Assembly (NCBI GenBank): GCA_051294905.1
Contig: CM119384.1
Location: 24,242,001-24,306,000, forward strand
Origin: Botryllus schlosseri
Taxonomy: Eukaryota
Reading direction: 5' to 3'
Length of the DNA stretch: 64,000 nt
Shown: positions 1 through 64,000 of the stretch, piece after piece
Layout of the letters: each line of letters begins with the position of its first letter
Numbering within the stretch: position 1 is the first letter of the stretch
The notes under the pieces: generated by a model
The model's database searches: none
Told to the model about the DNA's origin: nothing
Seen by the model: only the letters and a program-made list of their open reading frames with translations
Program-made: the position numbers and the translations under genes

Positions 1-230
1 GATTTCCACTTTGCGACAATCGGCGTTATTGGTCTAATTTTACTCGTAATTTCTACAATTTTAATCCAAAATCTATTTTAAGGTTATTTTATTTTTGTTC
101 TAATCGTGGTCTATCATTTGACCTAATTTTTATTGAAAAATTCCAAGATTAGATTTTTGAGTACCGGTACTGGCACTCTGTCTAATCCGTCTGTAGCCAT
201 TGCTACCAAATCTGGCTGTTTCCCTAAAAT

Positions 231-3200
231 CTATTCATCTTCTTCAATCAGGAACGCTAATTCGTTCCTGAATAGAGTTTCTTCATTCAAATTATCAAAT
301 TTCTGTACTCTTTTAAGAATTTTCTTCAAAATTTTGTCGACTACTTCTCGAAAGGCCAAATTATAGTTTGTTATTTTCTGGTTGATTTTGTCAAGGCCAA
401 ATTTTCTCTGCATTATTTCTGATTTGATTATAGTTATTACTGCCCAATCTGTTCTGTTTGTATTATTGTAGTTATAAAATATTGCATCTTTTGTTAATTT
501 TCTATTCTTCATCAGTCCTTTGAGTTTGTCAAAGATGCTTTTTGCAAAGCGACATTTGAAGAATATATGCTCAAGATTATCCTCTCTATGGCCACAGAAT
601 TTGCAATCTGTGATTGCCAATCTTTGTGACCCTATATTAAGTATATTCATTCGTCTGATTTCTTCTCCCAAGAAATATCCCTTGACTGCCACTCTTAGGT
701 TCAGGATTCTTTCCTTATTTGTTAAAGGATTCTTCTTTCTGTTATCTATCGTTATTTTATCCCAGTCTACCTTTTCTCCTGTGTCCAGGGTTAATTCTGG
801 GAGCACTGGAGTATTTTTGCATCTTATTCTATCACACATATCTTTGTGTTCTGCTTCTTGCCATTCCTGCTTGCTCCATTCAAGCCTTTCCGCTGTATTC
901 AATATGTTTTTCCACCCCTTTGTAACTATGTCACTATGAGGCGATGAATTGTTGTACAACTTCTCGTTTATTTTCTTGAGCTTTGAGCCAAGGATATAAA
1001 TGGCCTCGTGATGCCAAAACTCCTTTGGCTCTGTCAAGTTCGTTATTATTTTGTATTCCTCTATTTTGCATGCCTCAATCTTGCTCTTGATGCATGTTAT
1101 TTTTAGTTTCCCCATTCGCTCTCTGGAGAGCAAATGCTTTCTCTTTATTGCCTCAATTTTCTCTGGGGCCCAGAGAAACTTGAATAGAAGTGATTCCATT
1201 TGTTTTTTGATCTTTTCAGGTACTTCAACTATCCTGGCGTTGTGGATAATCTTCGATGCTGCCAGGCTGTTTATAATGACCGCTTTGCCATACCAGGTGA
1301 GTTTTCTGTTTTGATAAGTATGTGTAATTTTTTTGATTTGTTCTAATCGCTTGTTCCATGTTAGCTTTATATAATTTTTCCCAAATTTTTGACCTAAAAT
1401 TTCTACAGTTGGCAAGACGTATTGTTTAAGTTCTTCTTTTTGAATTGGCTTGGTGGTTAGGATTTCCGTTTTCTTCTTATTAGTTATTTGTCCCGTCGCT
1501 TTCGCAAAGCAATCTAGGTCCTCGAAGACTGTATTTACAGATTTTTCATCTTTTACAATGGCCGTCAAATCATCAGCGTATTGCTGTAGGCGCAATTCTT
1601 CCTTGCCTATTTTTATTCCTCTTATGTTTTGATTCGCCATGATCTTCCTGGCTAGCGGATCCGCTGCCATGGCATACAAACACATACTGAGGGGGCATCC
1701 TTGTCGGAGCCCCCTAGTTATTGATATTTTATTTGTCAGGCTTCCGTTGACTTGTACTTTACTATACGACTGGTCATACAGTTTTTTTATAAGTCTTCGT
1801 ATTTCATACGGAATACCATAAGATTCCAATATCTTATGAAGGTATCCGTGATGGACCCTATCAAAGGCCTTTTCTTGGTCTATGGATAATACAATCAGTT
1901 CCGATTCCTTCCTGTAGGCTTGATCTAGAGCTGCTTTTATATTTCTTAGTGCATCGGATATCTGTCTGTTTTGGATTCCACATTTTTGCGTATTTAATAT
2001 TAAATTTTCAGTAACCATTTTTAGTCTGTTTGCGATAATTGCTGTTAATATTTTGTAATCTAAATTCAATAAGGTTATGGGTCTCCAATTTTCCAATTTT
2101 TTTGCATCTCCTTTTTTATATATGAGTTTAACTATTCCCTTGTTCCATGTTTGGCAGGTATCTCCTAGGAAGATTGCATTATTATACAACTCTTCCAGAT
2201 GGTCTTTGAGGTCCACCCAGAAGGCTGTATAAAAGGCCTTCGTTAGCCCATCACTACCCGGTGTTTTTCCGCTGCTCATTCTTTTTATCGCATTTTTTAT
2301 CTCTTCCTTGGTTATAGGCTGTTCAAGGTGCTGCTGCTCCTCTTCCTCTACATTAACTTCTTTGATCATGTTTAGGAATTCTTCTTGGCCTTTCTCGTCT
2401 AACCCGGTCTGTGCCTTCCATAAGTTATTATAGAATTCTTGGACTCGTAGTTTGACTTCTTGTGGCTCCTTTATTTGTTTACCTTGTTTATCTAGAATGC
2501 TATCTATTTTCTGTAAGGAGCTTCGCTTCTTTAGTTGATCAAAGAATGATTTTGTTGGCTTTTCACCAATTTCTTTATCTTTTATTTTAGCTTTAACTGT
2601 CGTGAATTCAAGTTTTTTCCACTCTAGTTTCTTTAATTCATTTTGTAGATAGATTTTATTAATTTTATCACCGTTTTCTTCTGCTAGCTCCATCTGTTTG
2701 TCTAATTCTTTTTTTTTTCTTTTTTCAGCTTTGCTTTCTGCCTTCTCGTAGGCTTGCAGGGCTGATTTAATCTTTTTCTTTAAGGCGTCCCACCACCTCG
2801 AGATATGAGTATAGCTGTGTTTATTTAATCTCATGATTTCTATAATATCTGATATATTGCTTTTCGTTTGCTTGTTATTTAAGATTGATTCATTGCATTT
2901 CCAGGTTCCTTTACCCCATCGTTCTTGTGAATGATTTATTATGTTGATTTCCATGAGGTAAATGTGGTCTGATAATGGATTAATTCTATAGGTGCATCTC
3001 CCTACCTCCTTTGTTAGGGCATCTGTGGCATAGGCGTTGTCTATTCGCCTTTGTTGATTCCCTGTAGTCTTTGTGAATATTCTTCTGTATGGATTTCTCC
3101 AACGAAAAATATCCTGGTAATCATTAACACTAATGAACTCTTTCCAAATGTCTCCGGCCGTTGTGTTTTTAAAGTTATGATTTATTTTGGCGTCTAATTT

Positions 3201-3710
3201 ATTTATTATCAAATTGTAATCTCCAATTAGTAATGTGCGTTCTCCGGCTTTAATTAGTTTTCTTGTCAACTCTTTGTAGAAGTTGGTGGTTGTTTTTGAG
3301 ACCCCAGGTGGGGCGTAAATATTCCAGATTTCTAGTTTTTCTTCTTTGTTCGTCAGAGCTAGTCTTTGTACCCTATTTTTAATTATTAACTCTTCTGTGA
3401 CATTGAATTCTTTCTTTAGAGTAGACCTCATCAGTATTACAGTACCTTGGTAGTAATTCTTGCACTTCTGTGAATTATCCACCCAGATGTCATTTATATC
3501 TAAACAGTTCATGTATGCTTCATAATCATTGTTGCTGCACCACAATTCAATCTTCTTTTTATCGATTCTATGCACTTCTTGTAAGCAATAGAAGTCTTTT
3601 TTGTATTTTTTTATCATATTTGCTATTCTATTCCAATTCCTCATTAGACCATTGATGTTCACTGAAAGTATTTTTTTTGCCATTTTGAGCTCTTGGTTGG
3701 GACGGTTCAT
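231..3710 (-). CDS. E1 ORF2: APE endonuclease + reverse transcriptase + C-terminal Zn knuckle (1159 aa, uninterrupted)
   Basis: SVNING, CLQEVH, NIYAP, GDYN, RRIDN, SDH; KTPGSDG, NWRPITLLN, SIDQEKAFDRV, GLRQGCPLS, QYADD; CKFC..EHIFFKC. Confidence 0.97.
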   Translation of the reverse strand: MNRPNQELKMAKKILSVNINGLMRNWNRIANMIKKYKKDFYCLQEVHRIDKKKIELWCSNNDYEAYMNCLDINDIWVDNSQKCKNYYQGTVILMRSTLKKEFNVTEELIIKNRVQRLALTNKEEKLEIWNIYAPPGVSKTTTNFYKELTRKLIKAGERTLLIGDYNLIINKLDAKINHNFKNTTAGDIWKEFISVNDYQDIFRWRNPYRRIFTKTTGNQQRRIDNAYATDALTKEVGRCTYRINPLSDHIYLMEINIINHSQERWGKGTWKCNESILNNKQTKSNISDIIEIMRLNKHSYTHISRWWDALKKKIKSALQAYEKAESKAEKRKKKELDKQMELAEENGDKINKIYLQNELKKLEWKKLEFTTVKAKIKDKEIGEKPTKSFFDQLKKRSSLQKIDSILDKQGKQIKEPQEVKLRVQEFYNNLWKAQTGLDEKGQEEFLNMIKEVNVEEEEQQHLEQPITKEEIKNAIKRMSSGKTPGSDGLTKAFYTAFWVDLKDHLEELYNNAIFLGDTCQTWNKGIVKLIYKKGDAKKLENWRPITLLNLDYKILTAIIANRLKMVTENLILNTQKCGIQNRQISDALRNIKAALDQAYRKESELIVLSIDQEKAFDRVHHGYLHKILESYGIPYEIRRLIKKLYDQSYSKVQVNGSLTNKISITRGLRQGCPLSMCLYAMAADPLARKIMANQNIRGIKIGKEELRLQQYADDLTAIVKDEKSVNTVFEDLDCFAKATGQITNKKKTEILTTKPIQKEELKQYVLPTVEILGQKFGKNYIKLTWNKRLEQIKKITHTYQNRKLTWYGKAVIINSLAASKIIHNARIVEVPEKIKKQMESLLFKFLWAPEKIEAIKRKHLLSRERMGKLKITCIKSKIEACKIEEYKIITNLTEPKEFWHHEAIYILGSKLKKINEKLYNNSSPHSDIVTKGWKNILNTAERLEWSKQEWQEAEHKDMCDRIRCKNTPVLPELTLDTGEKVDWDKITIDNRKKNPLTNKERILNLRVAVKGYFLGEEIRRMNILNIGSQRLAITDCKFCGHREDNLEHIFFKCRFAKSIFDKLKGLMKNRKLTKDAIFYNYNNTNRTDWAVITIIKSEIMQRKFGLDKINQKITNYNLAFREVVDKILKKILKRVQKFDNLNEETLFRNELAFLIEEDE

Positions 3711-3712
3711 TT

Positions 3713-4701
3713 CTATTTATTTTCTATTGAGGAATTTACATTCCTTTTCTTGCTGTTACTTCTTCTCCGTTCGGCGGAGCGTCTTTTTCTTTTGTTTTTG
3801 TTTTCCACTGGTGTGAAGCCATCATTTCGTTTAGGAGTCGTTACTTTTGTCTCACTATCCTCAGTGTCATCTACTTCTTCTGAGTCAGAAGTGCCTGAAG
3901 AGGAGCTCAGACCCTCCAACACCTCCTCAATCATCTCATTCGCTGCCTCACCCGTGTTTTGTTTTTTATCCTGCTCCTCTGATTCGACATCGGATGTTAG
4001 GTTCTTCTCTGTTTCACTGTTTACTGTATGTTTTTGTACATTTCCCAATGCAGGGAATTCTTTTTCAAGTTCTTCGCATTGAACTCTTGTGTGCCCTGTT
4101 TTATGGCATTTGTCGCATTGTGCAGTTTTGCAATTTGTGGCCAGATGGCCGTTTCTGTTGCACTTTGTGCAAATTTTCGGGGGCTGCGCCCTTTTTCTAC
4201 TGTTGGTGTGTATACTTTACAGCTAGCTCCATCAATGTTGATGAAGGCCGGTAGCTTTCCTGATTCATATTCTACCATTGCCACTGATCTGTATCCATTG
4301 TGGAGGTTTAGACCTTTGTGGTAGAGTTTTTTTATTCCCACTATAACTCCTGCCTTCCACTGATCCAGTGCTTTCGCAACTGATTCATTGGAAGCTTCAG
4401 ATGGCACTGCACGGATATTGATTACCGACGGCTGGTCTCTGGGTTTCATGAGCGTGTAGCTCTTTCCGTTGTGCTGAATTTTAGGATTTTCATTTAACAA
4501 CTCATTTCTTGCATCTTCGTCTACCATCGTTAGATTGAAGACGTCAGGTCCAATCTGGAAGGCTGCTTCCATTCTTTGTTTGTATGATTTAAGGTAATCT
4601 TTTTGATTGAAGATATCTAGTACCTCTTTCAAATTTATTTCATTGTTTCCTTTGATGTCAACCGATAGCGGTCTTTTGCCATGTAATTTTGGATATTCCA
4701 T
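3713..4701 (-). pseudogene. E1 ORF1 (gag-like, two CX2CX4HX4C knuckles) with one frameshift near 4175
   Basis: After a 1-nt shift at AAATTT the frame reads CTKCNRNGHLATNC KTAQ CDKCHKTGHTRVQC and continues into the 3713..4048 ORF. Confidence 0.88.
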
Positions 4702-4816
4702 TATTTGTTTATTGTTTATCCTGTTTCCAGGTTCTGTAATTCAAAATGAGCTGGGCTAACAGAGCCCGTTTCTTGCCTTCAAGACTTATTCTGAAAAGAA
4801 CTTTGCCTTTACTGAC

Positions 4817-4840
4817 CTCTTTAAAACCAAATACACCAAT
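4817..4840 (-). other. Spliced-leader-like 24-mer A (ATTGGTGTATTTGGTTTTAAAGAG), followed by GTCAGT
   Basis: 19/24 identity to the copy at 9764-9787, same length and register; 115 nt upstream of the E1 ORF1 ATG. Confidence 0.7.
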
Positions 4841-5880
4841 GTGTATTACGTAGGTTATCTATTTTAACTTCGTATTTCACGTTGCGTGTGAAAGACGTCC
4901 CGCTCGGAAAAAAAATTTTACGCGTGTAAAAAGTACGTCCTGTCTAAATTTTACAGTTTACAGCGTTCGCCACAGCGGCAAACCAAGGTTACTGCTATCG
5001 TAAATCTGAAAAACAAGCTAGAAGACACCTGCCACTACCAATATTTTTTTTTTTTTTCGGTGACCGCAGTCATCCCAATTTTATTCCAAAAGAATTGCAA
5101 TACAATAAAGAGACAAATTATATATATATTTAGCTATGTTCATTCACACTTCAGCATTCAGAAAATATCAGCCACGGTATATTCAGTCACGCGCACATAC
5201 ATACCAAACCATTCACACAATTGCAATTCTCCGGTCTATGTTTCTTTTTTCGTCATCCTCGTCATCATCCATCCAGCGTTTGTTGCAATCCATTCGTCCT
5301 CCATCATCCGCCGTCAAGGTTCGCCGTCATCGTCCGCTGTCGTCCTTCTCCCATCGTTGGTGTTTCGGTTTTGTCAGTTGAAGTGATTCTTGTTTGTTTT
5401 TCTTCCGTTAATATTCTTTTCTGTTCTCATTTTTGATTTCCTTCGTTATTTATTAATTTTCCGTATCTATTTTATCGTTTCCGTTCTGTTATTCTTCTTT
5501 CTTCTTCTAATTTCTGTTTTCTGTGGTAATTTCGCTACTAATTCAATGGTGCGTTATGGTTGACTGAGCCGGAGATTTCGTTTCGCTCGCCATTGTCCTT
5601 CAATGAATGGGTACAATCGGAGCGGCCGGATTGCATTGTTTCGCTATTCTGGAACAATCGGATTCTTTTATTTTTAACAATCGGTATTTCTAGGTCTAAT
5701 TTGCTTCTATTTTCTTCGTTTTTGCACTAAAATCTAATCTAATGGTACTATCTTGTTGTGCTAATCACTCTCTATCCTATGATACCACTTTTATTGCCGA
5801 ACCTCAACAAAAATTTTTCGAGTACCGGTAATCAATCGTGGTTTTCGCCTCTAATGTTTTGGTACAATCTTAGGTTAAGC

Positions 5881-8800
5881 TCATCCATATTCTTCAATTA
5901 AGAACACCAATTCGTTTTTAAAGAGTTGTTCTTCTGTTGTATTATCAAATATCGATATCCTTTTGAACAATTTCTTTATTATTTTGTTGACCACGTCTTT
6001 CACTGTCATATCAAAGTTCTTTACTTTTTGATTGACTTTGTCTAGTCCAAATTTCCTTTTGATTATTTCTTTCTTAATTATACTCATTATGGTCCAATCA
6101 TTCTTGTTTTTTAGTTTCTCATTGTAAAGAATATTTTCACTGTCTATTTCTTTTTGTTTTATTAACCTCTTGAAGGCACTGAACACATTTTTCGCCAGTT
6201 TGCACTTGACCATTATGTGTTCTATGTTGTCTTCATCTTGACCGCAGAAATTGCATTCTGTGATGGTCTTGTTCATTGAATTAATATTGAATATATTCAA
6301 TCTTTTTCTGTCTTCTCCAAGGAAGAATCCTTTTGCAGCCGTTCTGATGTTTACAACTCTCTCTGCATTTGTTATGGGGTTGCATTCCCCATTTGTAGTG
6401 GTGATTTTTCTCCACTTTATTTCTTGCCCAGAGGGTTTTGTTATTCTGGGTATGTGTTTGGCTTTAAGCTCTTTTATGCCGATGTACAGGTCTTTGTGGG
6501 CTGCTTCTACCCAGGTTTCCTTCTCCCATTTCATTTCTTCCGCTCCCTTTATTATATTCTTCCACTCGTCCGACACGATTATGCTGTGTGGGGTCGAGTT
6601 GGTATATAATTTTTCGTTGATTTTCTTCAGTTTTGATCCTAAGATATAGATTGCCTCGTGGTGCCAAAACTCTGTTGGCTCCTCGATGCTGGTCAGTATT
6701 TTATATTTCTCCAATTTACATGCTTCGATTTTGCTTTTTATACAGGTTATTTTGAGGTCCCCCATGATTTCGGTGGATTTCATGTGGGTTCTCTTTATTG
6801 GCTCGATCTTTTCTGGCGCCCATATAAAGTTGAAGAGGAGCCTCTCCAGTGTGTTCGCCACCTCTTTTGGCATTTTTATTACCCTGGCGTTGTGTACCAC
6901 CTTAGAGGCAGCCAGGCTATTTATTATGATTGCTTTCCCGTACCAGGTGAGATTTCTCATCTGGTAGGTTGTTAATACTTTCTTCACCTGCTCTATCCTT
7001 CTGTCCCATGTTTTTCGGATATAGTTCCTGCCAAATATTTGTCCGAGTATTTTTGATGATTCCACTATGTATTTTTTATATTCTTCAGATCTAATTAGGT
7101 TGGGTTTAGTACATATAATTTCGGTTTTTGATCTGTTTATGATTTGTCCCGTTGCTTTTGCGAATTGCTTCAAGTTTTTAAATATTTCTGTTGCCGAATC
7201 TTCATTTGTTACTATTGCGGTCAGGTCGTCCGCGTATTGTTGTAGTCTAATTTCGTTTTTTCCAATTTTTATACCTTTTATGTCTTTGTTGGCCATGATT
7301 TTTCTGGCCAGCGGGTCGGCTGTCATTGCGTATAAACACATGCTTAGGGGACAACCTTGACGGAGCCCCCTGCCTGTGTTTATGCCATTTGTCAGTGTGC
7401 CGTTTATCTGCACTTGGCTATATGAATTATCATATAGTCTTTTTATGCATTTTCTTATTCCTACTGGTATGCCATAGGAATGCAGAATTTTATGCAGGTA
7501 ATTATGGTTGACACGATCGAAAGCTTTTTCTTGGTCTATGGATATTACTATGAGATTTGTGTTTTTTCTGAATGCTTGGTCTAATGCTGCTTTTATGTTT
7601 CTTAGGGCGTCTGCAATTTGCCTATTTTTTACTCCACATTTCTGTGTATTTATGATCAGATTTCCCATTACTTCTTTTAGTCTATTGGATATAATTGCTG
7701 TTAAAATTTTGTAGTCTAGGTTTAATAATGTGATGGGTCGCCAATTTTAGGTTTTTCGAGTCTCCCTTTTTGTATATTAAAGTTACTATCCCCTTATTCC
7801 AGCTCTCGCACGTGTCTCCCATATACAGTGCATTGTTGTATAATTCTTCCAGGTGTTCCTTTATACTCTCCCAGTAGGTGGTATAAAATGATTTTGTCAG
7901 CCCATCACTTCCGGGCGTCTTGTCACTGCTCATTTTCTTTATCGTTTCCCTTATCTCATCTTGCGTTATGGGTCCTTCGAGTGAAGGCATGTCTTCCTCT
8001 TCGACCCTAACGTCTTTGATTTGTTCTAAGAAGAGCCTCTGCTCTTCTTCGTCTATATCGGGCTGGGCCCGCCATAGCTCTTCATAGAATTGTTCGACCC
8101 TCTGTTTTATTTGCTTTGGGTCTTTTAATTCCCTTTCGTTTTTATCCCTTACGCAGCTCATTCTTTGTAGGGATGTTTTCTTCTTCAGCATATCGAAAAA
8201 AAGTTTCGTTGGTTTCTCTCCAACTTCCCTATCTTTCATTTTCGTTTTTTCTATTGTAAATTCTAATTTCTTCCATTCGTACTTTTTCAGTTCCCCTTGC
8301 AGTTTTATTTTGGCCGTTTGATCTTGGTTGATCTCCGCTATTTCTAATTTCTGTCGTAATTCCTTGATTTTTCTTTTTTCTATGTTTTCTGCTGCTACCT
8401 CATACGCTTGTAAGGCTCTTTTTATTTTGCTTTTTACATCATCCCACCATTTCGACAGGTGTGTGTAGTTATGTTTGTTTCGCGACATAACTTCAATGAT
8501 CATTTCTATATTTTCTTTCGTTTGTTTGCTTGTTAGTACCTCTTTATTACATTTCCAAATTCCTTTGCCCCATCTGTTTTGTTTTTGATTTCCTATTTTT
8601 ATTTCCATTAAATAGATGTGGTCCGAGATTGGATTGATCTTATATGTACACTTGGTGATGTCTTTGTTCAGGATGTCAGTGGCATACGCATTATCGATGC
8701 GTCTTTCCTGATCTCCGGTCTTCTTGGTGTACAATTTCTTGTGGGGATGCCTGGAACGGTATATGTCTTGGTACCCATGAATGTCTGTAAAATTTTTCCA

Positions 8801-9341
8801 AATGTTTGCGGCCAGTGTTCTTTTGAAATTTAGGTTAATCTTAGCGTCCAATTTGTTCGTAATTAGGTTAAAGTCCCCTATCAATAGTGTACGATTTCCT
8901 GCTTTTTTTTGTGTTTTCCACTAGGTTTTTGTAAAAGTCCGTTGTATGTTTTGAAGTTCCTGGTGGCGCATATATATTCCATATTTCCAAATTTTCTTTG
9001 TTGTTTTTCTTCAATGTAATTCTCTGCACTCTGTTTTCTATTATAATATCGTTGGTTATGTCGTATTCTTGTTTTAAAGATGTTTTTACTATCACAAGGG
9101 TACCTTGACAGTAGTTCTTTTTACCTTGATCCACATCTCGCCAAGTGTCTTTTATGTCTAGGCAATTGGCATGCATCTCGAAGTTGTTACCGGTACACCA
9201 ATTTTCCAATTTCTCCTTATCTATTTTATGTACTTCTTGGAGGCAAAGCACGTCTATGTTGTATTTTTTTGCTAATTGAGTTATGTTTTTCCAATGTTTC
9301 CTGAACCCGTTTATGTTTAGTGATGTAATCTGGAGCTCCAT
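5881..9341 (-). pseudogene. E2 ORF2 (APE + RT), two frameshifts (~8875, ~7735)
   Basis: ORF pieces 8868-9341, 7682-8884 and 5881-7668 are collinear with E1 ORF2. Confidence 0.93.
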
Positions 9342-9343
9342 TT

Positions 9344-9763
9344 CTATTTCTTGTCTTTGGAATTGTTTACATTTCTTTTCTTACTGTTACTTCTCGCCCT
9401 CTCAGTAGAGAGTCTTTTCCTCTTCTTTTTATTTTTATTCTGCACTAAAGCAAAGTCTTCCTCTTGGTTGCTATCTTCTTTTCCCTGTGGATCACTGTCA
9501 TCAGTTTCTCTTGCCTCTTCCGACTCTGAGTCGCTTGAAGAGGAGGTTAGGTGTTCTGCCACCTCCTCGATCATTTCTTTTACCACATTGTTGTTGTTTT
9601 GTTCCTCTGATGCAATTTCAGAGGTCGGGTTTTTCTTTGATTCTTTGTTTATTGTTGGTTCTTGTGGGTTTCGCAATGCAGGAAACTCTTTTTCAAGCTC
9701 CTCGCATTGTTCTCTTGTGTGCCCTGTTTTTTCGCATTGGCTACAATATGCGAGTTTGCATAC
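9344..9763 (-). pseudogene. E2 ORF1 3' remnant, starting at the end of the first Zn knuckle
   Basis: VCKLAYCSQCEKTGHTREQCEELEKEFPAL aligns with E1 NCKTAQCDKCHKTGHTRVQCEELEKEFPAL. Confidence 0.9.
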
Positions 9764-9787
9764 CTTAATACAACCAAATACTCCAAT
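9764..9787 (-). other. Spliced leader exon sequence ATTGGAGTATTTGGTTGTATTAAG (copy B, exact), followed by GTATGC
   Basis: Matches the 24-nt stolidobranch ascidian SL as I recall it; recurs 23/24 at 24816-24839. Confidence 0.8.
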
Positions 9788-10335
9788 AGCTAGAATGGGC
9801 ACAGGGAGAGACTACTAGTACCTAGAGAATGATCAGCACTCGTGCCTGTCTGAAAACGACCACCCGTCGCGACCGGCGGTCGCTTCGTATTCGGTGCAAT
9901 ACCCGCTTTTCCGATTTTGCTTGCACGTCCCGGTCCGTATTGGGGCTCATCGACTTGCATCGGTTGCGGGCGGACAGGGTTATCGGCGGTTATTTTCTTC
10001 GATTTCTACTTATCGGGGTCGGATTCCATCCATCGCATTTTTGTTTTGTGATTTTTTGTGGGTGGGTAGGGCGTCGGTCAATTCTTCTGACTCTTCTCGT
10101 AAGTCGAGTCGGATCTTCCTATTCGAGGCAGACGCGATAGTTTGCAGTCTCGCGATCGAGAGGGGCCAGCCAGGTCTCGTGCAATATTGCCTAATTAGTA
10201 GTTACTGTAGCATGTAGCTCCCTGATTAGTCAGCGTCCGAAGAGCATCGCCGTTGTTGCATCGCCGTTGTTTTAACAACACGTCCTGGTCCGTTGAGTCT
10301 GGAGGCGACCTGACGATCGCGTAAGTGCGTACGTG

Positions 10336-10387
10336 TCAGTTTATCAGACGTCGCCGAAGATGCGTATTCGAGCGTTTGTTCGCGAGA
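10336..10387 (+). repeat. Dispersed ~50-bp motif M, copy 1
   Basis: tcagtttatcagacgtcgccgaagatgcgtattcgagcgtttgttcgcgaga; near-identical at 45780-45832, inverted at 18364-18403. Confidence 0.85.
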
Positions 10388-11312
10388 CGCGACAAAGACC
10401 GACTGATCGGCCATCGCCCGCCACGAGGTAGAGAGGCTATCGGAAACGGCGGGTCAGAAGTAGACGACAATGTGTATTGGGCTTCGAGTCGTGTCGGGTA
10501 TTGTTGAGATGCCGTACGAATAAGAACGGCGTGGCAAGTTGAAATATGTACAAGTTGTACAATGTACATGTACATGTAACGTGACCGCGACGAATGAAAT
10601 ATCAGTTCCGCATCGGATTGAATGTAATGTAATATTTTTGAGCGTACCCATTTAATCGCGCATGCATGCATTGACACTGTTGCCCTGCCGCGGCTTCACA
10701 GATATCTAATCGGCTTTGTATGCCGCAACGCGACCAATCGAGGTTCTAAAACTATAACATTGGGAAATTATATCGACACAGACGATTAGTTCATATGCAT
10801 AACATGTAGCATTCTCCGTATTGACCAGACACCGTCGGCCTCGCTGGTAATCAAAGCCGGCTGCACAGTGCACACTGGCTCTCCCGACACGGCAAAACGA
10901 CGGGAGAGAACGACAGACTCACGCCCGTCTGTGACTAAGCGATGTGTTTTGTAACATTTTCTGCTCTCTACCAATCTGTGGGTTGTAGCAAATACTCTGC
11001 ATTTTGCGCCGTTAATATCCACGTAAGAGTGTACCGTCTTGGTGTTCTTCTATTGCTACAGCACTGTAGCCGTTTTGTCACTACTCGAGTTTTTTGTAAT
11101 AAACCCTGATGATTCTGATCACTTTTGCGGAATTCCAGAAATGCATTGGGCACGACCTCGTCGCTCGCTTCAATCGGCACAGCCCTGATGTTTAGATATG
11201 TTAGCAGCGGCGGCGGCGTCCGCGATTTCTGTATTTTGTCTTTTTTCCACTATCCTAGCGTAAATGTGGCAACCGCCTGAATTAGCGCCGGCCGCGGACG
11301 ATGCTGCTAAAC

Positions 11313-11560
11313 CAGGAGTTCTCAACCTGGGGGGCGTGAAACATTTAAAGGGAGCGCGGAGAAGCGGTCGGTCGCCTGAAAAAAATTTTCGCGCCTAGCG
11401 CGATTTACCTCCAATGCACGCGTGTTTCTCTCTATATAGACCCAACTTCATATATTTTTATTCTCTCATCTGCATAACCGTCCATACCATCAATCAAACA
11501 ATCTGTTGGGGTTGCTAGTATATATGACGATAGGGGGCCGGCGACAATTTTCGCGTGATT
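11313..11560. mobile_element. Partial hAT-type MITE (left end only)
   Basis: CAGGAGTTCTCAACCTGGGG resembles the hAT TIR at 55150; no right TIR found; 3' limit approximate. Confidence 0.4.
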
Positions 11561-11867
11561 GATCGATCGCTCGCTCACTCACACGCGCCACGGGTGGTGC
11601 GCCGCCTCGCCTTGATTGCTCAGCGGGTGTCTGTCACCGTTATTGCTTGCAAACGACTTGCTGCGGATTGGTGAGCTGCAGCTGCGGCGAACGACATACA
11701 CAAAACACTACACGGCATCCTTAATTTGTCAATTAAAATTTGTGAGCGCTCTCGGCACGAAAGTAACATTTTTAAACTTTTTAAATTTCATACACGGAAA
11801 CGTAACTCACCCACAATTTTAACTCTAGTGATGATGATGTTTGATGTATACTCCGACACGTCGGAGC

Positions 11868-12020
11868 GTGCAGGCCAAACTTGGAGGTACTGCAATACCA
11901 AGATGACCCACGGCAGAGGCGCAGCAAGCCGCAAACACTCCACCAACGCTGCAAAAATCAAATTAATACACAGAGGGGGTCGATGACCCCCGTTACAGGT
12001 ATTAACCTATAAAGAACAGA
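11868..12020 (-). ncRNA. U2: U2 snRNA gene, 3' portion (from TCTGTTCTT to the 3' end)
   Basis: TCTGTTCTT; SL IIa ATAGGT-TAAT-ACCTGT; IIb GGGGTC-ATC-GACCCC; Sm site GATTTTTG; SL III with CTTG loop; SL IV CTTGG-TATTGCAGTACCT-CCAAG. Confidence 0.93.
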
Positions 12021-15000
12021 TTTTTTTGTTTGTAATATTTTATTTCAGCAACATTCATGAAAAGAAATATGCACGTTGAAATAAATATAGTCGCGACTTC
12101 GGTCACCTTATACATATGCAATACATATATATAGAACAATACCCGCCATTTACGGTGGCGGGGAAAAAGATTTTATTTTACAAAAAATAAATGGCGAAAA
12201 ATCACAAAATGAAAATGCGATATTATTATAAGGGCCAGAGAAGACATGGCCAGTTCGCCCGGGGACAAGGGACACTAACACAGACAAAGGCCTCCACCAA
12301 AAACACACAATATATGTGGTGGAGGCCGACAAACAGCATAAAAATAAAGGGGCGAACTGGCGAGGTCCGACTGCAGGCATTATCATAATATTTGTGGTGG
12401 TGGAAGTCGAAAAATAAAATTAGTCGTCATGAAGTGGGGGAACTCCTCCCCTTAGCATTTGGAACCGCACGGGAACTACAATCAAAACTAAACAACACAG
12501 GGGTCCACTTATGTTAATTTGGGGAGGAGTTCCGTGAATCAATCCAGTGTCCAGTTGCCTGCAGTCGAACCCCGTGATGGCTAGCGGGCTAAGCTAATAA
12601 CCAAAAACACAAAACACATAACAAATAAAAAGCACGTGAAGGGGGGGGGGATCAAGTCCTCTCGTGGTCCCGCACACTACACCAAGCCTTCCAGACACGA
12701 TGAGAGCCGCGCTGAGAAGCGACCACGGCTCGCTCGGAGACCAGTCTGGACCCGAAGACCGAAACACCCATCGCACGTAAGGTGGTCAGGTTCCCGGGGT
12801 GGTAACTCCCCAGGGACCCGACCGCGAACGTGTGCATCTCCACCACCTTGGCCGTGGCAACGCGGAGAGACTCACAGAGGTCCTTGTACTTTGCGTGTTT
12901 CAGTGCGACGGCAGCGTCCATACTGGCTACCCCATTCTCGAAGGGGCACACCACATCGATGACTAAGACCCGGCGACGATCCGCTAGGATGAGGTCGGGC
13001 CTCAGCCGCCTGTTGGCTAATGTGGCGTGCTCCTCGCAAACGCGGTCCACATCACATCTGAAAAAGGAAGAAGAGCTTGGAATACAATCCAGGAGCACCC
13101 CAAGTACCGAATTGTGCCTGTTCGTGATGCTATCCATCACTGGCAGGCAGTGGTTCAGTACGTGGGGCAGGGTCTCGGTATGCTGTCCGCACTTGCAGCA
13201 GACCTCACTTGGCTCCACACGTTTTCTAAACCGACCCCGGATCGACCGGAGCGGCAGAAGATTCAGTCGAGCTTTAAGCATCCAGCTACGCTCGACTGCC
13301 GTCAGGACGTTGGAAGACCGGAGGAAGCGATTGGAGCTCCCGTACCGGCTGTGGCACTCCACAGTTTTACCCTGGTCGGGAAGCTCCATCCACCGTGTCT
13401 TCCAACGCTGGTTCACCTTCAGGTGAAGGAATTTGGTTAAACGACCCAAATCCTGACAGCAGTCGGCGCCTAGAGCCAACTGGTAGAGCCCGTCTTCGGT
13501 CACGAACCAGCGAGCACCGAGACGCCTAGCAACGGGTCGGACCTCGGTCCAAAGCCCGTAGGCGTCTCCGTACGCCCTGGAATCGTGCCCTGTTAAACTC
13601 GACTGTCAGGGTCTCCGACGCCTCTGGGACTCGGCAAGTCCTCCGGACGACCAGCGCCAACCTTCCACGCGCAACCGCCCGCACAGAGGGGTCAGTGGAA
13701 TTGACCATTTTGGCGGCCTGGGAAAGCCTCAACACATCTGCTTCGCAGCAGAGGTTGGGAATCCCCAGACCGCCAGTCGTCAGCCCAGCATGGAAAAAGG
13801 GCTGACACGCTCTGTTAGGGAGGCGGAATTCCGCCTTCACCAACGTGCGGATACGCGCATCCAGGCGACGCAGATCGCTTCGGTAGAACTTGCGGATTCT
13901 CAACTGAAAAAGGATTCTTGGAATAACAAACCTCTTCAGTGCGAGCAGCTTCTGAAATGAGGTGAGATGTGACAGAAAAAGTCTGTCACAATAGGCCTCG
14001 AAAGTTTTAAGGGCCTTCTCACCTTTCTCGGTTGCCTGGTAACCCATGTTCTTGCCCAGGTATCGCCAGAAAGAGTCACGATCGAGGACCCGGACCTCGC
14101 CACCATCAAGGCAGAACGGGGCCGAGTCCACGATCGATCGGCTTCCCTTGAACCCCAAGGCAAGAACACGACACTTGGTGGGCTTGAACTTCATACCAGA
14201 CCACCGAGAAAATTCATCGCACAGATCTAATTGTGCTTGAAGCTGGACGCGAGACGAAGCACACAGACAGGTGTCATCTGCGTAACCCTGAACTCTGACA
14301 GTGACGCCATCCGCTGCAGAAAACCGATAACCGCTGCTTTGAAGCCCAGCAACGCCACGCAGGAGAACCTCCATGACCAGGTTGAAGGTGATGGCCGATA
14401 AAGGGCATCCTTGACGGACACCCTTCCCCGCTGGAATGGGGTCTGTCGGACCAGAGCTGGTCGCGACTGCAAACACGTTAGACGCGTAGATATCGGTCAT
14501 CACCTCCACCAGGTACTCCGGGGCGTTAAAGTGCTTCAGGACCTCAATCACGGATCCATGCCGAACGGTACCGAACGCATTGCGGATGTCAAGCCAGGCA
14601 AGATAAATATCCTGCCTTGACGACTTGGCATCCGCAAGCAAGGACTCAAGCATGAACACGTGCTCGAAGACCCCCTCTCGCGGAACAAACCCCTTTTGTT
14701 CCATGGAGATAACATCTCCATCGGATGCCCAGCTCTGAAGACGACGAGCGATTACGGACGCGTAGATCTTGTACAGCGTCCTGGATAGCGCGATGGGTCT
14801 CCAGTTGCCGACGTCTTGCATGTCGCCGTCGCGGTCCTTTGGAATCAGGATTACCCGCGACGAGCGCCATACAAGTGGAATACGTCGACAACGCCTACAG
14901 ACTTCGAAAAGCTCAGAGAGGATTTCTCCCTTGGGGTCTAAGCGTTTCCAAAATCCATAGGTGAGACCATCGGAGCCTGGCGAACTACTGGTGTTTAGAG

Positions 15001-18000
15001 TCGCCAGAACTCCTGCTACCTCTGATGGAGTAATCGAATCGTCGTCAACAGCAGAAGCCAGGTTGCCCTGGTAACTGTGCTGAGTCATCCAGCGAGGAAA
15101 AGCAGCAATATTATCAGTGACGTCAGCGGCGGCGTCAGCACGAAATTTCCGCTCGATTACGTCGGCAGGAATTTCGCACCGTTTACTGCCAGAATCATCC
15201 TCGATGATCCGTCTGACCGTTTCCTTCTGATTGCGCCAGAAAGCGGACCGAAGATGTTGGGCTACCCCAGGTCGACACTCGCGCTGGCCATTCAATTGAT
15301 TGACCTTCGCACGGCGTTGTGCTTCGCGCGAGTATCGGTTCCTAGGGCGTTTACGGCCGGGAGGGCGGCTGCAATCAGAGGCACGGACAGTCCAGAGCTC
15401 CAGCTCACGTTCAAGGTGCCCGAAAGCCTCGGTGTTATGAGGACATTCTGACACCAAGTCCGCAAGCTCCGAGCGCAACTCGCGCAGATCGACTTGTGCA
15501 CGAGGTGCGCTCGGTTCGGGGGAAGGCACGTCGACTTCTATTTGGTCGCGTGCATTTACCGAAGGAGACAATCTCGTCGGGCTTTCACAGCCGCCGACAG
15601 CTCCGGTAACTTCGGAGCGTTCGACCGCTGTTCCAGCCGTCACAGAACGTGTCTCGTCCGCAAGTGGGCGCGAGGGAGACACGCTCTGACCGACGGGAGG
15701 CGAGTCTACGATGTTCGGACTCGATCCCGCCGACGATATCTGTTTCAGATCATCGCGTGTGGTGGGGAAGGGACTTCCCCGGTCCAACCTGGCAAGGAGC
15801 TCTTGAGTAGAGCTCGGGCTGCCAGGCAAAGGTGCTTTAAACAATTCCGAAAGCGATGGAATGGGGCTTGGTGAAGAGACAGGGGTCAAACGGCTCTTCA
15901 CTAACGATTGGGGTGGGGAGGGAGTAAACTCCCTTGGGGGGGAAACCACAATTTTTGGGGGTGTGGTACGTCGGCCTAGGGACTGTCTGCTATCCCCGGC
16001 AGTCCGAAGCCAGGCACGGGCGGCAGGTAAGGCCCCAGTGACTGGCCTACGGACCGGGAATCGGCTAATAAGAATTGGGGAAGGGGTTCGGGGCGCAGAG
16101 GAATTTGATGACGTCACGACTGTTGGCGAGTCGCGCGGCCCAAAGGATGTATTAGAAGACGTGGAGCTATCACTACGAGAAGAGGGATAGAATCTCATGG
16201 ACTTTATTTTATTTTTTGATTTTTTACAAGAATCGACAGAGCGTCGAGATTTATTCGAAATCCGTGACCAGGGCCTAGATGACACGGTTACCAAGGAGGT
16301 GGTATCCGACGAGAACGAAAGATTGGCCACGGATAAGGAGGGATCCGGTATAGTACCGGGAAAGGAAGTACAAGAGCTTTCCGCTGCGTCAACGGCAAAG
16401 GGGACTAAAGAACGCGAAGAAATAGGGGAGATCGCGTCGACTCGCGAAACAGTCGTGGACGTGGCTGGGGATGAGTTACCGGATGCGGACACAGCTCCCC
16501 GTAGGCGGCAGGCGGACCAATGGTTCTTGGCAGCGATCATATCAGGCTGCGCAAGAATTGTCCATTGGTCACATCTGCCGCACACGACATCATAATTTAT
16601 CAAGTTTTTTGTGATGTCGTGCTTGCTACAAATGTGCTTCTGAAGTGAAGCCAACAATTTGTACGGGGAGCCCTGCTTATCGCAACCGGTAACTGGGCAA
16701 GGATACAAAGTATCCTTGCCGTTATATTTAACAGGTACAGTCAATAATATTTCCAAGGGGATACCAGTTTGCTTAAAAGCCGAGTCCAAGGGGATAGCAA
16801 ACTCGGGGTGACAGGACTTAAAATGCTCCTTCGCTTTCGAAACCAGGTTAAAGCACTTTCCACAAGGCGGACAGGCATACCAACTATGTTGTCGCATGCC
16901 CTTGCACCGCTTATAGTGACAGGTCATATTGTGATCCGAATCCGAAAAAAAAAACGACATTTCATGCACTGCATATGAAACCTGTCACGGCGGTGCGAAA
17001 AAGCCAAATGATCCGTTAATTCAACAGATACCGAGAACGACAAACCACAATTTCGTTTTGGACATGCGACAACATCGCTCGTTCCTGGACCGTGGTACGG
17101 AACAACGAGAGGGCTTGAGTTTCCACTAGCCATCGAAGAAAATGCGGAGTCTAGGCCTAAAGGTGACCGAGTCGCGACCTATTACAACGAATATAAATAT
17201 AACTAGGATCAAATCTCGCACACAATTAAACGTAACGAAATGAGAATTGGAACAATAACTGGAAGCAAAGACTAAGCGGCCTGCACCAGCGTTCGCTATT
17301 AGATGGGATAGGAAAGGCGACAAAATGAACGAATAGTAACAGACAATTAAAGGGACAATACAAAGGTTAACCAAGGGGTCGAAAAGGAATAGCGAACGCG
17401 TTAGGATACAGGCCAGACGTAATTGTGTACCCACGCCGGACTTAATTACCCCCGCGTCAGCAGCGCTACTGCTACGCCCTACACGTATGTTAACGCGAAC
17501 GGTAAAATACGAATTTACCTTACGAATGCGCGTTAACACCCGGGTTTTCCTCGCCTTTGCAGATCGACGGCTCTCTGTTGATACTGATGTTATGTCCAAA
17601 CGATTCGCCGTCGATCTTCGGCCGTCCTTTTGAAGCGGTATTGATGTTATTCCGCTCCTGATCTTCTTTAGGACGGCGTGGCAGTTCTTCTCGCTGCTTT
17701 GTGCTTGATTTGCAGCGAGGCGGCGAGGAATCCCGACGTGTAGGGCCTCGACCAGAGTTGCACACGGCAACCTTTCTGCTATAGTCGAACAGTTAAGGCA
17801 AGCGATCCAAGATCACTCCGGTGGTTGAACGACGCGTTCAAATCACACCGTACCGTGGCAAAAGCAACGGAATTGATAGGCTTCTTCGTTGCTTATTCCT
17901 TGTTGCAGCGTAGACGGCTACGCCTTAGTTGAGCAACAAGGAATCTCTGGCCGGCGTTGGAATTGTAGCTCCGGAATAACTAACCTTTCCGGAGAGTCCA

Positions 18001-18149
18001 ACGTTTGTAGCAGAAGATGGTGGTGAATGACCGGCGGCAGAGGCGCGGCAAGCGGCTGCTGAGACGGAGGCGGTCGAGAAATCTTCTTCTGGAGTTCATT
18101 GGTCCGGCGTGGGCAGCGTCTTCGGTTGTCGAACGTAGGAGTCGGCGAG
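12021..18149 (-). mobile_element. Utopia/NeSL-type RLE non-LTR retrotransposon, full length, inserted in U2
   Basis: A7 tail abuts U2 TCTGTTCTT; 5' end abuts the U2 5' fragment; ZF-RT-CCHC-RLE ORF. Confidence 0.93.
12652..17133 (-). pseudogene. Utopia ORF: N-terminal Zn fingers, RT, CCHC knuckle, restriction-like endonuclease; frameshifts at ~16950 and ~13595
   Basis: SSPGSDGL, NWRPIAL, WLDIRNAFG, GVRQGCPLS, YADD; CCKCGQHTETLPHVLNHC, RHN, RPDL, IDVVCPFE, KY, VGSLGS. Confidence 0.93.
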
Positions 18150-18182
18150 ACTTGATCTTAGCCATAAAGGCCGAGAAGCAAT
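18150..18182 (-). ncRNA. U2: U2 snRNA 5' end (33 nt)
   Basis: ATTGCTTCTCGGCCTTTATGGCTAAGATCAAGT; the following GTAGTA is absent. Confidence 0.93.
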
Positions 18183-18343
18183 GGGGAGGAAGGGCCCTTG
18201 ACACTGATATTGAGTGATTTGACAATAATTTTTCACCCGATTTCGTTAATCGGAAATTTTTCGCGATCGAAAATTATCGACGACCTGGTCACCGTAAATA
18301 CTATTTTATTCAAATCCAAATTTTTTTTACCGCAATAACTTAA

Positions 18344-18363
18344 GGTTAGGGTTAGGGTTAGGG
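18344..18363 (+). repeat. Interstitial telomeric-type repeat GG(TTAGGG)3
   Basis: ggttagggttagggttaggg read directly. Confidence 0.85.
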
Positions 18364-18403
18364 TCTCGCGAACAAACGCGTCGAATACACACCTTCGGGG
18401 ACG
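18364..18403 (-). repeat. Motif M, copy 2 (inverted), ~180 bp upstream of the U2 start
   Basis: Reverse complement cgtccccgaaggtgtgtattcgacgcgtttgttcgcgaga. Confidence 0.8.
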
Positions 18404-18979
18404 GCAGTCACGCTGTCAAGAAAAGCCTGTAACACGTCTCTCCTGATCGTAGTGTGGCGTAAATCAATCACGCCGCTGGCTGTTGCCGACACGACGGAAT
18501 TGCCAACGAGGGTAAACAGCTAGAATTTATTTGTATCGGCATTTCAGAGCAATAAATGAGGGCGGAAGGCCAGCCCAGCCGTAAGAGAAAAAAAATAGGA
18601 AAATGTGTCGTAGCGCCGGGAATCGACCCTGACGTTAACCCGTATCGTAAACCCGTATCGTAGTGTATTTCACATGACAGTTGAAAAAAAACCGAGCGCA
18701 CTCGGCCGATGCTTATTTTTTTTTTTTTTATACGGCTCTCCGTAATCGCTGCCTTTCAGCGGCCCTCTCTTAGTTTAGGGTCGCCTCCGGGTCAGGATCT
18801 TGATTACACATTTTTGTTATTTTTTGGGTTTTTTTTTTTGGGTTTTCTAAATAAGGTGTTTGAAATGTTTTCGAACATAAATAAAACGGTTTCTTCTTTA
18901 TAGTTTACTCTATTTTTACTTCAGTGGTTACGGTGCATTGCTCTGCTTGCTAGTCATTGGGGGGTAGGTTTGCTTGTAC

Positions 18980-19003
18980 CTTAGTACAACCAAACCCTCC
19001 AAT
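18980..19003 (-). other. SL-like 24-mer C (ATTGGAGGGTTTGGTTGTACTAAG) in the E3 3' UTR, followed by GTACAA
   Basis: 21/24 identity to copy B; forms the 5' arm of a 48-nt hairpin (18956-19003). Confidence 0.75.
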
Positions 19004-19235
19004 GTTTGATATTGGTGTTATCAATATTCTTGTTTTATTTTCGTTTACCGGTCAGAAGCTTTCTGCCGGTCGCGAGTGGTTCAGAGGTTTTGTAGGCCCC
19101 TCCCCTCTCGCTCGAGGGCTTTTTTCCACTTTTTTTTTCCTTTTAGTTTTGGTTGGGGTTATCATTCTTTCGTTTGAGCCCCTATTTTAGGGGGTGTTAT
19201 GCCCTCTTCGTATTTGTTGTCTTGTTCACGTATTT

Positions 19236-22200
19236 TTAGGTTAAGCTGTCTATTTTGCCGAGTACCGTGCCTGTGTGTGAGTCAGCCTCGATTCGTCTGA
19301 CTCGTCTTTGAATTTTGGTGATTATCTTTTTTGTTATATTTTCGTCTGCGACTTTTCTGTTTTCTATGTCTAATGCTATTTTAAAGTTTATGATTGATTT
19401 TTTATATATAGACAGAATCGTCCAGTCTGTTTTCCTGTTTCCAATGTTATATAGGATGTTGTCGGCATTCAGCTTCCTCCCCACGATGTTTTCTAGCTGG
19501 GTTAAGATTTTTCTCGTATAATTGCATGATGTGAGAATATGTATCACATCATCATCATATCCGTTGCAGAATTTGCATCTTAGATCTAAGGTTACTCCTG
19601 TGTTGGAGTGTGTTATATTTCGGCTTCTTTTTTTATTTCCGAAGATATACGCGTTGTGTGCTGTTTTATAGTTGATGATCGATTCCTCATTTGTAATGGT
19701 TTTGTGGGTACCATATTTGGTTTGATTTATTTTATTCCAATTGATTTTATCCCCCCTTCCGGTTCTGCTTTCTGGATGGTTTTCCTTTAGGCTTTTGATT
19801 GCCTTGTATAAGGATTTATGAGTGGCGTCTTGGCACTCTTCTTCATCGAGATCTATTTTTTTCCAGATGTCGATGCTATCAGTCCAGTTTTTTGGGGTTG
19901 GGTATCTATGTGGTTCACTATTTTTGTATAGTGTGTCATTGATTCCTTTTATTTTCGTTCCAATTTCGTATATTGCGTGTTGGTGCCATAATTCCGTTGG
20001 TTCGTCAAGTTTTTTTCAGTTTTAGAATTTTTTCAATTTCACATGCTTTATTCCGCGATTCTACGTCAGGTATGTCGTAGCCTCCTTTATCTTTCTCTGC
20101 TATGAGCGTCTTTCTTCGAATAGATTCCATTTTTTGTGGATTCCATAAGAAGTTGAAGTATAGTTTTTCGACTCGTTTTTGCTGATCTTTTTGCATGGGG
20201 ATTACTCTGGCGTTATAGATGATTTGGCTTGAGGCGATCGAATTTAGAATAGTTTTTTTCCCTATCCAGGACAGTTTTCTGTGTTTGTAGGCTTGGAGTA
20301 CTCTCTTTATTTTCATAATTCTCATGTCCCATGTTTCGTTAGTTTGGTTTATTCCATAGTGTTGTCCGAGTATTTTAATGCTCGGTTTTGTAAGTTCTTG
20401 ATATCTGGTTTTTTGGGTTGGGATACTCCGTTTCGGTTTAATGTGCAAAATTTCTGTTTTTTGTGCATTGAGTTTTTGGCCCGTTGCACGTTCGCATCTT
20501 TCAAATTCCTGGAATATAAGGTCGATGTCCTTTTCACGCGTTAGGTAACAGGTCAGGTCATCCGCGTATTGCTGGATTTTCATTTTAAAGCCTCCTATTC
20601 TAAAAGCCTCGGTGTTCGGGTTTTTTTCTATAAGCCTAGCCAGGGGGTCGCTGCAGATGGCGTATAGGCTCATGCTGAGCGGACATCACTGTCGTATGCC
20701 CCTTCCCAGTTTAATTTTATTGGTCAGTGCTCCATTAACTGAGATCCTGCTGCTCGCTTCGCTGTAGATCTTTTTTATTAATTTAGTGAAGTGGGAGGGC
20801 AGGTCATATCCTGCTAAGGTCTTGTGCAGGTATTGGTGGTTGATTTTGTCAAACGCTTTCTCCTGGTCGAGGTTGACGACCAGGAGTTCCTTGTCTCTCT
20901 CTCGCGCGTATTTTATTGCAGCATGGGTATTTCTCAGCACGTCTGTTATGTCTCTTCCTTTTATGCCGCATTTCTGCGTTCCGTTAATGATGTTCGGAAG
21001 TATTGAGGTTAGTCTTGCTGATAGGATTGCAGTTAATATATTATAATCGGTATTCAGTAAGGTAATAGGCCTCCAGTTTTTTAATTCCTGGGGGCTACCT
21101 TTTTTATATACCATGGTGGTAACTCCGTCCGACCATGTTTGACATATGCCTCCAAAGAGGTATGCGTTGTTTAATACCTCCTGGAGGTCACTTTTTATCA
21201 GGTTGTAATAGGCAGCGTAAAATTCCTTGGCTAGACCATCTGGTCCGGGTGTCTTACCGTTGTCCATTTTCTGTATTATGATTTTGATTTCGTCTTCCGT
21301 TATAGGGGTTTTAAGATCTTCCCGCTGGTCGGGGGTGATCTTGATGTCTTTAACCGTGTCAAGGTATCTATTTTGTAAATCTGGGTTTGCGTTTTTTGAT
21401 TCGCTCCACAGATCTGTGTAGAATTTTTCCACCGTGTGTAGAATCTCTTCTTTGGTGGTGATTTCTGCACCGTGTTCGTTTACTTCTTTGGTGGTGATTT
21501 CTGCACCGTGTTCGTTTACTATAGAGCTGAAGATTTTGCTTTCTCTTCGCTGCTGTAGTTTTTGAAAAAAGTACCTTGTAGGTTTTTCATTTTCCTCAAT
21601 GTCTTTTATTTTGTGAAGTTGGCATTGATGCCGTATCTCTTCATCTTCGAGCCTTTTCAGTTCTTTTAGGGCGTCGATTGGGTTCTCGTCCGGGTTTTGT
21701 TCATTTTGTATGCGACTTACTTTTTCTTGAAGCGCTTTTATTTTGTTTTCGTTTGCAGCTTTCTTTTGCCAGCTATGGCTCTTAAGCTGTTTTTTCATTT
21801 CTTTTTTGAGGTGGTCCCACCATTGGTACACGTCGTTGAAGAAGCATTTCTGCTCGGTGCACTTTTGGTGGGTTTCCTCGATTTTGTTGTACAGCTCCTC
21901 ATCCTGGAGGTGTCTGGTGTCGTTTTTCCAGATGCCTTGTCCCCATTTGATGTTATTTGGTATTATGATTTGGATTTGCTGCATGAATATATGATCGGAG
22001 ATGGTGTTTAGTTTATATGTCGTACTCTTTACTCTTGCGAGGAGACGTTCCGATAGGTATATTCGATCAATTCGCCTTGATTGTAGTGCCTTCATTATGG
22101 TATATAGTTTTTTAGTTGGGTTTCGCCAACGCCATACGTCTCTTATTTTGTAGGCTTCTACAAAGTTTTTCCATATTTTGGCGGCAGGCGTCAGTTTAAA

Positions 22201-22722
22201 ATTCACGGTGTTTTTTGAATCTATCTTTTCTGTGACGATATTAAAATCTCCACAGATGATCGCACTCTCCGGGTTGTTTTTTTCTATGTGACTTATCAGG
22301 TCTTGGTAGAATTCAGTTTGGTATCTTCCAACATCGCTGGGCCCATATACATTGTATAGGGTGGCGATGTCGTTTGTGTCCTTTTCAGTTAAGCGTAGCG
22401 TCTGTGCCCTATCCCGTCGCAGTATCGAGTGGTCAATGTTGTACTTTGTTTCCAATTCCTTTTTGACGAACATTGCCGTACCTCTGTAGTAGTGTTTTTT
22501 ATTTTCTTCCTGATCAATCCAGTTTTGGCCTATGTTTATGTGATTTGAAAAGTATAATACGTCGTTTTGTTGTGCCCATGTTTCAATTTTCCTTATGTCC
22601 ATTCTGTGTGTCTCTTGGACGCATATTATGTTCCAGTTCTTTTCCTTTCTGAATAAGTTTTTCATTTTGTGCCAATGTGTTTGCATTCCATTGGCGTTCA
22701 GAGATATAGCATTGATCGCCAT
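19236..22722 (-). pseudogene. E3 ORF2 (APE + RT + Zn knuckle), frameshifted in the 3' half
   Basis: SLNANG, CVQET, GDFN, KTPGPDG, NWRPITLLN, LDQEKAFD, GIRQ, QQYADD; ORF pieces 20686-22725, 20005-20673, 19236-19547. Confidence 0.93.
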
Positions 22723-22752
22723 CAAGATTGGATAGGATAGGACACAGGGTTA

Positions 22753-24063
22753 TTATTTTTTGGCTTTTCTTCTTTGGCCTTTTGGTTTGTCGGTAGGACT
22801 TTGCTCATCCCTGTTTCTTTTGTTCGGTGAGCGGGCACTAAAGAATTCTGACGCTGTGAATGTGCGGTTTTCGAATTTTTTCCTTAATATCGAGGTCGAT
22901 CCGCTTGCCGGCGGATTGGTGTTGTCTATCTGGGATCTCGCCTCGTCTTCGCTTGTGACTAGGACTAAGTCCCCGTCGTTTGTACTTTCACTGCTAGTTT
23001 CGTTTTCCGTTTCTTGTACTATTGTCGTGTCTAATTCGGTCTTTTCAGGTGTATCGCCAAGTTCGGCGATTTCCCTAAATAGATCTATCACGTCATTTTC
23101 TTCTTGTTTTTCTTCGTCTATTTGTTGTTCGTTGGTGTTTTGTTCTGCGCTTTCCGCTTGTTTCAATGTTTCTTGGTTGTTGGCGCTTATTCGTACGAAT
23201 TGTGTCAGGGGGATGGCGTCTCTCTCCCCTGCTTGAGTCTGTTGTGTTTGTGGTAGCACATCAGATCTCTCTTTTCTCAATATAGCCTCTGGCTCATATT
23301 GCAGGAGTCTTCTTGCATTTGAGTTATTATTTGTGTTGTTTTCTGTGGTGTCTTTTGGTATTGTCTGCTGTTTTGGGTCCTCGTTCATGTTTTTTGGGCA
23401 ATTAATTTTTTTATGTCCGTATTCCTTGCATATCAAGCATGCCGTTTGGTTCGGGCAGTCTTTGGAGCCGTGCCCAGGATGGAGACACCTATAGCACATT
23501 TGATTTGTTGTGTCTTCTTCCGGGAGGTATGTTTTACAAGGGGCCTTGCCCAGATAGACAAAAGGCGGGATTCTGCCCGGTGTATAGTTCTCGATCGAAA
23601 TCTGTCTGTATCCGTTGAGTATATTTGTACCGCGGTGGTATATCAGGGTGATTTCCCTGATAGTACCACATTGGTAGCTTGTGAATTTTTTCCTGATTTC
23701 AGCTTCTTCGACTTCAGTCGGGACTGCTCTGATATTTACCTTGACTGTAGGAAGTCTAGGTTGCTCAATGTGTATTTTCCCTTTATCTGTGGTAATTCCG
23801 TTGTGTATTGCGTCTAAGAAGATCGTTTTCAATCTTTCCACCGGTGCTTCGGTTGGAAAGGTAAGATTGTAGGTATTCCTGCCTATTTGGAATAGGGAAA
23901 GGATATTATCTTTGTGTTCCACCAGTTTTGGATGCGTTCTTACTGCCTCGATGACCTCTGTAGCTGTGATATCTGTTGGGGTGAGTAAGTCCAAGGATCT
24001 TGGCCTGAGGCCGTAGGTGACCCTTGTGTTGTTCCTGCCTTGCAATGCATGCGAGTATGCCAT
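22753..24063 (-). CDS. E3 ORF1 (436 aa, two CCHC knuckles), intact
   Basis: CYRCLHPGHGSKDC and CLICKEYGHKKINC; homologous to E1 and E4 ORF1. Confidence 0.93.
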   Translation of the reverse strand: MAYSHALQGRNNTRVTYGLRPRSLDLLTPTDITATEVIEAVRTHPKLVEHKDNILSLFQIGRNTYNLTFPTEAPVERLKTIFLDAIHNGITTDKGKIHIEQPRLPTVKVNIRAVPTEVEEAEIRKKFTSYQCGTIREITLIYHRGTNILNGYRQISIENYTPGRIPPFVYLGKAPCKTYLPEEDTTNQMCYRCLHPGHGSKDCPNQTACLICKEYGHKKINCPKNMNEDPKQQTIPKDTTENNTNNNSNARRLLQYEPEAILRKERSDVLPQTQQTQAGERDAIPLTQFVRISANNQETLKQAESAEQNTNEQQIDEEKQEENDVIDLFREIAELGDTPEKTELDTTIVQETENETSSESTNDGDLVLVTSEDEARSQIDNTNPPASGSTSILRKKFENRTFTASEFFSARSPNKRNRDEQSPTDKPKGQRRKAKK

Positions 24064-24419
24064 GGCTATTGTAAGAAGGTGTTGGTTTCTGTTAGAGCTA
24101 GACAGCTGCTGGCGTCTAGTTCCTGTATCTTGTTTCCAGATGTGTGTGTTTGCGGCGTAAGTTCGTGCTATGCTGTGTAGCTGTGGCTTTACTGCTCTGC
24201 ACTATGAATGCCGCTATCGGTTTGTTGTTCTCTGTAGTCTATATACTGCTACGCTGCTGTGAAGCGCGTTGTTTAGCGATGCTTTTAGAAGCTTTCTGAC
24301 GCGTTTTTAAAGGCGTTTCTACGCGCTTGTTACACCGATACTACAGTTTCGCTTGCTGTACGAGCACCGTCTAGACGGTGTCGTAGCGCTTAAGTAATTT
24401 AGTTAGGAGAGCCAGACAG

Positions 24420-24650
24420 TCTCTCGACGTCTCGAACGAGACGCGCGTGAGAGGAGAAGGTAGTAGGCAGAGAGACTTGACTCAAGAGAGAGTCAAGTCT
24501 CTAAAGAAAAGACTCGACGAGTCCTGACTCGAGAGAGAGAGTCAAGACTCGAAGAGGTAGAGAAAAGACTCACCAAGACTCGACTCACTAAGACGAGTCA
24601 AGTCCCGGGGAGGTAGAGGTTTTTGAGTGAAAAGGTGACTCGAAGTGGAA
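24420..24650. repeat. Cluster of GACTC/GAGTC palindromic hairpins in the E3 5' UTR
   Basis: For example the perfect 13-bp stem agagacttgactc-aagaga-gagtcaagtctct at ~24471-24502. Confidence 0.75.
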
Positions 24651-24815
24651 TTTCGACGACGAAAAGAAGGAGAGGAAGTAAGTACGATAAGCCTATGTAA
24701 GTCAGAAAAAATAACTAGTTATTACGGTTAGGGTAAGTCTAGACTACTGCCACAGCGGCACCGGATCTCCTTGTTGCACCTGAAATAGCCGTTAGTTCAT
24801 ACTTACGCGTGATAC

Positions 24816-24839
24816 CTTAATACAACCAAATACTCCAAC
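24816..24839 (-). other. SL 24-mer D (GTTGGAGTATTTGGTTGTATTAAG), followed by GTATCACGC-GTAAGTAT
   Basis: 23/24 identity to copy B; only the first nucleotide differs. Confidence 0.8.
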
Positions 24840-24859
24840 TGGTTGGAATCGAACCAACT

Positions 24860-26065
24860 GGCCTTTATAACGCGTATAGATAGAACTGTAGACAGCACAA
24901 CGAAGCTGCAAACTGTACTGCAAAAGCATTACAATACGCGCACGGATAGTAGCTATACGCAGCGCATCTCTTCAGCAAAAAGCAACGCTACAAACTGTGT
25001 TGAAATAGCAATACATAGGTAGCAACCAACGACCGCAGTCTCGTCTAGACAAGCTGAAACAATCAGACAGGAAGGTAATTACCGATACTGGAGTATCGCT
25101 TCTCGGAGACAGACACAGCGCGTTACTGCGACGCACAAACAACAGTCGCAGATCAAAAGCAACACACCACGCCGGCTCTTACTGCCGACGTGGTGTTCTA
25201 GACTACAAAGGCCACCCACTCAACGTATACAGAGAAGCCGGCGATACACACCGGCTTCTCAGGCTACAAAAAGCCTAGGCCTAGCAAGATGGCATACGCA
25301 AACGTGCTAAGAAGCAACGCCGAAGCAAGAGTTACTTATGGCCTTCGGCCAAGATCAATTGACGTTCTTACGCCAAATGAACTGAAAGCAAGCAAACTAA
25401 TCGATGCTATTCAACAAAACCCGAACCTATCACAGCATATGGATGATATATTTTCAATCTTTTAGATAGGTAGGAATACATTCAATCTGACTTTCGAGGC
25501 AGATTCCCCTATCGAAAGACTCAGGGAAACATTCATCCACGAAACGAAAGAAGACGGAATAAACACAAAGGGAAAAATATACTTCACAGAAACACGAAAA
25601 CCAACAATAAAGATTAACATTAGGGCTGTGCCAAGTGAGGTGGACGAGGCCGAAGTTCGCCAAAAATTTCAAAATTACGAATGCGGTAACATAAAAGAAA
25701 TAGACATCATTTTCCATCGGGGAACAAAAATACACAATGGATATCGGCAAATATCCATAGAAAATTATATACCAGGCAAAATACCAGCATTCGTGTACCT
25801 TGGGCGCGCACCCTGCAAGGTATACTTACCGCCAGAGGAGCTTACAAACCAGAAATGTAATCGATGTCTCCTCACAGGACACAACGCAAAACAATGCCCA
25901 AACGAAACAGCATGTCTGCTTTGCAACGAATACGGGCACAGGAAAGACCAATGCACGAAAAACACAAACATAGAAAATGCGAGACGGGACTTCCCACCTC
26001 TACCCGGGAATGCAAACACACAAAAAAACACGAACCAAGAACAACTCCTGGCAGAAAGCCAACCG
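24860..26065 (+). mobile_element. Tx1 element E4, 5' part (5' UTR + ORF1 from ATG 25289, nonsense codon ~25463); head-to-head with E3
   Basis: MAYANVLRSNAEARVTYGLRPRSIDVLTP vs E3 MAYSHALQGRNNTRVTYGLRPRSLDLLTP; CNRCLLTGHNAKQC, CLLCNEYGHRKDQC; 5' limit approximate. Confidence 0.9.
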
Positions 26066-26086
26066 CCCAGCAAACACTAGATGTCT

Positions 26087-26640
26087 TTTGAACCTGTCAG
26101 GATATCTTTTTCTTGTCCAGCCAGGTTCAAATCATATCTTGTGCATGCTTTGTGCTGAAGCACGACTTAAATATATCTTTTTCATCTCCAGTCATGTTCA
26201 AATCATATCTTTGTGCAAACCTTGTGCTGAAGCACGACTTAAATATATCTTGTTCTTGTCCAGTCAAGTCCAAATCGTATCTTGTCCATACCTTGTGCTG
26301 AAGCACGAAATAACTATATCTTTTTCTTGTTCAGTCAAGTCCAAATCATATCTTGTCCATACCTTCTGTGCTGAAGCACGACATCAATATATCTTGTTCT
26401 TGTCCAGTCAAGTCCAAATCATATCTTGTCCATACCTTGTGCTGAAGCACGGCTTAAATATATCTCGTTGTTGTCCAGTCAAGTCCAAATCATATTTTGT
26501 CCATACCTAGTGCTGAAGCACGACTTAAATATATCTTGTTCTTGTCCAGTCAAGTCCAAATCATATCCTGTGCATACCATAGCAATTTGCAACGTAGCTA
26601 CGCGCTGTAAATTGCTATGTGCATACCTTGTGCTGAACCA
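26087..26640. repeat. 71-bp subterminal tandem repeat (~7-8 copies)
   Basis: cagtcaagtccaaatc recurs at 26261, 26332, 26405, 26476, 26547. Confidence 0.92.
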
Positions 26641-29113
26641 CAACTTGTCTTGGCCAAATTTTGTCGAATGCTGAAAATATATTTGTTAGGAATATCAAAT
26701 TCGATTATTGCTTCCTATTATGGTAGAGTGGTGTTTATAAATGTACAGTAGATTATATTGAACTTTTACTCTCATGGGGCGATTAATCACCTGTGTCACT
26801 ACCGTATGTTCCACCTAGTGTCACGCTCTTTCTTGCAATTTTGCAGACTAAAATTAAATATCATATTAGCCCGCATCCTCGCGCTCCGCCACCTCCGCTG
26901 CTTTCGGTGGTTGGGTTGTATTTGATTGGAATTGGTCGGTTCCCAAATTTTGGAAGGAAATTTGAAAGTCCGCAGAATCCGGCTGGAGAATTTCCGGTTC
27001 TGCGTCCAAAAAACTTCTGCCAAAATCATGATATCGTATTTAAGATTATAATTAAGAATGTTGTCAAAATCCGACTTTCGAAATAAATTCAGAATCCGCA
27101 TCCAGTCCGGCTGAAATCCTGCTACGACTCCGGCTTCTGATCCGGAGTGTAAACGAGAGACCATTTCTCCCTTGCGAGTTCACATAAATTTCGGCGCGAA
27201 AAGGCAAAATACTGGCAGACAAAGCGCTCTCGTAATGGAGGCTTACAGCTACGCAGTCGTATGTTAGGTTTAGTTGCGTTCTGGAATTAATCGTGGTAAA
27301 TTAAGGGTCAACCAACCATATTCCTTCAGAGGATTACTGAAAACTGAACTGTAGATGGTAATTTATATATGCTTGATACGAAACATAGGTATATAGTGTA
27401 TGGTATAATGTCACAAAGTATAGAACTTGGTTTGCACTTTTGCGAATATCATAAAAGGTATTGTGACAGTGCTGGATTATATAATATCATCAGATGGTGG
27501 TCGCTAAAATCATTCGTTGTGATCAAATGTTTATGTACTTTTGTCTATAATTGTGTAGTGGGAGCTGAGCTGCAACGTGGTAATGCCCAGATATAAAATA
27601 AGACTGGGGAAGCACGGACGTAGGCAGTACCAGAAAGAGTGGCTACGGTTCAAGCGAGCTAGAACCGCCGATTTGACGGGCCGGATCGTTTCATCATCAT
27701 CAAGTGAAATATGACACGGGCAATTGGACTCTGTACAAAATACGTATCAAATGCTCATCCGGTAAGTCAACTCATAATTTGTGAAGGTTTACCGTTACTC
27801 AGTAGGCTACCAGTGTTGGGATGACTTGAATCATGACAAAAATGAGACTGTAGCATGTAGCTATACCAGTGATTCCCAACAGCGGCCTCGAGCTAGCCGT
27901 CTTGCGTCCCCCACAAAAATTTAAAGAAATCGATTTATGATATAAAATAAAATTTATATTTATAAAATTCTCTTGCTTAGCTTGGAGTCTGGAGTTGTTA
28001 ATTAGGATTGCAGAAAAGTTCTGAGTAGAGTGCTAACGTTATGTCACTACTGTATATAGGTATTGTGTATTGATAACTAATCTACGATAAGATGTACAAC
28101 ACGTGACTCACGGTTGAATACGCTGAGGCAAAACTCAGCAGCAGTTCTCCTCGATTTTACTCTATTTTGTGAACTTTTTATTGATCTAAAGCAGTCACGA
28201 ATTCGTGCGGCCCCAACTATATACACTGTAATTTTTTTCATGTCGTTGAAATCAGAAAAGACAACACTTTTTTCGTCAAAAAAGATCCCACGTAAAATGT
28301 CCTAGATGATGTCGATTGTGCTTTATATTTAGGTGTTTCCATATTTAGGTGTTTCCGTATTTAGGTGTTTCCGATCTAGGTGATACCTCACTGCGGCCCG
28401 ATATAGAATACTAAATAATCTGGCGTACATGTCGACCTCCGTTCTGTCCTCGCAATAACACTAAAATCATCTGGCGTACTCGACAATCAAACTGTATGAA
28501 TCCCGCATGGGGCATTTTATTATAAACGGAATAATGAACGTATATGCAAATAAACATAGTGCACTAAAATAAATATAAGGCAAGAAATAGGACATGCAGC
28601 ATAAATAGTAGCCGAAATTTTCCAATTAGAATATGGCAGCCCTACCCGCATGGAAATAAACCACATGCTAAGTCCAGCTTGGAAAAATTACTTGAACTTA
28701 TTGCAGAATTTGTTATTATGCTACTTAATTGAAAGTATAACTCACTAAACAAATGTAGTGAGTACCCGCATGGAAGTAAATCACGTGCCAAGTCCAGCTT
28801 GGAAAAATTACTCCAACTTATTACAGAATTTGTTACTATGCTACTTAATTGAAAGTATAACTCACCAAACAAATGTAGTGAGAAAATTGACCTTATACAG
28901 GATTTGTACCATGTAACGAACTTGTAGTACTTGTGAAGTACTACTCAAAAAACGAATGTAGTGAGAAATCCATTCTTAGAAAGTCTTATTCTGGAGCATA
29001 TTGTTGAAATCTAAGAAAGAAATCGGCCAAGTTGGTAGACATATATTGAGCACTTTTGTCGCCTATTACGACATGCTGGACGAAAGCCAGAAGCTGAAAA
29101 TCTTTCGGATACT

Positions 29114-32100
29114 TTAGGTCCCAGCATAATAGCATGCCATGATATTAATCAGCATATCAAAGACCGTATCATAGTCTTGACACAAAATTCTATGGCCATC
29201 ACCCATCAGGTAGAATCCAGCCCTGGATCTTGCCATTCTAGTGCTTTGCGACACCAAATGTGGAGGCTGTGATCTTTTGCAGTGGATTTGAGCATCGTGA
29301 GCCTGAAATATAAGTATTTTTTTCAAAAATTCAAACAATGCATATGACTGTCAACAACAGGGGTGACATCTCTACACCAGTAATTCACTAAGTTATCTAG
29401 ACACGCCAGACAATGTGAAAAATTTCACGCCCACTTACCGTAATGTCACAAAAGTTGATTGCATGGAACGTTATGACTTGCAGGGAACGTTATGACTGTT
29501 ACTGAGAAAATTCTCAAGTATAATATTCGGACTCTATGGAATTGTAGGTAAATGGCGAGAAGAGAGAAAACTTTTTGTTATCGACCACTGCTTTCCACCC
29601 CCTTCGTATGCTTTCATGCCCCTCAGTTTAAGAACCACTGCTGCACAGTCAGCTGCATGTATCAGCGATTGACATCTTTATATAAACTTAGTTATAATCA
29701 AGTACCTGTTCCACTGACAATGCTACAGTCAGCTGCATGTATCAGCGATTGAAATCATTATATAAACTTAGTTATAATCAAGTACCTGTTCCACTGACAA
29801 TGCAGATACTGTGGACTTCTTTCTAGAGTTCATACTGGCGTCGGTCTTCTTCAACTTGATTCTGCCATCAGCGAGTTGCGATTTCACTTTTAGCAGATTT
29901 TTCAGTTGATCATTCACACTAAACGTTTGAAGAATTCCGTACAATTGCTTGAAAAGTGACACGCTACCAGCTGCAGTCCTCGTTGTCGAATTCTCTTTTG
30001 CAGCTGACGAGTCGCTTCTCCAACAGTCAACTTGAATCCACCTGAATATGTAAATATTAGTAGTGACACAATACTCAAGATGGCTTGGTGCTACCGAAAA
30101 CAGGGTCTGGTCTGGTTTCCTACCCACAACGCTGTAATGCCCATGAACAATGCCGGTCTATACCCACAGTACAAACTACGCTGTAATTAAACTGGCGCAC
30201 ACCACCAGACCACTTCTATATACGCACAGTACAAACTATGTTGTAATTAAAATAGCGCACACCACCAGACCACTTCTATATACGCACAGTACAAATTATG
30301 TTGTAATTAAACTGGCGCACACCACCAGACCACTTCTACATACGCACAGTACAAACTATGTTGTAATTAAACTGGCCTACATTACCGGACTCCTTCTACA
30401 TACGCACAGTACAAACTATGTTGTAATTAAACTGGCCCACATTACCGGACTCCTTCTACATACGCACAGTACAAACTATGTTGTAATTAAACTGGCCCAC
30501 ATTACCGGACTCCTATATACGCACAGTACAAACTATGTTGTAATTAAACTGGCGCACACCACCGGACTACTTCTATATACTCACAGTACAAACTATGTTG
30601 TAATTAAACTGGCCCACATTACCGGACTCCTTCTATATACGCAAAGTACAAACTATGTTGTAATTAAACTGGCACACACCACCAGACCACTTCTATATAC
30701 GCACAGTACAAACTATGTTGTAATTAAACTGGCGCACATTATCGGACTCCTTCTATATACGCACAGTACAAATTATGTTGTAATTAAACTGGCGCACATT
30801 ACCGGACTCCTTCTATATACGCACAGTACAAACTATGTTGTAATTAAACCGGCCTACATTAACGGACTCCTATATACTCACAGTACAAACTATGTTGTGA
30901 TAAACTGGCCCACATTACCGGACTCCTTTTATATACTCGCAGTAATTTACCTGACACTGCTGACACAGAAGCGTTTTTAAGGGAAGCAGGACGTTGTCTG
31001 AGAAGTCTGAGCGCTCTCAATTTCTGAGACAGTTTCGTGTTGATATTTTTCTAGAAAAAAAATTAGATGATCAGTGCAAATGAATTTAGACCAATGAGAC
31101 CAGTTTACTTTACCCAGGGGGGGGGGGGGGTTCTGTAAGGTAGATCCTAAGCACGGATACTTTTCCACAAGTGCCTTTCCAAACTTTCGATACGAACACG
31201 CACACTGCTCCACTACGAGGTTGATAACTTCATAAGCTGTACGTTGCTTCAGCGCTAGTTCAACTTTCACACTGAATTCCGGCAAGGGCATCGGAGGATC
31301 GAGGTGCTTGATACTGCATGGTGGCTGTTAATTGATGAAAATATGAGAGTGTGTCCTACTAGAATAATGTGGATATTTACCATATCATGCACAAGGAGAT
31401 ATGTCGAGTTGTCGTCTTCTCGAGGAAGTGTGGACTGCTGAGGCAGACAGGTTAGCTAAATTCATTGCAAAATTTTATCAAATACTTACTGGCGTAGCTG
31501 CTTCTGAAGAAGCTTAATCACAGCGGACTGACGGCTCTACGAATTGACGTCATTATCTAAAAATAATGTAACAATTTTGAACGTAACATCAATATGACGG
31601 ATAATCCCCATCGTTACAAGCAGTACACATGTCCAACATGCCTCGTCATTACAAACTGCTGGTCATCAATAATATGACCGATTTGAGGCCACTGAAATTC
31701 ATGACCAGGGGCGGAATTACAAAACAACTACCGCACTGCGGAATCAACATTTACCGTCACAATTCGAGAGAAGCGGACAATCGCGATTACAAAACCCTCA
31801 ATAACGATATCTTCGAGAGCATTTTTACCGATGAAATTGACTTACCGCAAAACGTAGGGATCGAGAGAAAACGTGAACAATCTGCATCACGAACGTCACT
31901 ATCCGCGAAGTTAAGTATTACAAAACTGAAATTAGCGCAGATTTCTCGCGTTAACTTACCGCCTAGCTTCTAGCTGGCGGAGATGAATCCGCGCTGGAAA
32001 TTGCAGCTTTTTGAACTGCAAAATCTTAATTTTCTACTTCAATATAGTACAGAAGTGAGGCAGTAATCGATCTAAAAGGGCATGTCATGTAAGTTACCCA

Positions 32101-33419
32101 ATTGGGTTGTATGTCGTAGGCCCAACTATTAGTGAAATCAAGCGAAATAAGACAGTGGCGATATCAAACGCTTATGAATTGAATTCGCATACGAACCAGT
32201 AAGTGCGGATACTGAGTAGGCTACCTCACGCCGTTTAAGGCCTGTATGAATATAACGGGGACTTGAGTTCCAAGTCGGAAGCATGCTTTTATGTTAAATT
32301 ATTGATTGCTAACCTCGGTAGGTTAGTAATCTGTTGTCAAATATACCATTTAATATCCACTTTCACATCGTGTGGTCGTCTTGTCGCTGCCGAACAGTAC
32401 CAGCATTCAGTCCGATTCGGCAGGCCTATAAAGCCGTTGCTAATTACGATCATCGCCATGTTTCCAGAATGTTATATATGTATTGCTCCAACTGTATCCT
32501 CGCACGAAATTAAAACTCAATGTACGCGTGATACCTGATGCAGCGGCCTAAAGCAGACAAACGATAATGTACCGTACGCCTGTAATTTTGTTCTTTTCAG
32601 AGCAAATATCACAAACTATTAGGGTATTTTCATTTCCCTGTTTGTGAAAGATTATCGCAGCTAAATTACATATGGTTGCTGACCAGTGACCACACATCAT
32701 TATAAGCCCTCATTTGATGTCATCTTTTACTGATATTGCCGACTCGGCAAAATCACAAATTAGCGCGGTGATTGCGAAACGTTGCGTCTGGAATTACGAG
32801 AGTTTACGCGAGTTCAAAGCGCTCTTGCGTGAGCTGGCCGCAAATTGTTTTGAAATACCATTCTTTACATTATGCGGTAATCGCATTCGAGAGAGCTCGT
32901 TACCGCTGGCGGAGATTCCGACTTCCCGCAATGTTTTGTAATGTCCCCCCAGAAATACAGTACAACCCACAGATATTGCTATGTCTAATAACGAATGAAT
33001 TCATTGTGAAATTAAAAGTACAAACATCCAGTTTATGGTAGCTGCAAAATATTTGATTATTTACATACAACAGTTACCGGTAATCAATACAAGTAAATTC
33101 TGGTAAGCCATCATCTTTGAGCCTTTCAACAAGGGTGCGACAGGACTTTCCAGTGATGATTGATCTCACTTCATATAACCTCTAATGAGCTATTTCCACT
33201 AATAGTTTCATCGAGCATATCACTCAAATCTAATTCTGTTAGACTCTTATGACGTCTCCGGCCATGATTTTTCAACTGATGATGATCATGAAACACTATT
33301 CCACAGAGCTTGCATGTATAAATCAGACTCGGATGGTCCTTGCGACATTTCAAGAAATGTTTTGTAATCCGATCTGAACTCCCAACGAACGGGCACAGCC
33401 AACATTTTCCATTTGACAT
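29114..33419 (-). pseudogene. Fragmented CACTA-associated gene remnants: C2H2 Zn-finger exon (33171-33419) and SAMD3-like segments (30977-31291, 29114-29338)
   Basis: CKLCGIVFHDHHQLKNHGRRRH; YRKFGKALVEKYPCL; FYLMGDGHRILCQDYDTVFDMLINIMACYY; family assignment from motif recall. Confidence 0.55.
30150..30960. repeat. 60-bp minisatellite (~13 copies, some 57 bp)
   Basis: Unit tacgcacagtacaaactatgttgtaattaaactggcccacattaccggactccttctata. Confidence 0.95.
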
Positions 33420-33558
33420 TTACGACACTCTAATATAATTACTTCTAGACAAAATGCAAAGAAAAACATTCTAGATCACTATTCGTAACACCATTTAACC
33501 TCCTACAAGATGCATCGATCACAACTGCTCACTAAATTGTGTAGATTACCAACGCTAG

Positions 33559-33899
33559 TAGGGCTGGGCAAAATCGAGTGCCATAGTGCTTCGATTCTAG
33601 ATCACGGCTCATGCTCAAAGTTGAGTATTCTAGTACCACTCATTATGACACCAAAACAGAATGTAAATTGACAGGATTGAAAGCTTTTTACTATGGTTGG
33701 TACGCTGCAATACGGCCAATCAATGCTAACACAGTAGGAAAACGTATCGTAACTTCAATTCCAGTTGAAAAATTGATACCGGTACTCATGGCGAAGAGCG
33801 TCTCATACTTGAAAATATCGTCTTTTACCACTACACTCAAATCAGTAAAATTGATACTCATTCAAAATTCACGTACTTTAATCATTGTGCCCAGCCCTA
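33559..33899. mobile_element. hAT MITE, 341 bp
   Basis: TIR TAGGGCTGGGCA / TGCCCAGCCCTA; TSD aacgctag/atcgctag. Confidence 0.85.
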
Positions 33900-34583
33900 A
33901 TCGCTAGTTACGCAATGTTACAAGTTCAAAGCGGAGAGCTATATATAGCTATAGCTGCGTTATAACAGGGCATATTGCTTAAGCTATGCGTGAGCTAGAT
34001 ACAGATTAGGATCGTACTTTATATCAGATATCTATATAACAGGGTACATTAATGCTAAAGCTATTTACCTATTTCCAATTTCTTGATATGGCGCCATGCA
34101 ACGCCGTTACTCGCCAAGAAAGTTTTGAAATCTGCAGCACAGCCAGTTCCTGTCATCTTCCCAGCACGTTGAATCGCAAAAGAGCGAGACGGGGACACAG
34201 AACTTTCGCAAAGCGGAAAAAAAGAGAAATTTTCTCTATAGCGCCTAGCTTCGTTGGCGGCCATGCGCTGAAATCTCTCCTTTGTGATGCCTCAAGCGGA
34301 TAATTTCGCGATTCTGCCATCTCATATTTACCGTGTACTCTGAAATTCTAAATTTGGCCCTGACACCGAAAAAGGCTGGGAACCACTAAGCTATATATAC
34401 AGTTACTTGCGTACAGTATTTCATTAGCAGTTCCATGTTTGCGTGTGCGATACAATATCGTTTTTTCAAGTTTGTGCTAGTTTTCAAATTTGAGTGATTC
34501 TAGATCTAGTTGCGCTGTTTACAAATCCAGTAGTTTGATAAATCTGGAAACTTACCATCTATATTATTATCCATCTGTTTTAG

Positions 34584-36677
34584 ATTTATGGGTCAAGGCC
34601 TTTCGTGATACGAGGGCAATTGCAGACAATAGTAGCTTGCCCTCCGCTTCAGATAAGGACCTACAACGGCCTAACCGAAAACGTCAGCCGCCAAAAGATT
34701 TTTTGTCAAGTCGATGTCATCTGATAATCGAGGTATAGCCTACACTGTTATTCTGCCTAATATGTTATACGCAGGAGTGACATATGTATAACTTTCATAC
34801 TTTGTAGATGATGCTGTTCCTTCAAAGAAAAAACGTAATCCATGCAAGTATTCAGACACAAGGCATGCCTATACCAACTTCAAGAGTGCGGTCACCTCCT
34901 GATTCTGGCGATGAAAGTGTGACAAGCAAGAGTGCTCTTGTTAATGATGCTTCAAATGCAAGTTTGCCATCATCAAGTGAGGAGAGTGTTCAAGAACAGC
35001 ATGATCCCAACATTGAATGTAGCGGCCAGTTGCAGGGAATCAACCAATGCAGTAAGCTCCTCACACTTTGATGCATTCTCGAATTTAAGCAATGGAGTCG
35101 CTCTATTTTCCAGACGATCCTTCATTTGTAAGCAATGTTGAACTGCAAAATTCTGACTGTCAACAACAAGGCCTGTCACAAAGTAATGGTAAGTTTATCG
35201 CATATGATCAATCCAGTTTTCTTGAATTCAAATAATTTTTTAGCTCCTCCATGTTCTTCATCAACTCCAACATCTGCACACAGTGACCACTCTATATATT
35301 TCTCTGATGCGTAAAGACATCAAAGACATCAAGTTGCAGATGAACCAGATGATGGACCTCAGCTCCAAGCAGATGAACCAGATGATGGATCTAATTAAAG
35401 GTCACATCATCAACGACTCAAAAAATAAACACAGTACAACAGCCCCAATCTTACTTGAAAATCTTATTGAAAACCCCTGTCAAACCGTATCTCAGCTGGA
35501 ACAACTGGAAAAGAACTTGACTGACGGCGATTGCAAGAAATCTAAACTGGTATGATTTTGTCGATTATCTGAGTACCTAGCCCAGGGGCAGGCAACATAC
35601 GGCCTGCGAAGTGATTTTGTCCGGCCCGCCGACAGTTTTCTGTCCTACATGATAATGCCGCGCCCCAGTTTGCCGAGATTCCCCACTAATTCCTTACTAC
35701 GTCAAATTTTAGTGACTATGTTATTATATTATATGTGTATGCGCAGCGTTGCGAGAGTGGAGCTTACGCGTAAGTTCGTTGAAGCGAGAAGACTTGCATT
35801 ATCGGCATTGACGATGCAATCAAACCTGATTTGGTCTGTGGTAATCATGATTTTTGTCGGCTACAATGGTCAGCAGGCTGATATTTCCTATTTTTGATTC
35901 CGTAACCGCCGACTTATAGCACGGCACATTTCTAGGTTTTTGTAAGGCACCGCTTATGTCAGGGGTGCCAACTCAAAATGGGTTGCAGGCCACTTTTCGA
36001 ATTTGTTAGAGGACGCAGGCCGCATGAATTCTGTATCGAGATTGCCTACATGACAATGTTATTCTCAAATCCACATTGTATTCGCCATTATCGACGAGAA
36101 ATGGCTTTGAATTGACATTGCTGTCGTTGAAATACATTCATTAAATACGATATATTGCTTGTGGATAAATGGACGAATAATGCATCGATTCAGCAATCCG
36201 GTGCCCAAGTACTTAATTTTCCTATATCCGGCCTGCCGACTGGAGAAGTTGCCCACCCTGATCTAACCTCTCGTCAAGATCAACGTTCCATCAAGTTTTT
36301 TGATGTTTATGCAGGCGCGTACCCAGAGGGGGGTTTGGGGGTATAATCGTCATTTATGCATGTACTTTACCATGATGAATTGATGCTATATCAGTGAATT
36401 TGAAAAATATCGAAACCCTACTTATTTTTTGGGCTGATCTAGTTATATTTCATTCTGGTACATACCACTATCGTAAGGCAGAGCCATTTGTATTTTGTAC
36501 TACAGGTATCTGCTCTGAAAGGACTTTACGGTGAACAATTGGCTTCAACGGTCAGAAATATCATGACAAGCATAGCTGTAAAAGATGTGTGGCAATTGTT
36601 CAGCCTAAAAGGTCAAAGAAGCAAAAATGGACAAAAAAGAAGTTTTCAAAATTTTAATCTTTACAAGACTATTACAC
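34584..36677 (+). CDS. Spliced gene encoding a DUF4806-like protein (CACTA accessory ORF); exon limits approximate
   Basis: PCQTVSQLEQLEKNLTDGDCKKSKL|VSALKGLYGEQLASTVRNIMTSIAVKDVWQLFSLKGQRSKNGQKRSFQNFNLYKTIT across a GT-AG intron (~35550-36505); upstream RPNRKRQPPKDF exon. Confidence 0.65.
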
Positions 36678-37566
36678 GTAAGTTGTTACTGATATTACAG
36701 TCGAGATTACAAAACCCTCGATAACAATGTCTTCGAGAGCATTTTTACGGAGTTAAAGTATTTTGCTTTCCCTTCTTGTGAAAGATCATCGCAGCTAAAT
36801 TGCAAATCGTTGCTGACCACACAGCCTTATAAGCCCTCGTTTGAAGCCATCTTCTACTGACATTGCCGACATGGCAAAATCACAAACAAGTGCGTTGATT
36901 GCGCAACTCGGTGTTGAGTCTGGAATGTTTTGAAATACCAATTTTGACACTATGGGGTGATCACATTCGAGAGAGATTGTTACCACTGGCAGAGATTCCG
37001 ATTTGCCGCATTGTTTTGTAATGCAGCCCCTGATCTACTTATATTATCTTTGAAGGAGCATGTAAAGTGGCTAATCCTACGGCCGAGAGTACAACAATTA
37101 CAACCAAAGTGGGACGATTTCCAACTGTTATTGGAGCTTGCAAGGTAATTTTGTTTATGAATCTGACGTCTGTGTGACAGCTGCGTTCTTTATCATATCA
37201 TTTGACAGTAAGTGAATCGTTGCTACCTCCAGGGCCGCTACCATTCATCTTCAGAAAACTATACCAGTGGTTCCCAAACTTTGACGTGATGTAATTTAAA
37301 AAAAAATTATAGTCATTTAATTTTGTCAAAATTGTTGGTCTTGCTTACATAAATTTTTGATCATCTCTTTACACTTGCTCAGATTTAGCGGTGGAACCAA
37401 TGTCTCCAAAAATTGTTTGCCAATAATCCGTCACTCATTTCAAACTCCTTTCAATTCACATTTCTACACGGGAAGCAAGTTCATCATCAACTGGTCGTAT
37501 TCGTACCGCGGGGGGGCTCAGATTACTATTGCCTGACCCATGTTCCCTCTAAGCTGCACTGCGCAC

Positions 37567-38215
37567 TAGGGCTCTTCAAAAATGACTTTTTTTTCTCAAA
37601 TCGTACTGGGTACTTGATAAAATTGTTATTTTACTAAGCCTACACACAAAATTTGGTTCAATTCCAGCCAGTAACCGCTTTGCTACAGGAGAAGTAAGTT
37701 TCTATTTATTATGTAAAAATAAATATCAAAAAATTTTCTGTCCACCCCATGAAAGTATTGGGCTGTCTATAGAAACGATGCTCACCAAATTTGGTTCAAT
37801 TCCAACCAGTGGAAGCGGAGTTATTGCCGTCGGAAAATTTTGATTTGAATAAAATAGTATTTACGGTGAGCACAACTTTAATAAATGAACAAAGAATCGG
37901 TCACCGTAAATACTATTTTATTCAAATCCAAATTTTTCGACAGCAATAACTCCGCTTGCACCGGTTGGAATTGAACCAAATTTGGTGAGCATCGTTTCTA
38001 TAGACAGCCCAACACTTTCATGGGGTGAACAGAAAATTTTCAAATTTTTTATTATTTATTTTACATAATAAATAAAAACTTACTTCTCCTGTAGCAAAGC
38101 AGTTACTGGCTGGAATTGAACCAAATTTTGTGTGTAGGCTTAAATTAGGTAACCTATAAATTTTATCAAGTAGCCAGTACGATTTGAGAAAAAAAGTCAT
38201 TTTTGAAGAGCCCTA
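37567..38215. mobile_element. Foldback hAT MITE, 649 bp, ~310-bp inverted arms
   Basis: TAGGGCTCTTCAAAAATGAC... / ...GTCATTTTTGAAGAGCCCTA; perfect 8-bp TSD ctgcgcac. Confidence 0.92.
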
Positions 38216-39671
38216 CTGCGCACTTGCGCAATTGCGCAGTGCTTAGTTGGTCTCTGCGCACAGAAAAAATCTGAAGTGATGTCATTTTTTTTAGTCGTTA
38301 TGCACTACTGTGAGTTGGTGAGTGTGTGCAGACTTGTCAAAAATTACAGGGAGCATTGGAATTACAGGGAGCATTGGGTCGGCTATTTCGGTGGCGAACA
38401 AGATGCATGGCAAATATGGCTCAATTCCAACGTGTAGATGTCAAATCATTGAGATACAAAATTATGGATTTGAAACTTCGCTGGTATATATATTAGGTAC
38501 ATTTTACAGCTAGCTATAGTATCCCGTTCACCAAAGAAATGTTTGAAGCTGGCCCAGAACGATAACGATGAGTTATACGATCTTCCAGGGCCATCACACT
38601 CCAAACACCCAATTAGAGGAGCTCGACTGAACCCAAAATTACTTTGTTTGTCGTTTGTTGAAGTAGATTTTTGTCGTACACTGCGCGATTTTTTATCCCT
38701 GTCATTTAAATATGATTAGTAAGATAAAAAAAGGTGCTTATAATAGAGAAATATGCAAATTGGTGGTGGCGATTACCACACATTGAAAAGGACTACGACT
38801 CTACTCTGTGGTAAGAGATGGGTCTCAAGAACATTTTCAATCCCGAAAATGGGGCACGGCCAAAAGATGGCTGAGAACCACTGGTTTCTTAGCTTCTATA
38901 TGTTGGAATTAAGCCAAATTTGGCACGCAGAGTTAAATCGACAATTTCGTCGAAGTAGATGGTAAAGTTTGACTTGGCTGTCGCACTCCACCAAGTTCGT
39001 TGAGACTTCCTAAAGACGGTTCGGAATCCTTGGATGAATGTGACTTGACATGACCGTCCCACATGACTCACAAACAAACACATATAATGACTATTGCTCT
39101 ACTGCTAATCAATCAAAGTATTCAATTCATTTATGTTATAGGACGACGATAAAGGAGAAAACATGAGCAAGACTGTTATCGAGGAGGCTGAAGTGATTGC
39201 ACAGTTCTGTATCAAGGCCCAATTCTTGCTAACGTATTTTCTTCATCCATGTTTTTTTAGTGTTTTGTACCGATTTCATACAGAACAGAAAGCCATATAC
39301 ATGCTGATTTTTAAAATTGGCAATTAGTTTTCCTTCTGAACAAAAAGGCCTACCTCTTGCTGCCTATTTCTTGCTAACGTATGTTATGTCAGTGACTATT
39401 ATTTTACCTTCATTCTTCATCCATTTTTATTCCAATTTTTCGTCGAGGTCTAGTCAGTGCATTTTTTTTGTATTTTGAACTGTCTTCGTCGACGTCTAGT
39501 CCAGTGCATTTTTTTTGTATTTTGAACTGGTACAATACAGAACAAAAAGCCATACATGATTTGTAAAACTGATGATTCGTATTCGTTCATGTGTGAAGTG
39601 CAGCATAAAGCAGGTTTAGCCAACCAGGGTTCAGGGTCACACTGGGTCGAATTGTACAAAAAATATCTTAT

Positions 39672-39800
39672 AGGACATCGTTGAGGATGTTTATCAGGAT
39701 ATCTTTGAGGATCTCCATCAGGATATCTTTGAGGATGTTTATCAGGATATCTCTGAGGATGTCTATCAGGATATCTTTGAGGATGTCCTACAGGACATCT
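39672..39800. repeat. 24-bp subterminal tandem repeat (~5.5 copies) of the large CACTA
   Basis: caggatatctttgaggatgtttat units. Confidence 0.9.
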
Positions 39801-39893
39801 TATATATATCCATTTCTGTCGACAAATGTATATATTTTGCACTTCATTGAAGATGTTTAAAAAATATCTTTAATAAGTTTTGTGTTTGCTGGG

Positions 39894-42800
39894 CGCCAGT
39901 CTCGCAAACATCGCACATCCAAACCCCCTCCCCACACCAAAAAGAGGTTGAAGGGGGAGAAATCATAGAAGAGAGCGAGACAGAAAAGGAGAAAGAGGAC
40001 CTCTTTGAAACCGTCTTAAGAGGCGTGATCACCAGAAAGTAGCATCTTAGACCAAACAATAAGACCAGGTCAACAACAAGAAGAAATGGACAGTGAAAAT
40101 AGTGTAAAATCAGATGAAGAAAGATTGCAAATCGTCACCAGCGATGACGGCACGCAACAAAGCAATAACAAAACTGGGGCAACCCCAAAACAAACCGGAC
40201 AAGCCGGGAAAAACCAAACGGCGCACCTGAGAAGCAAATTCGAAAACCGTAACTTTACGGCAAGAGAATTTTTCAGTGCACCATCACCGAATAAAAGAAG
40301 TAGAGAACAGCGTAGTCCGCAAGAAGAAAATGAAGACATGAAGGCCAGGAAGAAACTTGGCTACGAGAAAGAGAAAAACAGATACAGAAACAATACTCCC
40401 CCACCCAAAAAGAAAATGGATATGGACATAATATCAGTCAACGTCAACGGCATGAATGCCCACTGGCAAAAAAATAAAAAACCTTCTCAGAACCGACAAA
40501 AAATGGACAATAGCCTGCATACAGGAAACTCATAGAATGAATCTTGACAAAATAAAAAAGTGGGCCGAAACAAACGGCATGACGTATTACTCAAACCATA
40601 TCGAGGAAAACACTAACTGGGTAGACGCTGAAGAAAACAAAAAACTGTATTTCAAGGGAACCGGAATATTCATAAAAAAACGGAATGCACGAAGATTACA
40701 AGATATCGAACACAATAGTAAAAGAACACAGAATTCAGCACGTCAAATTAACAGATAAAAAAACAGATCAGGCTACTAAGATCTGGAATATTTACGCACC
40801 AGCAGACGTCGGGAGAATACAAACGGAAACATATAAAATACTATCAGAGAGCCTCAGAATCGAGCCACACACAACAATCGTATGCGGTGACGTCAATATC
40901 ATCACCGAAGCAATAGACGTAAAAGACGCAACAAACTTCAAGCTAACACCAGCTGCAAAAATATGGCAAAACTTCATACGGATATACAAATACCGCGATG
41001 TGTGGCGATGGCACAACACCTGGAAAAAACTGTATACAGTTATAAAAACCAGGCAATCAAGAAGAGTCGACCGAATAACCGAATATATGTTTCCAACGAC
41101 CTGATACACAGCAGCAGAACCCAGTATAAGCTAAATACTATAGCGGACCACACATTCTATCAGCGAATAACAGTAAAACAAACAGAACAGGCCAGGTGGG
41201 GGAAAAACTACTGGAAAAACGACACGAGAGTGTACGAAGACAAAGAACTCGAAACGTTAATACAGAAAATACATCATATGTATGTAACAAAAAAACAATG
41301 TAACGAAAAGAAAACCCACTACGAATCTATGTACGAATGGTGGGATTTCTTTAAAAACCAAGCCAAGAGGCAAATAACAAAACACGCAATAACAAAGAGA
41401 AAAGCTTAAGTCAGCAAAATAACAGAGCTAAGAAACATCATAGCGAGAAAACAAGACGAGCAAGACGGCGACAATACGTACGCCGAAATTAAAAAGCTCA
41501 AGGAGATAGAGGAGAAGGAAACCCAATATCAATGCAAGCTCCATAAGTTAAAAGACCTGGAGCAAGGCGAACAGCCGACGAAATACTTCTTTCGGAAACT
41601 AAAACAACGAAAAACAAATAAATCACTAACCGAGTTAGTGAATTGCGAGGGAAAGAAAAGTGAATTGCGAGGGAAAGAAAATAACATCTAAAGAAGAGAT
41701 ACTAGATGAAGTAGAGCAGTTCTATGAAAACCTGTGGAAAAAATTACCACACGAGAGAACCCTGCTCTACAAGACAAATACATAGAGACGATACAACACC
41801 TAAGGATATCAGAAGAAGAAGAGACACAACTAAAAACCGAAATAACCCAATCAGAAATCAAACACACACTACGAGGAATGGAGAACGACAAAACACCGGG
41901 CCCAGACGGCCTCTCCAAAGAATTTTATACAAAATATTGGCATATAATCAAAAAAGACGTAGAGGAACTTCTAAACAACGCATACCTCTTTGGAGGAATA
42001 TGCGGAACGTGGAAAGAAGGAGCCACCACCATACCCTACAAAAAAGGAGACCCAAACCAATTAAAAAATTGGTGTCCAATAACTCTGCTGAATACGGACT
42101 ACAAACTCCTAACCGAAATCCTGTCAAACCGTCTCAAACAGATACTTCCGAAACTGATCCTACCGACGCAGAAATGCGCGGTAGCAAACAGAAAAATAAG
42201 CGATGTGCTTAAAAAAATTCAATCAGTAACGGAGTATGCAGAAGAAAGAAGGAAAGAAGTGCTGATAGTGAACTTGGATCAGCAGAAGGCGTTCGATTTA
42301 GTGAACCATACTTATCTTTACAAAATCCTAGATAACTACGGACTACCAGAGCACTTCACAAGGCTGATCAAGAATATCTATAATACAACCGAAAGTAGAA
42401 TAACAATAAACGGCGCAAAAACAAAACCCATTAGACTAGAAAGAGGGATCCGACAAGGATGCCCCCTCAGCATGGCGCTATATGCAATCACCTGCGACCC
42501 CTAGCGAGAAGCATCACAAAAAATGAAAACATAAGCGGTGTCAGTATAGGAAAGGCGGCAATGAAGTTACAGCAGTATGCGGACGATATGACTGTGTTCA
42601 TCAACAACGAAAAAGAACTACCAACCATATTCAGAGAATTCGAAAAATACGAAATGGCAACCGGACAAAAACTAAACGCCGAAAAAACAGAGATTTTACA
42701 CATCAACCAAAAACAGGGTCATAAAAACGCAAACAAACAATACGAAAGACTCAAAAATACCGAAATCAGGATATTAGGACAAATATACGGGAAAAACCAA

Positions 42801-45660
42801 ACGGCAGAAACCTGGAAAGAAAGAACAGAAAAAAATCCATCGTATCACCAGCGCATACAAAAATCGCCGCCTCACCTGGGTGGGAAAGAAGGCAATACTA
42901 AACAGTATGGTCACAACTAGAGCCCGACCGATTATCGGCTCGCCGATAATATCGAGTCGATATCACACTTGGAAAGAAATATCGGTATCGGCCATTGGAG
43001 GTAAAAAAATATCGGCCATTTTCGTGACGTCACAACATGGTGGTAAGGAGTCAGAGAAGACGTGAGTTCTTCACTGCTTGTCGGTAAATGATAAAAATAA
43101 ATGCCCAAGCTGCATATAGTGCATAAAGGCCAGTGTACGTGGTTGTGTTAAAATATACTTTCACCGTCATGCCCCAACGACTTGACAGGAATCCCCTGCA
43201 TTGATCGATCACCAATGGCAGAGAGCAGCTGGATGGATAGTTGTCTGCAGAAGACTTTTCAATCGATTAGAGAAATGAGAACTTCATTCGTGCTGCACTG
43301 ACCCTCGGGATGATAGAGAAGAACGTTGCGTCAAAGCATTTTCCGTAGATACTGCTGGTGGTGTCTGTGTAAGAAGCTGACAAGCCAAGGCTTGGTACCA
43401 ACAGAGCGAGATTATACCAGTAATGTATGAAGTCATCTATCTGACGGAGGCCTGACGGATACCCTGATAGGAAATATGCAAGCATAGAGTGCAAGAAAAT
43501 CAAGCAGAAGTGGAGTGAAGCCAAACGTTAATACGAAAATGTTTCATTCCATGATGACATGGGCCAATTCTGACAAAAGAGCGTCAAATATTGATCAATT
43601 GATTGTTGAAATGCTGGTCATGGTCAAGGCCCAAGGGGATGGGTGGAACAGTTGCAGACGTGAACAATTTGAGTTGTTTTGTACATTCTCTTCAGCTATT
43701 TATTAATGATGTGCTGAAGGCTCCAGGTGCACTGTCAGAAGAATATCAACACCTGGTGAAACCATTGAAGGGAAGATTCCCTGCAAAGGGAGCGGTGGAA
43801 CCGAAATGATGAAAGATTTCCAATTCTTGCTGTGCCACTAACTATGGTACCAAGTGAAAGGCTGCTCACTGTGTTTAGCACTATATACATCATTTATGAA
43901 GACTACAGAAGTTCACTCCTAGCACAAAGGGGCGAGAAATTGTGCTGAACTGTAATCTGCAACTACTAGACTGGTACTATTGATATATTTTTATAGCCCC
44001 TAGATCATTTATTTCATGTTCAAGCATAGCAATGGCTGTGAAGTTGTTGAAATAGATACTTTTGAGGTGCTAAATATTGGCCTTGAGCTACATTCCATAT
44101 CTTTTGAATATCGGCTGAATATATCGGGGTTATCGGTGAAGGTACTGGATATCGGTTTTATCGGTATCGGCTCAGAAATCCAATATCGGTCGGGCTCTAG
44201 TCACAACGCAGGTAGTATATAACGCCAGGGCAATCCCAATGCCAACACAAACCCAGAAGCAAATTCAATCAACGTGCTTTAAATTCTTGTGGCATCCTGA
44301 AAAAATGGAAAGTATAGCGAGAAGGACCCTGATAGCCGAACCAGAAGAGGGGGGCTCGGCATACCGGACATCGAATCCCGGGTCAAGGCGTGCCAGCTAG
44401 AAAGTCTAGTAGAAATCAAAAAAATGGAGGAGCCCAGCGAGATATGGCACCAACACGCCATATACGAGCTGGGAACAAAAATAAAGAGAGTAAATACAAA
44501 CTTGTACTTCAACTCTGAAAAACACAGATACCCTACCCCAAAAAAGTGGACCGATCAACCAGAACTGATCGAAAAGTTGAAATGGACGGAAGAAGACTGG
44601 GAAAGAGCCAGTCACAAATTCCTCTATAAATAAATTAAAAAACTAAAAGAAAACAGACCAATAGTCTGGACAGAACAGGGGGAAAAAGCCAGATGGGGCT
44701 AAATAGCGAAAACCCGTTTTTATGGAAGAAAACTCGTTACCAACAAGGAAAAAATAGTAAATTACAAAACATCGCTAAACGCCTATATATTTGGAGAAAA
44801 AAAAACGTAGCCGAAACCTAATCACGAACAAAGACGACAAGATCCTGGACTTGACATGCAAATTATGTGGCGATCAGCAAGACAACGCCCATCATGTCCT
44901 AACAGAATGCGCGAACTCACAAAATACATTAAAAAATATAGAAGAAACTCTCGAAAAATACCCAACGAACGACGATATACTCTTCAACCAAGAAACAACA
45001 AATCTAGATTGGGCAATATTATCCATATATAAAAAAGCAGTGATCAACCTCAAACTGAGCCTCGACATAGAAAACAGAAAGATAGGCGACGAAAGATTAG
45101 AGAGGAAGAAAACCAAAAAAGAGACTCGAAATGATAGATTGGGACGACACAGCCAAAAAAACTAGACCAAATAGAAAAAAGGCTACAAACATTAGACGAG
45201 TAAAAGAAACGAGAAGAAAATACAAACTGGGGAGGAGAAAACCTAACATCAACCCCCCTCCAAAAAAAACGGTCACAAACAGAACCACCTTTCCCGTAAA
45301 CGGAAATACAAACACTTTTCAGGTAAACAAAAATACAAACAAGTGCAACCACCGTAAACGGGAAAAAAGGAAAAGAAATATAAAGACCTCAGAACAGCAG
45401 GCCAACCGATACAGCTCCACTCTACGCAAGTAGATAGAGACCCAGCAGAATCGAAGATGGAAAATAAAATGAAAGGAAATAATAGAAAAAGAATAGTTAC
45501 ACTTCAAGTTATCGTTCTACACTTCGTTGAGTAAACAAAAAAAACGAGTAAAATAAAAAAATAAAAAAACTATTTATTCAAATCCCCGAGCGGGAGGTAG
45601 CCCTACAAATAGAGAGGGCTGCCGAACGCCGGCGCTTACGGTGAGCCGGATTAAAAAAAA
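39894..45660 (+). mobile_element. Tx1 element E4, 3' part: ORF1 C-terminus, degenerate ORF2 (~40416-45165), 3' UTR, A8 tail
   Basis: KFENRNFTAREFFSAPSPNKR matches E3 ORF1; ISVNVNG, CIQET, KTPGPDG, LDQQKAFD, GIRQGCPLS, QQYADD; many frameshifts. Confidence 0.92.
42918..44199. mobile_element. Internally deleted hAT element within E4 ORF2
   Basis: TIR TAGAGCCCGACCGAT / ATCGGTCGGGCTCTA; perfect TSD gtcacaac; degenerate dimerisation-like remnant FPILAVPLTMVPSERL. Confidence 0.9.
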
Positions 45661-45779
45661 TATGTATCTTTTTTTTCTCTGGTGCTGAGTGCGCTCGGCT
45701 TTTATCCTACAAATGAATGATATGCGTGCTCCGCTGCGTTTGCTGCGATGTGGGTGAACGGCGGGGGCAATTCCGGGTC

Positions 45780-46062
45780 TCAGTTTATCAGACGTCGCCG
45801 AAGATGTGTATTCGACTCGTTTGTTCGCGAGATCTCTCGATTGGCGGCGCGCGGCGGGGGTGGGGGAGACACGTTGTTGCTCAGCGGGTGTCTGTCAACG
45901 TTATTGCTTGCAAATGACTTGCTGCGGATCGGTGAGCTGCGTCGAACGACATACACCTACACATTACGGTTTGCGGAATGTGCCAAATTAAATCCACGTT
46001 CTTACTTCAGTGGGGATGATGTGAGTTGTATACTCCGACACGTCGAAGCGTACAGGCCGGTC
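45780..46062 (+). repeat. Motif M copy 3 (45780-45832) plus a homologue of the U2 3' flank (11610-11878)
   Basis: ttgctcagcgggtgtctgtca..gttattgcttgcaaa..gacttgctgcggat..ggtgagctgc and tatactccgacacgtc shared between the two loci. Confidence 0.88.
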
Positions 46063-46075
46063 TCTGTGCAGGCCG

Positions 46076-47473
46076 GTCAGGGTCTCCGACGCCTCTGGGA
46101 CTCGGCAAGTCCTCCGGACGACCAGCGCCAACCTTCCACGCGCAACCGCCCGCACAGAGGGGTCAGTGGAATTTGACGGCCTGGAAAAGCCTCAACACAT
46201 CTGCTTCGCAGCAGAGGTTGGGAATCCCCAGACCGCCAGTCGTCAGCCCAGCATGGAAGAAGGGCCGACACGCTCTGTTAGGGAGGCGGAATTCCGCCTT
46301 CACCAACGTGCGGATACGCGCATCCAGGCGACGCAGATCGCTTCGGAAAAACTTGCGGATTCTCAACTGAAAAAGGATTCTTGGAATAACGAACCTCTTC
46401 AGTGCGAGCAGCTTCTAAAATGAGGCGAGATGTGACAGAAAAAGTCTGTCACAATAGGCCTCGAAAGTTTTAAGGGCCTTCTCACCTTTCTCGGTTGCCT
46501 GGTAGCCCATGTTCTTGCCCAGGTATCGCCAGAAAGAGTCACGATTAAGGACCCGGACCTCGCCATCATCGAGGCAGAACGGGGCCGAGTCCACGATCGA
46601 TCGGCTTCCCTTGAACCCCAAGGCAAGAACACGACACTTGGTGGGCTTGAACTTCATACCAGACCACCGAGAAAATTCATCGCACAGATCTAATTGTGCT
46701 TGAAGCTGGACGCGAGATGAAGCACACAGACAGGTGTCATCTGCGTAACCCTGAACTCTGACAGTGACGCCATCCTCTGCAGAAAACCGATAACCGCTGC
46801 TTTGAAGCCCAGCAACGCCACGCAGGAGAATCTCCATGACCAGGTTGAAGGTGATGGCCGATAAAGGGCAGCCTTGACGGACACCTTTCCCCGCTGGAAT
46901 GGGGTCAGTCGGACCAGAGCTGGTCGCGACTGAAAACACGTTAGACGCGTAAATATCGGTCATCGCCTCCACCAGATACTCCGGGGCGTTAAAGTGCTTC
47001 AGGACCTCGATCACGGATCCATGCCAGACGGTACCAAATGCATTGCGGATGTCAAGCCAGGCAAGATAAATATCCTGCCTTGATGACTTGGCATCAGCAA
47101 GCAAGGACTCAAGCACGAACTTGTGCTCGAAGACCCCCTCTCGCGGAACAAACCCCTTTTGTTCCATGGAGATCACATCTCCATCGGATGCCCAGCTCTG
47201 AAGACGGCGAGCGATTACGGACGCGTAGATCTTATACAGCGTCCTGGATAGCGCGATGGGTCTCCAGTTGCCGACGTCTTGCATGTCACCGTCGCGGTCC
47301 TTTGGAATCAGGATTACCCGCGACGAGCGCCACACAAGTGGAATACGTCGGCAACGCCTACAGACTTCGAAAAGCTCAGAGAGGATTTCTCCCTTGGGGT
47401 CTAAGCGTTTCCAAAATCCATAGGTGAGACCATCGGAGCCTGGCGAACTACTGGTGTTTAGAGTCGCCAGCAC
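46076..47473 (-). mobile_element. Utopia copy 2, RT segment (RLE and 3' UTR deleted)
   Basis: Collinear and nearly identical with 13605-15010. Confidence 0.95.
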
Positions 47474-50400
47474 CAGGGTTGTAATGACTCGACTCGAGTC
47501 AGACTCGAGTCACGATTTTTTTGTGACTCGACTTGACTCGAGTCATTTTCTTGAAATGGGAAAATGACTCGAGTCAATATTTTGATTGACTCGACTTGTA
47601 CTCGAGTCATTACGCATGACTCGACCCAAGTCAATGACCCGGCATATTTCATGTGACTTGAAGATGAATAAATTTGCGAATCGTAATGGCCAGTTCAACA
47701 CATCTGACGAATTCTACCGACATCGCTATTTGTCACCACTGCTTGCGTTGCACTCGTCTGATATCAGATATGCCGCCGCAAAAACAACAGACAATGATAC
47801 CATAGTGTCCTAAATGGTGTCGACACAAGCAAATCTCACGGCTCAGTGAAATTGATTCACATCACAATTTCCATTTGCTACAGGCAATTTGACGGTCATT
47901 TTTGACCGGCTTGTCGAGCATTAAATTTGGTAAAACGGGTATCAATCGAAGGCTGACTCTGCACCGATTACGAAAATATAAATTTTATTCCGCTCGTGGC
48001 CCTGGAACCCCCACAATCAGCCTCGAATTTTTCATTGTTGTGGAGATTGGCATTGGGACGCAACAATGCTGCTTGGAACTTTTGCGTCCCAATGCCAATC
48101 AGGGTCGTACCAACCCTGCTCTCAATCTACAACCATGCAAATAGGCACATCCTCACTGTCAATTACTTGCGCGCATTAGTTGAAGCATTGAAAAATTCTC
48201 TTTTAAAGCGTTTTGCAGGAGTGTTTGAAAATGTGAACATGATCACAACTGATGAGTTTTTGGATAGGCCTATCGGTAATCCCGAACCGTTTGGTGAAAC
48301 CATCTACCTTACATCTTGCGTGCTCGGTTCGAAATTTGCTTTCCATTGGCTTATGGATCTAAATTGCTCAGAACAATCCCGAATTGCACTGCGGCAGAAA
48401 ATAATCGAGCTTATAATGACTGAGGCTGACACTCATTCATACAATATGACCAGCCAAGGTACAAAATCATCCAGTGACGAAGATGTACTAGCTAGATCCT
48501 TCACAATCAAAGTACTTAAGACTTTTCAATTATACAAGCAAACAATCGAAGCAAAGTTCAATTTGAGCCAATGCAATGACTCAGATGGTCAAGTACTTGG
48601 AAGAGACTGATAAGCCCATATGTAGATTTGAAAGCAATGATTCTTTGCATTTTTGGGCGACTCGAAAGAATGAGTATCCAATGTATGTATAGGGGGGAGT
48701 GGGTGCTTCTCGGCTAACTGAGGCCTTTTGCACCATGCCTGTTTTGTTCATTATTACAGCTATAAGTCTCTAGTGGACAATATAACAAAATTTAACAGTG
48801 ATTGCACCGTATGAGGACTTTTCAATGGCGAACTAAGCGAAAGTGGAATATTGTGTCTATGTGCGGATTTATGAGTATCCAATAGACGATTTCCAGCGCT
48901 CTGGCGCCAGTAGTGTATGACTGGCCAAGTTTAGAACCAGCCAAATTTTGCTCCCCTGACGAGGTTATTCGCCGACGTTTCTGAATACCGCGCCATTGGA
49001 ATGTAAGGAAGCCGCGTACATATAAGGTGATTTAATATTAGTTTATGCTAACATCTTGTAAGAAGTTCAGCTTGGAGCTGTAAAGAACGTAGTTCTTGGC
49101 TCCTTTTTGTCGCGAACAGATGCATGGCTACCGGTGTAGCCTATGCATATTCATCAGTTTTTACGTTTGTGGACATTGAAACGTTTGCACTGAAATTCAC
49201 TTGATCTGGAAATAATAGATTATAAGCAATGTACCCTCGAAGCTTCGCACGTGCGCAGTGCTTACACGGTCTCTGCGCACAGAAAATTCAAGTTGCGCAC
49301 AGAAAATCTGAAGTGAGGACCATTTTTTTAGTCGTTACGCACTGTTGTCCAAGGCTCTGCGCAGTAAGTTGGTGAGTCTGCGCAGACTCGTCAAAAATTA
49401 GAGGGAACATTGATTACTAGGCTACAAAATGCTTGTAGAAAACATGGATTTCAGTATTCTCATTTTCTCAGACACAGCACCGGTACATATTAATTTACTG
49501 TGTTCATTTATTGGCATTAATGCTGCATGAAACTTATTTGGAGATGATTGCCTATCTTGATGTGGCATACCCAAAACGGCATAACAATATTGACTCCTAT
49601 ATGCTCATTCAATCTTCAGTTTGCAAAGATGAAGACATACATGATTGCAGCCAAGTGCCTGACAGTCAGCATTCAATGAAGCTCCATCGCATCGCAAGGC
49701 ATCTCATTTTAGTAGTGAAACTATCAAATGTAAACAGTCTCTCAAGACTCTCCCGTTACAATAACAGCTGAATCCATCGACAATGGCGAACTCGAACTGA
49801 AGGACGTACATGTAACGACATAATGATCTTACTGGTCTAATAATTGATTTTCGAGCGTAAAATTGACCTGACGAACACTCTGATGAACCCAGGGGATGCT
49901 TGAAAACCACATCTGGGTGGAAAAACCCATGGGTGGCCTGTCTCACTAGCTGAAACAGCTTCGGCGACGGTAACAGCATTTAAACGAGTCAGAATGTGTG
50001 GGGTATCTTGGCTTGACGTGCGATGGCGCAGATACTGCCAAGACTGAGAGTCTTAGAAAACCACTTGGGGATTCCCACAAGATTAAGAGATGTCTTTCAG
50101 ATAGTACTGTTATGCAAACTGTTGTCAGGTATCGTACGCAGCTCATACTGTAGAATAAAATGATATTCATGGTCCCGATATTCTTTGTTATATTTATATT
50201 CCTTCAATAAAATACTAGTTCTTGTCTGGTGTCTATGTGTGACTTATTTCGTCTCGATGTTGCCTTGAGACTGGTATTGAGTTGGTGAACCCTGCTGTAC
50301 GAACTGGTTGGATCTGTCTCTATGAGTAGGCTATATAGAAAAATATCCACGTCAACACACAATCTGTCAGAGATTCTCTTCACTCGTTGTTGCTCGACTG

Positions 50401-52743
50401 AAATCTTTTGCCACGGAAATTTAGATGGGACAGAGCGATATCTCGTATTCTGTCTGCAGCAATGCGTTAGCCAGATGTTATCATCGCGGAATTGTCTTCC
50501 ATATACTTTTGTATTCCGAGAGCTCTAGTAATGTAAATCACTGACTGAGCCTGATATCACTATCGTGGAAATGTCTTTCACAGACTCTTATATTCTCTGA
50601 GTGATCTAGAAATGTAAATCACAAGCTACAGACATATTGACAATTTATTGCTTCGTCAAAAATAAACAAATTTGACTGGAAATCATTAAATCACATGTAA
50701 AGGTCTTATACTACTCGTCGCAACTATTGCAGTGGACTAATACAGTGCAGTCAATTTTACAGAGGATGTAGCTCAGTGGAGGTAACAGAAGAAGAAACAC
50801 AAATAGGAGTCGAGGCAATAATAATATGCAGATTGTCATAATAATATGATGTTTATGATAGAAGTATATGGAAATGAATGTCATAAATAACAAGTTTCTC
50901 ACAAATATGCCAGTGTTACACAAACCTTAAATAAAATCCTTTCCACAGTAACCTCTCCTATGTTCCAACGTAATACAATCTTTCTTTATAGCTTCTTGTC
51001 CTTTGCGATGAAAGCTATACCGGTACCATTCACCACTCTCTCATTACTGCATAATGCACATAGGGACGCAACAATGAGGGTGTGAGACACCATTCGGCTT
51101 CGTTTTTACATGCTATTTGCAGGCACCGACACATATAGATCTACAACTATAATGGACCTACGTTACGCCCCTTCAAAAGTGATGGGGTATCAAAACCTCC
51201 GATCCGACATCTGGCCAGCCTTTCGTAACAATGGCGCCACCCATGCGCAGCCAGTGGAAATCGTCTATGCTCTTCAGTGTGGTTCAAAAATGCTTGTCAA
51301 TTCCTGCGTCTAGTGCACCAGTGGAACGTGTTTTCAGTAGAGGTGGATTTATTCTAAGGCCATGCCGCTCTAATATATCTGAGGAGCTCCTTTCCACTTT
51401 GGTATTTTTAAAGTGTAACTCATCATTGATTTGATCTGCTGTCTGTGGAAACACACAATACCCTCTGTCCATTTGAGGTTTTGTGAGGTATATGTGCATT
51501 GTGCACGTGAGTAATAATGAATGGCTAGTGCTGCGTGATGTTTGTACAATAGGACTGTTCAAAAGTAACTTTTTTTATTTTACTGGGTGGCTACTTGATA
51601 AATTGTTACGTTGCATAAAAAGAACACTAAATCTGGCTCAATTTTAAAAAGTAGAATCAATGATATGAGAGGAGAAAATTTTGGATTTGAAAATAAATGA
51701 ATTACTTATAGTGAGAAATTCTTTCATATAATATAATTACATATACTAGTAGTAAGCCGACTATTTTTTCATATCCAAAACATTCTACTCTAATAACTTC
51801 ACGTCTTTTAGTTGGAATTGAGTCAAATTTGCTATGAATCATATTTTTACTCGATGTAACAATATAATGAGATAGCCGGTAAAATTCGAAAATCTCTATT
51901 TGTAATTATTCTAAAACTTTCTTTCATAGCATTGCTTTCTACTGGTTGGAATTGAGCCAAATTTGATTTTTTTAGGCAATGTAACAATATTAAGAAGTAG
52001 CCGGAAAATTTGAAAAAATGATTTTTAACATCCCCGTTGTACAAATATTTCTCCAATGCTGTAACTGCGATGTAGTCTGTAATGCAATTGGGAAAAGCTT
52101 AAGTAATATCAAAAGGTATCCGTTTTTTTCACTGCACAATGCACATAGCTGCATGCGCTTATGCAGCATGCTGGCCTGTTGTAAATACCTGTACATAAAC
52201 ATGTATCTGTTGATTCTCTATCAGCTGGTATCTTGACGTGAATTCGTTGGTTCTCTATCAGATAGTATGTAGACGTGAATTCGTTGGTTCTCTATCAGCT
52301 ATTTATGAGCTATCGTCGATGTACTCATCATAAAAACTGAATGCTTGAATTGGTGATGTATCAGACTGACAAGACAGATATTTGATTTTAAATTCTAACT
52401 TAGTGAAGTTATCTGTAGCATCGGTAGATGAGGCCATGATCTGTCCTTTTACTGCCTAAACAAACACGTGCCAAGACTCTGATATGGACAAAATGAGCAT
52501 GTTTGGCAAGCAAAGAATTCGATATCACCCAAGCAGGATTGAAAACATGAGTTGAACATGACTTCAATACTGTGACTTGAACTCGACTCGAGTCATAACA
52601 CTATGACTCGGACTTGACCCTTTAAACGGTGACTTGGACTCGACTCGGTGATGAATTGAAAATGACTCGACTTGACTCGAGTCAAAACCACAAAAGTAAG
52701 ATTGACTCGTGACTCGGAACCATGTGACTTGGTTACAACCCTG
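47474..52743 (+). mobile_element. hAT DNA transposon, defective (transposase remnants 47996-48680 and ~51290-51434)
   Basis: TIR CAGGGTTGTAA / TTACAACCCTG; TSD gccagcac/gccaggac; GACTC subterminal repeats; SIPASSAPVERVFSRGGFILRPCRSNISEELLSTLVFLKCN. Confidence 0.92.
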
Positions 52744-52812
52744 GCCAGGACTCCTGCTACCTCTGATGGAGTAATCGACTCGTCGTCAACAGCAGAAGCC
52801 ATATTGCCCTGG
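52744..52812 (-). mobile_element. Utopia copy 2 fragment
   Basis: Matches ~15003-15071. Confidence 0.9.
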
Positions 52813-54061
52813 CAGAGATGGCCACAGGCCGGTTCAGGAGCCGGAGCCGGAGCAGGATTTTGATGAATTTTACTGCGGCCGGATCGGAGCCGGATTCTGA
52901 AACTGCCATATGAGCCGGATTTAAACAGGATTTGATATTCATAACAAATATTGGGTGATAAAGGTTCAAGATATCTCATATTCAATGAAAAAAAGCTGCT
53001 TCGATAATATTTCCGTAGTTAAATGCATTCATTGCTATGGATCAAGCCCAGGCTGGTTCCGACAATAAATGACAACGTTGACACCGGTGATACCGGTTAC
53101 GTCGTTGAAATGCGTAAGCAACATAGAAAAGTTTCTCCAGTGATGAGATTACTGCTAGATGAGATAAGGACTAAGGCAGGCTCCAGCAAGCGAGCTGCAC
53201 AAGTGTTTGTTTTTGAATTCAGTTGTTCCTCAGATATTGATTCTTATCCTTCCTGTTCATCAGCCATTAGGGTACTTGATATCAGTTGTCAGGATGACAG
53301 AAGAGCGAGGTGTTGTTGCAGAGGTAACTGGTGGTTCTGAATTCTGATGTCATTTGGAATGATTGTGTGGTGCGGTAATGTATGAATATATGCTGGCATG
53401 GTCAATTGATCATGTTTATGATTTCGGAAACACACTAGAACTGAAGTACCACCGGTACTCTCTGATTGATTGTGCACATCATCATGCTGATTATATAATA
53501 TATTATATATATTTCCTATTCATTGCTGCTCTATCAAGTGATTCATCCATTTTGTTTGATACATGTCTGTTCTGTGGCTGTGCCACTTGTGAAAATTTAG
53601 TTCCATTCTTCAGTAGTACTATAGGCCTAGTTGTCTTGGCCAAGTCGCAATGCACAATATCTGATTTTGTTGTTGGAATCATGACATTCCGGGTTACTAT
53701 GTTTACCCTCACCGTAAAGCAACTAATATTGCTTTCTCTGTTCTCATAGTCTTTTTAGCTCATTTCCCCTGCCTAGTTCCCACTACTCGCATATATATTC
53801 AAGTTATATACCGTACCTAACATTATTGATTCGAGATGTGATATAAATAAATCCTTGTAAGGCATTACTTGATACTAATTTGGTGATTATAATGTTCATA
53901 TCTGTTTTGCAGGCTATATTTAATGTGAAATAGCACTAAAGCAATAGCAGGATTTTTTCGGATCCTAATTTTGTTGATCAACTGTCGGACTCCGAAATCC
54001 TATTTGACTGTCGGATCAGGACGGATACGGATTCCCAAAATCTGGAGTCCGCCCATCTCTG
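52813..54061. mobile_element. Non-autonomous hAT element, 1249 bp
   Basis: TIR CAGAGATGG / CCATCTCTG; perfect TSD tgccctgg; GCCGGA/CGGAT subterminal repeats. Confidence 0.92.
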
Positions 54062-54307
54062 TGCCCTGGTAACTGTGCTGAGTCATTCAGCAAGGAAAAG
54101 CAGCAGCATTATCAGTGACGTCAGCGGCGGCGTCAGCACGAAATTTCCGCTCGATTACGTCGGCAGGAATTTCGCACCGTTTACTGCCAGAATCTTCCTC
54201 GATGATCTGTCTGACCGTTTCCTTCTGATTGCGCCAGAAAGCGGACCGAAGATGTTGGGCTGCCCCAGGTCGACACTCGCGCTGGCCATTCAATTGATTG
54301 ACCTTCG
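54062..54307 (-). mobile_element. Utopia copy 2 fragment
   Basis: Matches ~15064-15308. Confidence 0.92.
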
Positions 54308-54528
54308 TGTAACGGTGTCGCTACTAGTTCTTTATACTCTTCAAGTGTAACTCAGTTCACAGCACAGCCAGACAGATACCGTAACAGGTATATTGACGAC
54401 AGTAGAAAGCGTGTACCACCCAGACACAGACACAAAACAGAATATTCTAGAAGGTTGCGGTTATATCCCGCGAGCGCATTGTCTACAGGCGTGACGTCAT
54501 CAGTCGCCATCGATGCCGCCCCGTCACA
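54308..54528 (-). repeat. Gypsy 3' LTR; PPT GGAGGGGGG immediately upstream (minus strand)
   Basis: 6 differences from the 5' LTR over 221 bp, counted by eye. Confidence 0.95.
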
Positions 54529-55149
54529 TATACCCCCCTCCAAATTTTTTCGAATGGTACATGAGAAAATATCTACCTCAAAACAAAAAGCAACGATACA
54601 CCAAAAATAGTTCGGCATAAAAGCTCAAAAAGCAACGAACATACAAATGGTTAGGACAACTGATTGTGAAAATCGATCGACAAAATAATGAAAATATGTC
54701 ACGTTATGTAGTCTTGCTGACGACCAGGTCTGTTGATCTGTCGGCCAGCACGAGTGGTGGTTGGCGTCGTATCGTCAGTAGCAGGATCTGATGTAGAGGG
54801 CGATGATTCTCGCCTCTCCAGAAGATAAGGTCTGATATAATCAGCATGCGAAAGTCTACACTGCCCATCGTCCAAGTTCTCGATTCGGTACAGGTATGGC
54901 GATTTCACTTCGATGACCTTGAATGGTCCAACCCACCCATTGGACAACTTCTTCACCAAGGGTTTATAGAAGAACCAGACTAAATCGCCGACACAGTATG
55001 TGGCTGGTTTAACAGAGAGGTTAAAGTTGCGCTCCTGTTTCTCAGCAGATCTCGATAGCCGCTGTCTTGCAAACGTAAAGGCATCAGATGTTGTTAATTC
55101 GACCCATTGTACATATTCATGATAATACTTGAACGACAGTTCATTAGAT

Positions 55150-58100
55150 CAGTGGTTCTCAACCGCCGGTCCGCGGACCGGTGCCGGTCCGCGATGACAT
55201 TCCTGCCGGTCCGCGAGGAATATTACAATTTTATACTTTAAGTTCAAGAGGCCATGTTGAAGGCTTGTCCTTTGATAAAATAAATAAAACATCTAATTTC
55301 AAACTGATTCAAAACCTCGTGAGGTAACGTTAGGGCTAGAAACATGTTCGATTTGACTTAAAGTACAAGACGTTTCATTTGACGACATGCGAGCGACAAA
55401 TACAGAACAGATACGAGCTCACTCATCGCTGAGCAGCGCAGTTTGATCATTAGCTTTCGATTCATTTATTTTGTGCAGGACCGTAACTGGGGCACCCCAA
55501 ACCGCCCAATTGGAGAGGCGCCGAGCTTGAAAAGGGCCCAAAATTATTTCGTAAATGAATATAAATCAAAGCGTTTTATTTGAAACAATTTCTAACATTC
55601 TTCAATTTCTTTTCGGGCTTTGCACGATTTAGTGTCCCTAAATGCCTTATTAGGTGCCCTTATTTCTCCAAGAAATACGCATGATTTATAGGCATGTTGG
55701 CGTCAGCCATTGCCGCACCACGACGTTTCCACACATAATGAAGTTTAGGTTAACATATGGGACTCCGAAATTTGGGCCTAAAATTCGACCGCGAGAAAAG
55801 CGCTTCAGTCGTGAATGATCGAAAATTGTCGCCATTGTCGCGATAAGGTACGTAAACCAGTGATTCCCAAGTGCGGCCCCGAGGGCCGCATGCGGCCCCC
55901 AGATAGCCTTCTTGCGGCCCCAAAAATATATGAAGAAATCGATTTATGACAAAAAACAAAATTTATATTCATAAAATACTCTTGCCTGGCTTGGCCTCTG
56001 TAGTTTTTAATTATAGAATTGCAGGAAAGTTGTGAGTATAGACTGCTAACGTTACGTCACTGTTGTTTCAATGCAATGTGCCCTAACTTTCCAGTTGAAC
56101 GAGCAGTAGCTATAGATATAAATAGGTAATGATAACTTTCAAAACCAAAGGAAAATCCTGAAAAAATGGTAAATTTTTCCCACTTCGTGGTCGCTTGACT
56201 AAAAAAGAAAAAGAGGCTCAACTCCCGGAAAATAGAGTTTTTCTTTCACATTAACAGGTGGTTAACTGAAAAAAAAGGTAAACTTTCCGGTCCAGCTCCC
56301 GAAATAGCCGCCGTAGCGTTCCTATAGCGCTGACTTAATGTATATCAGTCGAATTTGGCCCTATATGTAACCAAAATCCTCAAAAAAGAACACAAAATCT
56401 CAAGAAAGAAGACATTTGGGCGTCCTCCGAGGACACTTTAAAAAAATCAAAAAAGAGGACAAATCATCTTCAAAGAGGACGTATGGTAACGCTATGATAA
56501 CTAGATGTGCAACACGTGACTCACGGTTGAATACGCCGAGATTCATACTGCTTTGCCGGCTAAAAGCAGCATAATTGGTAGTCCTATAGTCAGGGCCGTA
56601 ACTGCCGCCCCCCAAACCCCCCAATTGAGGGGGGCCGAGCTCGAAGGGGTCCCAAAATTATTTCGCGAATTAGCATAAATTATAGAGTATTTTTTGAAAA
56701 TTTATGCAACTTTTTCAAAATTTTTTCGCGCTGTGCGCGATTTCAATTCGCCACTTATCTTGATTATTAGGTACTCTTCCCCAAGAAAAAATACGCAAGA
56801 TTTATAGAAATGGGCATATCAGCGTTGGTCATGACCGCACCACAACGCACCAAGACACATAAAGTTTTAGGCCATGTAACAAGTGACTCCAAGAAGTGTG
56901 TCACAGAACGATCGGTAGCGAGAAAGCCTTGGCCATGAAGGACTGCTTTCATGCTGACCAAAAACTTCGAAATACCAAAAACTTCGTTATATATACAAAA
57001 TACATATAGGTTTAATTAGGCGCCTAAATGACTGGCGCCGAATGTTCTTGTCTTGGCAATCTGAACCTCACAAGACAAATACCATCCCGCAGGAAGGAAA
57101 ATTATATACCAGTAAAGAAATACCAATCTGAAATCGTGTGATCTTTCAGTTTAGTAGGTTTGGGCAATTCTATATTTTTTGATATAGCAGACAGGAGGTC
57201 ACGAAATATCATCATGTAAAGAAGTCATACCTAGGGGTCCGCCCGCCCGAAGATATTTAATTTTACGTGGTCTGCAGCTTCAAAGACACCTCTCACTCAG
57301 CTCTACCGGTAAATATGATTACGTGAGCAAAGAGGACAACCATGCAATTCCCGATCTTATTTACCGATTTTATCACGAATTATCGAAATATTCGCGCGTC
57401 GCGCTGTCTCACTAAACAGTACAGCTTTAATTTCGTGGCAAAAGCGAACAACGTGATGCGGGGTCAGTTTATCACCCTATGGGAGCCCGGGGTCCTGACG
57501 AAGTGCTGTTACGTTCCTGCCAACGGGTATACCCCTGGAGATGTTTAATTACTATTGAGGGGGCCTATACCTTTTCAAACACACCTCACTAAGCTCTACC
57601 GGTAAATCAGATTACGTGAACAGAGACAGGATGAAAATTGATAGCAATACATGCAATTCCCGATCATATTGACCGATTCAGTCATAAAACTAAAGAAATT
57701 TCTCGCGCGTCGCGCGTTTAGGCGAGAAAAGCTGATTCACTCAACGGACACCCAATGCAGCAGATAAGTATAGCGGTAAACAGTGTACAGTTTTGAAATC
57801 TTGCCAGGGCAATAAAACTACTCTGAAATAACCATGATGACTGTTTGGGTCCGTTTCATAGCCGTAGTATTCGTGCGGCCCCGACCGTACTCTAAAATTC
57901 TAAATTTGGCCCTCACACCGAAAAAGTTTGGGAACCACTGACGTAAACTCTCTGCTTACGGTGAGTAGAATGGATGGGATCACAAGTACAGGTGAAAACA
58001 TCCACCCAAGTGTAGGGTCTTGGTGCGAAGCCCCCGAAAGTTTGGCTTATCGACCTGTGGGGGGCCTATCAACGTTTTTTGGGGTGGGCTGACGAAATGC

Positions 58101-58597
58101 TTTTTCGACCCGGATTTGCGGATGGCTGGTATAGCTGCTGTAATGTGCTTTCTTGCGGCACGCACTGTATTCGCAGTTGTCGGAGTAGCCTGCGTCTGGT
58201 GGCAGTGGGCAATGAGCAAGGGAGCACGACAAGGTGCTTGGTTCGACTCCGATACGGTTCTTCTTTTGATATTGTCGGTCGGTATTGAGTTGGCGTGGCC
58301 GTTTAAACCCACGACCTTTGGCGCGAAAGACTGTAAACGACTTGCAGCGGTAGCACATTTATATGGACAAGGAAATTTTACCTCGACTTGGCAAACTCAC
58401 TACCATAAAATCACATGGATGCCGTCATGAATATTATTAAATACGATCAAAACCCTCCAAATGTCACTCTCTAGCATCATATAATTGCCAAAAACGGTTA
58501 CATTTTGGCTTCATTTCAATTTTGACAGTTCACCAGTCCGCCAGACATTTTTTGAAATTTTACCGGTCCGCGAGGCGAAAAAGGTTGAGAACCACCG
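55150..58597. mobile_element. hAT (Charlie/Buster-like) element in the Gypsy integrase region
   Basis: CAGTGGTTCTCAACC / GGTTGAGAACCACCG; perfect TSD cattagat with central TA. Confidence 0.92.
55858..57940. mobile_element. hAT element nested in the preceding hAT
   Basis: CAGTGATTCCCAA / TTGGGAACCACTG; perfect TSD acgtaaac. Confidence 0.92.
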
Positions 58598-58605
58598 CAT
58601 TAGAT

Positions 58606-61600
58606 GGTTTTCCAAACATCAAGTCTGTGGGAAGGGAAATTTCTCTCCCAAACATGAGTCGGTTGGGCGTGTACCCTGTACTCTCATGAACCGTGGATCT
58701 GTATGCCATCAACAGATAAGGGATGTAGTCCTCCCAATCATTGCGATTTCCATTCCCCACAAATGTTTTTATCATTTTTTGCAAAGTCCCATTAAATTTT
58801 TCGACCAGACCATCAATACGTGGATGGTAAGATGTTGTTCGAGTCTTGTCAATTTCGAACAATTTCATGAGATGACGAAACAGCTCAGATTCAAATGCGG
58901 ATCAACGATCAGAATGAATGGTGAATGGAACACCATATCTCGTGAAAAATTGATTGACCAGCGCCTCCGCGGTAGTTACGGCTTTAACATCTTTGACAGG
59001 GTATGCTTCCACAAATTTACTAAAATAGTCCGTAACACATAATATAAACTCATTTCCGTTCTCAGACAATGGTAATGGTCCAATGTGATCAATGCCCACT
59101 TTATCCATGATTTCCGCACATGGCATTTTTCGCAAGTAGGCTTGATGTTGTCGTAATGGAGTTTCTGCAGCAAAGCACGGTTTACATAATCTGGTCCAAT
59201 CAGCAATTTGTCGCTGCATATTAGCCCAGTAAAATCTTGACCGAATTTTTTTGTAAGTTTTCTCCTTGCCAAGATGGCCGCCCGTTCTTGATTCATGAAG
59301 TAACCGATACATATCCTTACGCAAGCTCGATGGCATCACAATTTGAAAGAGCTCAACATTGCCCGGTTTTTGTGACAAAAATTCTCGGTGCAAGACGCCA
59401 TGCAAAACTCGCAAGACATCGCATTGCATACATAGGGTGCGGACATCCCTTGGATATGGTAAAAGTTAAGTGCCTTTAGGAGCATCATCTCTCGTCTCCT
59501 TCCAGTTCAGCACGACCGATATGCACTCATCCTCCATCTGCAGCTCTCTAAGTTGACTTGGACTATATGATTCCAGCCAGGAGCACATTCGTTCATCAGT
59601 TCCGCTCTCAGGAGCTGGTTGAATAGCAGTCACTTCCAATCCGGGTAGGAAACAGGTTGGTTCAATGTCCGGCTTGTCGCCGCATGTAGCACAGCAATCC
59701 CTTTCACATTTACGTCTGATGCGGAAAAGGCCATCTGCGTTGCCATGCTTTGCCCCCGCTCTATGTTCAATTTTGAAGTTGAACGTATTCAACATGCTCA
59801 CCCATCTCGCCGTAATGCCTTCTAGGTTCCGGAAGTTGTACAACCACTGTAAAGAGCTGTGATCCACTCTCAGCCGGAATGGCCTTCCCCACAAATAAGA
59901 CCTGAAATGATTCACGGCCCACTGTACAGCATTCCCGGAAGGTGGCACAATATCGTCTCTGTTGCTTGTTTAGCGTCTTGCTGGCATACGCAATAACCCT
60001 TTCTTCATTTCCCTGTACTTGGGAGAGAACTGCTCCTGCACCAAAACCAGAGCAATCCGTATCGAGAACAAACTCTCCTGCAGTCTCAAGCGGATAAGCC
60101 AATATTGGTGTACTTGTTAATTTTTGTTTCAGAGACCGGAATGCCACCTGGCAATCATTGGACCATTCAAAGGTAGCCTTCTTCCGAGTGAGTTTCACCA
60201 ATGGCTCTGCAATGGTTGAAAACTGGTCAATGAATCTTCGATAATAGTTTGCCGTGCCGAGGAATGCTTGAACGTCCTTGAGATTTTTCGGCACTGGCCA
60301 ATCCTTCACAGCAGAAACTTTGTCATCACTACACTTGGGACCATCTGGGCAAATCACATGTCCCAGGTACTCTACCTCCTGGTAAAACAGTTTGCATTTT
60401 TTAGGCTTAAGCTTAAGACCAGCGTCACGAATTCGCTTGAAAACATCTTCCAGATTGCAGAGTGTTTGGTCAAAGTTCTCCCCATACGCCAAAATGTCGT
60501 CCATGAAGGCAAGGCATCCATGAAGGCAAGGCATTTCTTCCACAAGAGTCCATCAAGTAACTTCTCCATCATTGCCATGAACGTGGCAGGCGCATTACAC
60601 AAGCCAAAGCAAAGGACTGTCCACCGAAATTGCGAATGCCCAGGTACGCTGAATGCAGTTTTGTCTCGGTCACTTGGATTCAGGGGAACTTGCCAAAAAC
60701 CGGATTCAAGATCAAGGGTACAATACCATTTTGCTCCACCCAGAGAATCCAGGATATCATCAATGCGGGGCAGAGGGTGGGCATCCTTTACCGTGATCGT
60801 ATTTAATTTCCGGAAGTCGGTGCAGAAACGGTACGTGTTATCCCGCTTTGGAACGAGAACAATCGGCGCGTTGTACGGGCTTTGGGCCTTCTCGATAACA
60901 CCCAGTTTTTCCATCTTTTCGATCTGCTCACCCACAATTTCTCGTGCCTTCCAACTCAAACGTCGCGGGGGCACTTTAACTGGTACCGCAGAAGATAGCT
61001 CAATTTTGTGCTCAATCAAAGTGGGGTGCTCAATCAAAGTGGTATATCCCAATTTTCCATCAGGCCCCGTGAATATATCCTGATACTTGATGAGAATATC
61101 TCTTAACTGTTGTCGCTGTTGTACATTCAAGTGGTCTGGCTCTTCTACGAGGTGTCGCAGATGGTCCGGCAGATCCAAGCACGGTTCGACTTCCACGGTG
61201 TCAGGCGCCTCCACAGACCCACAAGTCGCAAGGGGCACTAAAGAGCCTACTCGTTCCCCAGCAGGGATTACAATATCATTTTGAGATAGGTTTATAAACA
61301 TCACAGGCATCTCATTACATGTAGGATCGACCAAACCGGACAACACACGCAAACCACGATTATCATTCTGGCTCTCAAACACAGGTGACGACTCAACCAC
61401 ACCACACTGTGAAATGGACGGCAACCAAGGCCCACTCACTGCACCCATGACAGCTCTTTCACTCCACTTATGAACTATTATCTGTTTCTGAGTTATAACA
61501 CCACAACAGGACACCGACAGCTGTTGCAATATAACATTTTGTCCATGCAAACTCATCATTCCTTTACCCATGTACAAAACAGCATCATGCTTCTCCATAA

Positions 61601-62642
61601 AATCACACCCTAACAAGCCATATGGCGCACCCAGACGAGCAATCACAACCTCTTGTTGTGCACAAAAATCACCAATACGTAGGGTCAACACCACTGTGTT
61701 CGATTCCATCTCATTATCAAGCTTGCCTACTGCAAGACGTTCATCGCCATTTTTGACAGGAGCCACAATTGGTTTACTAGTTTCGAACAATTGACTGTTA
61801 GGCGGTCCATCAACAGAGAAATACAAATCCGCGGAAGCAACTAGTTCATCTAGGTTACTTGTTTTCATCAACGTTAGCTGTCGGCGAAGGTTAATATCAC
61901 CAAGACCATTGATAAACTGTTGACACACAAACTCATCACGAGCCGCAGAATTCATACGTGGAAAAGCCTTCAAGCTAAGCATAGCCAGAACTGATGCGAA
62001 TTCTGTTGGGGATTCTCCCAATTTCATTTTGCGTTTGTTAAATTCAGTACGGCTCAAGGTTTCCATACCCCATGGAACGTAGCGCTTCTTCAATTGGGAA
62101 ATTACACGATCAATATCCCGACGGCAATCAGCCGACATTTGTGCAAGCACTTGCAAAGCGTTACCACGTAAGCTAGCATTAAGCCTAGTACAAGCAGTTT
62201 GTTCGTCCCATCCGTTGGCCAATGTCACCGCATCAAAATGGCATAAATAATCGCTAATGGGCATATTCACACCATCAAATGGTTCCAGTTTAATAACACC
62301 AACAGCGGGTTTGGGCATGCTATGACTAGATGGAGTGGGGCGTACTGAATTGCTACGAGTAACACGCACTCTATCATTTAAATTCTGTGGTTCTGGAGAC
62401 ATCACACCAGTTTTACTGTCAGTCATATCAACAAACTCCCCCATGTCACCATTATCATTACTGTCAAACACACATCCACTCGCATTCGGAGCCGCAGACA
62501 TACTCTCACCTCCCAAACTTTGTACAATGGTTCATACACGACTGAGGGTACTGTTTTGGGCTTCCACCATATCGTCGATCCGGCGATGAACCCGCTCCAA
62601 CTCTGCTCGCAGATACTCATTCTCTTCACGCAATTGATCCAT
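58606..62642 (-). pseudogene. gag-pol: Gypsy gag-pol, disrupted (in-frame TGA at 62532-62534, frameshifts, protease core missing)
   Basis: KLEPFDG; YRFCTDFRKLN, LDLESGFWQV, FGLCNAPATF, FMDD; LDTDCSGFGAGAVL; LHESRTGGH..C..C; IDHIGP, HSD, DGLVEKFNGTL. Confidence 0.93.
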
Positions 62643-62691
62643 GCCGATACCGGTATTCTTGTTGCCTGATCGCTGGTTGTTAACTTGAAGA

Positions 62692-62706
62692 CTGGTGTGC
62701 TCGCCA
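62692..62706 (-). promoter_or_regulatory. Primer-binding site TGGCGAGC..., probably tRNA-Arg
   Basis: 2 nt downstream of the 5' LTR; 8-nt match to the tRNA-Arg(ACG) 3' end as recalled. Confidence 0.7.
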
Positions 62707-62708
62707 AT

Positions 62709-62929
62709 TGTAACGGTGTCGCTACTAGTTCTTTATACTCTTCAAGTGTAACTCAGTTCACAGCACAGCCAGACAGATACCGTAGCAGTTATATTGACGA
62801 CAGTAGAAAGCGTGTACCACCCAGACACAGACACAAAACAGAATATTCTAGAAGGTTGCGGTTATCTCCCGCGAGCGCATTGTCTACAGGCGTGACGTCA
62901 TCAGTCGCCATAGATGGCGGCCCGTCACA
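62709..62929 (-). repeat. Gypsy 5' LTR
   Basis: Direct repeat of 54308-54528. Confidence 0.95.
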
Positions 62930-64000
62930 TTCGCACGGCGTTGTGCTTCGCGCGAGTATCGGTTCCTAGGGCGTTTACGGCCGGGAGGGCGGCTGCAATC
63001 AGAGGCACGGTCAGTCCAGAGCTCCAGCTCACGTTCAAGGTGCCCGAAAGCCTCGGTGTTATGAGGACATCCTGACACCAAGTCCGCAAGTTCCGAGCGC
63101 AACTCGCGCCGATCGACTTGTGCACGAGGTGCGCTCGGTTCGGGGGAAGGCACGTCGACATCTATTTCGTCGCGTGCATTCACCGAAGGAGACAATCTCG
63201 TCGGGCTTTCACAGCCATCGACAGCTCCGGTAACTTCGGAGCGTTCGACCGCTGTTCCAGCCGTCACAGAACGTGTCTCGTCCGCAAGTGGGCGCGAGGG
63301 AGACACGCTCTGACCGACGGGAGGCGAGTCTACGGTGTTCGGACTCGATCCCGCCGACGATATCTGTTTCAGATCATCGCGTGTGGAGGGGAAGGGACTT
63401 CCCCGGTCCAACCTGGCGAGGAGCTCTTGAGTAGAGCTCGGGCTGCCAGGCAAAGGTGCTTTAAACAATTCCGAAAGCGATGGAATGGGGATCGGTGAAG
63501 AGACAGGGTTCAAACGACTCTTCACTAACGTTTGGGGTGGGGAGGGAGTAAAATCCCTTGGGGGGGAAACCACAATTTTTGGGGGTGTGGTACGTCGGCC
63601 TAGGGACTGTCTGCTATCCCCGGCTATCCGAAGTCAGGCACGGGCGGCAGGTAAGGCCTCAGTGACTGGCCTACGGGCCGGGAATCGGCTGATAAGGATA
63701 GGGGAAGGGGTTCGGGGCGCAGAGGAATTTGGTGACGTCACGACTGTTGGCGAGTCGCGCGGCCCAGAGGATGTAGCAGAAGACACGGAGCTGTTACTAC
63801 TAGAAGAGGGATAGAATCTCATGGACTTTATTTTAGTTTTGGAATTTTTAGAAGAATTGACAGAGCGTCGAGATTTATTCGAAATCCGTGACCAAGGCCT
63901 AGATGACACGGTTACCAAGGAGGTGGTATCCGACGAGAGTGAAAGATTGGCCACGGATAGGGTCCGGTATAGTACCGGGAAAAGAAGTAGGAGAGTTTTC
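62930..64000 (-). mobile_element. Utopia copy 2, upstream segment; continues beyond the window
   Basis: Collinear with ~15305-16380. Confidence 0.95.

Follow-up and report, generated by a model that had tools for sequence, protein, structure and literature searches.

SLACS, CZAR and CRE of trypanosomatids and NeSL-1 of nematodes are non-LTR retrotransposons that are specific to spliced leader (SL) genes, in which they lie in sense orientation. Their transcription can begin at the start of the SL gene, their restriction-like endonuclease follows downstream of the reverse transcriptase (RT), and their cut falls inside the SL exon. To our knowledge, SL-specific retroelements have been described in no groups other than trypanosomatids and nematodes, and always with endonucleases of this restriction-like kind. 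SL exons are among the listed targets of LINEs, and LINEs of the Tx1 clade with APE-type nucleases (Tx1L and families specific to U2, 5S and tRNA genes or to microsatellites) integrate sequence-specifically into multicopy small-RNA genes or repeats (PMC4640811); PMC8869645 also refers to the Tx1L nuclease. Neither an SL-specific member of the Tx1 clade nor an ascidian LINE that targets the SL was found in the literature searched, whose coverage left out many subscription papers and the Repbase reports. Besides, SL-bearing RNAs of dinoflagellates are reverse-transcribed into the genome, where the AG of the SL can be re-used as an acceptor (PMC3229502).

Here, we analysed a stretch of 64,000 nucleotides of the Botryllus schlosseri genome (the window). 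The original prediction had noted four copies of a 24-mer, recognised as the species' SL and each followed by GT, and had favoured trans-spliced LINE RNAs, reverse-transcribed together with their leader, as their source. All four copies (4817, 9764, 18980 and 24816) are present on the minus strand with GT directly behind each, and all lie on the sense strand of the ORFs of APE+RT LINEs; the chance expectation in the window is 0.005 at up to five mismatches and 3e-5 at up to three. At up to two mismatches, the genome holds 561 copies of the 24-mer and none of a reversed control. In four RNA-seq runs from two studies, 337-4644 reads were composed of template-switch oligo, 24-mer and heterogeneous sequence. 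Given the varied mRNAs behind it, the 24-mer is the true 5' leader of host mRNAs, and it is identical to the 'Chordata 1' SL consensus (PMC3795323), so that its recognition as the SL is borne out. GT follows 18 of 30 exact SLs (p = 9e-15), and most RNA reads appear to fit SL-GTAAGCA-TCGGC. Joints of the SL with GGTCACCG-poly(A) were seen at low count (3-23 reads, one study). A functional, unoccupied SL RNA gene with a promoter was not identified, and 'gene' targeting therefore really means targeting of SL sequence. The features on which the argument rests are the following.

1 to 5043, minus strand: E1, a LINE of E2's family group, with uninterrupted ORF1 (4021-4701) and ORF2 (231-3710).
4817 to 4840, minus strand: degenerate SL (19/24) with GT, inside the E1 5'UTR about 200 nt in, and at the same place in L035 and L036.
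5044 to 9763, minus strand: E2, a 5'-truncated APE+RT LINE (Pfam RVT_1; tblastn map), with poly(A) A14 at 5044-5057.
9764 to 9787, minus strand: exact SL 24-mer (24/24) with GT at 9763-9762; putative target-side half of the SL unit carrying the E2/E1/SINE/E0 nest.
18684 to 18715, minus strand: putative remainder of an SL unit (TAAGCATCGG, GC hairpin, T8 run), directly behind the E4 poly(A).
18716 to 24815, minus strand: E4, a full-length LINE, with ORF1 (22753-24063), broken ORF2 (19240-22725) and poly(A) A14 (18716-18729).
18980 to 19003, minus strand: SL-like sequence (21/24) with GT, inside the E4 3'UTR about 265 nt before the E4 poly(A).
24816 to 24839, minus strand: SL (23/24, first base G) with GT; putative 5' half of the SL unit entered by E4.

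The LINEs are of the L1-group (L1/Tx1) APE type, with an N-terminal APE domain, an RT and a Cys-His motif in ORF2 (Pfam Exo_endo_phos and RVT_1; invariant C1039/H1048/C1053 in the C-terminal motif; zf-RVT in homologues), a separate ORF1 and a poly(A) tail. The best structural matches were L1 ORF2 and Tx1 (E ~ 2e-56), far above R1, jockey, R2 and SLACS, the last of which matched only distantly (E = 5e-14). The match of E1 ORF2 to Xenopus Tx1 spans the full length, but Tx1 (P14381) and mouse L1 ORF2 reach equal E-values and the same identity (19%), with a slightly higher TM for Tx1 (0.57 vs 0.53 for L1). The sense orientation that had been predicted stands, whereas the Tx1 label is not settled, because E1 ORF2 matches Tx1 and L1 ORF2 equally well. 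With a nuclease that is N-terminal and APE-type and an insertion 1 nt past the SL exon, the elements fall outside the SLACS/CRE/NeSL type.

On the strength of the junctions described below, we consider it likely that such LINEs colonised two SL units of the window by site-specific insertion where the exon meets the intron (...TTAAGG^TA... when read on the SL strand). A new poly(A)-tailed element, either a LINE or an SL-headed SINE of ~420 nt, would enter between SL-G and TA and so take over the SL as its 5' neighbour, and the older element, which then begins with (G)TA, would be pushed behind the newcomer's poly(A), giving rise to head-to-tail nests. Since the sequence around the cut is constant on the upstream side alone, the endonuclease probably reads the SL exon.

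The two flanks of E4 together rebuild one SL unit, SL-GT-(E4)-A14/TAAGCATCGG..., and over the ~370 nt read the 3' half of this unit lacks a separate poly(A) tail. The original prediction had seen no common SL intron; an SL intron start, TAAGCATCGG, is present after the E4 poly(A) at 18715, and 29-38 genomic copies have this head behind SL-G. The E4 5'UTR opens with (GT)ATCACGCG, and the 5' ends of the E4 family fall into two groups: nine copies start at the SL, six start exactly at the T of GT or within the few nt behind it, and none starts in between. The SL-like module at 18980 does not lie at the 5' end of E3; it belongs to the E4 3'UTR and is kept in sister copies on C13 (L046), C3 and C1, while L047 carries it as 2.5 tandem units of 99 nt. 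Of the four SL copies, which had been described as lying at 5' junctions or in UTRs, only two thus mark LINE 5' junctions (E2 and E4), and the 5'UTR of E1 and the 3'UTR of E4 hold the others. In the targeting model, these two internal copies would be fossils, namely of a composite 5'UTR and of a transduced SL-headed tail.

The second SL unit carries a nest in the order flank-SL-GT-(E2)-A14/TATTGG(E1)-A10/TAAGCATCGG(SINE)-A20/TATCACGCG(E0). E1 begins with TATTGG immediately behind the E2 poly(A), and its own tail, A10, lies outside the window, ~580 nt beyond its first position, with TAAGCATCGG behind it (L044 junctions). The SINE, ~420 nt long and poly(A)-tailed, carries SL and GTAAGCATCG.. at its head; it occupies the same insertion site as the LINEs, and its tail resembles neither those of E1 and E2 nor that of E4. 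E2 is truncated inside ORF1, of which the last ~36 aa remain (its ORF2 is fragmented on the tblastn map), and yet SL-GT directly adjoins it; its sister copies (L032-L036) extend upstream into ORF1 at the point where E2 joins SL-GT. The claim that the upstream flanks are unrelated holds within the window, but the flank of the 9764 site (-151 to -1, with the SL) recurs at L038 and L042. One flank plus SL thus has three downstream partners: E2, an E4-like element (L042), and other sequence after SL nt 9 (L038).

Template switching could also attach an SL to a truncated copy such as E2. The LINE enzyme would jump to abundant unspliced SL RNA at the end of reverse transcription, as has precedent in U6-L1 chimeras, and full-length and truncated copies alike could gain an SL head; a 5-nt microhomology (ATGCA) between the E2 junction and the GTATGCA/GTAAGCA intron start fits this. 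Such a jump, however, would add the entire 3' part of the SL RNA and not only SL and GT, and it yields neither the poly(A)/TA junctions nor the common upstream flank, which leaves it the most improbable of the readings considered.

The targeting model draws its main support from the junctions. At no fewer than seven independent junctions, the poly(A) of the newer element abuts the first bases after the older element's leader. In or near the window, these poly(A)/(G)TA junctions are E2 to E1, E1 to SINE and SINE to E0 (L044), and E4 to TAAGCATCGG; further ones are A7/GTAGCAACGCG at L047, L048, poly(A)/TGAGCATCG at L065/L066, and C205. A poly(A) precedes the SL intron start at E4, L044 and L048, and at 27 junctions genome-wide, the latter counted as A8/TAAGCATCG (0 in a control); the genome-wide statements are counts and coordinates, not read flanks. 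Among 67 intron-start heads, 38 follow SL-G (36 TTAAGG and two mutated), 22 an A-run and at most seven something else. A search with A8 plus the E4-family 5' end, too strict a pattern, returned only the window-adjacent junction. The copies cluster as nests on C14, C13, C7, C3 and C205. For a target-specific LINE, both junctions should lie at one position, and at least seven read and 22-27 counted junctions do so at SL-G^TA; target-site duplications are not discernible beyond 0-1 nt. Insertion at the SL donor site, the alternative reading of the original prediction, is what these junctions show, and an SL intron downstream of poly(A) is what that prediction had set in advance as speaking against its retrocopy model.

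The same poly(A)/(G)TA junctions would arise if SL-GT-led RNAs gave their SL away and the remainder, starting with (G)UA, were retrotransposed preferentially into older poly(A) tails, making the downstream member of a nest the younger one. The general preference of L1-type nucleases for A/T tracts suits this reading, and so does the relative decay of E2 and E1: E2, which lies upstream and should be younger under targeting, is more decayed than the downstream E1 with its uninterrupted ORFs, which counts against the targeting model. Yet SL-bearing LINE/SINE copies, made by the same enzyme, are preceded by poly(A) in 0 of 11 cases, as against 22 of 29 SL-less heads (Fisher p = 1.4e-5). Moreover, neither the truncated E2 junction nor the shared flank plus SL is explained in this way, and the E4 flanks, with their tail-less 3' half, rebuild a single SL unit. 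We therefore regard a spent donor as very unlikely, though less so than template switching.

The retrocopy model itself retains part of its basis. In this model, element RNAs receive the SL by trans-splicing, reverse transcription of the leader-bearing RNA follows at essentially random sites, and read-through transcripts are re-trans-spliced at the AG of the genomic SL. The SL is a real leader, and it stays 23-24/24 although the adjacent 5'UTRs are only ~75% alike. Strong polypyrimidine-CAG acceptors lie just downstream of it in the 5'UTRs of E4 and E1, and dinoflagellates offer a documented case of such recycling (PMC3229502). One unit of a 300-nt repeat at L046 is filled by an E4-like element that begins with TTGGAG..AAG-GT, while the unit next to it is empty, and this one filled/empty pair shows that element RNA carries SL-GT and is copied with it. 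The variable first base of the SL among retrocopies (A, G or T) points the same way, and the 29-38 SL-GTAAGCATCG copies look like dispersed retrocopies. (First-base variation between G, T and A at the SL is typical of these copies.) Thus, the predicted copying of the leader with element RNA finds support, but the retrocopy model is superfluous for the two junction copies. It accounts neither for the poly(A)/(G)TA junctions and the SL intron start behind the E4 poly(A) nor for a truncated E2 with SL-GT and a common flank plus SL with different partners. RNA reads across the internal SL of E1 show the family variant (4824 A>C), and a canonical SL in its place was found in no read at a depth of 5-12x. 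As a full account, trans-spliced retrocopying is thus unlikely, if less so than a spent donor.

Further observations on RNA and leaders bear on the same elements. Start or stop pile-ups were absent among RNA reads mapped to the elements, and E2 was almost not expressed in the RNA-seq data. The genome holds no copy of the SL directly followed by E1's TATTGGTAGTGG; at that position a sister copy reads TAGCATC, and the E1 leader is thus a diverged, SL-intron-like start. The CTGGACC..GGTC hairpin, conserved among SL-led leaders, has an invariant stem and so offers no covariation.

In the targeting model, transcription of an occupied SL unit would most likely start at its first base, and element RNA would therefore begin with SL-GT, although the leader may come either from transcription of the SL or from trans-splicing at AG/GT. 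The element's leader would merge with the target's SL at new sites and appear as cargo at rare off-target sites. At L046, the insertion lies 12 nt, not 1 nt, past a short variant SL, and the specificity is therefore not absolute. It is conceivable, albeit doubtful, that SL-led LINE and SINE RNAs, which start with a complete leader and a live GT donor, are for that reason transcribed and capped like SL RNA, and either pass the leader on to host mRNAs or, by cis- or re-trans-splicing to the CAG acceptors in their 5'UTRs, employ it to be taken for host messages. In that case, the dispersed SL 'genes' would largely have been made and spread by the host's own retroelements.

Three further features of the window concern other elements.

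11865 to 12020, minus strand: U2 snRNA residues ~30-192 (Rfam U2, 99.7 bits), abutting the A-rich tail of E3.
12021 to 17770, minus strand: E3, a GC-rich LINE of a different family, with its 5' end between 17770 and ~18340.
45653 to 45700, plus strand: poly(A) A8 of E5 and its downstream flank, TATGTATC.., T8 and the same GAGTGCGCTCGG hairpin.

E3 is not SL-associated, and at least 35 dispersed copies of its family share the same 3' end point. Given this dispersal, U2 specificity of the family was considered and rejected. No copy of the U2 5' half was found in the window or the examined loci, which makes the U2 junction of E3 a one-sided relic, common to three segmental duplicates. E5 is an E4-like LINE on the plus strand, interrupted into 24840-25996 and 40125-45660, whose 5'UTR has no similarity to that of E4. 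With its TATGTATC.., T8 and shared GAGTGCGCTCGG hairpin, the 3' flank of E5 is a possible further SL-unit insertion. E4 and E5 lie head-to-head. A tRNA scan of the window returned no hits.

If the targeting model is correct, an APE-type L1/Tx1 lineage at a chordate SL exon/intron boundary represents an independent invention of the niche held by SLACS and NeSL-1, the first case seen here of such insertion for this enzyme class and for a chordate. It would also account for the LINE nests of the Botryllus genome and for the scatter of hundreds of SL copies across it. A defined DNA target of ~25 bp would offer a means to study how an APE nuclease gains sequence specificity, and a role of retroelements in shaping the SL RNA gene family itself would become a testable question.

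Relative to the systems described so far, the Botryllus elements share SL-specific insertion with SLACS, CZAR, CRE and NeSL-1, but differ in having an APE-type enzyme of the L1/Tx1 group, in their chordate host, and in a cut at the exon/intron boundary that leaves the whole leader upstream. With the targeted LINEs of the Tx1 clade they have in common the APE type, a sequence-specific site and the full-length ORF2 match of E1 to Xenopus Tx1; here, however, the target is the SL, and placement in the clade is unproven, as L1 ORF2 scores equally. The degenerate SL copies inside UTRs resemble the relict SLs of dinoflagellate recycling, in which, by contrast, the cargo is host mRNA, the sites are scattered and the relict SLs are truncated, whereas in Botryllus an intact GT donor follows the SL and targeted insertion is the main signal. 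Finally, the use of the LINEs' insertion site by the ~420-nt SINE recalls LINE-SINE partnerships with small-RNA-derived heads, except that the Botryllus SINE takes its head from SL RNA and not from tRNA, 7SL, 5S or snRNA.

The 24-mer ATTGGAGTATTTGGTTGTATTAAG is found in four minus-strand copies in the window, matching at 19 to 24 of 24 positions and each followed on its 3' side by GT, as originally observed. The chance expectation is 0.005 per window with five mismatches allowed.

9764-9787, minus strand: spliced-leader (SL) 24-mer, 24/24, then GT
24816-24839, minus strand: SL 24-mer, 23/24, then GT
18980-19003, minus strand: SL 24-mer, 21/24, then GT
4817-4840, minus strand: SL 24-mer, 19/24, then GT
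24839 to 18716-18729, minus strand: E4, an SL-associated LINE, from its SL to its A14 tail

Genome-wide (495 Mb, with the window at C14:24242001-24306000), 561 copies with up to two mismatches were counted, versus 0 for the reversed control. In four RNA-seq runs from two studies, compared over window 4001-10000, 337-4644 reads per run pass from the template-switch oligo through the 24-mer into heterogeneous sequence, so that many mRNAs carry the 24-mer as their 5'-terminal leader. Together with its match to the 'Chordata 1' SL consensus (PMC3795323), this confirms it as the SL of the species.

The long LINE ORFs in this region all lie on the strand of the 24-mer copies and contain APE and RT domains. 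The proposed location of the SL copies, at 5' junctions or in UTRs of Tx1 elements, held at the E2 and E4 junctions and in E1, whose 19/24 copy sits ~200 nt into the 5'UTR and is kept in copies on C205; the 21/24 copy, however, falls within the E4 3'UTR, and the Tx1 label is unproven. This 3'UTR module recurs in sister copies on chromosomes C13, C3 and C1, and locus L047 has 2.5 tandem 99-nt units of it. E2 retains just the last ~36 aa of ORF1, and its sister copies extend upstream into ORF1 at the exact point where E2 joins SL-GT. E1 lies directly 3' of the E2 A14 tail (5044-5057). Just beyond the window (L044), the E1 A10 tail adjoins TAAGCATCGG of a ~410-nt SINE-like unit, whose A20 tail in turn adjoins TATCACGCG, the start of an element of the E4 family (E0) that lacks SL+G and is otherwise complete there. 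E3 belongs to a separate, GC-rich dispersed family without SL association, and its end at ~12021 adjoins U2 residues ~30-192.

Poly(A) adjoins (G)TA, the first bases past the leader of another SL-led element, at many junctions: inside or beside the window (E2 to E1, E1 to SINE, SINE to E0), from E4 to TAAGCATCGG, and at L047, L048, L065/L066 and C205. The flanks of E4 reconstitute one SL unit, with SL-G on one side and TAAGCATCGG, hairpin and T8 on the other. SL-GTAAGCATCG has 29 genomic matches at up to two mismatches, and A8 is joined to TAAGCATCG 27 times genome-wide versus 0 in the control. Of 67 heads defined by the pattern TAAGCATCG..CCAATCAC, 36 (plus 2 mutated) follow TTAAGG, 22 an A-run and at most 7 other sequence; these genome-wide junction figures are pattern counts, with few junctions individually read. 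The (G)TA junctions, the rebuilt unit and the A8 count support insertion at the SL donor site, which had been the second choice of the original prediction. In the reverse order, SL-less RNAs would have inserted into poly(A) tails of older elements, yet SL-bearing LINE/SINE copies never directly follow poly(A) (0/11 versus 22/29, p = 1.4e-5), a contrast that disfavours this order. As to donor-site insertion, the 5' ends of E4-family copies fall into two classes, one at the SL and one at the T of GT, with none in between, and nests of copies occur on C14, C13, C7, C3 and C205. The constant part lies on the upstream side of the cut, from which we infer that the SL exon is what the nuclease recognises. 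The upstream flanks had been called unrelated; that of E2, with the SL, recurs before an E4-like element (L042) and in L038, where other sequence takes over past SL base 9.

At L046, an E4-like element starting TTGGAG..AAG-GT lies within a 300-nt tandem unit bearing a short SL variant, and the adjoining unit is uninterrupted at the same point; moreover, the first SL base among retrocopies is A, G or T. Element RNA therefore begins with SL-GT, which upholds that part of the model first favoured, in which trans-spliced element RNAs are reverse-transcribed with their leader. The simplest source of this leader is transcription from the first base of an occupied SL unit. Re-trans-splicing at AG/GT, for which dinoflagellate recycling offers a precedent (PMC3229502), may supply it instead. 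Reads across the internal SL of E1 carry the family variant and not the canonical leader, albeit at low depth. Separately, one study has 3-23 RNA reads in which the SL (9764/9787) is joined, in both orientations, to GGTCACCG plus poly(A) (window 5040-5065), with GGTCACCG being the terminal bases of an E1/E2-type LINE. Such reads may have been transcribed from SL units whose insertions are truncated to an extreme degree, or they may be library chimeras.

Of the exact SL copies sampled, the majority stand at the head of large non-LINE retroelements (L055, L061 and L063 on C1; also L003-L020), which encode a CCHC gag, a pol with RT, RNase H and a Tpt1/KptA-like RNA 2'-phosphotransferase domain, an IS1595-like DDE ORF and one more ORF. 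A ~190-nt conserved CCAAT/octamer-like module 5' of them terminates at the SL in every case and assorts independently of whichever family lies downstream. Between +45 and +130 past the SL (L001-L025), an Sm-like AGCUUUGG/AAUUCUGG motif is common to the big elements and to LINE family B (L008/L058); both groups also have a CTGGACC-loop-GGTCAYTG hairpin, of which SINE heads have a looser, gapped version. A CTTCAATCA-type box occurs in big elements and SINE heads and is absent from LINE B. These motifs may represent an SL-RNA-like leader; the hairpin stem is invariant and so offers no covariation.

The ~300-nt unit of L046 (C13:23791444-23794886) runs from a 15-nt short leader variant, ATTGGTTGAATTAAG, plus GT through a GC hairpin to a T-run, reminiscent of the tandem SL RNA gene repeat of Ciona, and is embedded with the E4-like LINE in an 8.26-kb higher-order repeat. 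In L021, L022 and L030 (C1, C2), the exact SL lies within 1.8-1.9-kb tandem repeats with long ORFs on both strands and is followed by TG instead of GT. Part of the E2 upstream flank (9926-10069, minus strand) shares 79% identity with a segment that belongs to ~4.1-kb tandem repeats; these repeats are spread over many chromosomes, with examples at C1:36.98-37.00 Mb and on C84. In the U2 snRNA at 11865-12068 (minus strand), the A-rich tail of E3 replaces the first ~30 nt; this junction is repeated in three segmental duplicates on C14, and C1 holds intact U2 repeats at 7.7-kb spacing. Three telomere-type CCCTAA units (18350-18370, minus strand) lie in the stretch that separates E3 from the split SL unit. 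E5, an E4-like LINE (24840-25996 and 40125-45660, plus strand), stands head-to-head with E4, has ~14 kb of other sequence between its two parts and has no SL on its own strand at its 5' end.

The predicted structure of E1 ORF2 (pLDDT 78.5) gives equally good matches to mouse L1 ORF2 and to Xenopus Tx1 (E ~ 2e-56), with far lower scores for R1, jockey, R2 and SLACS. On this model, E1 is placed in the L1/Tx1 group, the tie leaving Tx1 proper unproven. No ascidian case of an SL-targeting LINE is described in the literature searched. There, Tx1-clade elements have targets among other small-RNA genes, and SL exons are given as targets of restriction-like-endonuclease elements only, whereas the LINEs described here carry an APE.

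What the first reader, a model, noticed from the sequence alone, without database searches (positions are those of the whole stretch)
17995..18182. The Utopia 5' leader is a collinear, degenerate full-length U2 snRNA
18027-18056 matches the local U2 stem-loop III region (11903-11932) at 26/30. It lies 93 nt after the U2 5' fragment, versus 94 nt expected in intact U2. A degenerate Sm site (GATTTCT, 18077-18083) and a 3'-end-like CAAACGTTGGACT (17995-18007; U2 CAAGTTTGGCCT) fall in the same register. The branch-pairing, IIa/IIb and SL IV loop regions are unrecognisable. Inference: the element carries a U2-derived head that keeps some features and has lost splicing function and the 3'-end signal. 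This could aid U2-promoter read-through, capping or trafficking, or 5' integration. Alternatively the upstream gene is a U2 pseudogene recombined onto the element.
Basis: partly seen in the sequence, partly recalled or inferred. Interest (0 to 1): 0.8.

Follow-up and report, generated by a model that had tools for sequence, protein, structure and literature searches.

The report
U2-headed Utopia retrotransposon leader
The stretch is the start of the 5' untranslated leader of a U2-gene-targeting Utopia retrotransposon; it carries two real pieces of U2 snRNA at their native spacing and nothing else recognisable as U2, which suggests how this element gets transcribed.

Summary
The core observation holds. 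On the minus strand, U2 nt 1-33 (18182-18150) is followed 93 nt later by a 30-nt tract (18056-18027) that matches U2 stem-loop III at 26/30. Sister copies match at 30/32. U2 has 94 nt between the two pieces. Shuffle z-scores are 6-17.

The Sm-like site, the "3'-end-like" motif and the 93-nt middle are not significantly U2-like. The Rfam U2 model recognises only nt 1-33.

At least 12 copies on 8 contigs share this leader. Four full-length copies sit outside U2 genes yet begin at U2 nt 1-10, so the head belongs to the element's RNA. That implies transcription from the host U2 start site.

The ~1.05-kb leader has no ATG after the head (about 10 expected), which fits a scanned, capped mRNA. The first 240 nt are the least conserved part of the leader, so I read the stem-loop III tract as a relic of a once longer U2 head. 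One lineage was partly re-converted towards U2.

This is a new variant of known themes: R2 co-transcription and SINEU snRNA heads. Another reader of this scan (s1-278691) noted a U2-headed copy outside U2 elsewhere in this genome. RNA evidence was inconclusive.

The parts
18183..18300 (-). U2 snRNA gene upstream (promoter) region, conserved with the upstream regions of the intact U2 genes
   Evidence: Aligns with the upstream flanks of L004, L022 and L023. It resembles the 130 nt upstream of the intact U2 genes L024/L025.
18150..18182 (-). [quoted passage not shown]
   Evidence: Rfam U2 model positions 1-33. The same head is present on copies with non-U2 flanks, starting at U2 nt 1-10.
18057..18149 (-). 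93-nt GC-rich middle of the leader, not recognisably U2. It occupies the place of U2 nt 34-126: branch-point sequence/Utopia target site, SL IIa/IIb and the Sm site.
   Evidence: In-register identity is about 26%. Global alignment gives p = 0.02-0.12. It contains the conserved block CACGCCGGAC.
18027..18056 (-). U2 stem-loop III-like tract (loop plus 3' strand), collinear with U2
   Evidence: 26/30 to the local U2; 30/32 in L003/L004/L005; z = 6-17 against shuffles. It is the only part of the 5' UTR beyond the head that is similar to the U2 locus.
17955..18004 (-). Conserved leader structure. The outer stem is ACGUUGGA (18004-17997) paired with UUCCAACG (17962-17955). It encloses the hairpin CUCCGGAA (17994-17987) / UUCCGGAG (17976-17969).
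   Evidence: RNAalifold pairs, one compensatory change in L017, and the outer stem is kept in the L008/L009 deletion. Not significantly similar to the U2 tail.
17134..17954 (-). Rest of the ~1.05-kb 5' UTR, essentially ATG-free
   Evidence: No ATG after the head in L033, L034, L031 and L037, and one in the window copy. About 10 are expected; 0/1000 shuffles reach this; the opposite strand has 8-13. The most conserved part is 300-480 nt from the start.
12652..17133 (-). Utopia ORF: N-terminal C2H2 zinc fingers, reverse transcriptase, CCHC finger plus restriction-like endonuclease. It is broken in this copy.
   Evidence: RVT_1 at E = 1e-31. In the window the frame is split into 1147 aa and 283 aa. 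Sister copies L032, L033 and L034 have one 1500-aa ORF. R2 protein homology includes the endonuclease region.
12021..12651 (-). 3' UTR and A-rich tail (...ATTACAAACAAAAAAA)
   Evidence: Read. The same tail ends the copies L031-L034.
11865..12020 (-). U2 nt 39-end, the 3' part of the disrupted U2 gene
   Evidence: 97% identity to intact U2 nt 38-194. The Rfam U2 hit is 99.7 bits.

Best explanation
The stretch is the first ~190 nt of the 5' UTR of a restriction-like-endonuclease (R2-superfamily) non-LTR retrotransposon of the Utopia kind. The element has split a U2 snRNA gene at nt 38/39.

Shown:
- The element's RNA begins with U2 nt 1-33. Copies inserted outside U2 genes carry this head from U2 nt 1-10 and never carry U2 upstream sequence.
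- A second U2-derived tract (SL III loop and 3' strand) lies 93 nt further on, at U2's native spacing.
- The ~1-kb leader is purged of ATG.

Inferred:
- The element has no promoter of its own. It is transcribed by RNA polymerase II from the U2 promoter of the gene it disrupts, starting at U2 +1, as a capped RNA that ribosomes scan to the single 1500-aa ORF.
- At integration, the cDNA copy of the head anneals to the U2 5' part of a new target. This gives a uniform 5' junction with loss of GTAGTA and re-couples the daughter copy to a U2 promoter. The R2 parallel is the 28S sequence left on R2 RNA (PMC3774820).
- The two collinear U2 pieces are what remains of a once complete U2 copy fused to the element's 5' end. 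The likeliest origin is a template jump of the reverse transcriptase onto U2 snRNA, as proposed for SINEU heads (PMC4494074).
- The middle of that U2 copy held the element's own target site, the branch-point sequence and the Sm site. It was overwritten.
- The SL III tract is a decaying relic. In the L003/L004/L005 lineage it was partly re-converted towards U2.
For: - Element anatomy and junctions.
- At least 12 copies share the leader.
- Full-length copies L031, L032, L034 and L037 have non-U2 flanks on both sides and start at U2 nt ~6-10. L006, L010 and L017 start at nt 1.
- The L008/L009 subfamily has inherited a decayed head.
- L033 sits in a U2 gene with its promoter. L034 sits outside U2. 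The two differ by about 0.004 substitutions per site and both have an intact ORF.
- SL III tract: z = 6-17 and in register. It is also present in the diverged subfamilies L008, L009 and L017.
- The residues identical to U2 in L003/L004/L005 are derived on the tree.
- ATG depletion: 0 against about 10 expected, 0/1000 shuffles.
- No ribozyme or other Rfam family in the element.
- Full-length U2-resident copies join after U2 nt 33. The 5'-truncated copies L022 and L023 join after nt 38 and 35.
Against: - There is no direct RNA evidence. One bulk RNA run gave only a few sense-oriented reads at 17620-17907 and none over the head. The other RNA run gave nothing.
- The full-length-U2 origin rests on two segments and their spacing. 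The middle, the SL IV region and the 3' end are not significantly U2-like.
- Neutral decay alone cannot explain 26% identity next to 80-94% identity, so extra assumptions are needed (selection against the target site, or gene conversion).
- The junction comparison rests on two copies of each kind.
- snRNA-type promoters are not known to make 6-kb translated RNAs.
Confidence: 0.6

Rival explanations
1. Two separate acquisitions. The head (nt 1-33) is simply co-transcribed target sequence. The SL III-like tract entered an unrelated pre-existing leader later, by ectopic gene conversion or recombination with the U2 3' half that lies ~6 kb downstream of every U2-resident copy. The native spacing is then a coincidence.
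For: A conversion-like patch towards U2 is seen in L003/L004/L005. Nothing else in the leader is U2-like. The leader evolves fast.
Against: The spacing is 93 against 94 nt, and 95-99 in the older subfamilies. My estimate of the chance that an independent match falls within +/-1-2 nt of the native diagonal is about 1-2%. The tract is present in all subfamilies except the deletion derivative L014/L015.
Confidence: 0.27
2. Functional snRNA mimic. The U2-like leader is kept because it recruits Sm proteins or cap hypermethylation, or otherwise routes the element RNA through the snRNP import pathway.
For: AAGAT of the Sm-like site is invariant in 12 copies, and there are conserved blocks in the leader. 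From general knowledge, not tested here: tunicates translate trans-spliced mRNAs.
Against: - The Sm consensus is not kept: GATTTCT, GATTCTT, GATCCAC.
- The 5' strand of SL III is replaced, so the stem cannot form.
- The U2 model fails beyond nt 33.
- The first 240 nt are the least conserved part of the UTR.
- L014/L015 have lost the tract and L008/L009 have lost 11-14 nt (15 alignment columns) of the middle.
Confidence: 0.08
3. Local accident. The upstream gene is a decayed U2 pseudogene that recombined onto this one element copy, or the 26/30 match is a chance GC-rich similarity.
For: The tract is GC-rich, and the window copy itself is degenerate.
Against: The same leader is found in at least 12 copies on 8 contigs with unrelated flanks. 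No dinucleotide shuffle reaches the observed score in most copies.
Confidence: 0.02

Closest known systems
Utopia U2-gene-specific non-LTR retrotransposons, and the related tunicate YURE families (Kojima & Jurka 2015, PMC4640811)
   Same: It has an R2-like RT plus restriction-like endonuclease. The 3' junction is exactly before U2 nt 39. Disrupted U2 genes outnumber intact ones (4 against 2). Some insertions are at U2-like off-target sites.
   Different: The paper treats U2 nt 1-38 as flank and does not mention promoter, transcription or a U2-like 5' UTR. Here the first 33 nt of U2 travel with the element, and a second U2 tract lies inside the leader.
R2 elements co-transcribed with 28S rRNA, with upstream 28S sequence left on the RNA 5' end (Eickbush et al. 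2013, PMC3774820)
   Same: The element depends on the host gene's promoter. [quoted passage not shown]
   Different: R2 uses Pol I and an HDV-like ribozyme to set its 5' end. Here no ribozyme is found. The 5' end coincides with the U2 start site. The ATG-free leader argues for cap-dependent scanning rather than internal initiation.
SINEU retroposons with U1/U2 snRNA-derived heads; snRNA/L1 chimeras made by template switching (Kojima 2015, PMC4494074)
   Same: A U2-derived sequence sits at the 5' end of a retroposon. SINEU-3 consists of two U2 fragments with an internal deletion. A template jump onto snRNA is the proposed origin.
   Different: Those are short, non-autonomous elements that do not target U2. 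Here the head sits on an autonomous element that targets the very gene its head comes from, so the head restores linkage to a promoter.
5' transduction of promoter-proximal host sequence (the SVA-MAST2 subfamily, as cited in PMC4494074)
   Same: Host sequence downstream of a host promoter becomes a heritable part of the retroelement.
   Different: Here the transduced sequence is also the element's own target, which gives it a role in integration.

Membership tests
U2 spliceosomal RNA (Rfam RF00004), applied to the 188-nt leader | Scores at or above the family gathering threshold (46 bits) over the full model | tested here: not met
   26.8 bits (window) and 27.4 bits (L004). Only model positions 1-33 and a few terminal bases align.
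U2 spliceosomal RNA (Rfam RF00004), applied to the 188-nt leader | Branch-point recognition sequence GUAGUA, SL IIa/IIb and Sm site | tested here: not met
   GTAGTA is absent at the junction. The middle 93 nt are not significantly similar to U2. The Sm-like heptamer is not conserved among copies.
U2 spliceosomal RNA (Rfam RF00004), applied to the 188-nt leader | Stem-loop III able to form | tested here: not met
   Loop and 3' strand are retained at 26-30 of 30-32. The 5' strand GGUGGAG is replaced by CCUCCGU. RNAalifold predicts other pairings.
Utopia (RLE non-LTR retrotransposon targeting U2) | Insertion at the specific U2 site, with downstream U2 starting at nt 39 | tested here: met
   Four U2 genes on contig C14 are disrupted, with U2 nt 37/38-194 directly after the element tail.
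Utopia (RLE non-LTR retrotransposon targeting U2) | Reverse transcriptase followed by a CCHC finger and a PD-(D/E)xK restriction-like endonuclease, with no AP endonuclease | tested here: met
   RVT_1 at E = 1e-31. R2 proteins match at E = 4e-75 overall and 1e-16 over the C-terminal endonuclease region, including the RPDLI...VIDV motif.
Utopia (RLE non-LTR retrotransposon targeting U2) | RT groups with Utopia/YURE/NeSL in a phylogeny | not tested
   No Repbase Utopia/YURE sequences were available to the tools. Only PDB R2 proteins were compared.
R2-type co-transcribed element with a 5' HDV-like ribozyme | HDV-like ribozyme fold at the 5' end | tested here: not met
   No ribozyme family at E <= 1 over the whole of L033, or at E <= 10 over the leader. 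Retrotransposed copies keep the host-derived head.
snRNA-headed retroposons (SINEU-like heads) | snRNA-derived sequence is inherited as the 5' end of the retroposed unit at unrelated loci | tested here: met
   Dispersed copies on contigs C1, C2, C6, C7, C12 and C15 carry the head with non-U2 flanks.
snRNA-headed retroposons (SINEU-like heads) | Short, non-autonomous element | tested here: not met
   It is a 6.1-kb autonomous element with a 1500-aa ORF.

The most novel reading that the evidence does not exclude
A protein-coding, 6-kb retrotransposon mRNA is made from an snRNA-type (U2) Pol II promoter. It starts at U2 +1, escapes snRNA 3'-end processing because the insertion separates the promoter from the 3' box, and is translated by cap-dependent scanning through an ATG-free 1-kb leader. 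The U2 head doubles as the homology arm that re-attaches each daughter copy to a new U2 promoter.
Probability: 0.4. Interest if true: 0.65.

Novelty: new variant of a known kind. Interest (0 to 1): 0.5.

Why it matters
How site-specific retrotransposons that live in small-RNA genes are expressed is undescribed in the papers I could search, except for R2 in rDNA.

This family gives a concrete, testable answer for Utopia. The element's RNA begins at the U2 start site, and its leader is purged of ATG.

It also shows an autonomous element carrying a head made from its own target gene. That links three known phenomena: co-transcription, 5' transduction and snRNA-derived heads.

R2-like proteins are being developed for targeted gene insertion (PMC13580325). 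A natural example of a target-derived 5' homology arm is relevant to template design.

Tried and rejected
- **RNA reads.** The run of organism B gave no reads. The bulk RNA run of organism A gave about 31 reads, mostly on an unrelated repeat at 18292-18330. A few sense-oriented reads fell at 17620-17907 and none on the head. This is no test of the start site. The two 'RNA?' contig runs behave like DNA.
- **U2 tail.** SL IV, the 3' end and the 3'-flank hairpin CTCCGAC..GTCGGAG were compared with the leader after the SL III tract. The result was not significant, so my own idea that the flank hairpin was captured too is dropped.
- **Middle 93 nt against U2 nt 34-126.** The score is consistently a little above shuffles (p = 0.02-0.12), but the copies are not independent. 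I treat this as not significant.
- **Whole 5' UTR against 800 nt on either side of an intact U2 gene and against the local 3' flank.** Only the SL III tract matched.
- **Rfam scans for ribozymes or other RNA families.** Nothing was found.
- **Pfam on the 214-aa ORF in the leader and on the endonuclease part.** No hit. The endonuclease was confirmed through PDB R2 proteins instead.
- **Consensus or repaired sequences.** I built none. The alignment tool printed a majority line for the 260-nt leader, and I did not use it.

Full report
**What is at the locus.** All features are on the minus strand. The window holds one U2 snRNA gene split by a ~6.1-kb element.
- U2 nt 1-33 lie at 18182-18150, preceded by a U2 upstream region.
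- The element runs from 18149 to an A-rich tail that ends at 12021.
- U2 resumes at TCTGTTC (nt 39) at 12020 and ends near 11865.

The Rfam 'U2' hit at 11865-12068 is therefore the 3' part of the same gene, not an intact neighbour. Comparison with the two intact U2 genes of this genome (L024/L025) confirms this.

The element encodes N-terminal C2H2 fingers, a reverse transcriptase (RVT_1, E = 1e-31) and a CCHC finger plus restriction-like endonuclease. These are homologous to R2 proteins: E = 4e-75 overall, and 1e-16 for the endonuclease region.

Insertion before U2 nt 39 is the site described for Utopia (PMC4640811). The window copy is degenerate: its frame is split into 1147 aa and 283 aa. 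Sister copies L032, L033 and L034 have one open frame of 1500 aa.

**The observation.**
- The 26/30 match between 18027-18056 and 11903-11932 is real.
- With the head removed, the leader's local alignment score against U2 nt 38-end is 22 for the window copy, 28 for L003/L004/L005 (30/32 identical) and 16-19 for the diverged subfamilies. Dinucleotide shuffles give 8.7 +/- 1.2, so z = 6-17.
- The tract begins 93 nt after the head; U2 has 94 nt there. The older subfamilies L010 and L017 have 95-96 nt of middle where they carry no deletion. I estimate the chance that an unrelated match falls on that diagonal at 1-2%.
The region after the tract, which holds the '3'-end-like' motif, gives z = -0.4 to 1.5. 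The 93-nt middle gives p = 0.02-0.12 with about 26% in-register identity. The Sm-like heptamer is in register but varies among copies.
- The U2 covariance model sees only nt 1-33, at 27 bits against a threshold of 46.
- The only similarity between the 1-kb 5' UTR (beyond the head) and the U2 locus with 800-nt flanks is the SL III tract.

**The leader belongs to the element.**
- A search of the whole assembly finds the leader in at least 12 further places on 8 contigs.
- Only the window copy, L004/L033 and the two 5'-truncated insertions L022/L023 have U2 upstream sequence. All other copies have unrelated flanks, yet their homology starts inside U2 nt 1-10.
- L031, L032, L034 and L037 are full length (about 6.1 kb) and end at the tail with non-U2 3' flanks. 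Some of these flanks hold U2-like words such as CAAGTGTA|GTA.
- Three copies begin exactly at U2 nt 1 and none extends upstream.
- The L008/L009 subfamily shares a decayed head, so the head is inherited and is not supplied by each target.
- L033 is U2-resident with promoter. L034 is dispersed. They differ by about 0.004 substitutions per site and both have an intact ORF. This indicates a recent jump that took the head along.
They imply that the retrotransposed RNA starts at the U2 transcription start.
- Another first-stage note (s1-278691) had already recorded a U2-headed copy outside U2 elsewhere in this genome. My survey confirms it.

**How the RNA is probably used.**
- From the head to the start codon (window 17133) the leader is about 1,050 nt.
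- After the ATG in the loop of U2 stem-loop I there is no ATG in L033, L034, L031 or L037, and one private ATG in the decayed window copy. About 10 are expected, 0 of 1000 shuffles reach this, and the opposite strand has 8-13.
- Such purging is the signature of a leader scanned from the 5' end. It fits a capped Pol II transcript from the U2 promoter.
- No HDV-like ribozyme or other Rfam family is present, unlike R2.
- In the two full-length U2-resident copies the junction follows U2 nt 33 and GTAGTA is missing. The two 5'-truncated insertions keep U2 up to nt 38 and 35. This fits annealing of the head's cDNA to the upstream target, as postulated for R2 RNAs that keep 28S sequence (PMC3774820). 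The sample is only two copies of each kind.

**What the SL III tract is.**
- It is homologous to this host's own, lineage-specific SL III sequence.
- It keeps only the loop and the 3' strand. The 5' strand is replaced, so the U2 stem cannot form.
- Between subfamilies the first 240 nt are the least conserved part of the 5' UTR (identity 0.48-0.68, against 0.87-0.93 at 300-480). Deletion variants lacking the tract (L014/L015) or part of the middle (L008/L009) exist. I therefore read it as a relic rather than a working snRNA module.
- On a tree built from sequence downstream of the leader, the residues that make L003/L004/L005 identical to U2 (gccgTGggtcatCT) are derived. This suggests a short conversion patch from a genuine U2.
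- The native spacing favours descent of both pieces from one complete U2 copy fused to the element. A template jump onto U2 snRNA is the precedent (SINEU, PMC4494074).
- Loss of the middle would have removed the element's own target site. That step is inference.
- The main rival is separate acquisition of the tract by conversion, with the spacing coincidental. I give it about 0.27.

It is better explained as the 5' strand of a conserved stem: ACGUUGGA (18004-17997) paired with UUCCAACG (17962-17955). The stem encloses the hairpin CUCCGGAA..UUCCGGAG. There is one compensatory change, and the outer stem survives the L008/L009 deletion.

**Limits.**
- RNA evidence is lacking. The reads laid neither show nor exclude a start at U2 +1.
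- No Utopia or YURE sequences from other species could be compared.
- The searched literature holds no description of a U2-derived Utopia leader or of Utopia transcription. The library is not exhaustive.

**Verdict.** This is a new variant of known kinds, of moderate interest.

Noticed in passing
window 18345-18362: There are three TTAGGG repeats about 165 nt upstream of the U2 start. The adjoining 18292-18330 belongs to a very high-copy repeat (contig depth in the thousands).
   Followed up: no
window 17977-17986 (minus strand), loop of the conserved leader hairpin: The loop reads AAG|GTTAGT, a good 5' splice-site-like motif. GTTAGT or GTAATT is kept in most copies. A possible acceptor, cacctttag|G, lies about 25 nt before the start codon. 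No spliced reads or spliced copies were seen.
   Followed up: partly
window 16941-16960 and 13503-13528 (minus strand): The window copy's ORF is interrupted near a T10 run close to the N-terminus, and again between the RT and the endonuclease (a stop, then a change of frame). Sister copies L032, L033 and L034 have one 1500-aa ORF.
   Followed up: partly
G000 C1:6173439-6181335 and C14: The assembly shows only two intact, identical U2 genes 7.7 kb apart on C1. Four U2 genes on C14 are all disrupted by Utopia. The C14 genes have one extra base in the loop of stem-loop I (CCTTTATGG against CCCTATGG).
   Followed up: partly
L040/L041 (C14:24472489-24488349, about 170 kb from the window): Two segmentally duplicated copies of a Utopia leader lack the SL III tract. 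About 360 nt in, the leader is fused to unrelated, possibly coding sequence.
   Followed up: no
L003/L032 (C1:18445764): The leader is a mosaic. Its first ~90 nt resemble the window/L002 lineage and the rest resembles L004/L005. This suggests recombination or template switching between subfamilies.
   Followed up: no
L034 and L037, 5' and 3' flanks: Two independent off-target insertions lie in sequence that repeats the word ATGTACTGTA, probably the same repeat family. L032's target contains CAAGTGTAGTA, an 11-nt U2-like word.
   Followed up: partly
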